A stretch of DNA of 64,000 nucleotides from Macrostomum lignano (Eukaryota): contig NIVC01001671.1 of the NCBI GenBank assembly GCA_002269645.1, positions 124,001 through 188,000 on the forward strand, in the 5' to 3' direction. Of this stretch, positions 1-64,000 are shown piece after piece (the stretch's first letter is position 1; every line of letters starts with the position of its first letter). Both the position numbers and the translations under genes were made by a program. Under the pieces are notes generated by a model that made no database searches, had not been told where the DNA came from, and saw only the letters and a program-made list of their open reading frames with translations.

Positions 1-411
1 ATGGTCACGGCTGCTTCTCCAGGCACCAGTACCTGCAGGGCAACGCCACCAACGCCACCTGTAGTTTCTGCAACTCAGGTGACGAAACCGCTGAGCATTT
101 CGTCAGCATCTGTCCCGCCTTCACGCGGGCCAGACTCACTTACCTCGGGCCACACACATCTATTACTGAAGCGTGCAAACCCGAAAACTTTAATCAGCTC
201 ATGCGCTACCTTCGGGCCACCCGCAGGGCTGAACTCTCCTTTCCAGAGAGCACCATAGCTGCTGGCGACACTGGGGGACCTCCCTGGGCGGCGCCAACCC
301 TCCGTCCATAGCGACGCGTCGGCCGTTCAGGGACTAGCGGAATGGGCGCCCGCGCCTTCCCGCTGTGTCCCCTCCGGGACAGCCCTGCAGCTAAGTCAAG
401 TAAGTCAAAGT
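1..411 (+). mobile_element. 3' end of a non-LTR retrotransposon (I/R1/LOA-group LINE): ORF2 C-terminal CCHC zinc finger, 3' UTR and short tandem tail
   Basis: Frame 3 (3..311, not in the ORF track) reads GHGCFSRHQYLQGNATNATCSFCNSGDETAEHFVSICPAFTRARLTYLG...*, the GH..F..H / C-x2-C..ET.EH...CP motif that ends LINE ORF2. It is followed by about 80 nt of UTR and a TAAGTCAAG-TAAGTCAAAG tail. Confidence 0.8.
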
Positions 412-965
412 GGGGATGGAAATGTGGGGATGGAAATGTGGGGATGGAAATGTGGGGATGGAAATGTGAGGATGGGACATGTGGGGATGGAAATGTGGGG
501 ATGGAAATGTGAGGATGGGACATGTGGGGATGGAAATGAGGGGATGGGACATGTGGGGATGGAAATGAGGGGATGGGAAATGTGAGGATGGGACATGTGG
601 GGATGGAAATGAGGGGATGGGACATGTGGGGATGGAAATGAGGGGATGGGAAATGTGAGGATGGAAATGTGGGCATGAAAATGTGGGGATGGAAATGTGG
701 GGATGGAAATGTGGGGATGGGAAATGTGGGGATGGGAAATGTGGGGATGGAAATGTGGGGATGGGAAATGTGGGGATGGAAATGTGGGGATGGGAAATGT
801 GGGGATGGGAAATGTGGGGATGGGAAATGTGGGGATGGGAAATGTGGGGATGTGAAATGTGGGGATGCGAAATGTGGGGATGGGAAATGTGGGGATGGGA
901 AATGTGGGGATTGGGAAATGTGGGGATGCGAAATGTGGGGATGGGAAATGTGGGCAATGGGAAAT
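412..965. repeat. G-rich minisatellite, 14-15 nt unit GGGGATGG(G)AAATGT, intronic to the APC-like gene
   Basis: Directly visible tandem array; it generates the PHFPS/HISHP/PTFPI ORFs. Confidence 0.95.
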
Positions 966-1047
966 GTGGACAATGGGCAATGTGAGGATGGTAAATGCGG
1001 TCCAGTAAGCCAGACGAACTGCACACCAAGGACTCACCCGGGATGCC

Positions 1048-2964
1048 AGTGGGTGCGGCAGTCGCACTGTGCGGCACCGCAAGGCCGGAAGTCGGCTGTC
1101 CCAGTTTCGTCTGTTGAAGTCGACTGGAATTCGACGCTGGAATCGGCAGATGTCTTGAAGCTGGCGACGGCTGTAGCGATTGAGACGGCGGCGACTGAGG
1201 TGACAAACTCGCGCTGATAGTTGAAGACACTTCATCAGCGTATCCGGAGTCCTTTGACAGAGAGGACAGTCGGAAGTGCTGCTGCTGTTGCTGCTGCTGC
1301 TGCTGCGGCTGCTTCTTCCGCTGCTGCTGCATCTGGTGCTGCTGCGTCTGGTGCTGCTGCGTCTGGTGCTGTTGCGTCTGGTGCTGCTGCGACTGGTGCT
1401 TCTGCGTCTGGTGCTGCTGCGGCTGGTGCTGTTGCGTCTGGTGCTGCTGCGACTGGTGCTTCTGCGGCTGGTGCTGCTGCGGCTGGTGCTGCTGCGGCTG
1501 GTGCTGGTGCTGCTCATGCTTCTGGTGTTGTTGCTGTTGCGCCTGCGGCGGCTGCTGCTTAGCCTTTGGCATCGGGGCAACGATTCCAAGAGGACGAGAC
1601 GCTGCAGCCACTGATCGAGTCGCCGACGGACGACTCAACAGAGAAGGAAGCAGCGACATTGGTTGCGGTGGAGGCTGCTGCAGATGGTCGCCAGCCTCTT
1701 TGGCGTCCTCGCCGACAAGCGGGTCCGAGTCCTCCTCAACCAGAGGCGACAATTCGCGGTCCGATGCAATCGACGACGATGGGCGCAGCAACATTGACGG
1801 AGTCGACGGCGACAGAGGCGCCGATGTGACGGAGGCTGCAGCTGCCTTCGCTCCTGACGAGGCCAGCAGGTTGCTCAGAGCCGTCCGGCAGTCCCCCCGT
1901 ACGCTGCGGTGCCGGCACAGGCGCTGAAGCCACCGGAGGCCGGGCTCGGCGCCCAGAGACAGCAGCAAACGTCGTTCGCGAGGCCGACCAGCGCCGCTGA
2001 TGCAGGCTATGAGCCGGCACGCATTGGCAGCCATGGTGAGGGTCGTAGAGCTCGCCGAGTTCGCCGAGCCGATGTCCAGCATCTTCACCAGCAGCGGCAG
2101 CGCCGGCAGAACTGATGGAGCCAGCTGGTCCCACTGACGCAACAGCGCCGGCGTCAGGTTGCGCAGGACGCCGCCGCTCGACTCCACAACATCGACGTCG
2201 GGTGAAGCGAGGCACTCGAACAGGCAGCGAACTCCATCAGGCACGTTGCAGACAGCCAGGAGTTCGGCAGGCGAGCAGCGATGATCGTCTTCCTCGCCGG
2301 AGCTGTCCGTCAGATTCCAGAGTGCAGCCAGCGGGCAGCGAAGGCGGCTGGCCGATGTCGCTTCTAGAGCTGCCAGTCTCTGGACGAAGCGCATCAGCGA
2401 GACGGCCGCGCCTGCGAGGCGGAGTCTGCGCCGGCAGTCGGGCCGCGGCTGCCAGCCGAGGTTGCGCAGCAGGGCGGCGGCAGCGAGGCCGACTGAGAAG
2501 TCAGTTTGATGAAGCTGAGCAGCCGCTGCTGAGGTCAGAGCGCCGTCGGCGTGAAGAGTCACGAGCTGCTTGGCTGTGGAGTCGCCGCAGGTGAGATTGG
2601 CGAGAGCGCAGAACAGGCGACCTGCTGCCTCCTGCAGTGCGGCGTCTTGGCGAGCCAACGGCAGTAGAACCTGGAGCAGGCAGTCGCAGAGACGCGACAA
2701 GAAGCTGCCGTGGGAGTTGCAGTTTGAGCTGAGCAGCAGCGACCTGCGAGCTGCAGCAGAGTAGGTGGCTTGCAGCAGCGCCCAAGACACCGCGGCAGTT
2801 GATTCGGTGGACGTTGAAGCCAAAGACTGTTCGAGTCTGCCAATGAGAATGCTGACTGATGCTGACTCAGAGGCTGGAGGTAGGAGAAGAGAGTTCGGCC
2901 TTCTGGCCGCTCTGTGGCGAGTGACGTCACGATGATGAGCAGCTGCCGAGAGTTCGGAGTTCAT
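1048..2964 (-). CDS. apc: Adenomatous polyposis coli (APC)-like armadillo-repeat protein, first coding exon; the gene continues beyond the left edge of the window
   Basis: ARM motifs ALANLTCGD, AALLRNLGW, LAALWNLT, DGVRCLFECL and VVESSGGVLRNLT parallel the APC motifs ALTNLTFGD, ASVLRNLSW, LSALWNLS and ESGGGILRNVS. A GG|GTGAGT donor at 1048/1047 lies just before the ORF runs into the minisatellite. Confidence 0.8.
1275..1560 (-). repeat. Coding polyQ / QQHQ[TP] pentapeptide repeat inside the APC-like exon
   Basis: 15-nt unit CAGCAGCACCAGACG(C) plus CAG runs, in frame within the 391..2964 ORF. Confidence 0.85.
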
Positions 2965-3088
2965 GCCGACTGACCACGGTCGATGGTTGCAGATTTCTAA
3001 AATTGTTTAAGGGTCAGAAATGCCTCAATTTAGGGGCAGAAGGGGTGGTGTACCCAAGAATCTTGGGAGGCCATAGCCTAGTGTTCTG

Positions 3089-3367
3089 ATGTGCCAGCGG
3101 TCCAGGCTCGATTCCTAAAATGTTCTCGGCTTAGCTCTGGTCGTGCAATTAATGCAGTTGAGGGGCGCAGTGAAGTGTACATGCCTAACGATAATTAAAA
3201 GTTAGGGCCGCTGTATACTCCTGTGTGAGTGTGAGCCTGTGCGTATGGCTGCGTACGTACCCGCGCGCTTGTGTGCCTGCTCAGGGGAGTCGGCGGAATG
3301 GGCAATAATGTCACCCTTCAGTTGTGTGACAATGTCGCTTAAAGTGCGCCAGGGTGCACACAACCCC
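3089..3367 (+). mobile_element. Dispersed ~300-bp SINE-like repeat, copy A
   Basis: B-box-like GGCTCGATTCC at 3105-3115 and a 3' stem-loop GTGCGC-CAGG-GTGCAC. Homologous to 27611-27922 and 47235-47395 in reverse orientation. Confidence 0.7.
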
Positions 3368-3394
3368 ATGCCTTTAATAAAATAGTTTCAGAGT

Positions 3395-4425
3395 CAGAAG
3401 GGGTGGTGGGCCACAAAATCAGAAAGGGTGGTGAGGCATAGAGCTGGAAGGGGTGGTGGGCCATAGAGCCGGAAGGGGTGGTGGGCCATAGAGCCAGAAG
3501 GGGTGGTGGGCCATAGAGCCGGAAGGGGTGGTGGGCCATAGAGCCAAAAGGGGTGGTGAGCCACAGAGCCAGAAGGGGTGGTGGGCCATAAAGCCAGAAG
3601 GGTTGGTGGGCCACAGAGCCAGAAGGGGTGGTGGGCCATAGAGCCAGAAGGGGTGGTGGGCCATAGAGCCAAAAGGGGTAGTGAGCCACAGAGTCGGAAG
3701 GGGTGGTGGGCCATAGAGCCAGAAGGGGTGGTGGGCCATAGAGCCAGAAGGGGTGGTGGGCCATAGAGCCAGAAGGGGTGGTGGGCCATAGAGCCAAAAG
3801 GGGTAGTGAGCCACAGAGTCGGAAGGGGTGGTGGGCCATAGAGCCAGAAGGGGTGGTGGGCCATAGAGCCAGAAGGGGTGGTGGGCCATAGAGCCAGAAG
3901 GGGTGGTGGGCCATAGAGCCAAAAGGGGTAGTGAGCCACAGAGTCGGAAGGGGTGGTGGGCCATAGAGCCAGAAGGGGTGGTGGGCCATAGAGCCGGAAG
4001 AGGTGGTGGGCCATAGAGCCAAAAGGGGTAGTGAGCCATAGAGTCGGAAGGGGTGGTGAGCCACAGAGCCAGAAGGGGTGGTGGGCCATAGAGTCAGAAG
4101 GGGTAGTGGGCCATAGAGCCAGAAGGGGTGGTGAGCCATAGAGTCGGAAGGGGTGGTGAGCCACAGAGCCAGAAGGGGTGGTGGGCCATAGAGCCAGAAG
4201 GGGTGGTGGGCCATAGAGCCAAAAGGGGTAGTGAGCCACAGAGTCGGAAGGGGTAGTGGGCCATAGAGCCAGGGGTGGTGGGCCATAGAGTTGGAAGGGT
4301 GGTGGCCCATAGAGCCAGAAGGGGGGTGGGCCATAGAGTCGGAAGGGTGGTGGGCCATAGAGCCGGAAGGGGTGGTGGGCTATAGAGTCGGAAGGGGTGG
4401 TGGGCCATAGCGCCAGAAGGGGTGC
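3395..4425. repeat. 25-nt minisatellite GCCATAGAGCCAGAAGGGGTGGTGG
   Basis: Directly visible tandem array; the 25-aa periodicity in the minus-strand ORFs equals 3 units. Confidence 0.95.
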
Positions 4426-5029
4426 ATGAATTAAATAAAAAAATGAATATTGGATTTTTGGCAAGCTGATGAGAACCAAGGCTCCTTATGAGTACACTCC
4501 CAGATCTTTACGCAATAAGCAGTTGAGTGAGCCTAGTTGAGTGAACATGCAAGTAAGCGACGAACTGAATTCAATGAATTAGGGCAGTTAAAAAATTCTC
4601 GATGCAAAAATGCGAAAAAAGACTTATAGAAACGAAAACTTTCATTGGCAAGTGCAAATGCGCAGCAGTCGCCCTGCGAGAGGCGATTCTTGCCGATTTT
4701 TTTCCTTTTTTTAAAGAATTCCCCTCCAGCCAAAGAAATTTCGCGATGCGAGTTTAATGAATGACAAAGTTAGCAAAGAGATACTTTCAATGAAAGTGAA
4801 ACGGGGGGCATGTGCGTCGTTTCGGTTGCTAAGGAAATGCCCGCATAACAGTTAGTTTTTATAGCTTTGACATTTGAAAATTATTTATTTTTTTCAATGT
4901 AGGAATTTATGCAAAGGTATTGATGCTTTGGAAGTTCGGTCTGGTGCAACGCTCGCGATTACTCAAGGTGTACACAGCAGCCCCGAATTTTAGGTTAACT
5001 CAAAATTATCAATAATTTTAAACTACGAG

Positions 5030-6085
5030 ATGTCTCCCTAAGAATCACCCTACTATCTCCCTAAGAATCATTCTACAACCTCCCTGAGAATCACCCTACA
5101 ACCTCCCTAAGAATCACCCTAAAATCTCCCTGAGAATCGCCCTACAATCTCCTTGAGAATCGCCCTACAATCTCCTTGAGAATCGCCCTACAATCTCCAT
5201 GAGAATCGCCCTAAAATCTCCCTGAGAATCGCCCTACAATCTCCCTGAGAATCGCCCTACATCTCCATGAGAATCGCCCTTAAATCTTCATGAGAATCGC
5301 CCTGCAATCTCCCTGAGAATCGCCCTACAATCTCCATGAGAATCGTCCTAAAATCTCCATGAGAATCGCCCTACAATCTTCATGAGAATCGCCCTAAAAT
5401 CTCCCTGAGAATCGCCCAAAAATCTCCCTGAGAATCGCCCTACATCTCCATGAGAATCGTCCTAAAATCTCCTTGAGAATCGCCCTAAAATCTCCCTGAG
5501 AATCGCCCTACATCTCCATGAGAATCGCCCAAAAATCTCCATGAGAATCGCCCTACAATCTCCATGAGAATCGCCCTACAATCTCCCTGAGAATCGCCGT
5601 ACAATCTCCATGAGAATCGCCCTACAATCTCAATGAGAATCGCCCTACAATTTCCCTGAGAATCGCCCTAAAATCTCATTGAGAATCGCCGTACAATCTC
5701 CCTGAGAATCGCCGTACAATCTCCCTGAGAATCGCCGTACAATCTCCTTGAGAATCGCCCTACAATCTCCCTGAGAATCGCCGTACAATCTCCTTGAGAA
5801 TCGCCCTACAATCTCCCTGAGAATCGCCGTACAATCTCCATGAGAATCGCCCTACAATCTCAATGAGAATCGCCCTACAATTTCCCTGAGAATCGCCCTA
5901 AAATCTCATTGAGAATCGCCGTACAATCTCCCTGAGAATCGCCGTACAATCTCCCTGAGAATCGCCGTACAATCTCCTTGAGAATCGCCCTACAATCTCC
6001 CTGAGAATCGCCGTACAATCTCCTTGAGAATCGCCCTACAATCTCCCTGAGAATCGCCCTACAATCTCCCTGAGAATCGCCCTGA
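5030..6085. repeat. 23-nt minisatellite GAGAATCGCCCTACAATCTCCCT
   Basis: Directly visible tandem array. Confidence 0.95.
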
Positions 6086-6266
6086 GAAAGACAAACCAAC
6101 CTGTTAGCTATCTAATATGATTTTATCGACAAATCAAACTACCATATGGCAATCAGACGAGGTCACCACAGAGGTCAGTGAAGCTAAATAATTACACTGA
6201 TAGCAGAACTACACAGGAACCCCGCAGCACCTATGCCACTGGGTTCCCTAAACGGAAAGGTTGTAG

Positions 6267-6495
6267 ATATACTTGAAGCATAATCTATATCGAGGCATTC
6301 AAGGTGCCGGGTTCTATAGCAGTGACTCATCGTTAAAAATCATTTGGAATGTTCTGCATCAATACATCTATCTGTCTCGACCAGATTCCTATAACCTCGA
6401 ACCACCCCCTGCCCTCGAGGCAGCCGCGAAAAAATATCCGCATGCTACGCTCATATCGCCTGACTGGCTTTTTTGAAAGTAGGCAAAGCCACCAC
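6267..6495 (+). other. Possible BRCT-domain exon or pseudo-exon
   Basis: Translation KHNLYRGIQGAG...HQYIYL...AAAKKYPHATLISPDWLF ends like a BRCT repeat (hh.P.Wh). The stop falls in a T6 run; T5 would give WLFES. Motif recognition by eye only. Confidence 0.35.
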
Positions 6496-6659
6496 TAGCC
6501 GCAGTAAGATGTAAAGAAATGAAAAATATGGTTGTCTATAACTGATCACATGCAGTTCACCCTGCAATTAATATATCGGGGTTCGAAAATATGCAGCTTC
6601 AAGTCCTGCTGCCTTTGGTGTTTAGTCTGTAAATATTGGAGTAACATTTGAATTTTACA

Positions 6660-7860
6660 GAACTCTGTAAAATAGACTGTAGGCTATGAATGACAGCCTT
6701 CTGTAAAATAGTCTGTAGCTTATACATGACAGCATTCTGTAAAATATACTGTATTTTATACATGACAGCATTCTGTAAAATAGACTGTATTTTATACATG
6801 ACAGCATTCTGTAAAATAGACTGTATTTTATACATGACAGCATTCTGTAAAATAGTCTGTAGCTTATGCATGACAGCATTCTGTAAAATAGTCTGTAGCT
6901 TATGCATGACAGCATTCTGTAAAATAGACTGTATTTTATACATGACAGCATTCTGTAAAATAGTCTGTATTTTATGCATGACAGCATTCTGTAAGACTGT
7001 AGCTTATACATGACAGCATTCTGTAAAATAGTCTGTAGCTTATGCATGACAGCATTCTGTAAAATAGACTGTATTTTATGCATGACAGCATTATGTAAAA
7101 TAGTCTGTAGCTTATACATGACAGCATTCTGTAAAATATACTGTATTTTATGCATGACAGCATTCTGTAAAATATACTGTATTTTATGCATGACAGCATT
7201 CTGTAAAATATACTGTAGTTTATGCATGACAGCATTCTGTAAAATAGACTGCAATTAATGAATGACAGCATTCTGTAAAATATGCTGTAGCTTATGCATG
7301 ACAGCATTCTGTAAAATATACTGTAGTTTATGCATGACAGCATTCTGTAAAATATACTGCAGTTAATGCATGACAGCATTCTGTAAAATATGCTGTAGCT
7401 TATGCATGACAGCATTCTGTAAAATATACTGTAGCTTATGCATGACAGCATTCTGTAAAATATACTGTAGCTTATGCATGACAGCATTCTGTAAAATATA
7501 CTGTAGCTTATGCATGACAGCATTCTGTAAAATATTCTGTAGCTTATGCATGACAGCATTCTGTAAAATATACTGTAGCTTATGCATGACAGCATTCTGT
7601 AAAATATACTGTAGCTTATGCATGACAGCATTCTGTAAAATATACTGTAGTTTATGCATGACAGCATTCTGTAAAATATTCTGTAGCTTATGCATGACAG
7701 CATTCTGTAAAATATACTGTAGCTTATGCATGACAGCATTCTGTAAAATATACTGTAGCTTATGCATGACAGCATTCTGTAAAATATACTGCAGTTAATG
7801 CATGACAGCATTCTGTAAAATATACTGTAGCTTATGCATGACAGCATTCTGTAAAACTGT
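6660..7860. repeat. 36-nt minisatellite TTATGCATGACAGCATTCTGTAAAATATACTGTAGC
   Basis: Directly visible tandem array with 12-aa periodicity in the ORFs. Confidence 0.95.
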
Positions 7861-8384
7861 AGCTTAATGTAAGACGCGTAAGAGGTGCGTTTAACAATTG
7901 TATAGCTCTTGTGAAAAAACTAAAATTTTGACTCACCTTATAAGCACAGTTTGTTCACAAGATGACAGTGTATGTACATGTAAATGTCTCATAACAGGTG
8001 CTTTAGTACATGTAAATCATTGACTGTTTAGTAGAATTCTATTAGTTTTTAAGTCGCTGCGGTAACTGCTGTGTCGGAATATATAAAAGGCAATAATTTC
8101 AGAGTCCACGCTGCTATGAACGAGCGCCATTGGCTGTCTCGGTGCCTGCAGTGCCAGATTAAGGCAAAACCATGAAGGCCGCAACCAATACTGACAGTCG
8201 GAACGGAAGGGACAAGAATCGAGAGACATGCACTGCATAGATCCGCATACATTTGATTAATTAGTAAACCATTGGATATCTAGAAAAACAGCCGAGCCTT
8301 CAAAACTGTTTTCTAAGAAATGAAATTATCGTCTCAATATCTAGGATGCGCTTCGGTATTGTGACTTGCGATTGGTTTTGCTGT

Positions 8385-9165
8385 TTTAGGCTGGCATTTT
8401 ATCTGAGAGACTGGCATTTCATCTAAAGACTGGCATTTCATTTGAGAGACTGGCATTTCATTTGAGAGACTGGCATTTCATTTGAGAGACTGGCACTTCA
8501 TTTGAGAGACTGGCATTTCATTTGAGAGACTGGCATTTCATTTGAGAGACTGACATTTCATTTGAGAGACTGGCATTTCATTTGAGAGACTGGCATTTCA
8601 TCTGAGAGACTGGCATTTCATTTGAGAGACTGGCATTTCATTTGAGAGACTGGCATTTCATTTAAGAGACTGGCATTTCATCTGAGAGACTGGCATTTCA
8701 TCTGAGAGACTGGCATTTCATTTGAGAGACTGGCATTGCATTTGAAAGACTGGCATTTCATTTGAGAGACTGGCATTTCATTTGAGAGATGTAATTTCAT
8801 TTGAGAGACTGGAATTTCATCTGAGAGACTGGCATTTCATCTAAGAGACTGGCATTTCATCTAAGAGACTGGCATTTCATCTGAGAGACTGGCATTTCAT
8901 TTGAGAGACTGGAATTTCATCTGAGAGACTGGCATTTCATCTGAGAGACTGGCATTTCATCTGAGAGACTGGCATTTCATCTAAGAGACTCGCATTTCAT
9001 CTAAGAGACTGGCATTTCATCTGAGAGACTGGCATTTCATTTGAGAGACTGGAATTTCATCTGAGAGACTGGCATTTCATCTGAGAGACTGGCATTTCAT
9101 CTGAGAGACAGGCATTTCACCTGAGAGACTGGCATTTCATCTGAGAGACTGGTATTTCATTTGAA
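8385..9165. repeat. 20-nt minisatellite GAGAGACTGGCATTTCATTT
   Basis: Directly visible tandem array. Confidence 0.95.
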
Positions 9166-10116
9166 AGACCTAAGACCTAAGTATACAGTTACATCGGTAA
9201 GGAAGGACTTTTCCAGAAACTTCATGGGGTAATTTATGTAGGAAAAATGCATCATATAAGCATCAGGTATCTACGGCTGTTACACATACATCAGATGGTC
9301 AAAGCAATGAATTGCTGCTACAACAGCTGTTCTAGACTGGCTGTACTGGCCACAGAGGAACAAAATGTGCAACTAATGGACCTTTCTATTTTCTTGAAGT
9401 CCCTCCCATATTCGTTTTCCAGTTGGCGTGTAGCATGTGTTTTATACGCGCGTGCAACATGTGTACATGACTCATTGTCAAAAGGGTGCATGCATTCGAG
9501 GAAAAATCGAGGGCAGAGGGCAGAAAAAAGCTGTTAAAAGTTGCAGCACAGTGAAGCAAGCAACTAACTTGGATTTTCTTGTTTTACAACATTTTACAGC
9601 CTCAGTCAAAGATATGCAGCGAAGTGAAGCCACTATTGAATATTGGAAAAAAGCGAAGCAATAAAAAACAATACTTATTTGCGTAGTTTTTTGGTAAAAA
9701 AAGAAACTACAAACTAAATATTGTTGTTAGATAAGAGTTTATTTATTCCCGAATGAAGTTACACACATGAATTTAGTAGCATTTTTAAGCAAGCGCGTTT
9801 TGGTTACGTATTGAATACTTCGAGTACAAGAAAATTCCAATAATCAATCAGAGTTTCATAATAAAGTTGATTTGAAAAAAACAATAAGCGATAAAGTAAA
9901 AATGTTTTATATAGACTACTCACGTTGTAAAAATTGAGTAGTTAGGTAAGTAGCGAATGTCAAGCTACAATATTTTTAGTATCTCCTTACCTAAGACTTT
10001 TCTACTTACAAAACAAATTTAGGCGTTAAAACTCTCTACTCGCCTACTAAAATAGTAGACTATAGAGAACATACGAGCGTACTTCTATTCCTATAGCGAT
10101 TCTTTAATTTCAGCTG

Positions 10117-10584
10117 TTAATTTAGGAAGCGTCGACCAATCCAGACGGCCAATCCGATGCAAGAAGCCGTTGCCAGGGCGTCGCTAACGTATGTGATCGC
10201 GGTCATAATGTTCAAAGCTCTTTCAACCTGTTTGCGATCATTCAGCCTTGGAAACGGCTTATCTGGCACTGGCAAGTTGAGAAACTGGCACAGAGGTGCC
10301 CAACCGTCGGATACGCGAAATTCGAGCAGCCGTTCCGATGGAACAACTCGACGAATCGAGTCGTTTCTCTCCTCAAATCGACGCGCCATGAATTCGGAAT
10401 CGGCTAAGTTATAATTGTCGCCGAATTCGCGACGAAACACGGCGTCAATCATTTTGTCAGCCTGTCCAATGCCTAGCAACCATTTCAAAGGACGGGGAAA
10501 TCTCTCCATAGTGTGCATAGCTTTCAGAATACTGCTCTGCATGCTTTCTACCCAGCTGCTTGTGTCGCGAACGCTCAGAATCAC
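10117..10584 (-). CDS. Sulfotransferase exon 3 (to stop), with a hydrophobic C-terminal tail
   Basis: CAG|GTG ATT CTG: VILSVRD..SW.ES...VPSERLLEFRVSDGWAPLCQFLNLPVPDKPFPRLND. The joined CDS is 759 nt (252 aa plus stop), in frame. Confidence 0.9.
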   Translation of the reverse strand: MILSVRDTSSWVESMQSSILKAMHTMERFPRPLKWLLGIGQADKMIDAVFRREFGDNYNLADSEFMARRFEERNDSIRRVVPSERLLEFRVSDGWAPLCQFLNLPVPDKPFPRLNDRKQVERALNIMTAITYVSDALATASCIGLAVWIGRRFLN

Positions 10585-10784
10585 CTGCGAGTCGGTTGGG
10601 TTTAAGAGTGAGCACTTTTTTTTGAAACACGAACGAATAGGGGATAAATTCAGTTGGGAAATTTTCTCTCAAAAATGTTCGATAAGGTGAAATCTGACAC
10701 TTGTGACCGTCAGTTAATAATGTAATCCTTTTGTTGGGTTGATTTTAAAAAATGAACAACTTTGGTATCAGTGACTGGTGGTAC

Positions 10785-11345
10785 AAGTGAAAAACACACT
10801 ACGGAGATAGGAAGTCTCATTTTTAGCAAAATAAATTGTTACTGCTTTCAATAGGAGACAGACCCAGTGTTCATCTTTTGATATGTTGTGCCTTTCTTAT
10901 AGCTCTATTGATATTTATAAAGCTTTTCGTTTAGAACATTAGGACTCTATGCTAATTTTTATGTACAATTGCACATGTCCTGTCTAAGAACCATAAAAAT
11001 GACATGGCTCAGCTCATTGGTTTTATGAGTCTATTTTATTATTATTAGCTGACTGTATAACAATGTGTAACAGAGATGATAAAATAGATTCATAAAATCA
11101 AAGAGTCGAGCTGTAGTATGCATTTTTATGATTTTAGGTACAGGAAATGTATGTAGAATAAAAGTTTACATAAATTATAATTTTCTAAATGAAAAGCTTT
11201 ATGAATATCAATAGAGCTGTAAGAAAGGCACAACATACCGAAATATGAACATTGGGTTTGTCTTCTTTCAAAAGCAATCACAATTTTGTGCAGAAAAAAT
11301 GAATACTTGCAAGCTATCTTCGTAGTGTATTTTTTGTTGAAAACC
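10785..11345. mobile_element. Degenerate foldback/MITE in sulfotransferase intron 2 (~140-bp inverted arms)
   Basis: 10860-10928 (GACCCAGTGTTCATCTTTTGATATGTTGTGCCTTTCTTATAGCTCTATTGATATTTATAAAGCTTTTC) is the near reverse complement of 11191-11262; similarity extends outward. Confidence 0.7.
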
Positions 11346-11530
11346 AACCTTATAAACATTTTCTAAGAAAGGGTAGTTTCTTTATCTACTTGAGTGACCA
11401 TCACACTTTTATACAGTTTAAAAAACGAAATAATTTTTTAGATATCTTTGATTATAATTATATTTAAAATTTTGTACTTAATTGCTTGTGATAATGCCTA
11501 AAAAAATTTCTGGGTTTTTTTATGACCAAC

Positions 11531-11678
11531 CTTGGCATTTGGATAGTGCTGCATCAGTTCTTTGTAGAAGCTGGCGGTAGGGTAGTCAACGCAGGCCGCA
11601 TAATTGCCAAGAATTTCATCTGCCAATGATTTGCTCAATCCAGATTCCACTGCTTGAATCCACATTGGAATGTGGCGT
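11531..11678 (-). CDS. Sulfotransferase exon 2
   Basis: TAG| acceptor; RHIPMWIQAVESGLSKSLADEILGNYAACVDYPTASFYKELMQHYPNAK carries the family motif D.P...FYKEL...YP.AK; donor AAG|GTTGGT, phase 0. Confidence 0.9.
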
Positions 11679-11767
11679 CTAGTTAATGGACAAGTGTTAG
11701 ATTAGATTTGTAATTAGATTTGTGGCTACAAGCATAGTTGATTCAATCACTAGAGATCATTACCTAC

Positions 11768-11910
11768 CTAGAATTGTGAGGACCCAAAGCTTCACCCATA
11801 TGGTAGCATGGCTGGCCAAGAAGGAGTTCAAGGGCCACCTTCTGCGAGACAGTGCCAGTTCGTGGTGCCCCGGCACCAATAACAACTAAGCTGTGAGTTT
11901 TCTGAGGCAT
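11768..11910 (-). CDS. Sulfotransferase (Sulfotransfer_4 family), exon 1
   Basis: ATG at 11910; MPQKTHSLVVIGAGAPRTGTVSQKVALELLLGQPCYHM contains the PAPS-binding GAG.PRTGT.S and CYHM motifs; donor AG|GTAGGT, phase 2. Confidence 0.9.
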
Positions 11911-12479
11911 CTTTGTTTGGTATTTGGTGCAAAACTGGATTTGCATGAAAAATGAATATCATATAAATTTCATGCTTATCAAAACTATCAAAGCCTTTTA
12001 TCAATTAATAAAATAGAAATTAAAAATAATTATCCTTAATTGAACTCTTGAAAAAATGGAAGTTAAATACTACTTATTTAAGTAGTCAATTACCGATGCA
12101 AAAGTAATATACAAGCTAATAGCATGAGATCAGCAATTCCTATTGAAAATTATTGCTGAAAGGCAAAAAAAATTGTAACTTTCTAAAATAATAAATATAG
12201 TCAGACAAACCTTTAACTGCTATAAAAAAGATAAATAATTTCAGGAGGGTTCTAAATATCCTGTTAGGCCTAGTGCAATATACTCTGTAATATCTTAATC
12301 TATTGATAGAAATGAAGCAGTTCTGCAGACATATAAGCGCATAGATGCTCTGTAGAATTATTAAACAGATAGGGAAAAGCCTATTTATTATTTTTTGTAT
12401 TGTTAGAATCATTTAAAGGCCTCTATTAACTAATTAACAGAGGCACATACTATATATACTACTAAGAAGTAGAAGTTAT

Positions 12480-12780
12480 AAGTAGAAGAATAAAAAGTAG
12501 ATAATAATAATATAATATAATAATTATTAATTATTAATTATATTATATAATATATTATATAATAATATATTATATTATATTTTATTATAATATATAATAA
12601 TAATATATAATAATATATATATTATATTATATTATTAATAATTAATAATTATTATATTATTTTATTTATTATATTATATTATAATAAATATATTAATAAA
12701 AATTAATAGAAATAATAATATTAATATAATAATAATATAATATATATTATTATAATATAATATAATAAATAAAAATAATT
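12480..12780. repeat. AT-only low-complexity tract (TAA/TAT)
   Basis: Directly visible. Confidence 0.9.
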
Positions 12781-15676
12781 AGGAGTAACTAGGGCAAGGT
12801 TTCACTTTTGCATTCAATATTTAAAAAAAATTAGACATTTTAGACTTTTTGGTAGTAGGCTAGCTATGTGGTTTATCATAAAAGCTATATGCTTTTATGA
12901 TATTTCTGCAAATAAGCAGAAATATTATGAATATTTTAAGCAAATTAAAAATAACTACAATAATTGAGTTACTACAATAAGGCTCATGACATAATCATAA
13001 AAGAAAATAATGAAGTTCTTACTAAACTAAGATTTTTTATTATTATATAAATTAAATATTTGTTAAATTGAATTTATTTAAAAATCAAAATTCAATGTAT
13101 ATGGCCTAGCCAAAAAAATAATAGCTAAAAAGCTCTCTACAAAGAACAACTATTTAATTATAGTAAGCCTAACTAGACATTATTTAGTTTAGGTCCTTAT
13201 CATATTTATTTAATTAAATTAATTTTAATATTTTATAAAGATATTCTTCATTAAATTAAATTCATTTTAGATTAAAAATACAACACAACTGATAATAGTA
13301 ATTATAATTAGACTTATAATAGAATAGTGGTAATTATTCTAGATGGGAAAGTAGAAAGTACACCTAGTCCTAGACAGACCTAGACAAGCTTTATTGTTTA
13401 GCATTAAATACATACGTTTAATGGCCTTTTTAAAGTCCATTTACATAATTTGACTTTCTTTACTCGTATTGCTCTTCTAAGGGGCCTAGTTTTGGATTTA
13501 CAGAAAGCTACATCAGAATCAGTCTCAGACAAAGATTCTCAGAACAGAAATGAACGTCTGAAGCAGAAAGTACAATCCCACGAATATGAACGTACGTAAA
13601 TACCAGTAAACGCAAATCACTAAAACTAAAATAAGTTTTTTGAATTTTTGCTGTCAAGAAATAATAGGCCTAACTTAATTGAAACTGATACTAACCTTTT
13701 TCTAAGATAGGCCAAAAGCCTAACTAATTCAACCCCTAGCTCCTGCGACGGTGCGCGAGTTTCGCAGAAAATTATTTTTAAAATACGTACATGCGATAAA
13801 TCATTTTTCTAAGTGCAAAAAAATTCGGAATTTTAACTATCCACTTTCCTCAATTTATAAAATATAAAAGATTTTTTAATTGTCCTCTTCGCAAATTTCA
13901 CCATTTATTATGTCGGATATTTGTTTTACCAGGGCATCAGTCACTACAAGTACAGCTTTTGACAATTTAGAAACAATTGTACATTGCGGCGACAGCAGTT
14001 GCCACGTCGGCTGCGAAAGATGGAAACTTCGGCAAAAAGCCGCCAATATAAATTTAATGTTATTAAAATTTCAGCACAGTGTATATGTGAACTAAATGCG
14101 AGAAGCGAGTAGGAAAAGTCAAAGGCTTGAAAAGCCAGTGCGCACTTACATGTATATTATAGTTAAACTAACTAGCATGATTCAGCAAACACCAAACCCC
14201 TATCCGGCCAATGCCGGTCTGGGCAGACAGACAAACTCCCAGCCAGTCAGAACGCAAATCTCTAGTAGGCGACATGCCAAGCAAGCGGCCGCGCATACAC
14301 AACAGCTACATGTAGTGCGCGATCCCTGTTCTATGATCGCTACTTGATAAATTTTAATTATAAGTTTCAACGGCGAATAATCCTGATGCACATCTGTAGT
14401 AAAAAGGTATTCTGCACATTGTAACTTTGATATACGAAATTAATTGTGAATAATATTTTCCATTCGAAACACCGAATTTCTGGGTTACGCAAGTGCATCG
14501 AGACGATCTTAGGGTTGTGCTCTCATCTCTCACCCTTAACTTCTCTTTGCGCCTGCCACACACGAGTTATGAATTGCGAGTATATCTGACCTCATGAGTG
14601 ACGATATTCATGCAGCCTACTGCAAGCCTCTAATCTTTCAGAGTCCTTTGAAACTCAAGGTTTGGTGTCTCCTCCTCTTCTAAGCTTCTTCTCTCCTATC
14701 ATATCATCTTTCGTCTCATCTCGTCTCTCACAAATAACAGCACTGGGGCGCCAGCACCAAGGGGCGCCAGCACACAAAAAGGTAAAGTAGAGCGTACTAT
14801 ACTGTGGTATTATAAGAATTACAACTCTATATCAAATCTTGAAAATCAAATTATAGTCAACAATGACATCTGTCAATATTCGCAGCGAAAATGCTCACAG
14901 AATCAGGCAATTTTATATTTGCAGTAGTAACTGGCTTGACAACTGCATGACAGATTTATTTCTTTCATGAACCCGTGTTCGCGGTAAGACATGTGTTTTT
15001 GCTACTTAATTTCCTATTATCTACTCCGCCTGCAGATAACGTCCTGCTATTGACGGTTACACGTATGTATAAAATCAAATCAAATTACAACCAGCTTTAT
15101 TCAGTAAATTACCATTTGACAAAAACTATAGTTAGTACTGAAGTAAATATTACTAAAAATGCTGAACATGAAAGCAATAATTGTTGTTTTGTCAATGGCA
15201 GTACTCGCCTCCGGAACTAGTCATCATCGTCAGCGAAGTAAGTTAATCCTTTTGTCTAGCTGTGCACCCTAAGATATTGTGTAGCTACGAGCTACGCTAC
15301 CATAGACATTTTTGCCTAACCTACATTGGAGAGTGAGGCCCCCAGGTGTGAGGGCAGGTGCGAAGCCGAAGATGCTGTAGTGAAGCGCAAATAGCCGCAT
15401 CTTCTAAGACCTGAGAGAATCAGCACTTTACTACTTTAATTTCAAACTATTCTCATCATAGTCTACTATCAGCAGTAGAAATGCTAAAACCATTTATTTA
15501 TCAATCTATCAAATCACACAGTTTAGGTACAAACCGACAAAACAGTTAGTACAGGCTGTTTTATTTTTCTAAAATTGGCCTCCTTTGGGAGCGCCAGCAC
15601 CAGGGGCGCCAGCACCAGGGGCGCCAGCACCAGGGGCGCCAGCACCATATTAAAAAAACTTCCCCATCAACTGCAG

Positions 15677-16120
15677 GGTGCCCCGAAGACGCCGAGGATT
15701 GGCACTACTTCAACGGCTGGTGCTACTCCCTGTCCGAGGCTGCCGAAGGCTGGTTCGGCTCTGAGAAGGCCTGTCAGAAATTCGGCGGCCACCTGGCCAG
15801 CATCGCCAGCCGAGAGGAGAACAGTTTCGTCCAGGCTCTCGGATAGTGCCAGCAGAGTGCCTGGATCGGGCTGGTCAAGACTGACGTGTCTGATAGAAAA
15901 TTCTCCTGGTGGGATGATGCGGCATTCAACTACACAGAGAGATTCTCCATCAATATCAACGCCTATTACGACTGTGTTTATCAGTCTGGTAGCAACTATG
16001 GCAGGTGGTACAACACCTATTGCCAGAATCAGTACCGCAGTGTATGCATGGTGCCAGCTAGGGAAGAGTCCAAGATGCAGCATACAAATGTTGACAATGG
16101 TCTTGTGGTTGATGAGTCTG
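15677..16120 (+). CDS. Double C-type lectin gene copy 1, CTLD1 exon, with an in-frame TAG at 15844-15846
   Basis: CAG|GG TGC: CPEDAEDWHYFNGWCYSLS...SEKACQKFGGHLASIASREENSFVQALG*CQQSAWIGL...DCVY...RWYNTYCQNQYRSVC; donor G|GTACG, phase 1. Confidence 0.8.
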
Positions 16121-16554
16121 GTACGATACAAAAATTTAAAATTATAAATTCTGCATTAAAATCAATTTATATATATTTTACGCAATCGAATATTTTTGTA
16201 GTGGATTTATATTTATTATTAATTCCACTACTAATTTTATTCATTCCACTACCAAATTAATATTTTTGTAGTGGAATTAGTAGCTTAGCAGTAGACATAG
16301 AAAGTTGGTTCTAGAGTTGATCGGCTTTAATGGTAGACATAGTGGGGTTTTAGGGTAGATAGTCGGTTTCTAAGGTAGGATGGTAGGTTTTGAGGTAGAT
16401 TTTTGCAAGTTTCCAAGGTAGGTATTTGAGCTTTAAGGTAAGATAGTTAAATATAGGTGAGATACTAAGGTTCTAGGTTATACACAGGGGCTCTAGGTTA
16501 GACACAGGGACTACTCAACACATGTTTGAGTAGTCCCTGGTTAGACAGTAGGAT

Positions 16555-16740
16555 TCTAGGTTAGATAGTGGGGTTCTAGGGTAGATAGTGGGGCTCTAGG
16601 GTAGATAGCGGGGTTCTAGGGTAGATAATGGGGTTCTAGGGTAGATAGTGGGGTTCTAGGGTAGATAATGGGGTTCTAGGGTAGATAGTGAGGTTCTAGG
16701 GTAGATAGGGAGGTTCTAGGGTAGATCGTGGTTTATAGGG
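16555..16740. repeat. 20-nt minisatellite GGGTTCTAGGGTAGATAGTG
   Basis: Directly visible tandem array. Confidence 0.85.
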
Positions 16741-16848
16741 TTCATAGTAGTTTTCTTTAGCTATGCAAAATCTTGCATGGTATTATTATGGCATTGTGCA
16801 TATTATTTGCCCTAACAAACGCATTTCTATACTTATCGAATATTTTAG

Positions 16849-16880
16849 TTACTAAGGACGGGCTGACCAACAGGACAATG
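16849..16880 (+). CDS. Lectin copy 1 linker micro-exon (predicted)
   Basis: TTTTAG|TT ACT AAG GAC GGG CTG ACC AAC AGG ACA ATG|GTTTGT converts phase 1 to the phase 0 needed by the next exon. Confidence 0.5.
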
Positions 16881-16989
16881 GTTTGTTAAATCATCGGAGA
16901 TGTCTAATATTAGCTACCAATACTGAAAATTTACACAACAGTTTAGCTTATATTTCTGCTGTTATATAAATGCTTTTATATCATTCCAG

Positions 16990-17206
16990 TGCCCTGAAGG
17001 TTGGTTGGCCATCGAGGGCAGCTGTTTCTACGTGTCATCCAAGCGGACGAACTACTTCAATGCGCAGATCAGCTGCGAGTCCATGGGAGCCACCGTGGCC
17101 TCTGTCAGTAGCCGTCGGGAACAGGTGCTGCTCACCATGGCTCTGGGCTGCGATTCCAGAATTTGGATTGGCCTGGAGAAGGTTAAGCCTTGTCTGTCGG
17201 ACTCCA
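16990..17206 (+). CDS. Lectin copy 1, first half of CTLD2
   Basis: CAG|CPEGWLAIEGSCFYVSSKRTNYFNAQISCESMGATVASV...IWIGLEKVKPCLSDS A|GTGAGT. Confidence 0.8.
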
Positions 17207-17217
17207 GTGAGTTTGAG

Positions 17218-20070
17218 TGGAAGACACTGGGTTTCCTGGACAACACAGGATTTCTTAGAAAACATCGGGTTTCTTAGAAAACACAGGGTTTCTTGGAAAT
17301 CGCTGAGGCTTCCTTGAAGACACAAAGGTTTTTTAGACAACACCGGGTTTCCTGGAAAACACTGAGTTTCTTGGAAAACACTGAGGTTTCCCGGAAGACA
17401 CTGAGGTTTCCTGGAAGACACTGAGCTGGAAGACACTGAGGTTTCCTGGAAGACACTGAGCTGGAAGACACTGAGGTTTCCTGGAAGACACTGAGGTTTC
17501 CTGGAAGACACTGAGCTGGAAGACACTGAGGTTTCCTGGAAGACACTGAGGTTTCCTGGAAGACACTGGGGTTTTCTGGAAGACACTGAGGTTTCCTGGA
17601 AGACACTGAAGTTTTCTGGAAGACACTGAGGTTTCCTGGAAGATACTGAGGTTTCCCGGAAGACACTGAGGTTTCCTGGAAGACACTGGGGTTTTCTGGA
17701 AGACACTGGGGTTTCCTGGAAGACACTGAGGTTTCCTGGAAGACACTGGGGTTTTCTGGAAGACACTGGGGTTTTCTGGAAGACACTGAGGTTTCCTGGA
17801 AGACACTGAGGTTTCCTGGAAGACACTGAGGTTTTCTGGAAGACACTGAGGTTTCCCGGAAGACGCTGAGGTTTTCTGGAAGACACTGAGGTTTCCTGGA
17901 AGACACTGAAGTTTTCTGGAAGACACTGAGGTTTCCTGGAAGACACTGAGGTTTCCTGGAAGACACTGGGGTTTTCTGGAAGACACTGAGGTTTCCTGGA
18001 AGACACTGAAGTTTTCTGGAAGACACTGAGGTTTCCTGGAAGATACTGAGGTTTCCCGGAAGACACTGAGGTTTCCTGGAAGATACTGAGGTTTCCCGGA
18101 AGACACTGAGGTTTCCTGGAAGACACTGGGGTTTTCTGGAAGACACTGGGGTTTCCTGGAAGACACTGAGGTTTCCTGGAAGACACTGGGGTTTTCTGGA
18201 AGACACTGGGGTTTTCTGGAAGACACTGAGGTTTCCTGGAAGACACTGAGGTTTCCTGGAAGACACTGAGGTTTTCTGGAAGACACTGAGGTTTCCCGGA
18301 AGACGCTGAGGTTTTCTGGAAGACACTGAGGTTTCCTGGAAGACACTGAAGTTTTCTGGAAGACACTGAGGTTTCCTGGAAGACACTGAGGTTTCCTGGA
18401 AGACACTGGGGTTTTCTGGAAGACACTGAGGTTTCCTGGAAGACACTGAAGTTTTCTGGAAGACACTGAGGTTTCCTGGAAGATACTGAGGTTTCCCGGA
18501 AGACACTGAGGTTTCCTGGAAGACACTGAGCTGGAAGACACTGAGCTGGAAGACACTGAGGTTTCCTGGAAGACACTGAGGTTTCCTGGAAGACACTGAG
18601 CTGGAAGACACTGAGCTGGAAGACACTGAGCTGGAAGACACTGAGGTTTCCTGGAAGACACTGAGCTGGAAGACACTGAGCTGGAAGACACTGAGGTTTC
18701 CTGGAAGACACTGAGGTTTCCTGGAAGACACTGAAGTTTTCTGGAAGACACTGAGGTTTCCTGGAAGACACTGAGGTTTCCTGGAAGACACTGGGGTTTT
18801 CTGGAAGACACTGAGGTTTCCTGGAAGACACTGAGCTGGAAGACACTGAGGTTTCCTGGAAGACACTGAGGTTTCCTGGAAGACACTGAGGTTTCCTGGA
18901 AGACACTGAGGTTTCCTGGAAGACACTGAGGTTTCCTGGAAGACACTGAGGTTTCCTGGAAGACACTGAGGTTTCCTGGAAGACACTGGGGTTTTCTGGA
19001 AGACACTGAGGTTTCCTGGAAGACACTGAAGTTTTCTGGAAGACACTGAGGTTTCCTGGAAGATACTGAGGTTTCCCGGAAGACACTGAGGTTTCCTGGA
19101 AGACACTGGGGTTTTCTGGAAGACACTGAAGTTTTCTGGAAGACACTGAGGTTTCCTGGAAGATACTGAGGTTTCCCGGAAGACACTGAGGTTTCCTGGA
19201 AGACACTGAGCTGGAAGACACTGAGGTTTCCTGGAAGACACTGAGCTGGAAGACACTGAGGTTTCCTGGAAGACACTGAGCTGGAAGACACTGAGGTTTC
19301 CTGGAAGACACTGAACTGGAAGACACTGAGGTTTCCTGGAAGACACTGAGCTGGAAGACACTGAGGTTTTCTGGAAGACACTGAGGTTTTCTGGAAGACA
19401 CTGAGGTTTCCTGGAAGACACTGAAGTTTTCTGGAAGACACTGGGGTTTCCTGGAAGACACTGAGGTTTCCTGGAAGACACTGAGGTTTCCTGGAAGACA
19501 CTGAACTGGAAGACACTGAGGTTTCCTGGAAGACACTGAGCTGGAAGACACTGAGGTTTTCTGGAAGACACTGAGGTTTCCTGGAAGACACTGAAGTTTT
19601 CTGGAAGACACTGAGGTTTCCTGGAAGACACTGAGGTTTCCTGGAAGACACTGGGGTTTTCTGGAAGACACTGAGGTTTCCTGGAAGACACTGAAGTTTT
19701 CTGGAAGACACTGAGGTTTCCTGGAAGATACTGAGGTTTCCCGGAAGACACTGAGGTTTCCTGGAAGACACTGGGGTTTTCTGGAAGACACTGGGGTTTC
19801 CTGGAAGACACTGAGGTTTCCTGGAAGACACTGAGGTTTTCTGGAAGACACTGAAGTTTTCTGAAAGACACTGAGGTTTCCTGGAAGACACTGAGGTTTC
19901 CTGGAAGACACTGAGGTTTCCTGGAAGACACTGAGGTTTCCTGGAAGACACTGAGGTTTCCTGGAAGACACTGAGGTTTTCTGGAAGACACTGAGGTTTC
20001 ATAGAAGACACTGGGGTTTTCTGGAAGGCACTGAAGTTTCCTGGAAGACACTGAGGTGTTATTGGGTTTC
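17218..20070. repeat. ~2.85-kb intronic satellite of 20-nt (GGAAGACACTGAGGTTTCCT) and 14-nt (GGAAGACACTGAGCT-type) units
   Basis: Directly visible; it lies between the two CTLD2 half-exons and has diverged edges around a homogeneous core. Confidence 0.97.
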
Positions 20071-20158
20071 ACTGAGGTGTCAGATAAGACAACAGGTATG
20101 CGTGAATGAATCAAGCATTGCAAATATTCACCGCGAAAGAACAAATGTTGCAATCCAG

Positions 20159-20325
20159 GCAAAAGCTACTGCTACATGTGGATGGACGGCTCTGAGATCG
20201 GCTACGCAGATTGGGCCAGTGGGCATCCATCAAGCTCCAATGAGATTGAGTGCACCTACACTCTGGGCAGATGGTACACCACAAACTGTTATAATGAGTA
20301 CAACTTTGTCTGCAAGAAGAAGTGA
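20159..20325 (+). CDS. Lectin copy 1, second half of CTLD2 (to stop)
   Basis: CAG|GC AAA: KSYCYMWMDGSEIGYADWASGHPSSSNEIECTYTLGRWYTTNCYNEYNFVCKKK*; the W.DGS, W...P, C..W..C..FVC pattern is present and the phase matches the previous donor. Confidence 0.85.
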
Positions 20326-20751
20326 GCTGCAGTGGGTATACAAAAACTCGATAAGATTTGAACAGATTGAATTCTCGACTGGGTGGTGATGGCATTCTGA
20401 AATCTTCAAGATGACTTCTTCCGTTGAAATATACTCTGTGCCGTTATGAGCACCAGCATTAAAAACGGTTTCGGGAAGTTTAGCGTTTTTATTTTTTTGT
20501 CTGAGCTTCAGATCAGCAAATGCGACAATTCAATGGTCAAAAACTTAATACTGAATTCCGTCTCAAAACTGAAATAATATCTCTGTTTTCGGCAGCTTCT
20601 TCGACAAACAGATCATGAGTGAACACAACAACATTGCTGCAACTAAAAAGGGAGTATCGTTGTTGAACATATTGTGGTTCGATTCTTGCAAATCGCAATA
20701 TCGATTACATATTTTAAACAAGAGTCGGCAAACTCCGGCCCGCGGGTCACA

Positions 20752-22260
20752 TCTCCTCTCCTCTTTCTCTCCTCTCCTCTCTTCTCTCCTCTCCTCTCTT
20801 CTCTCCTCTCCTCTCTTCTCTCCTCTCCTCTCTTCTCTCCTCTCCTCTCTTCTCTCCTCTCCTTTCTTCTCTCCTCTCCTCTCTTCTCTCCTCTTCTCGC
20901 TTCTCTCCTCTCCTCTCTCCTCTCCTCTCCTCTCCTCTCTTCTCTCCTCTCCTCTCTCCTCTCCTCTCTTCTCTCCTCTCCTTCTTCTCTCCTCTCCTCT
21001 CTTCTCTCCTCTCCTCTCTTCTCTCCTCTCCTCTCTTCTCTCCTCTCCTCTCTTCTCTCCTCTCCTCGCTTCTCTCCTCTCCTTTCTTCTCTCCTCTCCT
21101 CTCTTCTCTCCTCTCCTCGCTTCTCTCCTCTCCTCGCTTCTCTCCTCTCCTCTCTTCTCTCCTCTCCTCTCCTCTCTTCTCTCCTCTCCTCTCTTCTCTC
21201 CTCTCCTCTCTTCTCTCCTCTCCTCTCTTCTCTCCTCTCCTCTCTTCTCTCCTCTCCTCTCTCCTCTCCTCTCCTCTCCTCTCTTCTCTCCTCTCTTCTC
21301 TCCTCTCCTCTCTTCTCTCCTCTCCTCTCTTCTCTCCTCTCCTCTCTTCTCTCCTCTCCTTTCTTCTCTCCTCTCCTCTCTTCTCTCCTCTTCTCGCTTC
21401 TCTCCTCTCCTCTCTCCTCTCTCTCTCCTCTCTCTCTCTCTCTCTCCTCTCCTCTCTCCTCTCCTCTCTTCTCTCCTCTCCTCTCCTCTCTTCTCTCCTC
21501 TCTTCTCTCCTCTCCTCTCTTCTCTCCTATCTTCTCTCTTCTCCTCTACACTCTCCTACGAGCCTACGTAGTCTCCTCACTCTTCTCTTCTCCTCTCTTC
21601 TCTCCTCTCCTCTCTTCTCTCCTCTCCTCTCTTCTCTCCTCTCCTTCTTCTCTCCTCTCCTCTCTTCTCTCCTCTTCTCGCTTCTCTCCTCTCCTCTCTC
21701 CTCTCCTCTCCTCTCCTCTCTTCTCTCCTCTCCTCTCCTCTCTCTCTCTTCTCTCCTCTCCTCTCTTCTCTCCTCTCCTCTCTTCTCTCCTCTCCTCTCT
21801 TCTCTCCTCTCCTCTCTTCTCTCCTCTCTCTCTCTCCTCTCTCTCCTCTCCTCTCTTCTCTCCTCTCTTCTCTCCTCTCCTCTCTTCTCTCCTCTCCTCT
21901 CTTCTCTCCTCTCCTCTCTTCTCTCCTCTCCTTTCTTCTCTCCTCTCCTCTCTTCTCTCCTCTTCTCGCTTCTCTCCTCTCCTCTCTCCTCTCCTCTCCT
22001 CTCCTCTCTTCTCTCCTCTCCTCTCTCCTCTCCTCTCTTCTCTCCTCTCCTCTCCTCTCTTCTCTCCTCTCTTCTCTCCTCTCCTCTCTTCTCTCCTATC
22101 TTCTCTCTTCTCCTCTACACTCTCCTACGAGCCTACGTAGTCTCCTCACTCTTCTCTTCTCCTCTCTTCTCTCCTCTAATCTCCCTTTTCCTCTCCCTTC
22201 CCTCCTATCTCCTCTCCTATTTGCTCTCTCCTTCCCTATTTGTCTCATCTTTTCTCCTTT
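20752..22260. repeat. (CTCTC/CTCTT)n pyrimidine microsatellite with an internal ~570-bp duplication
   Basis: The unique marker CTACGAGCCTACGTAGTCTCCTCAC occurs at about 21556 and 22125. Confidence 0.95.
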
Positions 22261-22478
22261 CTCCTATTTCTCTTCTCTATTCCCTATCCTAACCCCCCTC
22301 CCCTGGCCCGCAGTCATGCTCTAGGTTCTCAATCTGGCCCTTGAGACAAAAAGTTGTCCGGCCCTTGTTTTTAACTATTGCTATACCCTCTCAGCCAAGA
22401 CACCCACCTTTGAACTTATACTCATAGCTCGCAGTGACCTTATGACCTTTCTTGGAAACCATTTTTATAGTTTTTGAA

Positions 22479-24417
22479 ATGCTCGAAAATCTTCCACGCA
22501 CGGTAGTGCTGATTTCCGTCTTGCTCTGCTGTGCTTCTGGGTCGCATGATTGTAAAGTATTTTGTTTAAATTTGACTTTGATTTCAAAGTAGTTTATTTA
22601 CGCGTCAGTTTAAATTTAAATATTTTAGCATGCGGGGCCTGATAATGGCGAAGCTGAGTGGCACTACTTCAACGACTGGTGCTACTTGTTGTCTACAGAA
22701 CTTTGAAGGCTGGTTTGGCTCGGAGAAGGCCTGTCAGCGGCTTGGTGGCCACCTGCAGGCGCTGGGCCGCTGCTTGTACAGCATGTGGATTGGAATGGCT
22801 AAAACTGAAATATTGAGTAAAACCTTCACTTGGTGGAGCGATATGCCTACAAACCACACGGAGCCGTTAATTGTGAATAGCGAAAGACATAATGACTGCG
22901 CGTATCATGAAGCCAGTTTTAGCTCACCAAAATGGTTAAGTCACTATTGTGACTTTCGATTGCGAAGTGTATGCATGGTTCGGCCATCTACTTTGCAGAA
23001 AAATACTGCAGGTAATAGTCTCTGAAATAAATATACATACGAAACTAATTCGATAGGATTTTATTATCAATAGAAATTGCAGAACGTTTAGATAAATAGG
23101 GCGATTGCAAAGTCATAATCAAGAAATAAGAAACGAATTTGCTATGTACTCGTACATCGTAATTTTTCTGCTTGAGTTTCCGGGTTAACTTTCATGCAGT
23201 TTTGTATTGCCAGTCATGAAATGATAGATTAATTATAGATCCTTGAGACAAACTTGCGCCAAAATTCTACACTTGTATATAAAATGCGTCTTAAAACTAA
23301 TTCAGTCAATTTCATTTTAGATAAGAAGAGCGTCTCAAAATTGCCGTCTAAAGAGTGTAGTTTGCCATTAGCCTCACTAACTCACTAACTCTTTTTTTAA
23401 TTCTACTATAAAATGTAGGCTTTATAACCTCTGCGGTGTCTTAAAGGCTGGCTAGACATTGATAATGACTGTTTCTTCATCTCGTCGAACCGGACCAACT
23501 ACTTCAACGCCCAGATCAGCTGCGAATCCATGGGAGCTACCGTGGCCAGCGTGAGGAGCCATCGGGAGCACACTGAGCTCACATTTGGCTCTTGGCTGCA
23601 GTACAAATGCTTGGATTGGTCTGGAGAAGGTTAGACCCTGTATTACTGACCCTGCTAAGTAGTTTGGATGCTTGGATGAAACGCTTCCTGAATTCCGCTC
23701 TGTCGAATGCAATACAGCTCAAGGTAAACAACACGTACAAATCAAGTCTTAGGTTAGATCAGTTTGTGAAGACGTCAACGTCACAGGGCACACCTCAGAG
23801 CCTGAGCAGCAGCGCCTCCTCTTTCTAAAATCGTTAGAGAATAAGTAGGTAGCCATGGAGGCAAAAGTTGTAACATGTACGTTGAGCGGGTTGCTTTCAC
23901 AACCGCGAAACTTCACAACCGCTAAAAATTTGCAGTCACTTTCATAAGCGCTAAATTTCACAAACGTGAAACTTCACAACCGCTAAATGTCATCTACTTT
24001 CACAACCGCGAAACTTCACAACCGCTAAAAAGACTGCCGTATATGAAAGTAAGTGCAAAAGTTTTAGCGGTTGTGAAGTTTCGCGATTGTTAAAGTAGAT
24101 GACATTTAGCGTTTGTGAAGTTTCACGATTGTGAAGTTTCGCGCTTATGAAAGCCAGTGCTTTTAGCGGTTATGAAATTTCGCATTCGTGAAACCCACCC
24201 GTTGGACCTGGCTGTATTTAACAAATTGTAAAATGCAGGCAAAAGCCACTGTTGGATGTGGATGGACGGCTATCAGAAGGGCTCATACACGGCATGGTTT
24301 GGTGGCCACCCGTTCTCCAATGACAGCATCGAGTGCGCCTACACACGAGGACATTGGATATCTTCTAACTGTCACGATGAGCATGTCAATATCTGCTCTA
24401 TAAGGAATAAGCACTGA
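22479..24417 (+). pseudogene. Double C-type lectin gene copy 2 (signal-peptide exon 22479-22551, CTLD1 22629-~23010, CTLD2a ~23440-23660, CTLD2b 24239-24417), with frameshifts and a deletion
   Basis: Signal peptide MLENLPRTVVLISVLLCCASGSHD|GT. Paralogous to copy 1 exon by exon (EWHYFNDWCY, EGWFGSEKAC, TNYFNAQISCESMGATVASV, KSHCWMWMDG). It has three +1 shifts and a 12-codon deletion between HL and QALG. Confidence 0.8.
23887..24201. mobile_element. Foldback element made of inverted tandem subrepeats (CACAACCGCGAAACTT / AAGTTTCGCGATTGTG)
   Basis: The left and right ~140-bp arms are reverse complements; termini CGGGTTGCTTTCAC / GTGAAACCCACCCG. Confidence 0.75.
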
Positions 24418-24930
24418 CAGTTACATGTAAAAGGACAGGTCTAAATACACTGTAAATGAGTCGTTTGGCCCTCCAACAAGCTATAAAATGACTTCCAAAG
24501 ACATTATTTTTATTCTTGGGATGTATAAAAAAATAAAATATAGTGATGCAGTGTCATATACATGTAATATCGAAGTCGCTGAACAGCGACGTTAACGTTG
24601 GAATTTTGTACCGGAACTTACTAAAGTATAGACTTGTGACAGTTTTGGATAAGCAGAGCGCTGAAAACACTTAGAGGACAGGGTGTTTAATAGCGCATGA
24701 TGGGTGCTAAACATTTCCTGCACTGTACACTTTGGATGCGTACATTGAGCCTACAAACAGAGGAGAGAGAATTAAGTCAGATCAGAAAGTACACTACGGG
24801 AAGGCTTTTGACGTCCAACAATCTCTGACTTTACTATAACCTGCAGAGCAAATCCAACTAGGAACTGAAATGCAATGCGAATTCTGCTTTTCTTCAACGC
24901 ATCGAAGAATACGAATTTATAGATCAGAAA

Positions 24931-25282
24931 ATGGACGAAGAAGAGTCCCTGAGTATCTGGCTGTCCGGCTTGATGTACAAAGCCGGCTTCAGTTCTGCTA
25001 ATGCACGAATTCAATCGGCAATGGCCAGCGGTATGGAGGACGTGCTCAGCTTCCTGTTGAAATCCGACAGTCTGCGCGTGTTTGGCAGCTACGCTGACGG
25101 ATGGGGCAGCTGTCTGGATAAGCTGGACGGCAGCATTGAGCCATCAAGCGATATTGACGTCACAGTTATGTCCGGTCGGCAGCCGATACATCCTGTAGTT
25201 GATGCGCAACTCGAAGCGAATTGTCAGGCCGAGCACATGCTGGCTGAGTATAAAGACGGTCACGTGTTCTTCCGAAGTGGAT
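24931..25282 (+). CDS. cGAS-like receptor / Mab-21 nucleotidyltransferase, exon 1
   Basis: ATG at 24931; VFGSYADG...SSDIDVTVM is the NTase GS...DxD signature; donor T|GTAAGT, phase 1. Confidence 0.85.
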
Positions 25283-25638
25283 GTAAGTGGATTATCGTTA
25301 AAAGTTGGAGAAGCTAGGCGGTAGTAGATCCAGAGATTTTTTATTGGGTATTGTTAATTACAAGGCCAGCACCAAGGGGCTTTAGCACTAGGGGCTTTAG
25401 CACCAAGGGGCTTTAGCACCAGAGGCTTTAGCACAAGGGGCGCCAGCGTAAGGGGCTTTAGCACCAGGGGTGCCAGCATAAGGGACTTTAGCACTCGCAC
25501 TCATAATATAGGACCTTTAGAGGCCATGCAGCGTGTTTGAAAGCCTTTCTGTCACGTAGGCATTAAATGAAAACAGAAAAAATAAACCTGTTAAAGCAAT
25601 AAAGCTAAAAAAGGATGCTCTCTTACAAAAATTTGCAG

Positions 25639-26879
25639 TTAAGCCGAACTTCAGCATTGAGAAGTCCAAGCTGGGCATGGTTGATGCTTTCGACATTATC
25701 GTAGCTCTGGACTGCTGCTCCTATCCTTCAATTGAGCTGCTGCAGGACGGCTACAGGACTCGCACAGGGCGAGCATCATGCATGCCAGAGCGGATCATTG
25801 AGCTGCTCCGAGCGGAGGTCTTCGGCGACTCACCCAAGTGCCACGCGGTAGCCGCGTCACCACCGAATCTCCCTGCAGGCAGTTGCATGCGGGTCAGCAC
25901 GACGCTGCTCGAGAGATCCGTGATGCAAAACCTCACGGACATTCAGGGCCAGTTTTTCATCATCGTCAAGTTTCTTATCAAGCGAGTGCTGAGCGATATC
26001 GGGTTGAAAACGTACATTGCCAAGAACCTGCTGTTCTACATGCTTGACGAAACTCCGGTGGAAAAATGGCAAACGGGCAGCCACCTAATCGAGCTTGTGC
26101 GTACCTCGCTGGAAATTCTCGTAGAAATGATGGAGAGCACAGACTCCGAAGACGCGTGCATGAAGCATTTCTTTCTCAGAGACGCAAACGTGTACTTCAA
26201 GAAGGATCACAAGAAAAAGGCTGAGATCGTCGCTTCCGTGAAGCAAACTCTAGTAAAAATTCACGAGGAAATCGGCAAGTTTGCGGACAGTCTAACAGAA
26301 CTCCCAGTCGGAGGGATGCAGTTTCACGCCTTATTCTCCTTGCATCTGCTTGCCGAAGTCCATATTGCTGCCGCCACTGGGACCGAGCGGGATGCCATCA
26401 TCAGCGCTTTCGGAGAAGTTCGAGACGCCCACGTGGCCGTGTCTAAAGTTCCAACAGAAGATTCGTTAGATAGCCACTTGAAGAAACTGTTAAAGCAAAT
26501 TTCCGAACTTCCGGATTGCGTCAGAGTCAGCAAAGATTGGCTTAAAGCGCTTGCATATCTCAGGGTTGGTAAATCGTTGGATGCTGCCGCAGAGGCATTC
26601 CAGTTCTCAATAAGCAAGGGGATGCGATGTCCCGCAGAGGGACCGGAGGTTCAGTTTGATGGAGCAAAATCAGCGATCCTGGGAATGTTGCAAGAGCCAA
26701 ACCCGTTGAGGCTGCAGCTTCGTGATGGCAAAATCGTGGCCTGCACCCTTGAGAATGAGCTGACGCCTCTGGCCAAACTGATTGCAGCGATGCGCGATGG
26801 AACAGTGCCCAGTGTTGCAAATGTGTTCACCGAAATGCTTCAAAGCACTCCTTTGCTGCCAATGCTGATCAACTATCGA
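25639..26879 (+). CDS. cGAS-like/Mab-21 protein, exon 2
   Basis: CAG|TT AAG is in phase. Contains the third acidic residue in AFDIIVAL and the Mab-21 helical lobe CMRVSTTLLERSVM...QFFIIVKFLIK...LKTYIAKNLLFY...P..KW...KHFFL.DANVY; donor CGA|GTGAGT. Confidence 0.85.
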
Positions 26880-26906
26880 GTGAGTGATTTGCAACTTGTT
26901 TTTATA

Positions 26907-26940
<34 letters not shown>

Positions 26941-26962
26941 TAACAACTTACACCTGCCCCAG

Positions 26963-27025
26963 TTGGGCCAGATGTGCAACCCACTGCGCTATTGCGCTGC
27001 GCATCTGAAGGCTGCGTACGACTGA
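26963..27025 (+). CDS. cGAS-like/Mab-21 protein, exon 3 (to stop)
   Basis: CCCCAG|TTG GGC CAG...TAC GAC TGA (LGQMCNPLRYCAAHLKAAYD*), phase 0, following an (AAT)n intron. The joined CDS is about 551 aa. Confidence 0.6.
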   Translation: MGQMCNPLRYCAAHLKAAYD

Positions 27026-27059
27026 CTGTTCAGTCCAAGGACTGGGCGGTCGCCACACA

Positions 27060-27200
27060 CCCTCAATATTACCCCAGCTAATGCTGGCACCAATTTTACA
27101 GCTGGGTGAAGTGAAGCAATGCAGATTTATGTCAAGGACACAAATTGTTCCGAGTGGGTAAAGAATTGAACCCGAATCGACTCCGACGCTGTAACCACTT
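27060..27200 (-). mobile_element. Fragment of a second tRNA-derived SINE family
   Basis: Minus strand: A-box-like GTGGTTACAGCG, B-box-like GGGTTCAATTC, then CACCCAGCTGTAAAATTGGTGCC, which resembles the conserved central domain of invertebrate SINEs. Confidence 0.5.
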
Positions 27201-27610
27201 GTAGAGAAAATAAGACTAAGCCTAAAAACTAGAGATTGGGCGCCATGTAGAGAAAAACTAGAGAGTAACTTGGAGTTAAATTGAATAAGTTAATTGAGTT
27301 AATTGAAAATTTGGGCGCAGGGCCCAAACCGATATATTTATAGAACATTTAACTTTGGGGGGGGGCGGGGTTGAGTCCAGAATAATAAGGAGAGGGGGTT
27401 GGACTGCGCGACTGAAGAGAGAGGCGAGAATGGAGAGCCAATCAGAAGGCAGCAAGGGAAAGAGAGATAAGAATAACAAGATTGAGCTAGACAGAGAGAG
27501 AGAAAACAGAGTAAACAGAGACAAGTGAAGGTGAACTAAGAAATGACTTAGGAAAGTCGCGACACCACTATAGGCTACAAAAATGGCAGTATTACATTTA
27601 TTAGACGCAG

Positions 27611-27922
27611 GGGGTTGTGTGCACCCTGGCGCACTTTAAGCGACATAGGCACACAACCGGCGAGAGGCATTACTGCCCATTCCGCCGACTCCCCTGAGCA
27701 GGCATACAAGCGCGCGGATACGTACGCAGGCACACACTCACACAGGAGTGTACAGCGGCCCTAACTTTATATTATCGTTAGGCATGTACACTTCACTGTG
27801 CCTTGGGGGGTTGGCCCTCAAGGCCGTTAATTGCACGAGCAGAGCCAAGCCGAGATTCCAATTCAGCCCCAAATTAATGCGACTGCAATTGGAATCGAGC
27901 CTGGGTCGCTGGCACACCCCCT
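27611..27922 (-). mobile_element. SINE-like repeat, copy B
   Basis: Reverse-complement match to 3089-3367, including GGCTCGATTCC. Confidence 0.75.
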
Positions 27923-28326
27923 GGCAGTATTACATTAGTTTTAACAAAATACACCGGAAAAAAACATGACACGAGCTCGATTCTGTTGCTCTGTCTGAAC
28001 TTCTATAGCACAGCTTAGAAATATTTGTTTAAAAACAACGCAGAATAAAATTTTGACTCGTAGGCCTTTTACCTATAGTACACTTTCCTTGCTTAACTAG
28101 CTACATCACTATAGCTAGGAATTTAAATTTCTTGAATTGCAGAAAGTTGAGCAGCCACGCGCGTTGTCTGAATTGCGCAACTTTACTCGACATCTTCGCA
28201 CCATAGTGACCAGCTTTTCACCAGCCTCGCTGATCGAAGACGATATTGACTGAGTTGATGGTTGTTAATGTCAAATGCGTCCTTTACTTTCACTATAGCT
28301 ATAGTTTCCATAAATATTTATTTTAG

Positions 28327-28935
28327 CGGGGGCGTTGCCACCGGGGGGGACAGGGGGACATGCCAATGCTTTGTTCCCCCACCCCACCTTTGTTGACCTG
28401 TTATGGAAATCAAAAATTTTGCTTCAGGGCGACAAAACATAGCGCCTGCAAACGAAAACACTGTCTGTGGCGCTAAAATGAGTGTCTGCGGCGCCAAAAT
28501 GAGTGTCTGCGGCGCTAAAATGAGTGCCTGCGGCGCTAAAATGAGTGTCTGCGGCGCTAAAATGGGTGCCAGCGGCGCCAATATGAGTGCCTGCAGAGCT
28601 AAAATAAGTGCCAGAGGTGCTAAAATGAGTGCCTGCGGCGCTAAAAGGTATACCTGCGGCGCCAAAATGAGTGCCTGCGGCGCCAAAATGAGTGCCTGCG
28701 GCGCAAAAATGAATGCCTGCGGCGCCAAAATGAGTGCCTGCGGCGCTAAAATGAGTGCCTGCAGCGCTAAAATGACTGCCTGCGGCGCTAAAATGAGTGC
28801 CAGAGGTGCTAAAATGAGTGCCTGTGGCGCCGATTCTGAAAATAATGTACATGTATAAATTTAGTCATGTACATGTAGATGTACAATTCTTGGCTTTGTC
28901 CCCCCCCCACCATAAAATCCACGGCAATGCCTCTG
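28327..28935. mobile_element. MITE-like element carrying an internal 21-nt tandem repeat (GGCGCTAAAATGAGTGCCTGC)
   Basis: Imperfect TIRs CGGGGGCGTTGCC / GGCAATGCCTCTG with G- and C-rich subterminal blocks; no clean TSD. Confidence 0.55.
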
Positions 28936-29548
28936 ATTGTTAAAATACTCCAGACATCCCGAAAAAGCTTCTTTATCGTAAAATACAGACAATTAAAACT
29001 TCTATCTTTAATTATTTAACTCCGATAATTAAGATAATATCTTCAAATACTCGTACAGCTATATAGCTAATGACCGCGTTGCATGATTAATAATCTTTAA
29101 CGGACGTTCGCGCAACACTAACACTATTAACTACAATTTTATGAAAGATATTTTCTGCTCTGTTGCCTTATTCTAAATATACCTGGTAAAATATTTAAAG
29201 GTTACCAGAATTAAAACTTGCATTTGACAGACGTACGGCAGCTTTCTAAATAACAAACAGTTCTCGCGCAATCAAAAACTGAGGTGACAATTGGGAAAGA
29301 TGACGATGATGAGTCATTGAAAATTTAAAACATTCTGAGGTCTGGGCTCAAAACTCAGTTATATTTTTTGCTGGTGGAAAAATCAGAAAATAAGCGGCTC
29401 AGAAATAAAAAGGATGTTATTTGGTATTTTCTATACGCGGCTATTAAAGCGAAACATTGGCGTCAAAGCAATATCGATGACGCCAGAGGACTAACCGTTG
29501 GTATTTTAGCTATATTTGAAAGACGCAGACTCAGAGGTAATGCATCGA

Positions 29549-30078
29549 TTAGTTGGAGCCAATCTTGAGCTGCCGGCAGGCGTCTGATATGCTCTGCTTC
29601 ACTTCCTCTTCCGACACTTTTTTTAAGCGACCGACCAGCTCGATTTGACCGCCGCTGCTCTGACTCTGTTGGCAGCTTCCGGTCAGCCTGGTGACCAGGG
29701 TCTTGACTTTGCCAACAGACCGCATCACCAGCGCCTCCAGCAGCATGTCGGCGCCTCGTTCAGCCAAGTCGAATGCCGATCGTACAAAAACCTGATCGTA
29801 GACCGACACCTGCAGACGGAAGTCCATCACTTCGTCCGCAGCCGGGCCGACGCTTGTGACGAAGACGTTATCGACCCCGATTTCGCCCATCAGTTTGATG
29901 TTGCACTCGAGCAGGCGATACCGGATGAGCACTTTTGTACCCATCGATGCGCCGCTCATAAAAATATTTGGGGTGAGCGGCCCCGACATGATGACGGTGG
30001 CGTCGGCGGCGGCGCTCGCTTTTACCGAATCCCGTTGTTGTCAGTCGAGTCCAGACACAGATAGACGGCTAGGCGCAT
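29549..30078 (-). CDS. Intronless uncharacterised protein (~176 aa if a single-base shift at the C3 run, 30031-30033, is repaired)
   Basis: GC-rich, non-repetitive ORF in AT-rich surroundings. Upstream MRLAVYLCLDSTDNNG joins DSVKASAAADATVIMSGPL if one G is added to GGG. No family recognised. Confidence 0.55.
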
Positions 30079-33000
30079 CAAGCGCCCAGATTTGAAGCTT
30101 GCAACTTAAATTCCATCATTTGATTATTAAGTGCACTTCTGGCTATTGTCGAAATTGATTTCGCTTATTGCACTGGGCAAATATCCGCCTATACTAAAGA
30201 AAGTGAGCATTGCCCATAGACATTAACCCGGTGTAAAATTTTATGACAATAATCTGCGGATTTATGCGACTTAAGCGCTCGCGTCTGCTTCATGCTGCAT
30301 TATTTTTAGATAATTTGGTAAGTCTAGCGCGCTCAACGGGTCGGCCCGATCGGGTTCTTCAAACTCCACTCCTCCGGCCCCCTGGGTTGATAGTGAACAG
30401 TTTTAGTTTGTGCTGTGTCTGAGGGGCCAAGCTGGTCCTTCAAACTAAAACTAACGGCTCTTGTGTGTGTTTTATAGCTAAACACCAAAGGCGTGTAGCC
30501 GCGCCATCAGCCACAAGCGGCTGCATGCGTAAAACGTACATCCGGGAAACTTTCTCTAATGAGACGGGACTCCCCAGCCTGCTACGGGAGACGAATTTGC
30601 ATCCAATGCTTAGGATCTTAGTCCTGGTCGATCTAAAAGGTATCAGCGAATTAGAATGTGATATTCACGCAGCGTTTTGCAAGAGCACGTCCGAAACCAG
30701 AGTCCAGAGCCCACACGTCGGCCAGGGCATATAAGTCTACGACTGGGTGAGAGAGCGGATCAGGAAAAATGAGCTGCCTAGCCTTATACAAGTAGAGCCT
30801 GGAATTTCACGTTCTATGCGCGTGACTCGTGATGCACAGCTGGGACGACCTTGAACTGCCCTTGACCAGCGTCGCTATAAGCAACCGAGCGACGTAGTAC
30901 ATGTAGTCATGCAATCTGCCTACTAGCCGTCACCTAGCCTGCCTAAGCCCGGCTACTAAAATCGGGTGGATGCCTGGCTTAGTAGGTGGGGGAAATGGGG
31001 GACATCACGTACATTATACATGTAACTTGGGAGAATGGCTTGCAGGCTACATGTAGGTGTGGAGTTCACTGTGGAGGTGTGGCGTGATCCAGTGCAGTGG
31101 ATGTTCATGCAGTGATTTCGAACAAAATCCGCAAAAAGAGCGGATCATGCAGTTGAGGTGAAGAAAAAGATTTGGGTGGGCGCATGAAGGCCCATGAGTC
31201 AAACAATGAGTCATTATCTGATGAGTCATCGGGGAAATTAAAGTGGCCTGGACAGGATATATAGGATCGTCTTTGAGGAAGTAACATATAAAAACTTAAG
31301 AGTGGGGGTCGGAGGGAGTTAACCGTGCTGCTGTATTGGAGAAGCGTGAGACGGTGAAGCAGAGAGACTCAAAGCGGATGGCCATCTTGCCAGCAAACTA
31401 CATGTAGCTGCATGGAGACATATGCTGGGGAACGGATAGCCCGTAAAATGAACAGGACAAGCGGAAAGCTCAGTAGCCGAATCGCGATCGAAGCGAAATC
31501 ACCCAAAACACACACGGGCTCCAAATGGTCTCTCATAGCGCTGATGATAGGCTAACTCGAACCTCAGAGACCACATGCTTCACTACCCGAGCCGCTTGGT
31601 GAATCTAGAAGTGCACAGAGTACACCTCTAGCGCCGATTTTGCACTAAGGGATCACCCGATGATCAAGCAAATCTAGGTATAGCCTCTCACCCAACCAAT
31701 CAGAAACTCAACAGCCGGAGACCAGGTAATCCACAGTGACCGAATCGGCTTAGTGCTTCGCAGCTATAGGCCCGGGATTGAAACGAAAAATTATATGAGT
31801 TTTTCCCATATTATCGTTTCCTTCTGCCAACAGTTCAGGAAGACAACGAACAATGGACCTGAATGGTAACTTTCTCTGTGTGATCTCTAGAGTCACATTC
31901 TCAAACTTCAGGCGAGGATCTTTCCTCTTCAATCAGTATATTTTTATAAGCTAGCACACTGTACGCGAGCAACGAGGAATAGGAGCAGTAGGGAGAGAGA
32001 GTGGGATTTCGAGGCCCAATAGGCAGTGTCGGTCAGAGGTTGTGCATGCATCACGCGAGGGTCGCATGGCTGGGCTTCTTGCTCGCCGATCATCAGGACT
32101 ATTTTTAGGCATGCAGATCTTGTGCATCTGGGGAGTTGCTGCCAAGGCTGGATGCTTGTTCACGCATCACGCGCGTGTCGGCTGATTTCTCCCATCCTCT
32201 TGCTAACGGCGCCTTCGTTTCACTTCAGGATGATGCTGTCACAAACTTCGCAACTCAGCTAGCAGGTGATGATCTTATTCTTGATGATCGTTGCTGTTGT
32301 CCGGGGGAATTTGTCTTTGATGATGATGGGGGAGGTCGCGATCTGGGGATCAAGAGACGCCGGTCGAGCTCCGGTAACCAGAAGTTGTGTACTACATGGG
32401 TCCGGGCAAGTGTTTGGCCAGGTGACACGCGACCGACCAAGTTGAAGTCCGAGCGGGCCAAAAACGCCGGTTTTTATAGCCGCCAACTTGACCGCAATTT
32501 GTTATATGGAACACCTCGACGCTGATTGGCTGAGCCGAATTGTTATACCTAACGTCGAATTTTCTGATTGGCTGAGCTTGTTGCTACCCAAACTCACGCG
32601 ACCATAAGATCCTCAGTTCCCTCGGGGCCATAAAATACGCCAGGTGTTGTCATAAATCACTCAAAATCGCTACATAATGATTTATGACCTTTCGCGTAGG
32701 AATTACGAAAATCAATGAAAAAACATTCGTTTAGAGAGATCATAAGTAGAAAGTGAAGACGGTGAAGAGAAATCACTAATCGCTAATGTCAAAGTACTTT
32801 TAGGGGTAAAACGCATACTCGTAGCTGTCAAAGCTGTCAAACGCTTGAGTGAACACGAACAATAGGCCCTGACCTCATAAATCTGATGGCCTGTCAAAAA
32901 TGATGAGAAAAAGCTACCGCCCGCCATCCTCTCAGACATCTGGCGCCAGCCTCTGCAGCATTGAGTGAAGCGCAAATGCTGTCAGACCAGCTCAAAAGCA

Positions 33001-33499
33001 ATGATTTATGACCCCAAAAGTAGCAAAAACTGCACCTATGTTATTATAACTACAAGTATGGCAAAATCATATAAGCTACAGAGATCCTACTATAGTACGA
33101 ATTCTAGAAAAAATTAAAAAGTGGGAAATGCCGCTACTCTAGTACTCTAGTTGTCCATGAGCCTGCTGTTAATAGGCTAGCAAGTTTGAAGCCCATGTGC
33201 GAGCGTGAAATTTGGAAAAAAAGTGTGTCCTCATCCCATACTCGATGTAACTGACTTATAATTCTCGAACATTCCGGTTAAAGAATACAATAAAAAAACA
33301 AAAGCCGAAAAAGGCGTTTTTAGCCAGATCTATTTTACAGATATTAACTTTCTTACCCCTAAAGAGGATTCAGATTCAAGTAAATTTTTAATATTAATGC
33401 TGCTATTCAAGCAAAATATAACTTATAAAAATAAGCTATGGTGTTGAAACAGTTATACTGCTTATTTTCTTAGATTTCATTTAAACTTTCCTATGGTAA

Positions 33500-34215
33500 T
33501 GTGGTAGGCGAGGCCTCCCACTACCTCCCACTGAATGTAATTAACCTTATTTTCCACGGTGTGGAGGATTTTACTCAGTGGATTCCGAACTTTGACGTCA
33601 CTTTCCCTGCGCGGAAAGCGTTTTACGCAAATGTAATTTTACTTCCCACCCCCTGGCTAATTTTGTTTTACTGCGTTTTCCATAGGGTCCACCCGTTGTT
33701 TAGTCGTCACCACCCGGTGTACCCTCCCCTCTCCCCACCGTGTGTCTCTTTGGTCCCACCCGGGGTAACCCGCTTCCGCCCGGTGGTTCCTAAGAACCTA
33801 ATTTAAGAGTCTGCGCCCCGCCTTTCCAGCCAGACTCTCGTGTCCTTTGCCCGAACTCCAAGGAATCCCGCCGACCCGACTCAGACCACTACGAGAGGCC
33901 CTATCTTGTAAGCCCAGTATCCCGACCCGACCAGCTCCTCGTCCACCAATCTAAGTCTAATATTAAGCGAATTGTTTTGTTATACTTAATCCTGCTACTT
34001 CACTTAGTGCCGCATAATAATAATAATTACCCAGTTTTCGGCCAAATATTTATACCGGCCCATTAGTTCTGTGTGTGAAACGGTGTCTTAGCTTCGTGAC
34101 CTCAAGCACTTTATTTTGACCCTTAGAGGTCTATCGAGAAGCGCTAGAGCAAACTCGAGCTAGTTTCCAGCTTTAGAGCTTTTCCCGCGTAAAATCTCGG
34201 TGGTGGCAGCGACCT
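33500..34215 (+). mobile_element. Probable LTR (with PBS-like motif) of an element related to the Gypsy at 37-42 kb
   Basis: Starts TGTGGTAGG..GGCC.CCCACTAC, similar to the TGTGGCAG..GGGCTACCACTAAC terminus of the 37-42 kb LTRs. TGGTGGCAGCG at 34201 is a tRNA-Leu-type PBS motif. No partner LTR was found. Confidence 0.35.
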
Positions 34216-35137
34216 ACTACTATTAGTAACACTCTCGTGAAATTTTAGTTTTTTTTTAAGTGCCCCTCATCGGCTACAAATCTCTGCATTCAGCCTTCTG
34301 AACGTCGGCATACTAGACCGCTCAGCCGCGACCACAGCTACCCTCCCCCTGAGCCTGAGGAACTCAGCAGCGGAGCTCCCCGTCATCTACAAGCCGAAAT
34401 CTTCGTTAAGTTTGTTTGAAACGACAAAGCGCACCGATTCGAACGGACGAGAACGAACGAATTTCAAGAAGCCCAGCAGCTGAGAATAGTTTTCAAACCC
34501 CCCCCCCCGACCTCAGTTACAACGTGCTGGCCAGACTACTGCGTGCACACGCACGCGCCGTTACTTTTCTCAAGTTAATAGATAATTTTCTTCGGCCTAT
34601 ATTTGACAAAATCTGAGAAGAAAATGACAATGTAACAAAAAGACTAAAGCAGTTTTTTATAAATGTATGTTCTATGAGTGGCTGGCTAGGCCCTAGTCTT
34701 CTTAGGTACGCCTACTATTCTACTAAATCTTCTTTAACTAAATGTTTGAGATCTGACCAGGAGACCAGTATTTGTATTTCAGTCTTTGAATTTGGTTTGG
34801 TTTACTAAGGGCCTTCAGAGTAAGTAGGCCTAGGCCTCAAAGGTGTAAGGAAGACTGCCAAATTTTCAAAGCAATTAGGCCTAACCTAAGCCTATGGAGT
34901 ATGGCCCCATCTCAGATGTAATTAAATAATTAGGGCCTAGGCCTAGCTAGGCATATTTATTTTGTAAATGCTAGTCAGCCACCAAAGTCACTTAAAGTTC
35001 TTGAGCCAATGATTTGCAATTTTGATAAATCTTTAATTGGCCTATAATACTAATACTAATACTAATAGGCCTATAGACATTGCTAATACATTAGTCCTAT
35101 TTTTATTTTTTAACTCAATTAGGGGCCTATCTTAAAA

Positions 35138-35804
35138 GGAAGTGCTTATCCCCACGGTACCGTAGGAATAATTTCTGTCTTATTCCAACGGTACTATGCG
35201 AATAATTTTCTGCTTATCCGCACGGCACACTGAGGAGATAGCTGCCCTATCTTCTATATATGCTGTGGGAATAATTTTCTGCTTATCCGCACGGCACACT
35301 GACGAGATAGCTGCCCTATCTTCTATATATGCCGTGTGGGAAGTTTAGTACATACGATTTGAGTGCAGTATAACAACTTTGTTGAATTATTGTTGAATAA
35401 GTATACAGAAGGGTATCAGTAAAGCAGAATAACACGCATTTACACATGCATATACTAGTCTAGAACTTATTCGAGTTTTTACATCAAGATCAACAGCTTC
35501 TTAGTATCCTCAGTTCAAATTCCCTTTCAATAAGTAAGCTATAAACTATTCATGCACAGCACAGCATATATATGTAGCAGATAGGGCAGCTAGTAAAGCA
35601 GAGGGAATAAAACAGAGGACGTGTAGGGCAGCTATCTCGTCAGTGTGCCGTGCGGATAAGCAGAAAATTATTCGCACGGCATATGTAGAAGATAAGGCAG
35701 CTATCTCCTCAGTGTGCCGTGCGGATAAGCAGAAAATTATTTGCAGGGTACCATTGGGATAAGACAGAAATTATTCCTACGGTACCGTGGGGATAAGCAC
35801 TGCC
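35138..35804. mobile_element. Mutator (MULE)-type non-autonomous element with ~200-bp TIRs and a 9-bp TSD
   Basis: TIR GG(A/C)AGTGCTTATCCCCACGGTACCGTAGGAATAATTTCTG with internal tandem subrepeats; ATCTTAAAA is duplicated at 35129-35137 and 35805-35813. Confidence 0.88.
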
Positions 35805-38800
35805 ATCTTAAAATGCTTTTGTAACAGGGGTTATTGCTCTCACTGACACTCTATCCCTCTGTTGACACCAAGTTGTCCTAGGGCTTACTTCTGTACTCCA
35901 ACTATCTTATTAACTGCCACCAAAGTTGTTACAGGGCTTTTACCTCCTACTGTATCAATTTTAATCCCACTAAATGCCACCAAGTTGTGCTAGGGGTTTT
36001 TAATTTCCCTGTATTAAATTTCTACTAAATCTTGCCTTAATGTTTCTAACTATCTCTTAGAATCTCATATATTTTCTGGGTAGCGTTCTTAGTAGTGTTC
36101 TGGTAGCGTTCTTAGTATATAGTCTGGTAGCGTTCTTAGTAGGCCTATATGGCCTGAGCAGTCTTACTGGTATATGTACTTTCTCTCTTTTTCTCTAGTC
36201 TGGGCGTTACCAAGATTAGAGGGTCACAGCGATTACTCTTAATATTAATTCCCTTTGTATGAATTCCCAATTCTGACTCTCAATACTTCTTTAGAATAAA
36301 ATGAGCAATGATCTAAGAATGGTTTATCAAACACGTTTTGAGCTTATAGCCAGCAAATGAGTTGTCTTTCCATTCCTTCAACTCTCTCCTATTTATACCA
36401 GTAAATCGTATGTATTTAAAACAAAACTTTCAACTTGAGAATATTTCGCATATTAAAACAAACAAATATAGAATTTTCGCACTAATTAGAAAAGCAGATT
36501 TCTTAGAAACAAGGTACCACTATTACACTTTCAAATTAGTTTTATAGTGAGGTGGGGGCAGAGTAAAGAAATTATTTAATTTTTTTTAATAAATGGTAGT
36601 AAATGCTGGCTGGTTTGCCGACGTTGAGTTTGCATGAATTAAATCCGTAAATATGGCACAGACAAAACTCAACAAATTTTCTCCTGATACTTCGATTGCC
36701 AGGGTCCTCAATCCCAGGGGGAGGGCAGTTTAGTCGTAGTCAAGCGGTCTTCGTTGGCCTCCAACACCAAAAGCTTAACATATCTCGTATGCTTGACCTG
36801 TTACTAACAGTAGAATAGCGCTGCCACCACCGTAATTTGCATATTAAGTCTCAGAGCTTGCTTTGAAATGAGACTGGGTTATTTTACGCCCCAAGGGCAA
36901 ATGACTCAAGATATGCTAGGCTTCAGATTATTTAACAAAAATTAAATAGTGGATCAACTGTTTTATTGGAGTTTATGAGCTGTAAGATAATGATTGGCTC
37001 AGTCAGCCTAATAGATTGGCGGGCATGCAAAATTAGCTAAGAGTATTAAAATAATAGATGTTGACTGAGCCTACTCTGGTGGATTGATTCGGCTGGTGCC
37101 GCAGTGCACTACTGGATCGTTAACAAACTAACAGACTAAGCACTTGTCGTAATAAATTGGCGGAATTAAAGATTAACAATTAAATTGAATGGGCAAAGGC
37201 AAGGCAAGGAAAAGGGGGATAAAAGCGGGAGGGAGAAACGGAAAACAAATGGGGAAAAGGAAGGATGAGAAATGGGCAGCTCCAAGGGCACCATTAAATA
37301 GGGATTAAAAACGCAACAGATGGACTATTGGGGTCAAACACTGGAGGCAAAAGGTGGTCACGGACACCAAGCAAAGAACAGAAAACTTAACACGGAAAAC
37401 AATGGGAGTCAAACAAAGTTACCAAAAAGGGGACGCAAAAGGCCAGAGAAAGGTGTGGGAAAACTGTCACAAGAATGGGGAAAATGACGAAATACACCAA
37501 AAACTGGGGACACAGGGTGGACACACAGGGCCAAAACTGGGGATAGTGGAGAATGGTCACAGGGTGGTTTAATAAATGTTAAAAAATAATTTTAAATTTC
37601 AAAAATTTAGAGAAAGCATTTCATTAACTGTTAGTGGTAGCCCCAACTGCCACAGTTTTGGGGGAGCTGCACCTTTTCAAAAGCTTCGGACCTCCCAGTC
37701 CTCATTGGAAACGTCCTTGCATAGCGATGGCGTGGCCTCCGCGATTGGCTGGCCGGGTGCCGCGGGGCAGGCCACTGTTCGCAAGTCTGGCAGGGCACTG
37801 GTCAAGGTTGAGGTCGGTGGGGCTGGGCATAATGGCCAGCCTACGAGCTGAACTTGGCCATTGACATACCGCAAATGCTCAGGGCATTTGGCCACGGCCA
37901 TGTCCCAAAAGACACGTAGGCAAGGAATCCACCCGTCGGCGAGATGGCCCGCCTCCCAATAGGCGATGGCAAGAAAAGGGGCCAGGGCCAGATGCTAGGT
38001 TCCTCCGCGCTGTAGTAAACAGATTTCGGCTTGGCGCAATTGCTCATCAAGCAGGTTGCGGGTGTGCTCGGTCCGTATTATCTTTAGTAGAAGGCATCAG
38101 GGTGCATCGAGCTGAATTTGCCCTCGCCAGGATGCCAGTCTCCAGGCTTCATCTAGTTCTTCCTTTAGCTGCAGACAGATGGGGGCCGCGCTGGTCAGTG
38201 CGGCAGATAGAGTCCACAGCTCCTCGGGTTTGCCTCTGCAGAGCCAGGGTGCTCGTGCAGACGAGAGTTTGGGTGCCAGAGTCAGGTGGCTAGCTGCTCC
38301 CAGGTTGGCATTGTTGTATATGGCGATAGCAGATTTGCAGTTGACAGGCGGTAGTGATGATGAATATAGTCGATAATAGGCAAAGAGGGATAATATACAA
38401 TGGAGATATATATGAACAGGGACTTGCAATTTATAGCGAATAAAAAAAACTTAATTAGAAAATGTCGCATGGAGGAAGAATCAAAGTTAACCGATTTGGG
38501 GCTCAAATAAAATTAAATGCCTCCTTAAATACTTTTCAACAGGCCAGATATTGGCCAGCAGGGCCAAAAGCTAGGTAATAATAGATACACTACCCCCTGC
38601 CATGCACTCCAATTGAGGTTACACAGAGAGATGAGGGGGGGGGAAGAGAAGCCATAAAATTGGTAAACCACGAGATAGGGGCGTGGTGCCACCTTGTCTA
38701 AAATCTTGGACTGGGCATTGGATTGATGAAAATGAGAAGGCCCCAATTGGGCTCATAAGAACGGGGGGTTGCTTGTGAAACTATAGAATCGCAAACACAA

Positions 38801-39199
38801 GTTTGAAAATTATATAAACAGTGGTAAAAAAACAAAATCGAGGTGCCCAACCAACATTTTATAGAAACAGCAGAATAAGAGATAATAACTGAAATGGCAT
38901 GCAGTTCATCCATAAGGAGCTATACAAACAGAGGGGAGGAGAAAAAAGGCACTAGGAAGATTTTCCTAGACTTGGCTCAATCTGAATAGAGAATGGGAGC
39001 CTCAATTCACCTCAGGTGCCCCCACTGGGGACATGGCCTCGAACAAAGAAGGCCTGACCTAGGTGTGGCAAGGCAGTCAAAAAAATGGCAGGTTGAACAA
39101 AATTACCTTCAGCTTTGAATGAGGAGCTAAGAAGGCTTGCAAAGTAATTCAAAATTTCAGCACTTTGGGTGTGTGCCGAGAAATTTACAACATTACGCT

Positions 39200-40350
39200 G
39201 GCGAACAATGCACTCTTGGATGTTAGGAATCAAGTATGGAAAGTACTCACATTTCTGGTTCAAACTCCGAAAATCTTGCACAATCCTCAGGCTGCCGTCC
39301 TTCTTTGGGATGATCACCAGCGGGGTGTTGTAGCTGGAGAAGCTTGGTCTAATCACACCTTTGGCAAGAAGATTGTCCAGTAGTTGATCAACTTTGGGCA
39401 GCAGATGCGGCAGGATCCAGCGAGTCGGCAGATGCACCGGATCTTTGTCCTTTAGTACAATGTTGTGGGTGACCAGATGAGTTCGGCCAAGATCGTGTGG
39501 CCCCTGGGAAAAGATGTTCTTGTACTTCTTTAGCAGCTCGATGACTTGAGCGCGCCAGTCACTAGACAGATCCTTGCCAATGTTGATCTCCTTGATCCAA
39601 GCATTAGGGTCTTCATCTTGGATTTGGTTGTCAGAGTCTTCTGACTTTGGTAGTGGGAAGAAATGTAACTTGGGCAGTCTGATTGGTCTCGCAATCCCGA
39701 CTAGTGCATTTGCTCGCACTCTGATGGAAGTAGTGCCTCAATTGATCATCTTGATAGCGCCTTCTCCGTTTGCCATTGATATTAAGGCAGGCGTGGCGTC
39801 TAGATGCTGCACATCATCTTCACGACAAGCCAGTTTCAGTGGCTTGATCATAGTGGGTGTCCCTTGGTTTTCTTCGCATCCTTTTGCTAATTTGATTTTT
39901 ATTTGGGCTGATGATAATGGTGGCACAGTAGTGCTCTCGGCTGTATAAATCCTGCACATGGTAGCTTCAGTTTGCGTGTAGCAAAGTGGTGTGGCAGTGC
40001 CGTCCTTGAAGAACAGCATCCCGGTGGCGAGATCCAGTGAGGTGCTGTACTTCTCTAGAAACTCGAAGCCCAGGATGTTGTCATGCGATCCCTTCACTAG
40101 CAGAAACGTAACTGTCGGCTCAAAATTTCCAATTTTAACTTTAATACTTAGTTGGCCTGCCATCTAGATTGGTTTGCCATTGTAGGTCAAAATACATTGC
40201 AGGCAGGGCTCAATTTGGCCACGCAGGGTTGGGTCATCAGTACATAGCTAGTGCCAGGTGCTGAATCCTAGGACTTCACACTTGGAGCTGGTGTCAAGCA
40301 GAAAAGCAAAATAGCAGCCCTGAATCTCACCAGTTAGAAATGGATCCTTT
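39200..40350 (-). pseudogene. Gypsy pol remnant: aspartic protease and RT N-terminus, truncated before the YxDD motif
   Basis: FLLDTSS...DNILGFEFLEKY (protease); HNIVLKDKDPV...GVIRPSFSSYNTPLVIIPKKDGSLRIVQDFRSLN...PNIQEC (RT). Confidence 0.88.
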
Positions 40351-40559
40351 CAAGGTTGCTTGGGTGCAAAGTTCTGTACAGGTGCGGAAGCGGTCTTAGC
40401 AGTGGCCTGCTAAGCGACTAAAGTCCTTGGCAGGGACTTTAGTGCTGGCTTGGCTGCTGGATGGCGCTGCCCCCAATGGCGCATCTAGCCGTCCCATTTC
40501 CCAAGCTGCCATTGCGCTGGGGCACGGTGCTGGCCGACCACCAGTGCGGGCATTCTTCA

Positions 40560-41690
40560 GCGCGATGCTCATGGTTGCACCTGTAGCACATTGCACTCTG
40601 CCGCCATAGCTGATAGGGCAGCAGGCGCAAACTCATCGGTTGCAGCGGCTGCTGCTGTTGTTGTTGTCATTGACCTGCTAGCGGTGTCCTTGGCGGCAGG
40701 TTGCTGCCATCTCGCGATTGCTGAAGCTGATGGAACTGTTGATGCTGCACATTATGTGTGCCGGGTGTCATAAATTGGGCACTTCCATCAGCGCTGCGGC
40801 AAGGAGTCAGAGGTACCAAACATCTGGAGCATTGGCCCTACGAGTCCTGTGGCTGATGGCAAGCTGGTTTCCATGGCTCCGGGGTATCATTGCAGTGCAA
40901 TCCCTGCAAGTAGAACTCTCGCATTTATTGCTTAATGTTTCCAGAATTCGTCATTGCTCCTGCAGAGTTTCCACTTGTTGTTCCATCACTTCCCGCAACC
41001 AGTTCTCCTCGGGCCAAGATGACTTGGCGTCGTGTTGCACCGCAGTGGGCGTCTGACTGTTGTCATTCTCGAGGACCTGTACATGTCTCGCCACTGGCAG
41101 CGGTGCTACTCGCTGAGCCAGGCTAGCTACTGTCTCCAGGCGTAGCACAGCCTTTCTTGCGGTGGTCAGATTCTGCAGTCTCACCAGGATTAGTTGTTCT
41201 CAGGCCAACTGAGCGATTCACACTACAACTGTGAACTGATCCACCAGTTTAGCCTGGTTCTGAATCGGGGTAAAGTGCGGAAATGCTCTATCGGCCAGAG
41301 CAATTAATTGATTGCCGTAGTCGTCAACGCTCTCATTCTTGCCTTGCTGGCAGCTCCGAAACTGCTCCCGGTACTCTAGTGTGTTGGCCACATGCATGAA
41401 AAGTTCAGACAATTGCTGTTTGAACTCACCAAACGTTAGGTTGTCTGGCAACTCCATCCTGATAACTACGGGATAGGTTGTAGCAATGTCCAAATTCACT
41501 AGGACCTCCGCCTTTGTCTGTTGTCTGTGATCCCGTTGAGCTCACATTGCTCCTCTAGGGCCTAAATCCAGACATCAAATTCCTGGTTCTGTGTGTACCG
41601 CTGACTCTTAACCGGTTTTGGCACTGGAGCTCGATCCTGCTACTGGGGCTGCTGGTACACGTGGTGATGGTGTTGCGGCTGGCCCAGGCT
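40560..41690 (-). pseudogene. Gypsy gag remnant
   Basis: EFDVWI*ALEEQCELNGITD; FRSCQQGKNESVDDYGNQLIALADRAFP...LVDQF; zinc knuckle CYRCNHEHRAEEC. Confidence 0.8.
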
Positions 41691-42344
41691 GGTCTGCTCC
41701 AAAGTGGGAGGGATAAATGGAAAACAAATGGGGAAAAGGAAGGATGAGAAATGGGCAGCTCCAAGGGCACCATTAAATAGGGATTAAAAATGCAACAGAT
41801 GGACTATTGGGGTCAAACACTGGAGGCAAAAGGTGGTCACGGACACCAAGCAAAGAACAGAAAACTTAACACGGAAAACAATGGGAGTCAAACAAAGTTA
41901 CCAAAAAGGGGACGCAAAAGGCCAGAGAAAGGTGTGGGAAAACTGTCACAAGAACGGGGAAAATGACGAAATACACCAACAACTAGGGACACAGGGTGGA
42001 CACACAGGGCCAAAACTGGGCACAGCGGAGAATGGTCACGGGGTGGTTTAATAAGCGTCAAAAAATCATTTTAAATTTCTAAAATTTAGAGAAAGTGTTT
42101 CATTAACTGTTAGTGGCAGCCCCAACTGCCACAATAGGCCTATTGCCAATAGTAGCTTTATGTATGTATTAAAAGGCCTACATACTTTTATTTTCAAAAA
42201 ATATTCTATTGTTAGACTAATTTTACTTTGTATAAATTGATTTATTAAACTCAAATAAATCAAAAATGCTTTTCAGAAATGCTTTCATTTCAAAATAGTG
42301 TTGTAGGGTACTTGAATTATTCTATAAAATCCTACCACAGTCAC

Positions 42345-43297
42345 TAGGGGTTGGACAAGATCTTAATCTTGATCTTTATTCTTGAGATCAAAATCCAAGA
42401 TCTTGGGATTTTCTCAAATCTCAATCTTGACTTCATGATCTCAAAAAAATGTCAAGATTTGAGATAAGAAACAAATGTTTGAGAAAACATTTTGATCTAT
42501 AAGAAGTATGCAGCATCATATCATAGAGCCTAATGGTGTCAATGTCAATATTTTGTTTAAATTTTGTATGCTACAAAGAATGTATAGTTTATAGCATAAA
42601 GATAGGCCTAGTTAGCTTCCATTAGAGAAGTGTGCTGTTTTGAACAATATATTTACTATTGTCAATTTATTGGTAATGTAATAATGTATTTCTGCTTCAA
42701 ACAAATAATGTTCCAGCAATTCATTGGCTACTTGAAGCTGACAGTCCAAGATCAACACTCAACATGTGACATTGATGGTTTCTTTTGTCTTGCCAGTTCG
42801 TTGGTTGGTAGCTCATATCTGCTGGGAATATTTAATGTGTAATCCAGTTATTTCAATTAGTTATATTTTTGTTTGCTGATGATGGTTGGCAATACTTTGT
42901 TTTACTGGGTTGGCAATATTTTATTTAACATTTTGAATTCTGTGGCTTCAGAGATGGTTCTTGGGAGCTCCTCTAATAGACCTAGGCCTACCGTTTGCAA
43001 GTTCATTTTTACTTGAAGCTATTAAAGAATGCTTCTCATTAGATCTTGAACTGCATTCAGCCTAAGTACCATGTTTTCCCACAAGATCATATCTTCCAAA
43101 GCCACCTCACCTGATCCATTACTTTGCTATCAGTTGTAAGCGAATATTTCACATTTCTTTTTGAATATTTTTAAATAATATTAAATATTTTTTGTTGTTC
43201 CACTATATGTCTCAAATCTCGATTGAATCTTGAATATCTCAAAGAGGCCAATCTTCAATCTCAAAAATCTTGAAGATTTAATATCGTCCAACCCCTA
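42345..43297. mobile_element. hAT-type non-autonomous DNA transposon
   Basis: TIRs TAGGGGTTGGAC / GTCCAACCCCTA; 8-bp flanks ACAGTCAC and GCAGTCAC (7 of 8 identical); subterminal ATCTTG/ATCTCA repeats at both ends. Confidence 0.8.
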
Positions 43298-44644
43298 GCA
43301 GTCACTAAGTTCTAAGGCGGGGGTGTCTTCTGCCATAGGCCTATATAAATTCCTACTGCCGAATCACCAAGTTGTTGTAGGCTTATTTACTTATAAGTTT
43401 CCTTGTAAGTTTCCTTGTAAGTTTCCTTACTAACTAGATTTTAGTCTAGGACTTCTTATATTATGAAGTAGGCCCTAGTCTTAGTAGCAGTGTCAAGTGG
43501 CAAACAATGATCTAAATTCTTTAACTACTAAATTTCTACTTTTTGCCTTAAGTCCTAAACTAGGCTACCTTGGGATTCCTCTAATAAGCCTTGATATATT
43601 AGCAATTCTTCCAAGCCTTGACATTTTAGCAATACCCCCAGTTAGCCTTTACATCTAAGCAATTCTCTTAATAAAGCTCATAAATTAGTTATAACAATAT
43701 AGTGTGGCTATTTTGACATATGGATATTGGCTATTTTGTGCATGGCAATATCTTATTAATTGAATTTGAGCATTGACATTTTTCTTGAGCATTTTAGGCC
43801 TAAAACTAACATTTTAGGCATTTTGGTTGTGTTACTTGCTTGACAATAAATAGAAACAAGCTAAAAATCAACATTTAATTAATATCTCAATTTTGATACA
43901 TTTTGCACATTAATGTAGGCCTTCATTGTCAACTTTATTAGGTAATAAGAAAGGAATAATGTTTTGATATTAGATAATAAAATGAGGGTAAAATTCTATG
44001 CTGAAAGGTAAGTAGGCCTATGATCTAAGCTATTGGAATTGGTATATTGGTCTTATTGAATATATAAGCATACAGTAGCAGTACAACTAGGTAAAATGAT
44101 GGAATTCCCAAGTTCAATAGTATATACTCTATAGAAAATGCAACTAGCACCACTGTATAAGCTGGATGTTGAGGCTAGGCAAATGGGCTTTGACTTCAAA
44201 CTTATTATCATTGAAGCTCATTGAAATTTTTACGGAATGACCTTAAATATATTTCACTGCAAAGCATACTAACAATAATTATTCTTTCAAGAATTTTTTT
44301 AGCTAAAGAGTGTGTTTTAAATCCTAGTTAGGCCTAAATTTTTAGTTTTTTACTTCTAAATGGTATGTGCTATATTCTAGTATGCACTATAGTTATATTA
44401 CCAAGTTTTAATTAAGGTCTCAAATTCAATATCTTAATTAATATAAACAATTACCACTCATACTAATATCATTTAGTCACTAGGAAAATTCACACAAGTT
44501 TTGAGAAAAAAAGACTTTTGAAATGACTTCAATATGTTAACTTTTGTGAAGTCCTTGTGACACATTTATTCATTTTACCCACTTTAGCTTTTTGTTTATC
44601 TAAATTAAAAATAAATTGCTTCTTTTTCTGCTGCCAATGCCACA

Positions 44645-45405
44645 ATGACATCGGCTGATAAACATTCAGATAAGCTCGAATCAACTATTCGCCTGTTTAA
44701 TTGTCTAGCTTCAACTATTGATAATCTCAACTATGATGATGAGACTGACAATGATTTGGAAGATCTCGCAGAAATGAGTCGTGGTCTTTTAGTAGAACGT
44801 GGCTTGCCAATTAGCATTGCTGATTCTGCCCTGACTAAATTATCTTCAACTATGGAATCTGAGCCAGTTGGCAGTCTGCCAGAACTGCACAATCGTTGGT
44901 TAGAATTGATCAAACAAGAGACTAACTTGTGGATTCAATCGAAAAACCAGTCACCAGTTGCTATGACAACGCCGCCAACAACGCCTCAATGCTTGGAAAT
45001 TTCTTCTAACAATAATACCACAGTTGCTTCTGCAGCAAGCAGTCTTGCCTTCAGTGTGGAACAGAGCCTTCAAAAGTCTGGCGCTATACCCGCCTTTCTG
45101 TCCAGTGTGCAGTCGGACAGAGTTAATGATGATAGTCTGAGTGCTTTAGCTTCCGGTCAGGTTGAAGTTCGCATGGAAACATCTAGCGCTATTGCTCAGT
45201 TCTGTCCTGGCGATCCCTTTAGCGTTGTTAACATCCGGGTTCGAGAAGATGGAAGTAGTGGCGCTGCTAGCTTCCAGGTGAAAGACGTTGCTCAGCTAAG
45301 AGAGCGTTCTAGAGCCGCCGCGAGGGCCAAAGCGATGGAGGATGAAGTGTTGAAGCTCAGGAGCGCATTTCCTATTGACTGGGATCGCGAAGCTGGGAGA
45401 CTCAA
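44645..45405 (+). CDS. Uncharacterised protein (338 aa), exon 1
   Basis: Long non-repetitive ORF from ATG 44645 ending at CTC AA|GTAAGC, phase 2. Confidence 0.7.
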
Positions 45406-45439
45406 GTAAGCGCGTGTTCTGTAGCTTCAAGGCATGTCT

Positions 45440-45900
45440 GACCACCCGGATTTTGTCTGACCCTTTCCGTATTGTCAGTCTGACCATTTCCGCATTCTGT
45501 CTGACCCTTTCCGTATTGTCAGTCTGACCATTTCCGCATTCTGTCTGACCCTTTCCGTATTGTCAGTCTGACCCTTTCCGCATTCTGTCTGACCCTTTCC
45601 GTATTGTCAGTCTGACCCTTTCCGCATTCTGTCTGACCCTTTCCGGATTCTGTCTGACCCTTTCCGGATTCTGTCTGACCCTTTCCGGATTCTGTCTGAC
45701 CCTTTCCGGATTCTGCCTGACCCTTTCCAGATTCTGTCTGACCTCTTTCGGATTCTGTCTGACCCTTTTCTCGTATTGTCAGTCTGACCCTTTCTGGATA
45801 CTGTCTGACCGCTTCTGGATCCTGTCTGACCCTTTCTGGATCCTGTGTGACCCCTTCTGGATCCTGTCTGACCTTTTCTGGGTCCTGTCTGACCCTTTCC
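45440..45900. repeat. ~21-nt intronic tandem repeat ATTCTGTCTGACCCTTTCCG(C/G)
   Basis: Directly visible. Confidence 0.9.
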
Positions 45901-46063
45901 GTATTTGTATCAGTCCAACCCTTTCCAAATCCTGACTGATTCTTTCTGAACTCTCTCTGGCCCCTTCTTGACTCTGCCTTATCCTCAGCCTCGCCCTTCC
46001 CCTCTTTATCCCATAATCCCAATCCATTTTCTTATTGTCAGCTCTCTACTCACCCTTGCACAG

Positions 46064-46319
46064 GTACATGGCGGGCAGGCGCGGTATGGACATCGTGGAG
46101 CTGGACATTGGCTCTGAGCGAGCGATACGGGTGGTCTCCGTACAGCCCGGAGGCTGCCTGCCGCCCGGCTGCATCCTGCCACCCTCTGACGCGCCCTTGG
46201 ATCTCTGGCTGAAGTATCTGGAATGCGAGTTCTTTGGCCCGCCGCCGGAGTCGCAGCTGAGTTCCCGACAGTCGCTTGCGCACAATTCTGGGCACAATAG
46301 TAATGATAATGGCGCTTAG
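46064..46319 (+). CDS. Uncharacterised protein (338 aa), exon 2
   Basis: TTGCACAG|G TAC ATG completes the Lys codon in phase; YMAGRRGMDIVELDIGSERAIRVVSV...LDLWLKYLECEF. Confidence 0.7.
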
Positions 46320-46344
46320 TTAGCTGGGAATGAGTAATGCGATT

Positions 46345-46880
46345 TGTAGGAGATTTGTGATAATGGGATGTTTGTGAATTTGGGGATAATGGGATATTTG
46401 TGAATTTAGGGATAGTGGAATATTTGTGAATTTGGGTATAATGGGATATTTTTGAATTTGGGGATAATAGGATATTTGTAAATTTGGGGATAATGGGATA
46501 TTTGTGAGTTTGGGGATAATCTGATATTTTTTAATTTGGGGATAATAGGATATTTATGAATTTGGAGATAATGGGATGTTTATGAATTCGGGGATAATGA
46601 GATATTTTAGAATTTGGGGATGATGGGATGTTTGTAAATTTGGGGATAATAGGATATTTATGAATTTGGGGATGATGGGATATTTATGAATTTGGGGATG
46701 ATGGGATATTTATGAATTTGGAGACAATGGGATGTTTATGAATTTGGGGATGATGGGATATTTATGAATTTGGGGATGATGGGATATTTATGAATTTGGA
46801 GACAATGGGATGTTTATGAATTCGGGGATAATGAGATATTTGTAAATTTGGGGATAATAGGATATTTGTGAAATTGGGAA
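46345..46880. repeat. ~26-nt tandem repeat GGGATATTTATGAATTTGGGGATAAT
   Basis: Directly visible. Confidence 0.9.
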
Positions 46881-47234
46881 AATGTTGTACTTTGACTGTA
46901 TTTGAAATCTAGGATTTTTATGTTATTGTTCTACTATAATAGTGCAGTTTGTTGCAGTGAAACTGCTAACTAAAATCTCCTGCATTTTTGTTTAATATTT
47001 TTTGTCTTTTTTTCTCGTAACTGATTTGACTATTGAAAGCAATTGCTATTTTTTTAAGTCTGGCCACTGTAAGCAAAATTTAGTTTATCCTATTAACAGC
47101 TGATTAATTATACGTTTATATGTTTAAATTTAATACGGTTTTTCTTTCAGTTTATACAACTTCTTTGTTGTATACCGAAAAATGTTTCAAAGCAAAAGTA
47201 TTTTGGTTTTTGTTTTATTGGAGTCATGGAGACT

Positions 47235-47395
47235 GTGTGCACCCTGGTGCACTTTAAGCGACATTGTCACACAACCGGCGAGAGGCATTGCTGCCCATTC
47301 CGCCGACTCTCCTGAGCAGGCGCACACTCACACAGGAGTGTACAGCGGCCCTGAATTTGTGTACACTGTACACTTCACTGCGCCCTGGGGGGGTT
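47235..47395 (-). mobile_element. SINE-like repeat, copy C (partial, 3' half only)
   Basis: Matches TGTGTGCACCCTGG.GCACTTTAAGCGACAT...CACACAGGAGTGTACAGCGGCCCT of copies A and B. Confidence 0.7.
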
Positions 47396-47509
47396 AGGGG
47401 ATATAGAAAGCGATGGTTTTTGTACTTTTAGAAACAAACTGTTGTCTTTAACTATCATCATCAACCGCTCAATACAGCTTTCCTAACAGACACTGCAGTC
47501 TCCACACAT

Positions 47510-47665
47510 GCGCAACCTTGGGAATCACTCGGCCATTTCTATTGGCAACGCACACATGTAAGTCGCTATTGGCTGAGAGCAGTCACGTGACTATTATTCT
47601 GTCCAATAGCGACTTACGTGTGTGTGTTGCCAATAGAAACGGCCGGGTGAATCCCTAGGTTGCGC
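47510..47665. other. Near-perfect 156-bp palindrome (MITE or hairpin)
   Basis: ~63-bp arms GCGCAACCTTGGGAATCAC...GTCGCTATTGG / CCAATAGCGAC...CCCTAGGTTGCGC around a loop centred on GTCACGTGAC. Confidence 0.85.
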
Positions 47666-49019
47666 CCAAGCATGGTCTCCACATGTTTAAAAGTGTCAGA
47701 ACTTTCCGAACACCCCTCGTAGTACTACTGCTAGTATTAAATCGAAGGTTTTCGATTAGATTTTATTGTATTTCGACTAAGTTTGATTGCAATCCATTTG
47801 TGAGGGACTGACAGACTTAACCAGTCCTCCAGGCCTCTGTGCCGGCAGCAAAAAGTGCGGCTTCATGCAGTCTTGAGCGGCGGTTGCTGGCAAGCTTTTC
47901 CAATCGATGCCGACGTGTCTCCTTGAACTGAGGAAGCTGGACGAGACAGATCTCGGTCGGTCGTTAATTCCTCTGGCTTAGCTGTTTTCGAGCAGGTGCC
48001 TCTTGGTGCACAGAGTTTATTGTAGGTGAGAAACTTTCTTGATCCGCTCCAGCTGTCAGTACATAATCCAGTTGTTGGGAGTCCTCTTTTGTGCTGATTG
48101 AACTGCAACACCGCGAGTTCGGCTTTCAAGATGGAGCTATAAATTGCTCTCTGCTAACCGTGCAGAACTCTGCTTTATCTTGCAGAATCCGCGGGACAAT
48201 CAATATTGCGGCTAAAGTGTTTTGTATAACTTAACTCTCAGTTGCTAGATGTTAACTGTAGCAACGGTCGGCTACCTGTTTCACTTAGTTCTTGGGGTAG
48301 AGAGCGTTTAGTTCTTGTGGTTGGCGACTGGCCCCCGATCTTGCGTATCGTCTTTGTTGGTAGCTTCCTCGATCCTTTGTCTTCTCTCTTACTTGAATTT
48401 TTGTTAATGCTCTCTGTCTATAAAGACAATCCTTCGTAATGTCAGTTCGTTTCAAAAAGCCCCATAATTTCTCTTTTCTTTTGCACAATTTAGTTAAATC
48501 GAAAAAATTTATATAGGAAGGGATATAAGCACGTATGACATGTACACGTACGTACAGAACAATAAATTCACAGCACGTCATTGGGTACGATAGAGCCGAT
48601 TACTTGTAGGTAGAAGTTAGTAAATTAAAAAAAGTGCTGAAAGATGCAGTTGGCATTGGGTAGAAAAGTTGCTTGCCTTAATGACCAAGAATAAATCTTC
48701 TGAGAAGAGAAGAGAAGAGAGAAAAAGCTGCTGCGTGCAACAGCGGATCGTGCGACCTGCCTTTGTGTGCTCGGTTAAATCTCCAATCTCTTTATAGAGA
48801 GAAAGACGGAGAAGACTAACGTTGCGTTCGTTATTCAAAATTCATCCAGTTTGGGGCCGCGGGAAGAGGGCTTGACGCCTTTTGTTGCTATGGTCTCTAT
48901 CTCTGCACCTTCCCTCCTCAGCTCTACGCTTTGACAGTCTTTTTAAGTTAGAGAGCAAGCCTGTAGCCACAGAGCTTAACAGAGTTTTCTAGAAAGTTGA
49001 TGAAGAAAAGCGACAGAGA

Positions 49020-49268
49020 ATGTCATTCTACCGAAACTCGTACGTCCCGGCGTTCACTAGTAACGACGCCTACGGAAATTTCTATGACAGCGGCAAGGTG
49101 TCACTCATTACGGTGCCCAACCGGTTGAAGAACTACGATCTGGATGTCAGGAAGGCGGGAACTCCCACCACTGCGGCTGAGTATGGCGACTTCCTGCGGA
49201 GGGACGGGCAGTATCGGGCCCCTGCTGGCTTCGTAAGACTGCAGGATCAACAGGCTGAGCTGCAGCAG
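49020..49268 (+). CDS. Uncharacterised proline/glutamine-rich protein, exon 1
   Basis: ATG 49020, MSFYRNSYVPAFTSNDAYGNFYDSGKV...AELQQ|GTATTG, phase 0, coding-like GC content. Confidence 0.7.
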
Positions 49269-49379
49269 GTATTGTATTTTTGAGTCCCTGTTCTAATGGT
49301 TGTTTTGGTTTTTAATTAGAATTTAGGTTATCGTTAGCCTGAATCTTTTGCTCTTTGAGTCCATGAATCATTCTTTTGA

Positions 49380-50620
49380 TTCACTCCAGCACCTGAATCA
49401 TTGTCTTTGATTCACCTCAGCACCTGAATCACTGTCTTTGATTCACCTCAGCCCCTGAATCATTGTCTTTGATTCACCTCAGCACCTGAATCACTGTCTT
49501 TGATTCACCTCAGCCCCTGAATCATTGTCTTTGATTCACCTCAGCAGCCCCTGGATCATTGTCTTTGATTCACCTCAGCCCCTGAATCACTGTCTTTGAT
49601 TCACCTCAGCACCTGAATCATTGTCTTTGATTCACCTCAGCCCCTGAATCACTGTCTTTGATTCACCTCAGACCCTGAATCACTGTCTTTGATTCACCTC
49701 AGCCCCTGAATCATTGTCTTTGATTCACCTCAGCACCTGAATCACTGTCTTTGATTCACCTCAGCAGCCCGTGAATCATTGTCTTTGATTCACCTCAGCA
49801 CCTGAATCACTGTCTTTGATTCACCTCAGCCCCTGAATCACTGTCTTTGATTCACCCCAGCCCCTGAATCATTGTCTTTGATTCACCTCAGCAGCCCCTG
49901 AATCATTGTCTTTGATTCACCTCAGCAGCCCCTGAATCACTGTCTTTGATTCACCTCAGCAGCCCCTGAATCATTGTCTTTGATTCACCTCAGCCCCTGA
50001 ATCATTGTCTTTGATTCACCTCAGCCCCTGAATCACTGTCTTTGATTCACCTCAGCACCTGAATCATTGTCTTTGATTCACCTCAGCCCCTGAATCATAG
50101 TCTTTGATTCACCTCAGACCCTGAATCATTGTCTTTGATTCACCTCAGCCCCTGAATCATTGTCTTTGATTCACCTCAGCACCTGAATCATTGTCTTTGA
50201 TTCACCTCAGCCCCTGAATCACTGTCTTTGATTCACCTCAGACCCTGAATCATTGTCTTTGATTCACCTCAGACCCTGGATCATTGTATTTGATTCACCT
50301 CAGCACCTGAATCATTGTCTTTGATTCACCTCAGCCCCTGAATCATTGTCTTTGATTCACCTCAGACCCTGAATCATTGTTTTTGATTCACCTCAGCCCC
50401 TGAATCATTGTCTTTGATTCACCTCAGCCCCTGAATCATTGTCTTTGATTCACCTCAGCCCCTGAATCATTGTCTTTGATTCACCTCAGACCCTGAATCA
50501 TTGTCTTTGATTCACCTCAGCCCCTGAATCACTGTCTTTGATTCACCTCAGACCCTGAATCACTGTCTTTGATTCACCTCAGCCCCTGAATCATTGTCTT
50601 TGATTCACCTCAGCTCCTGA
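49380..50620. repeat. 31-nt intronic minisatellite CTTTGATTCACCTCAGCCCCTGAATCATTGT
   Basis: About 40 tandem units; each contains the inverted pair TGATTCA / TGAATCA. Confidence 0.95.
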
Positions 50621-51603
50621 AACATTGTTTTGATGACGAGACTTCCCATAATCATTCAGCGTCTCTCTTATTCGGTCAGCAACAAACCAATCGCCATTAA
50701 AAAGCCGTTTAAAATCGAGCAAAATCGAAAATATAGAATGAAAAAAGATAATTATATGCTAGACTTGACGCAACTAAGGCGACGCCCTCGAAAGTCAGGA
50801 AGCTTGAAAAGTCAATCATCGACTTTCTTTGGAAGAACCGTCGAGCTTCAGACCAAGGGGAAACGAAATAAATTAATTCGCGACTTTGGGGGAGTGTCGA
50901 ACTTTCCCACTCGCCCGCCCTGTTCTCACACACACCCTCGCCGCCGCCTCTTGGTCTGTGTTTGGTCCACTCGACATGCCTAGCGAAACCGCTTCTTCAT
51001 CAAGTATAGGAGAGGTCGAGAGACTGGAAATCTATGCCTAGGAACCCCCCCTGGCGACGAATTCGAGAGAAAGAAGAAAGAGGGTTGCAGGGAGAAAAGT
51101 TGAGACTTGCGGCCTCACGGCAGCTGCTGTGGATTCTTGGGTTGAGATGGAGAGATGGAGAGCGCTCGCCCACCCGGTGCTGACAGAGCTCCAGATGAAC
51201 TTATTGACCCGAGACCAGCCTCTGGCTAGCTCTAATCTGATCGAACTCGTCTCCCCCTCCGCACTCCCGTTCGATTTCGAAGGAATTGAATATTTACTCT
51301 TCATTGTTGTTGTCGTCCACGGACTCTTGGGAGCCAGACAGACAGTCTGTGACGGGTCAAAAAAGACAGATTGAGGTATCGATTGAAGCTCCAATGAGTT
51401 ATGGTCGCTTGCGTGACTGTCAAAAAAGAGGAGCAGAAAATCTGGCCTAAAATGATCGCAAATTCATCAAAATTAAAGTCAGCCCCAAAGGTGGGACCAT
51501 GACATTTGGGGCTTGTGTACAATAAATTCCACCAGATGGGTTGTCTTGTACATGTACCAGTTCAAGCAATTGAGTTGAAGCATGAATCATGTTCCACCCT
51601 CAG

Positions 51604-52233
51604 CAGCAGCTGGCCCGCTATCCTCCCGTGACGCCGCCGCCACCACCGCCGCCGCCGCATCACCTGCCGCCGCTGCAGCACCCGACATTCGCAGCCGGAG
51701 CAGCGGACGACTCTCCGGCCGCATCGCCGGAACCTCATGACCGACCGGCGGACAGTGTCCGAGGGCCACCTCCGCCAGCCACTCTGGATCGCTATGGTGC
51801 AGCCGCTGGGCCGCCGGCGCCACCGCCGCCGCCTCCACCACCGCAGCCTCTTCAGCAGCCTACAGCCGTGGAGCGTCAAGTGCTTCAACAGCAGCAGCCG
51901 CCGCCCTCGACTCCTTATCAATACCGGATCTCTCGGTCGCGAAGTCCGCCACCGCCTCCGGATGTGGGAGCTTACAAATCCAACCCGGATGTGTACACAG
52001 GAAGAGCTGCGCAGCCTCCGATGCAGCAGCAGCAGCAGCAGAAATTCCTGTCTTCTCAACCTCCGCCGCCTCCTCAACCGCAGCAGCCGCTGGAGCCGCA
52101 ACTGCCACCGATTCGCCTCGGCAGTCGGGATGTGCACCTGCCCGAAATTGAAGCTGTTGAGGTGCGGATGCGGGACAGATCCCGCGTGCTGCTGGATGTG
52201 CAGGATTTCTACAGAAGGTACCTGCGGGAATGA
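51604..52233 (+). CDS. Uncharacterised proline/glutamine-rich protein, exon 2 (to stop)
   Basis: CCTCAG|CAG CAG CTG in phase 0; polyP/polyQ linker followed by LPEIEAVEVRMRDRSRVLLDVQDFYRRYLRE*. Confidence 0.65.
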   Translation, partial: QQLARYPPVTPPPPPPPPHHLPPLQHPTFAAGAADDSPAASPEPHDRPADSVRGPPPPATLDRYGAAAGPPAPPPPPPPPQPLQQPTAVERQVLQQQQPPPSTPYQYRISRSRSPPPPPDVGAYKSNPDVYTGRAAQPPMQQQQQQKFLSSQPPPPPQPQQPLEPQLPPIRLGSRDVHLPEIEAVEVRMRDRSRVLLDVQDFYRRYLRE

Positions 52234-52509
52234 CTTTTTAGTGGTCTGACCCTGATAATTAATACTGCCGTTTCAGATATCACTGCTGACAATTTCTGAT
52301 CTGTAATTGAATATTCTAAACAGAAAGTTTTAACACTCTGTTCTGCTGTAGTATTTGACCTTGAGTTACTTTTTACTTATTATTTAATTTATTTGTCTGG
52401 ATAATTTCTTTAGCTATTCTTAGGCTGCAAGGAATTGAAAATTGGCCATTGAAATAATATTTTTGGTAATTTACTTTTGATTTTGTTTTTGTTAAGACTT
52501 TTTCTTGCA

Positions 52510-53105
52510 TTTCCTCTCTCCTCGTCACCCTTCTCCTCTCCTCTGCTCTCCTCTCCCCTCCTCTCCTCTCCTCTCCTCTCCCCTCCTCTCCTCTCCCCTC
52601 CTCTCCAATCCTCTCCTCTCCTCTCCCCTCCTCTCCAATCCTCTCCTCTCCTCTCCTCTCCTCTCCTCTCCTCTCCTCTCCTCTCCTCTCCTCTCCTCTC
52701 CTCTCCTCTCCTCTCCTCTCCTCTCCTCTCCTCTCCTCTCCTCTCCTCCCCTCCTCTCCTCTCCTCTCTCTCCTCTCCTCTCCCCTCCTCTCCAATCCTC
52801 TCTCTCCTCTCCTCTCCTCTCCTCTCCTCTCCTCTCCTCTCCTCTCCCCTCCTCTCCTCTCCTCTCCCTCCTCTCCCCTCCTCTCCTCTCCTCTCCCCTC
52901 CTCTTCCCTCCTCTTCTCTTCTCTCCTCTCCTCTCCTCTCCTCTCCTCTCCCCTCCTCTCCCCTCCCTCCTCTCCTCTCCTCTCCTCTCCTCTCCTCTCC
53001 TCTCCTCTCCTCTGCTATCCTCTCCTCTCCTCTCCTCTCCTCTCCTCTCCTCTCCTCTCCTCTCCTCTCCTCTCCTCTCCTCTCCTCTCCTCTCCTCTCC
53101 TCTCC
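52510..53105. repeat. (CTCTC)n microsatellite
   Basis: Directly visible. Confidence 0.95.
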
Positions 53106-53599
53106 TTCCACCTTCAGTTGATCCAGAATTTCCTCCAGCTAACGGCTATGCTAATTTGATTAATTGCACTTACAAGCGTCCTATTTTATTCATTATTTTG
53201 CAGAAGAAAATGCTTGTATAAGATTTGCTATTAACAGTGACACTCTAAAATTTAATTCAATTTCGTTATAAATTTTCCGTAGCAAGTAGTCAACAAAATT
53301 GAAACGATTACCCGTTCGCGTTTTTGTTATAATCTTATGAATAAGTGCAGCTCTTTGTTTTGGCTGTTTAAAGTCTACTAATTTAATACAATAATAATTT
53401 AACTATATCTATAGTAAATTACTAATAAAATAATTAAACTCTTTAGTGAGTTTCAGTAATGTTTTTTCTGAAGTGAGCAAAAATAGAAAATTCACATTTT
53501 GAGGCTCGAGTGAGCGACTGAGAAAGTGATTATAATTGAAAAAAACAGCTTGTCACTGAGTACCTGAGTGAGTGAATAAGCAAGTGAATGATTGAGGGA

Positions 53600-54276
53600 T
53601 TAACTGAGTAACTGACTGACTGACTGACTGACTGACTGACTGACTGACTGACTGACTGACTGACTGACTGACTGACTGACTGAGTAACTGACTGACTGAC
53701 TGACTGACTGAGTAACTGACTGACTGACTGACTGACTGACTGACTGACTGACTGACTGACTGACTGACTGACTGACTGACTGACTGACTGACTGACTGAC
53801 TGACTGACTGACTGACTGACTGACTGACTGACTGAGTAACTGACTGACTGACTGACTGACTGACTGACTGACTGACTGACTAACTGACTGACTGACTGAC
53901 TGACTGACTGAGTAACTGACTGACTGACTGACTGACTGACTGACTGACTGACTGACTGAGTAACTGACTGACTGACTGACTGACTGACTGACTGACTGAC
54001 TGACTGACTGAGTAACTGACTGACTGACTGACTGACTGACTGACTGACTGACTGACTGACTGACTGACTGACTGACTGACTGACTGACTGACTGACTGAC
54101 TGACTGACTGACTGACTGACTGACTGACTGACTGACTGACTGACTGACTGACTGACTGACTGACTGACTGACTGAGTAACTGACTGACTGACTGACTGAC
54201 TGACTGACTGACTGACTGACTGACTGAGTAACTGACTGACTGACTGACTGACTGACTGACTGACTGACTGACTGAC
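53600..54276. repeat. (ACTG)n microsatellite
   Basis: Directly visible. Confidence 0.97.
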
Positions 54277-54879
54277 TTGGCCAACACAGATTAGCCAATC
54301 AGCAAGTCACTGGCATACAATGCAAATCGCAGCACACATCAGTGGCAGACAGGCTATCAAAACAAACTGGATGGGAGCTGGGCTTGTATTGCGATGGTCT
54401 GTTTGCCTTCGGCACACATTTGAGCTGGGTTGGTTAAACTGTGCGATTGTGCTCACTTGGTCTAGTTTGGCATCAGGAGGGGATTTGGCTACTACCAACT
54501 CCCTTCCCACTTTAATAATTCCCCTTAGCCACCCAGAGAACCCAGCGGTTAGAATAAAATGATATAAAACATGGAGTTACTCAGCCAGTAGCCAATGCAA
54601 ATCAATAGGCTTATATATTTAGATATGGTGTGCATCTGCGCATGTGCATGCTGGCGCTGGCGGTGTAGGTGGCGGGTGAAGCGGTTGCTGGGCGCTAAAA
54701 AGAAACGCATATCTACCGAAATTTTATTGCCCCACTCTTGCTAGAGAAAGCGCCTCCACTTAAATGTCTGATTCTCCCACTGACCCTTTCTCGAGTCAGG
54801 TTCAATTAAATTTTGCTTCCAAAACTTCAGGGGGATTTTTGTTGGGAGTTCGACAGTGAAAATTTCACTGTCTCAGTGA

Positions 54880-55676
<797 letters not shown>

Positions 55677-56040
55677 CGACTGTGTGTCGTTTCGCCCCTT
55701 TTTCTCTTAATTTCGCATCAAATTTCTTTTCCGGCACCAAACTCTTCTCAAAGGAAAATTTAGGAACTGTGGCAGACAACCCAACTCAACCCTGGTTGGC
55801 CTGACCGCCCCAGCCAATGCCTGCATTTCTTAGCTCTCCCGAGTGCACTCTCACTTCTTTGCTTTCTCACCGAGGCTTTAATTAAAAGTAGCAGACCCTC
55901 GAGCTCTCGTCATCTCAAAAGTAGAGTTGAGCTTCAGATTTCTATGTGCTGATTTCATAGATTTCTACTCTTAGCCTAGAGGCAGTGGATCAGTTCTAAC
56001 AAATATTAAATTGAACGGCTAGCACAGAAGCATCCGGGAG

Positions 56041-56107
56041 ATGACATCCGCGACTGCAGCTTTGGTGATGACATCGGGTCTGCTGCTAGTTGGACTGGTC
56101 TTGAAGG
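56041..56107 (+). CDS. Nicotinic acetylcholine receptor subunit, exon 1 (signal peptide)
   Basis: MTSATAALVMTSGLLLVGLVLK G|GTGAGT, phase 1, compatible with the exon at 60493. Confidence 0.65.
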
Positions 56108-56159
56108 GTGAGTCTGGCAGGGTTGCGGTCTGGAGCTGGATTGAGGAGTTCATTCACAA

Positions 56160-56780
56160 AACTAGACCATTCACAAACTAGACCATTCACAAAATAGACC
56201 ATTCACAAACTAGACCATTCACAAACTAGACTATTCACAAACTAGACTATTCACAAAATAGACCATTCACAAACTAGACCATTCACAAACTAGACCCTTC
56301 ACAAACTAGACAGTTCACAAACTAGACAGTTCACAAACTAGACAGTTCACAAACTAGACAGTTCACTAACTAGACAGTTCACAAACTAGACAGTTCACAA
56401 ACTAGACAATTCACAAACTAAACAGTTTACAAACTAGACAATTCACAAACTAGACAATTCACAAACTAAACAGTTTACAAACTAGACAATTCACAAACTA
56501 GACCATTCACAAACTAGACCATTCACAGACTAGACTATTCACAAACTAGACAGTTCACAAACTAGACAGTTCACAAACTAGACAGTTCACAAACTAGACA
56601 GTTCACAAACTAGACAGTTCACAAACTAGACAGTTCACAAACTAGACAGTTCACAAACTAGACAGTTCACAAAATAGACCATTCACAAACTAGACAGTTC
56701 ACAAACTAGACAGTTCACAAACTAGACAGTTCACAAACTAGGGGCAGTTTACAAACTAGGGGCAGTTTACAAACTAGATT
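56160..56780. repeat. 16-nt minisatellite TTCACAAACTAGACAG
   Basis: Directly visible. Confidence 0.93.
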
Positions 56781-57109
56781 ATTCGCAAGCCATAGAAAAC
56801 AATGTTAAATACGTTTGAACCATATTTATTTAGTGATTGTTTTGGTATGATAAAATTGTTGGAATAAAGTCTGGAAAAAGTTAAAGACCCATTATAAACT
56901 TTTTTGCAGTCTATTTGACTACGACAAATTGCTCTTTAACTTCCGGTGACTGTTGAAATACCGTTTTTATCGCAATTTTTACTTCGTTTTTGCGCGTCAT
57001 TTGTGTCAAAATAATGGCTAGCTGGCGAAGGAGTTTAAATATAAATCAATCACAAAACCAACCCGCTTCTAGCGATGTCCTGCACTCTGCTGTCCCTACT
57101 CCTCACACT

Positions 57110-58085
<976 letters not shown>

Positions 58086-58659
58086 CTCTCCTGTCCCCTT
58101 TCCATCTCTCTCTTTTGCCTTACTTTCGTAACTCTTATCTCTCCCCTTTCCCTCTCTACCTCTCCCTCTTCGTAATCGTCTGTCTCCCCATCCGATATGC
58201 CGGCCTCTCGCAGTCACTGGTTCGGCCATCAATGCACTTATTAAAAATTGCAACCTCTAATCTACTTCTAATACTTGAACTGTTGAAAGTTTTATGAGCC
58301 GCACATTAACGCAAGAGCAGGCAGAGGAATTGCTGCCCAGGGTTTCCACGGGTCATAGCTGTAGTAAAAATCGAAAGTTTTGTTACTAACAGAAGACAAT
58401 TTTTTATGGCGTGCATCTAGCAGCTGCTCAAACACCAGCTTGAGCACTTGGCCTCGCCACTATTCTGAGTTAGGAATTTCTCAAAGCCGAGAAATTTCTT
58501 TTAACGATCTGTTGAGTAAATCCCATTTGAGGCGCAGTAAATGAAATGTGGATTTCTCTGTTGAAAAGATTTTGCGTGTGCACAATAATCTTTGACGAAT
58601 GAGTTTGAGTTAGCTGAATTCCCCCCCCCCCCTAACTGAATTCTCCAGCTTCAGTTCGG

Positions 58660-59566
58660 TGAGAAAGCACCAGTAGTCGAGAAATTCCCCACTGACTGAA
58701 TTCCCAGCATCAGTAGTCGAGAAATTCCCCACTGACTGAATTCCCAGCATCAGTAGTCGAGAAATTCCCCACTGACTGAATTCCCAGCACCAGTAGTCGA
58801 GAAATTCCCCACTGACTGAATTCCCAGCATCAGTAGTCGAGAAATTCCCCACTGACCGAATTCCCAGCATCAGTAGTCGAGAAATTCCCCACTGACTGAA
58901 TTCCCAGCATCAGTAGTCGAGAAATTCCCCACTGACTGAATTCCCAGCACCAGTAGTCGAGAAATTCCCCACTGACTGAATTCCCAGCATCAGTAGTCAA
59001 GAAATTCCCCACTGACTGAATTCCCAGCATCAGTAGTCGAGAAATTCCCCACTGACTGAATTCATAGCATCAGTAGTCGAGAAATTCCCCACTGACTGAA
59101 TTCCCAGCATCAGTAGTCGAGAAATTCCCCACTGACTGAATTCCCAGCATCAGTAGTCGAGAAATTCCCCACTGACTGAATTCTTAGCATCAGTAGTCGA
59201 GAAATTCCCCACTGACTGAATTCCCAGCATCAGTAGTCGAGAAATTCCCCACTGACCGAATTCCCAGCATCAGTAGTCGAGAAATTCCCCACTGACTGAA
59301 TTCCCAGCATCAGTAGTCGAGAAATTCCCCACTGACTGAATTCCCAGCATCAGTAGTCGAGAAATTCCCCACTGACCGAATTCCCAGCATCAGTAGTCGA
59401 GAAATTCCCCACTGACCGAATTCCCAGCATCAGTAGTCGAGAAATTCCCCACTGACCGAATTCCCAGCATCAGTAGTCGAGAAATTCCCCACTGACCGAA
59501 TTCCCAGCATCAGTAGTCGAGAAATTCCCCACTGACTGAATTCCCAGCATCAGTAGTCGAGAAATC
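58660..59566. repeat. 40-nt minisatellite CAGTAGTCGAGAAATTCCCCACTGACTGAATTCCCAGCAT
   Basis: About 22 highly homogeneous units. Confidence 0.96.
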
Positions 59567-60169
59567 CCCCCATAATTACCTTCTCACCGCTGGTAAACAG
59601 AGACTCCCAAAGCTCCAAGCGGAATCGGTGAACACCGGCTGCTCAGACTCAGATGCAGTCTGATCTTTTAACAGCTTCTATGCTGAGCTTATATTATTAC
59701 GAACTAGTAAGGTAAGAGAATGCTTAGATTGACAGTTTTCCGAGAAGAGTGGTGGGTTGGCTGTATGGATTTTTTCACAAGAGGATTAGCAGCAGCCCTG
59801 ACAACACACAGTCAGAGCAGGTTGGGCTCCGGGATCTCCGTAATCGATCCAAAAAATGGGGATCTTAGAACTGGCTAACAGCTAGGTAAGGGATAGGTTG
59901 GAGGGAGGGGTCACCCGAAGCTGTACCTGAATAGGTTCTCGCATATCTCGCAAAGTTATCCATTAAGACTCTGCAGTTCATCTATCTGCTTGAAGATTAA
60001 GTGAATATAATGGCTAAAAATATTTGAATCATTCATTGGCTACTTCGGAATTTGTCAATTCAGACAGAATTCCCTGCAAAAAAATTTGTACGAGTTTTGG
60101 GGATTCTGTGATTATGAAACTGCATTAAATGTACCTGAAATGCAACTGAACTCCACCTGAGCTTCACAT

Positions 60170-60405
60170 GAACTTCAACTGAACTCCACCTGAACTCCAC
60201 CTGAACTCCACCTGAACTCCACCTGAACTCCACCTGAACTCCACCTGAACTCCACCTGAACTCCACCTGAACTCCACCTGAGCTTCACATGAACTCCACC
60301 TGAACTCCACCTGAACTCCACCTGAACTCCACCTGAGCTTCACATGAACTCCACCTGAACTCCACCTGAACTCCACCTGAACTCCACCTGAACTTCACCT
60401 GAACT
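60170..60405. repeat. 11-nt repeat TGAACTCCACC
   Basis: Directly visible. Confidence 0.93.
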
Positions 60406-60492
60406 TAAATCGGAACTACACTATCAAAAAATTCAAATATATTTTACTTTAAAAATGGCTCTCAACTTTCAATTTTCGAACCGGACGCCCAG

Positions 60493-60650
60493 CAGTGGAG
60501 GCGGGCCATCACGAGAAGCGGCTGTTGCGAGATCTGTTCGACAACAAGAACGAGAGCCTACGGCACAACCCCATGGAGCGGCCCGTACAGAATGACTCAG
60601 CAGTCCTGTACGTCTGGTTCAAAGTGTCCCTGCAGCAGATCATCGATGTG
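60493..60650 (+). CDS. nAChR (alpha7-like) subunit, exon 2
   Basis: GHHEKRLLRDLF...NPMERPVQNDSAVLYVWFKVSLQQIIDV|GT matches the Cys-loop N-terminus EKRLL..L...YNPLERPV...LQQIIDV. Confidence 0.92.
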
Positions 60651-60764
60651 GTGCGTATTGACGGGCTTGCACTTGAGCAAGGGCTATTGAATTAGCATAG
60701 CCAAGGCCACTTTACACCCTGTGTGAGCCTTGATCTTTCATGATGCCCCAACAGCCCGATTGGG

Positions 60765-61335
60765 AGCACCGGGGGCGCCAGCACCGGGGGCGCCAGCACC
60801 GGGGGCGCCAGCACCGGGGGCGCCAGCACCGGGGGCGCCAGCACCGGGGGCGCCAGCACCGGGGGCGCCAGCACCGGGGCGCCAGCACCGGGGGCGCCAG
60901 CACCGGGGGCGCCAGCACCGGGGGCGCCAGCACCGGGGGCGCCAGCACCGGGGGCGCCAGCACCGGGGGCGCCAGCACCGGGGGCGCCAGCACCGGGGGC
61001 GCCAGCACCGGGGGCGCCAGCACCGGGGGCGCCAGCACCGGGGGCGCCAGCACCGGGGCGCCAGCACCGGGGGCGCCAGCACCGGGGGCGCCAGCACCGG
61101 GGGCGCCAGCACCGGGGGCGCCAGCACCGGGGGCGCCAGCACCGGGGGCGCCAGCACCGGGGGCGCCAGCACCGGGGGCGCCAGCACCGGGGGCGCCAGC
61201 ACCGGGGGCGCCAGCACCGGGGGCGCCAGCACCGGGGGCGCCAGCACCGGGGGCGCCAGCACCGGGGGCGCCAGCACCGGGGGCGCCAGCACCGGGGGCG
61301 CCAGCACCGGGGGCGCCAGCACCGGGGGCGCCAGC
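60765..61335. repeat. 15-nt CpG-rich satellite GGGGGCGCCAGCACC
   Basis: About 38 units; short related arrays occur at ~14745, 15588-15646 and 25370-25490. Confidence 0.96.
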
Positions 61336-61904
61336 AGTAGTATCTAAAAAACTGCAGCATAATAACAGCAAAGTCCTCTGCCAGTTCCAGAGCCAACATG
61401 ACCAGCCGCTTTTAACCAATACAAAAAAGATCTTCATAGAAATTGCAGCAAAAAAACCAAAGCAAGGGGCAGCCCAGCTCAATCTGATGCGGGTGACTGA
61501 ACTCAATCCGCTGACTGACCGGCCTGAGCGCCTGCTCACATGACCCCGCCAGCTGTGGGCAGTTGTTCTCAGAGCCAGGCAGCAAAGGACTCATTGCACT
61601 AGCATTATTTAGCTCAAGAACTTGTTTGAGTTATTTTCGACGGAGTTTTTATGGCTATGAGACTTCTTTAATAATTTATAGCCTACTGCTTATGCTCCTG
61701 AGTTATAAACTGTCAAATCGTTAAAAATATTGCAAAGATTTCAGATCTCATCTTTAAATCACAGATTTCTTCTTTTGATCTCAGTTCTCATTTCTAGAAC
61801 ACAGATATCTTTTTTAGATATCAAATCTCATCTCTCTACAGTGTAGATCACAGATCTCATCTCGAAGTCTCAAATCTCAAATCTCATCTCTAGAACTCAG
61901 TTAA

Positions 61905-62120
61905 CATCACCTCTAGATCTCAATTATCATCTCTAGATCTCAATAATTATCTCTAGATCTCAATTATCATCTCTAGATCTCAATTATCATCTGTAGATCT
62001 CAATTATCATCTCTAAATCTCAATTATCATCTCTAGATCTCAATTATCATCTATAGATCTCAATTATCATCTCTAGATCTCAGTTATCATCTCTAGATCT
62101 CAGTTATCATCTCTAGATCT
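61905..62120. repeat. 20-nt repeat CTCTAGATCTCAATTATCAT
   Basis: Directly visible. Confidence 0.9.
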
Positions 62121-62169
62121 CATATCTAGTGCCCAATTCAACCCAAAACCCATTTTCGCACATCCTCAG

Positions 62170-62214
62170 GACGAGAAGAATCAGATTCTATTCTCAAACA
62201 TTTGGCTCGACCTG
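62170..62214 (+). CDS. nAChR subunit, exon 3 (45 nt)
   Basis: CAG|DEKNQILFSNIWLDL|GTAAGT; same size and phase as the conserved nAChR exon 3. Confidence 0.92.
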
Positions 62215-62349
62215 GTAAGTGGATAAAATTTTATTTGAGCAACTTGGACTTTGTTATCTTTTAATATGCATTTTATTGGCTGTATTAATTAATCAGTAAA
62301 GTGATTTACTGGCTTGCCACTTTTGGCTTGGAAATAGTCGATAATTTTG

Positions 62350-63205
62350 AACTGAGACACATCCAGACAGACTGAGACATCTAGACAGACACTGAGACAC
62401 ACCCAGACAGACAATGAGACACACCCAGACAGACACTGAGACGTACACCCAGACAGACACTGAGACACACCCAGACAGACACTGAGACACACCCAGACAG
62501 ACACTGAGACACACCCAGACAGACACTGAGACGTACACCCAGACAGACACTGAGACACACCCAAACAGAAACTGAGACACACTCAGACACAGAGACACAC
62601 CCAGACAGACACTGAGACACACCCAGACAGGCACGGAGACACATCCAAACAGAAACGGAGACACACCCAGACAGACACTGAGACACATCCAAACAGAAAC
62701 TGAGACACATCCAAACAGAAACTGCATGAGACACACCCAGACAGACAATGAGACACACCCAGACAGACACTGAGACACACCCAGACAGGCACGGAGACAC
62801 ATCCAAACAGAAACGGAGACACACCCAGACAGACACTGAGACACACCCAGACAGACACTGAGACACATCCAAACAGAAACTGAGACACATCCAAACAGAA
62901 ACTGCATGAGACACATCCAGACAGACTGAGACACACCCAGACAGACACTGAGACACACCCAGACAGACACTGAGACACACCCAGACAGACACTGAGACAC
63001 ACCCAGACAGACACTGGGACACACAAAGACAGACACCGAGACACATCCAGACAGATTGAGACACACCCAGACAGACACGGAGACAACCCAGACAGACACT
63101 GGGACACACAAAGACAGACACCGAGACACATCCAGACAGACTGAGACACACCCAGACAGACACGGAGACAACCCAGACAGACACTGGGACACACAAAGAC
63201 AGACA
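62350..63205. repeat. ~22-nt repeat GACACACCCAGACAGACACTGA
   Basis: Directly visible. Confidence 0.93.
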
Positions 63206-63331
63206 AGTAGACCAACATCGTTTTAAAACTTGTTAAATACGAGCGTATACTGTCGGAAAATGGCACCAATTTAAACCGTCAACGCGTGTTGCAACATTTA
63301 TTATAACAAAACAAACATTATTTCCATTCAG

Positions 63332-63441
63332 ACTTGGAGCGATTATCACTTCATGTGGGACCCAGCAGACTACGGGAACATCACCAAGATTAACATCGAC
63401 CCAAGCAAGGTGTGGAAACCCGACATTTTGTTGTACAACAG
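63332..63441 (+). CDS. nAChR subunit, exon 4 (110 nt); the gene continues past the window
   Basis: CAG|TWSDYHFMWDPADYGNITKINIDPSKVWKPDILLYN AG|GT; W.PD..LYN loop A motif. Confidence 0.93.
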
Positions 63442-63529
63442 GTTGGTTTATCTGACAGCTTTTTTGTCAAATTGTGATTTTTTGGAACAGCTAGTTAAAA
63501 TATCATGCATAGAAGTTGACGTAAATGTC

Positions 63530-64000
63530 ATCCCTAGAAATCAATGAGAAGCCTTTTCCTAGAAATAAATGAGAATCTCATTCCTAGAAATCAAATAGAA
63601 TCTTATTCCTAGAAATCAATTAAAATCCTTTTACAAAAAATCAGTTAGAACCTTTTTAAGAAATTAAGAAGAATTTTTTCTACAAATAAATGAGAATCGC
63701 ATCGCTAGAAATCAAAGAGAATCTGATTCCTATAAATTAAATAGAATCTCATACCAATAAATCAATGAGAATCTTTTTCCTAGAAATCAAAGAGAATTTT
63801 TTTAAGAAATGAAATAGAATCTTCCTAGCCATCAATGAGAATCTCATTCTTAAAAATCAATGAGAATATTTTTTCCTAGAAATCAATTAGAATTATTTTC
63901 CTAGAAATCAATTAGAATCTTTTTCCTAGAAATCAATTAGAATTATTTTCCTAGAAATCAATTAGAATTATTTTCCTAGAAATCAATTAGAATTATTTTC
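63530..64000. repeat. Degenerate ~26-nt repeat TTCCTAGAAATCAATTAGAATTATTT
   Basis: Directly visible. Confidence 0.8.

What the first reader, a model, noticed from the sequence alone, without database searches (positions are those of the whole stretch)
24931..27025. Intact cGAS-like receptor (cGLR/Mab-21 nucleotidyltransferase) with a long C-terminal helical extension
Seen: three phase-compatible exons give ~551 aa with FGSYADG, SDIDV and AFDIIV (the three acidic metal-binding positions of the NTase fold), a Mab-21 helical lobe, and ~200 extra helical residues ending in ...NPLRYCAAHL. The GS-to-DxD spacing (~20 aa) is longer than the usual 9-13, and no vertebrate-type Zn thumb is visible. Known: animal cGLRs are pattern-recognition enzymes that make cyclic dinucleotides for STING. 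Inference: this is a catalytically competent flatworm cGLR with an unusual regulatory C-terminal domain, and its ligand and product are unknown.
Basis: partly seen in the sequence, partly recalled or inferred. Interest (0 to 1): 0.78.

Follow-up and report, generated by a model that had tools for sequence, protein, structure and literature searches.

The report
Flatworm cGAS-like enzyme gene, already catalogued family

Summary
The gene is real and intact, but its true extent is 24931-28253 (+), not 24931-27025. The last exon is 28143-28253, giving 567 aa. That protein is identical to GenBank PAA65247.1 (Macrostomum lignano BOX15_Mlig010774g1, 'Mab-21-like').

The fold and catalytic motif hold. 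The motif is G52-S53, D74-x-D76 and D136. Profile-profile alignment links the core to bivalve Mab-21 proteins (99.6%) and, through them, to human cGAS D319. The AlphaFold model finds cGAS, oyster Cv-cGLR1 and MAB21L1 first.

A 10-residue insertion after the GS motif is invariant across the paralogs. There is no Zn thumb. The roughly 230-aa C-terminal helical domain is family-specific and matches no known fold.

The family has at least 74 clusters. All 16 sampled strong family hits (E <= 5e-13) are M. lignano, and many carry ankyrin repeats. Li et al. 2023 cloned five paralogs for their cGLR screen; none is among their 15 named active enzymes.

The protein is acidic (pI 5.5), which argues against a nucleic-acid ligand. 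Product, ligand and receptor remain unknown, and I did not test for STING in this species. Verdict: a new member of a known kind, of moderate interest.

The parts
24931..25282 (+). Exon 1 (aa 1-117 plus 1 nt). It encodes the N-terminal spine helix, the GS motif (G52-S53, 25084-25089), the family-specific 10-aa loop insertion, and D74-I-D76 (25150-25158).
   Evidence: ATG at 24931 and GTAAGT donor after 25282. tblastn of P0001 aa 1-119 at 98% identity. Exact match of the spliced product to PAA65247.1.
25283..25638 (+). Intron 1 (356 nt), containing a 15-bp minisatellite at 25368-25494.
   Evidence: GTAAGT...tttgcag boundaries. TRF result.
25639..26879 (+). Exon 2 (aa 118-531). It encodes the third catalytic acid D136 (25692-25694), R202-x-S204-x-T206-x-x-E209 (25890-25913), the Mab-21_C helical lobe (aa 240-318, 26004-26240), and most of the C-terminal helical domain (from aa ~336, 26292 onward).
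26880..28142 (+). Intron 2 (1263 nt).
   Evidence: GTGAGT donor and ttgaattgcag acceptor. Repeat copies. All database models splice across this interval.
28143..28253 (+). Exon 3 (aa 532-567, KVEQPRALSELRNFTRHLRTIVTSFSPASLIEDDID, plus the TGA stop at 28251-28253).
   Evidence: tblastn hit, sequence, in-frame 1704-nt CDS, exact protein match to PAA65247.1.

Best explanation
The locus is Macrostomum lignano gene Mlig010774.g1 (protein PAA65247.1, 567 aa, three exons). It encodes a cytosolic cGAS-like receptor (cGLR) type nucleotidyltransferase of the Mab-21 fold. It is one member of a large, apparently species- or lineage-restricted expansion.

Shown:
- The gene is intact.
- Its N-terminal 335 aa form the bilobed cGAS/Mab-21 fold.
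- The metal-binding triad D74, D76, D136 and the G52-S53 loop are in place.
- The nucleotide-contacting R202, S204, E209 and Y243 equivalents of cGAS are present.
- The triad is kept in 66 of 76 family representatives.

Inferred mechanism: binding of an activating ligand on the face opposite the active site repositions the loop that follows G52-S53. In this family that loop carries an invariant 10-residue insertion (D56-G-W-G59 ... L62 ... G67). With the loop repositioned, two NTPs and Mg2+ bind, and a cyclic (di)nucleotide second messenger is made that switches on an immune or cell-death response.

Ligand and recognition modules (inferred):
- The whole family is acidic (pI 5.1-6.2), so the ligand is more likely a protein or a cationic molecule than dsRNA or dsDNA.
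- The fast-evolving C-terminal helical domain is the likely ligand- or partner-recognition or regulatory module. The N-terminal ankyrin arrays of many paralogs probably play a similar role.

The receptor of the signal is unknown.
For: Gene model: exact identity of the corrected 567-aa product to PAA65247.1.

Homology:
- hhalign of the family profile against bivalve Mab-21 proteins gives probability 99.6%, E 1.6e-24, over aa 6-325. GS aligns with GS, SDID with SDSD, and D136 with the invariant bivalve D192.
- Those bivalve proteins pass the Pfam thresholds for PF03281 and PF20266.
- They align to human cGAS with probability 99.0%, and bivalve D192 corresponds to cGAS D319.

Fold: the AlphaFold2 model has pLDDT 74.6 and pTM 0.79. 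Its top Foldseek PDB matches are human and mouse cGAS, Cv-cGLR1 (8gjw) and MAB21L1, at probability 1.0 and E 1e-6 to 5e-5.

Conservation:
- Invariant among paralogs of 34-47% identity: F51, S53, D56, G57, W58, G59, S73, D74, D76, R202, S204, T206, E209, Y243, K246.
- 66 of 76 representatives keep G[SG]/[DE]x[DE]/[DE].

Published context:
- The motif fits the published cGLR definition. Five paralogs, including PAA57558.1 (47% identical), were selected as cGLRs for the screen of Li et al. 2023 (PMC9980059).
- Acidity, set against the published rule that nucleic-acid-sensing cGLRs have pI above 8.5 while acidic ones respond to unknown non-nucleic ligands.

Immune or cell-death context: paralogs are fused to ankyrin repeats and to caspase domains.
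Against: - No activity data exist for this protein.
- The five paralogs in the published screen carry no 'active' note, so none is among the 15 characterised enzymes.
- Pfam PF03281 does not match, and PF20266 scores 20.2 bits against a 24.1-bit threshold.
- A family profile finds no PDB chain by sequence.
- The 10-residue insertion sits in the loop that gates catalysis in cGAS and could change or abolish the chemistry.
- The two near-identical sister copies are degenerate: g2 has G52S and g3 is frameshift-truncated. This hints at relaxed constraint on this particular gene.
- cGAS and STING are reported lost in other flatworms (PMC4117786, PMC13563047).
- I could not inspect model coordinates, so convergence of the three acids is inferred from alignment and strand topology only.
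- No expression data were available here.
Confidence: 0.6

Rival explanations
1. It is a catalytically silent Mab-21-type scaffold or sensor. Like MAB21L1/2 or MiD49/51, the protein keeps the fold, and here even the motif, but works by binding partners rather than by making a nucleotide signal. The C-terminal domain would then be its interaction platform.
For: MAB21L1 is among the top structural matches. None of the five paralogs in the published screen is a named active enzyme. Family members fused directly to caspase domains have degenerate triads, GSDNS and GSDNT, which shows the fold can serve this family without catalysis. The sister copy g2 tolerates G52S.
Against: The triad, the GS motif and the nucleotide-contacting residues are invariant or nearly so across paralogs that share only 34-47% identity. 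They are intact in 66 of 76 representatives. That pattern is hard to explain without selection on catalysis.
Confidence: 0.22
2. It is an active nucleotidyltransferase with different chemistry. It might make linear 2'-5' or 3'-5' oligonucleotides like OAS, or add nucleotides to an RNA or protein substrate, rather than making a cyclic dinucleotide.
For: By eye, the FGSxxDG...SDIDV motif also resembles the signature of terminal nucleotidyltransferases. The invariant 10-aa insertion lies in the substrate-gating loop. No STING partner is known in flatworms.
Against: The best structural matches are cGAS and cGLR, not OAS or poly(A)/terminal uridylyl transferases. Homology runs through the whole cGLR cage, including the C-lobe. 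The R-x-S-x-[ST]-x-x-E segment typical of cGAS is kept.
Confidence: 0.13
3. It is a decaying duplicate with no function. The window copy would simply be the least damaged of three recent copies in a polyploid genome.
For: Copy g2 carries G52S and copy g3 is frameshifted. Window versus g2 shows 5 nonsynonymous against 4 synonymous codon differences.
Against: The window copy has an uninterrupted 567-codon frame with canonical splice sites and every conserved family residue. The coding sequence differs from g2 at 9 of 567 codons, whereas the 4.8-kb locus as a whole is 97.8% identical. There are too few differences for a meaningful dN/dS.
Confidence: 0.05

Closest known systems
Macrostomum lignano cGLR candidates cloned by Li et al. 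2023 (PAA57558.1, PAA86972.1, PAA45980.1, PAA93208.1, PAA68676.1; PMC9980059, Table S3 rows 89-93)
   Same: Same species and same family. PAA57558.1 (the cluster of P0003) is 47% identical over the full length. These proteins share the GSxxDGWG...SDIDV loop insertion, the CHAV / RVST..ER / KTY..K..LF..L.ETP / CM.HFF blocks and the C-terminal helical domain.
   Different: This particular gene (Mlig010774.g1) was not among the five cloned. Whether it appears in their 3,020-sequence list could not be checked, because the stored table is truncated. No activity was reported for the five.
Bivalve Mab-21 / TPR-type cGLR-like proteins (e.g. Sinanodonta woodiana KAL3855470.1, Mercenaria mercenaria XP_053382747.1)
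   Same: These are the closest relatives outside Macrostomum. hhalign gives probability 99.6% over the whole catalytic cage, with equivalent GS, SDxD and third-acid positions. Both groups have a long C-terminal extension and no Zn thumb.
   Different: The bivalve proteins lack the 10-aa loop insertion. They pass the Pfam Mab-21 thresholds. Their C-terminal extension ends in TPR repeats and shows no detectable similarity to the flatworm one (hhalign probability 0.07%).
Human/mouse cGAS and oyster Cv-cGLR1 (PDB 5vdq, 4k9b, 8gjw)
   Same: Best structural matches. The bilobed NTase cage is the same and the catalytic triad is equivalent (D136 corresponds to cGAS D319 through the bivalve bridge). 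R376/S378/E383 of cGAS correspond to R202/S204/E209.
   Different: Sequence identity is only 13-16%. There is no Zn thumb. The protein is acidic (core pI 5.3, against 9.1 for the cGAS catalytic domain). The GS-to-DxD spacer is 20 residues rather than 11. There is an extra domain of about 230 aa.
Acidic 'auto-active' cGLRs such as Pocillopora Pd-cGLR (cGLR-01; Li et al. 2023)
   Same: Low pI (about 5), implying a ligand that is not nucleic acid.
   Different: Pd-cGLR has a demonstrated product. The flatworm protein has none, and no close sequence relationship between the two was established here.
MAB21L1 (PDB 5eom/5eog)
   Same: Same fold, and a comparable Foldseek score.
   Different: Li et al. 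describe the Mab21L1/2/3 clade as not containing a predicted functional active site. The flatworm family keeps a complete, conserved triad.

Membership tests
cGLR (cGAS-like receptor) as defined by Li et al. 2023, PMC9980059 | Active-site motif h[QT]GS-X8-20-[DE]h[DE]h-X50-90-h[DE]h | tested here: met
   The sequence reads V-F-G52-S53, X20, D74-I-D76-V, X57, F-D136-I. X20 is at the upper limit. F replaces Q/T, exactly as in paralog PAA57558.1, which the authors accepted.
cGLR (Li et al. 2023) | [quoted passage not shown] | tested here: met
   hhalign of the family against bivalve Mab-21 proteins covers aa 6-325 at probability 99.6%. The bivalve profile against human cGAS gives probability 99.0% over the C-lobe and third-acid strand. 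A direct family profile against a single cGAS sequence failed.
cGLR (Li et al. 2023) | Predicted structural homology to known cGLR/CD-NTase enzymes | tested here: met
   The AF2 model was built for sister copy P0001 (99% identical) and has pTM 0.79. Its top Foldseek PDB hits are cGAS, Cv-cGLR1 and MAB21L1 at probability 1.0.
cGLR (functional sense) | Ligand-dependent synthesis of a nucleotide second messenger | not testable with these tools
   This needs biochemistry. Five paralogs were screened by Li et al. and none is among the 15 named active enzymes.
cGLR-STING pathway | A STING (or other) receptor for the product encoded in the same genome | not tested
   No searchable M. lignano proteome or genome was available. 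The species is absent from Table S5 of Li et al.. Other flatworms are reported to lack STING.
Pfam Mab-21 (PF03281 NTase domain + PF20266 Mab-21_C) | Score at or above the curated gathering thresholds | tested here: inconclusive
   For this protein PF20266 scores 20.2 bits against a 24.1 cut-off, and PF03281 gives no hit. All 11 paralogs hit PF20266, with a best E of 7.9e-07. Profile-profile comparison shows the homology.
Vertebrate-type cGAS (dsDNA sensor) | Zn-thumb insertion H(X5)CC(X6)C between the RLSFS..E strand and the following helix | tested here: not met
   Human cGAS has a 12-residue insertion here relative to the bivalve proteins. The flatworm family has the bivalve length.
Nucleic-acid-sensing cGLRs | Basic protein (pI > 8.5) with a positively charged ligand groove | tested here: not met
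   pI is 5.5 for the full protein and 5.3 for the core, with a net charge of -15. The whole family lies at pI 5.1-6.2, against 9.1 for the human cGAS catalytic domain. Surface charge on the model could not be computed.
TPR-fused cGLRs of bivalves | C-terminal TPR-containing extension | tested here: not met
   No TPR Pfam hit. hhalign of the C-terminal regions gives probability 0.07%. Foldseek of the C-terminal model gives a best E of 0.23.

The most novel reading that the evidence does not exclude
The Macrostomum clade is a STING-independent branch of cGLR signalling. On this reading, acidic cGLRs carry an invariant 10-residue insertion in the activation loop and sense a non-nucleic-acid ligand, either protein or cationic. 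They would sense it through a family-specific C-terminal helical domain, or through ankyrin arrays in the paralogs. They would then signal to a receptor other than STING. In some paralogs the sensor is wired directly to a fused caspase. All of this would be in a phylum otherwise thought to have lost the pathway.
Probability: 0.2. Interest if true: 0.75.

Novelty: new member of a known kind. Interest (0 to 1): 0.35.

Why it matters
Flatworms are usually described as having lost cGAS-STING. This locus shows that at least one free-living flatworm keeps a large, diversified set of cGAS-like enzymes with intact catalytic motifs, and in fact has expanded it.

Macrostomum lignano is a genetically tractable model, with transgenesis and RNAi (my own knowledge). 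The family could therefore be used to find a new class of cGLR ligand, since the proteins are acidic and so probably do not bind nucleic acid. It could also reveal a new downstream receptor.

For this particular gene the practical gain is modest.

Tried and rejected
1. It is phase-compatible, but no database model uses it, and the corrected model is an exact match to PAA65247.1. Comparison with the sister locus could not discriminate, because that stretch is 100% identical there.
2. phmmer and a family-profile hmmsearch against PDB sequences gave no meaningful hit.
3. hhalign of the family profile against a single human cGAS sequence failed. I replaced it with a two-step bridge through bivalve Mab-21 proteins.
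4. The C-terminal domain on its own gave a poor AF2 model (pLDDT 57). Foldseek against the PDB gave nothing (best E 0.23). hhalign against the bivalve C-terminal TPR region gave probability 0.07%. Its fold stays unknown.
5. I looked for upstream ankyrin exons in the window and found none by tblastn.
6. There are no other paralogs in the window; tblastn hits elsewhere all have E of 0.004 or worse and are short.
7. tRNA and Rfam scans of the region and of the window found nothing.
8. A bacterial promoter/terminator scan at the 3' end is irrelevant for a eukaryote.
9. STING in M. lignano was considered and not run. The word-indexed protein search would be swamped by vertebrate STINGs, so a negative result would mean nothing.
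10. A literature search for the gene identifier gave no papers.
Full report
**Observation**

The + strand between 24931 and 26879 carries two clean coding exons.
- Exon 1 runs 24931-25282 and ends at a GTAAGT donor.
- Exon 2 runs 25639-26879, follows a tttgcag acceptor and ends at a GTGAGT donor.
- The two join in phase.

Numbered on the final protein, they are:
- FGSYADG, holding G52-S53;
- SDIDV, holding D74 and D76;
- AFDIIV, holding D136.

The closest database proteins end KVEQPRALSELRNFTRHLRTIVTSFSPASLIEDDID. That peptide is encoded without a mismatch at 28143-28253, behind a ttgaattgcag acceptor and ahead of a TGA stop.

The resulting 1704-nt CDS translates to 567 aa. An exact-sequence look-up finds this very protein as PAA65247.1 / UniRef A0A267EWI3. 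It is named 'hypothetical protein BOX15_Mlig010774g1 [Macrostomum lignano]' and 'Mab-21-like HhH/H2TH-like domain-containing protein'.

**Organism and copies**

All 12 first-pass homologues come from the flatworm Macrostomum lignano. A syntenic sister locus (L001, GCA_002269645.1 contig NIVC01001984.1) is 97.8% identical over 4.8 kb.

Its CDS (copy g2, P0001) differs from the window at 9 codons, 4 synonymous and 5 not. One of the five is G52S, in the catalytic GS motif. A third copy (g3, P0163) is frameshift-truncated at about aa 381. The window copy is therefore the only one of the three that keeps both the canonical motif and the full length.

**What it is**

Direct family searches are weak.
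- Pfam gives only Mab-21_C (PF20266) at 20.2 bits, below the 24.1-bit cut-off, and no PF03281 hit.
- PDB sequence searches find nothing, either with the protein or with a family profile.

Homology is nevertheless firm.
- A profile of 11 paralogs, searched against 1.84 billion representatives, finds 294 proteins, 74 of them at E <= 1e-30.
- All 16 strong family hits (E <= 5e-13) that I looked up are M. lignano.
- Five of the six bivalve proteins pass both Pfam Mab-21 thresholds, and the sixth passes PF20266 only.
- The bivalve proteins align to the flatworm profile with hhalign probability 99.6% (E 1.6e-24) over flatworm aa 6-325. GS aligns with GS, SDID with SDSD, and D136 with the invariant bivalve D192.
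- The bivalve profile in turn aligns to human cGAS with probability 99.0%. I had recalled the cGAS sequence from memory and verified it as exact against PDB 5v8o. In this alignment bivalve D192 falls on cGAS D319 and WRISF..E on WRLSF..E.

By this bridge, D136 corresponds to cGAS D319, R202 to R376, S204 to S378 and E209 to E383.

An AlphaFold2 model of the 99%-identical sister protein has pLDDT 74.6 and pTM 0.79 (the tool refuses spliced window sequences). Its best PDB matches are human and mouse cGAS, oyster Cv-cGLR1 and MAB21L1, at probability 1.0, E 1e-6 to 5e-5 and target TM about 0.5. Its strand order places G52 at the end of strand 1, D74/D76 at the start of strand 2 and D136 on a later core strand (residues 135-143), as expected for a Pol-beta-type NTase. 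I could not read the coordinates, so spatial convergence of the acids is inferred rather than measured.

**Distinctive features**

1. *Loop insertion.* The loop after GS is 10 residues longer than in the bivalve relatives. There are 20 residues between S53 and D74, against 11 in human cGAS. The insertion is not a loose loop: D56, G57, W58, G59, L62 and G67 are invariant among paralogs that share only 34-47% identity. In cGAS this loop is the one that rearranges on DNA binding (my own knowledge).
2. *No Zn thumb.* The 12-residue insertion of cGAS is absent.
3. *Acidity.* The protein has pI 5.5, its core has pI 5.3 and its net charge is -15. All paralogs lie at pI 5.1-6.2, against 9.1 for the cGAS catalytic domain. 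Li et al. 2023 report that dsDNA- and dsRNA-sensing cGLRs have pI above 8.5, and that acidic cGLRs appear to respond to unknown non-nucleic-acid ligands.
4. *C-terminal domain.* Residues ~336-567 form an extra, mostly helical domain.
   - It is present throughout the family.
   - It evolves much faster than the core: 13-30% identity against 44-59%.
   - It has no Pfam match.
   - It shows no similarity to the TPR-bearing extension of the bivalve relatives (probability 0.07%).
   - It has no structural match in the PDB. The isolated model is poor (pLDDT 57) and the best Foldseek E is 0.23.

**Family context**

Many paralogs carry N-terminal ankyrin arrays. Three have the order cGLR-like domain, ankyrin, caspase (Peptidase_C14). 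The two of those that were scored, P0068 and P0077, have degenerate triads. Across 76 representatives that cover all five catalytic positions, 66 keep G[SG]/[DE]x[DE]/[DE].

**Literature**

Li et al. 2023 (PMC9980059) define cGLRs by three criteria: the motif h[QT]GS-X8-20-[DE]h[DE]h-X50-90-h[DE]h, homology over both lobes, and predicted structural homology. This protein meets all three. Its X20 is at the limit, and F sits in the Q/T position, as in an accepted paralog.

Their Table S3 lists five M. lignano proteins of this same family as enzymes cloned for the biochemical screen (rows 89-93). One is PAA57558.1, whose cluster representative P0003 is 47% identical to the window protein. Their 'Note' column, which names the 15 active enzymes, is empty for all five.

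[quoted passage not shown] M. lignano does not appear in their cGLR/STING count table. I found no paper dealing with this gene or with STING in Macrostomum.

**Mechanism**

The best-supported reading is a cGLR-type signalling nucleotidyltransferase. A ligand-induced rearrangement of the extended GS loop would allow Mg2+ and NTPs to bind at D74/D76/D136, and a nucleotide second messenger would be made. The acidic surface points away from nucleic acid as the ligand. The divergent C-terminal domain, and the ankyrin arrays in paralogs, are the likely recognition or regulatory modules.

The fold, the motif and its conservation are shown. Catalysis, product, ligand, receptor and immune role are inferred.

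The rivals are:
- a non-catalytic Mab-21 scaffold, supported by the caspase-fused degenerate paralogs and by the lack of reported activity;
- a different NTase chemistry;
- a decaying duplicate.

**Novelty**

The gene is annotated and the family is in a published cGLR catalogue, so this is a new member of a known kind. Three things remain open and of moderate interest: why a flatworm keeps dozens of acidic cGLR-like genes, what the invariant loop insertion and the orphan C-terminal domain do, and what receives the signal.

Noticed in passing
L001:10001-13304 (sister copy g2) and protein P0163 (copy g3): The two near-identical sister copies of this gene are damaged. g2 has G52S in the catalytic GS motif, and g3 is frameshift-truncated at about aa 381. 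Only the window copy (g1) is fully canonical.
   Followed up: partly
proteins P0068 (PAA59752.1), P0173 (PAA80948.1), P0077 (PAA93319.1), not in the window: Three M. lignano paralogs have the order cGLR-like domain, ankyrin repeats, caspase (Peptidase_C14, E about 1e-25). The two that were scored have degenerate catalytic triads (GSDNS, GSDNT). This suggests a sensor wired directly to a protease. Gene-model fusion artefacts are not excluded.
   Followed up: partly
window 24862-24930: The reading frame stays open for 23 codons upstream of the annotated ATG (ELKCNANSAFLQRIEEYEFIDQK). tblastn similarity to the ankyrin-to-NTase linker of paralog P0011 begins at 24904. No ankyrin exon was found upstream in the window. 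This could be a remnant of an ankyrin-fused ancestor or an unannotated 5' exon junction.
   Followed up: partly
protein positions C143, C144, C185, H186, C291, H294 (window about 25713-25718, 25839-25844, 26157-26168): A set of invariant or near-invariant Cys and His residues is spread over the core (CC..CH..C..H), and the CH pair is shared with the bivalve relatives. It could be a metal site distinct from the cGAS Zn thumb. I could not check it without model coordinates.
   Followed up: no
window 25368-25494, about 26906-26940, 27597-27855, 28465-28830: The introns and 3' flank are full of repeats. There is a 15-bp minisatellite in intron 1 and an (AAT)n run in intron 2. Intron 2 also holds a dispersed repeat with copies at 3124-3381 (-) and 47234-47392 (+). 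A 21-bp minisatellite of 17 copies starts about 210 nt after the stop codon.
   Followed up: partly
window 15000-22200: The upstream neighbour in the syntenic locus is a gene with a C-type lectin hit (Lectin_C). In the window this region holds a 2.8-kb array of a 20-bp unit (17218-20057, 147 copies), open in three frames, followed by a 1.4-kb (TCTCC)n tract (20752-22126).
   Followed up: no
window 391-2964 (-): An 857-codon GC-rich ORF has armadillo-like LRNLT/LWNLT motifs, a Q/H-rich tract and a tail of HPHIS/FPSPHF repeats encoded by a 15-bp minisatellite (410-997). It has no Pfam hit.
   Followed up: no
whole window: More than 20 separate minisatellite arrays with 4-40-bp units are scattered over the 64 kb, for example 3390-4424, 5033-6083, 6657-7856, 49364-50634 and 58666-59570. 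There is no Rfam family hit anywhere.
   Followed up: no
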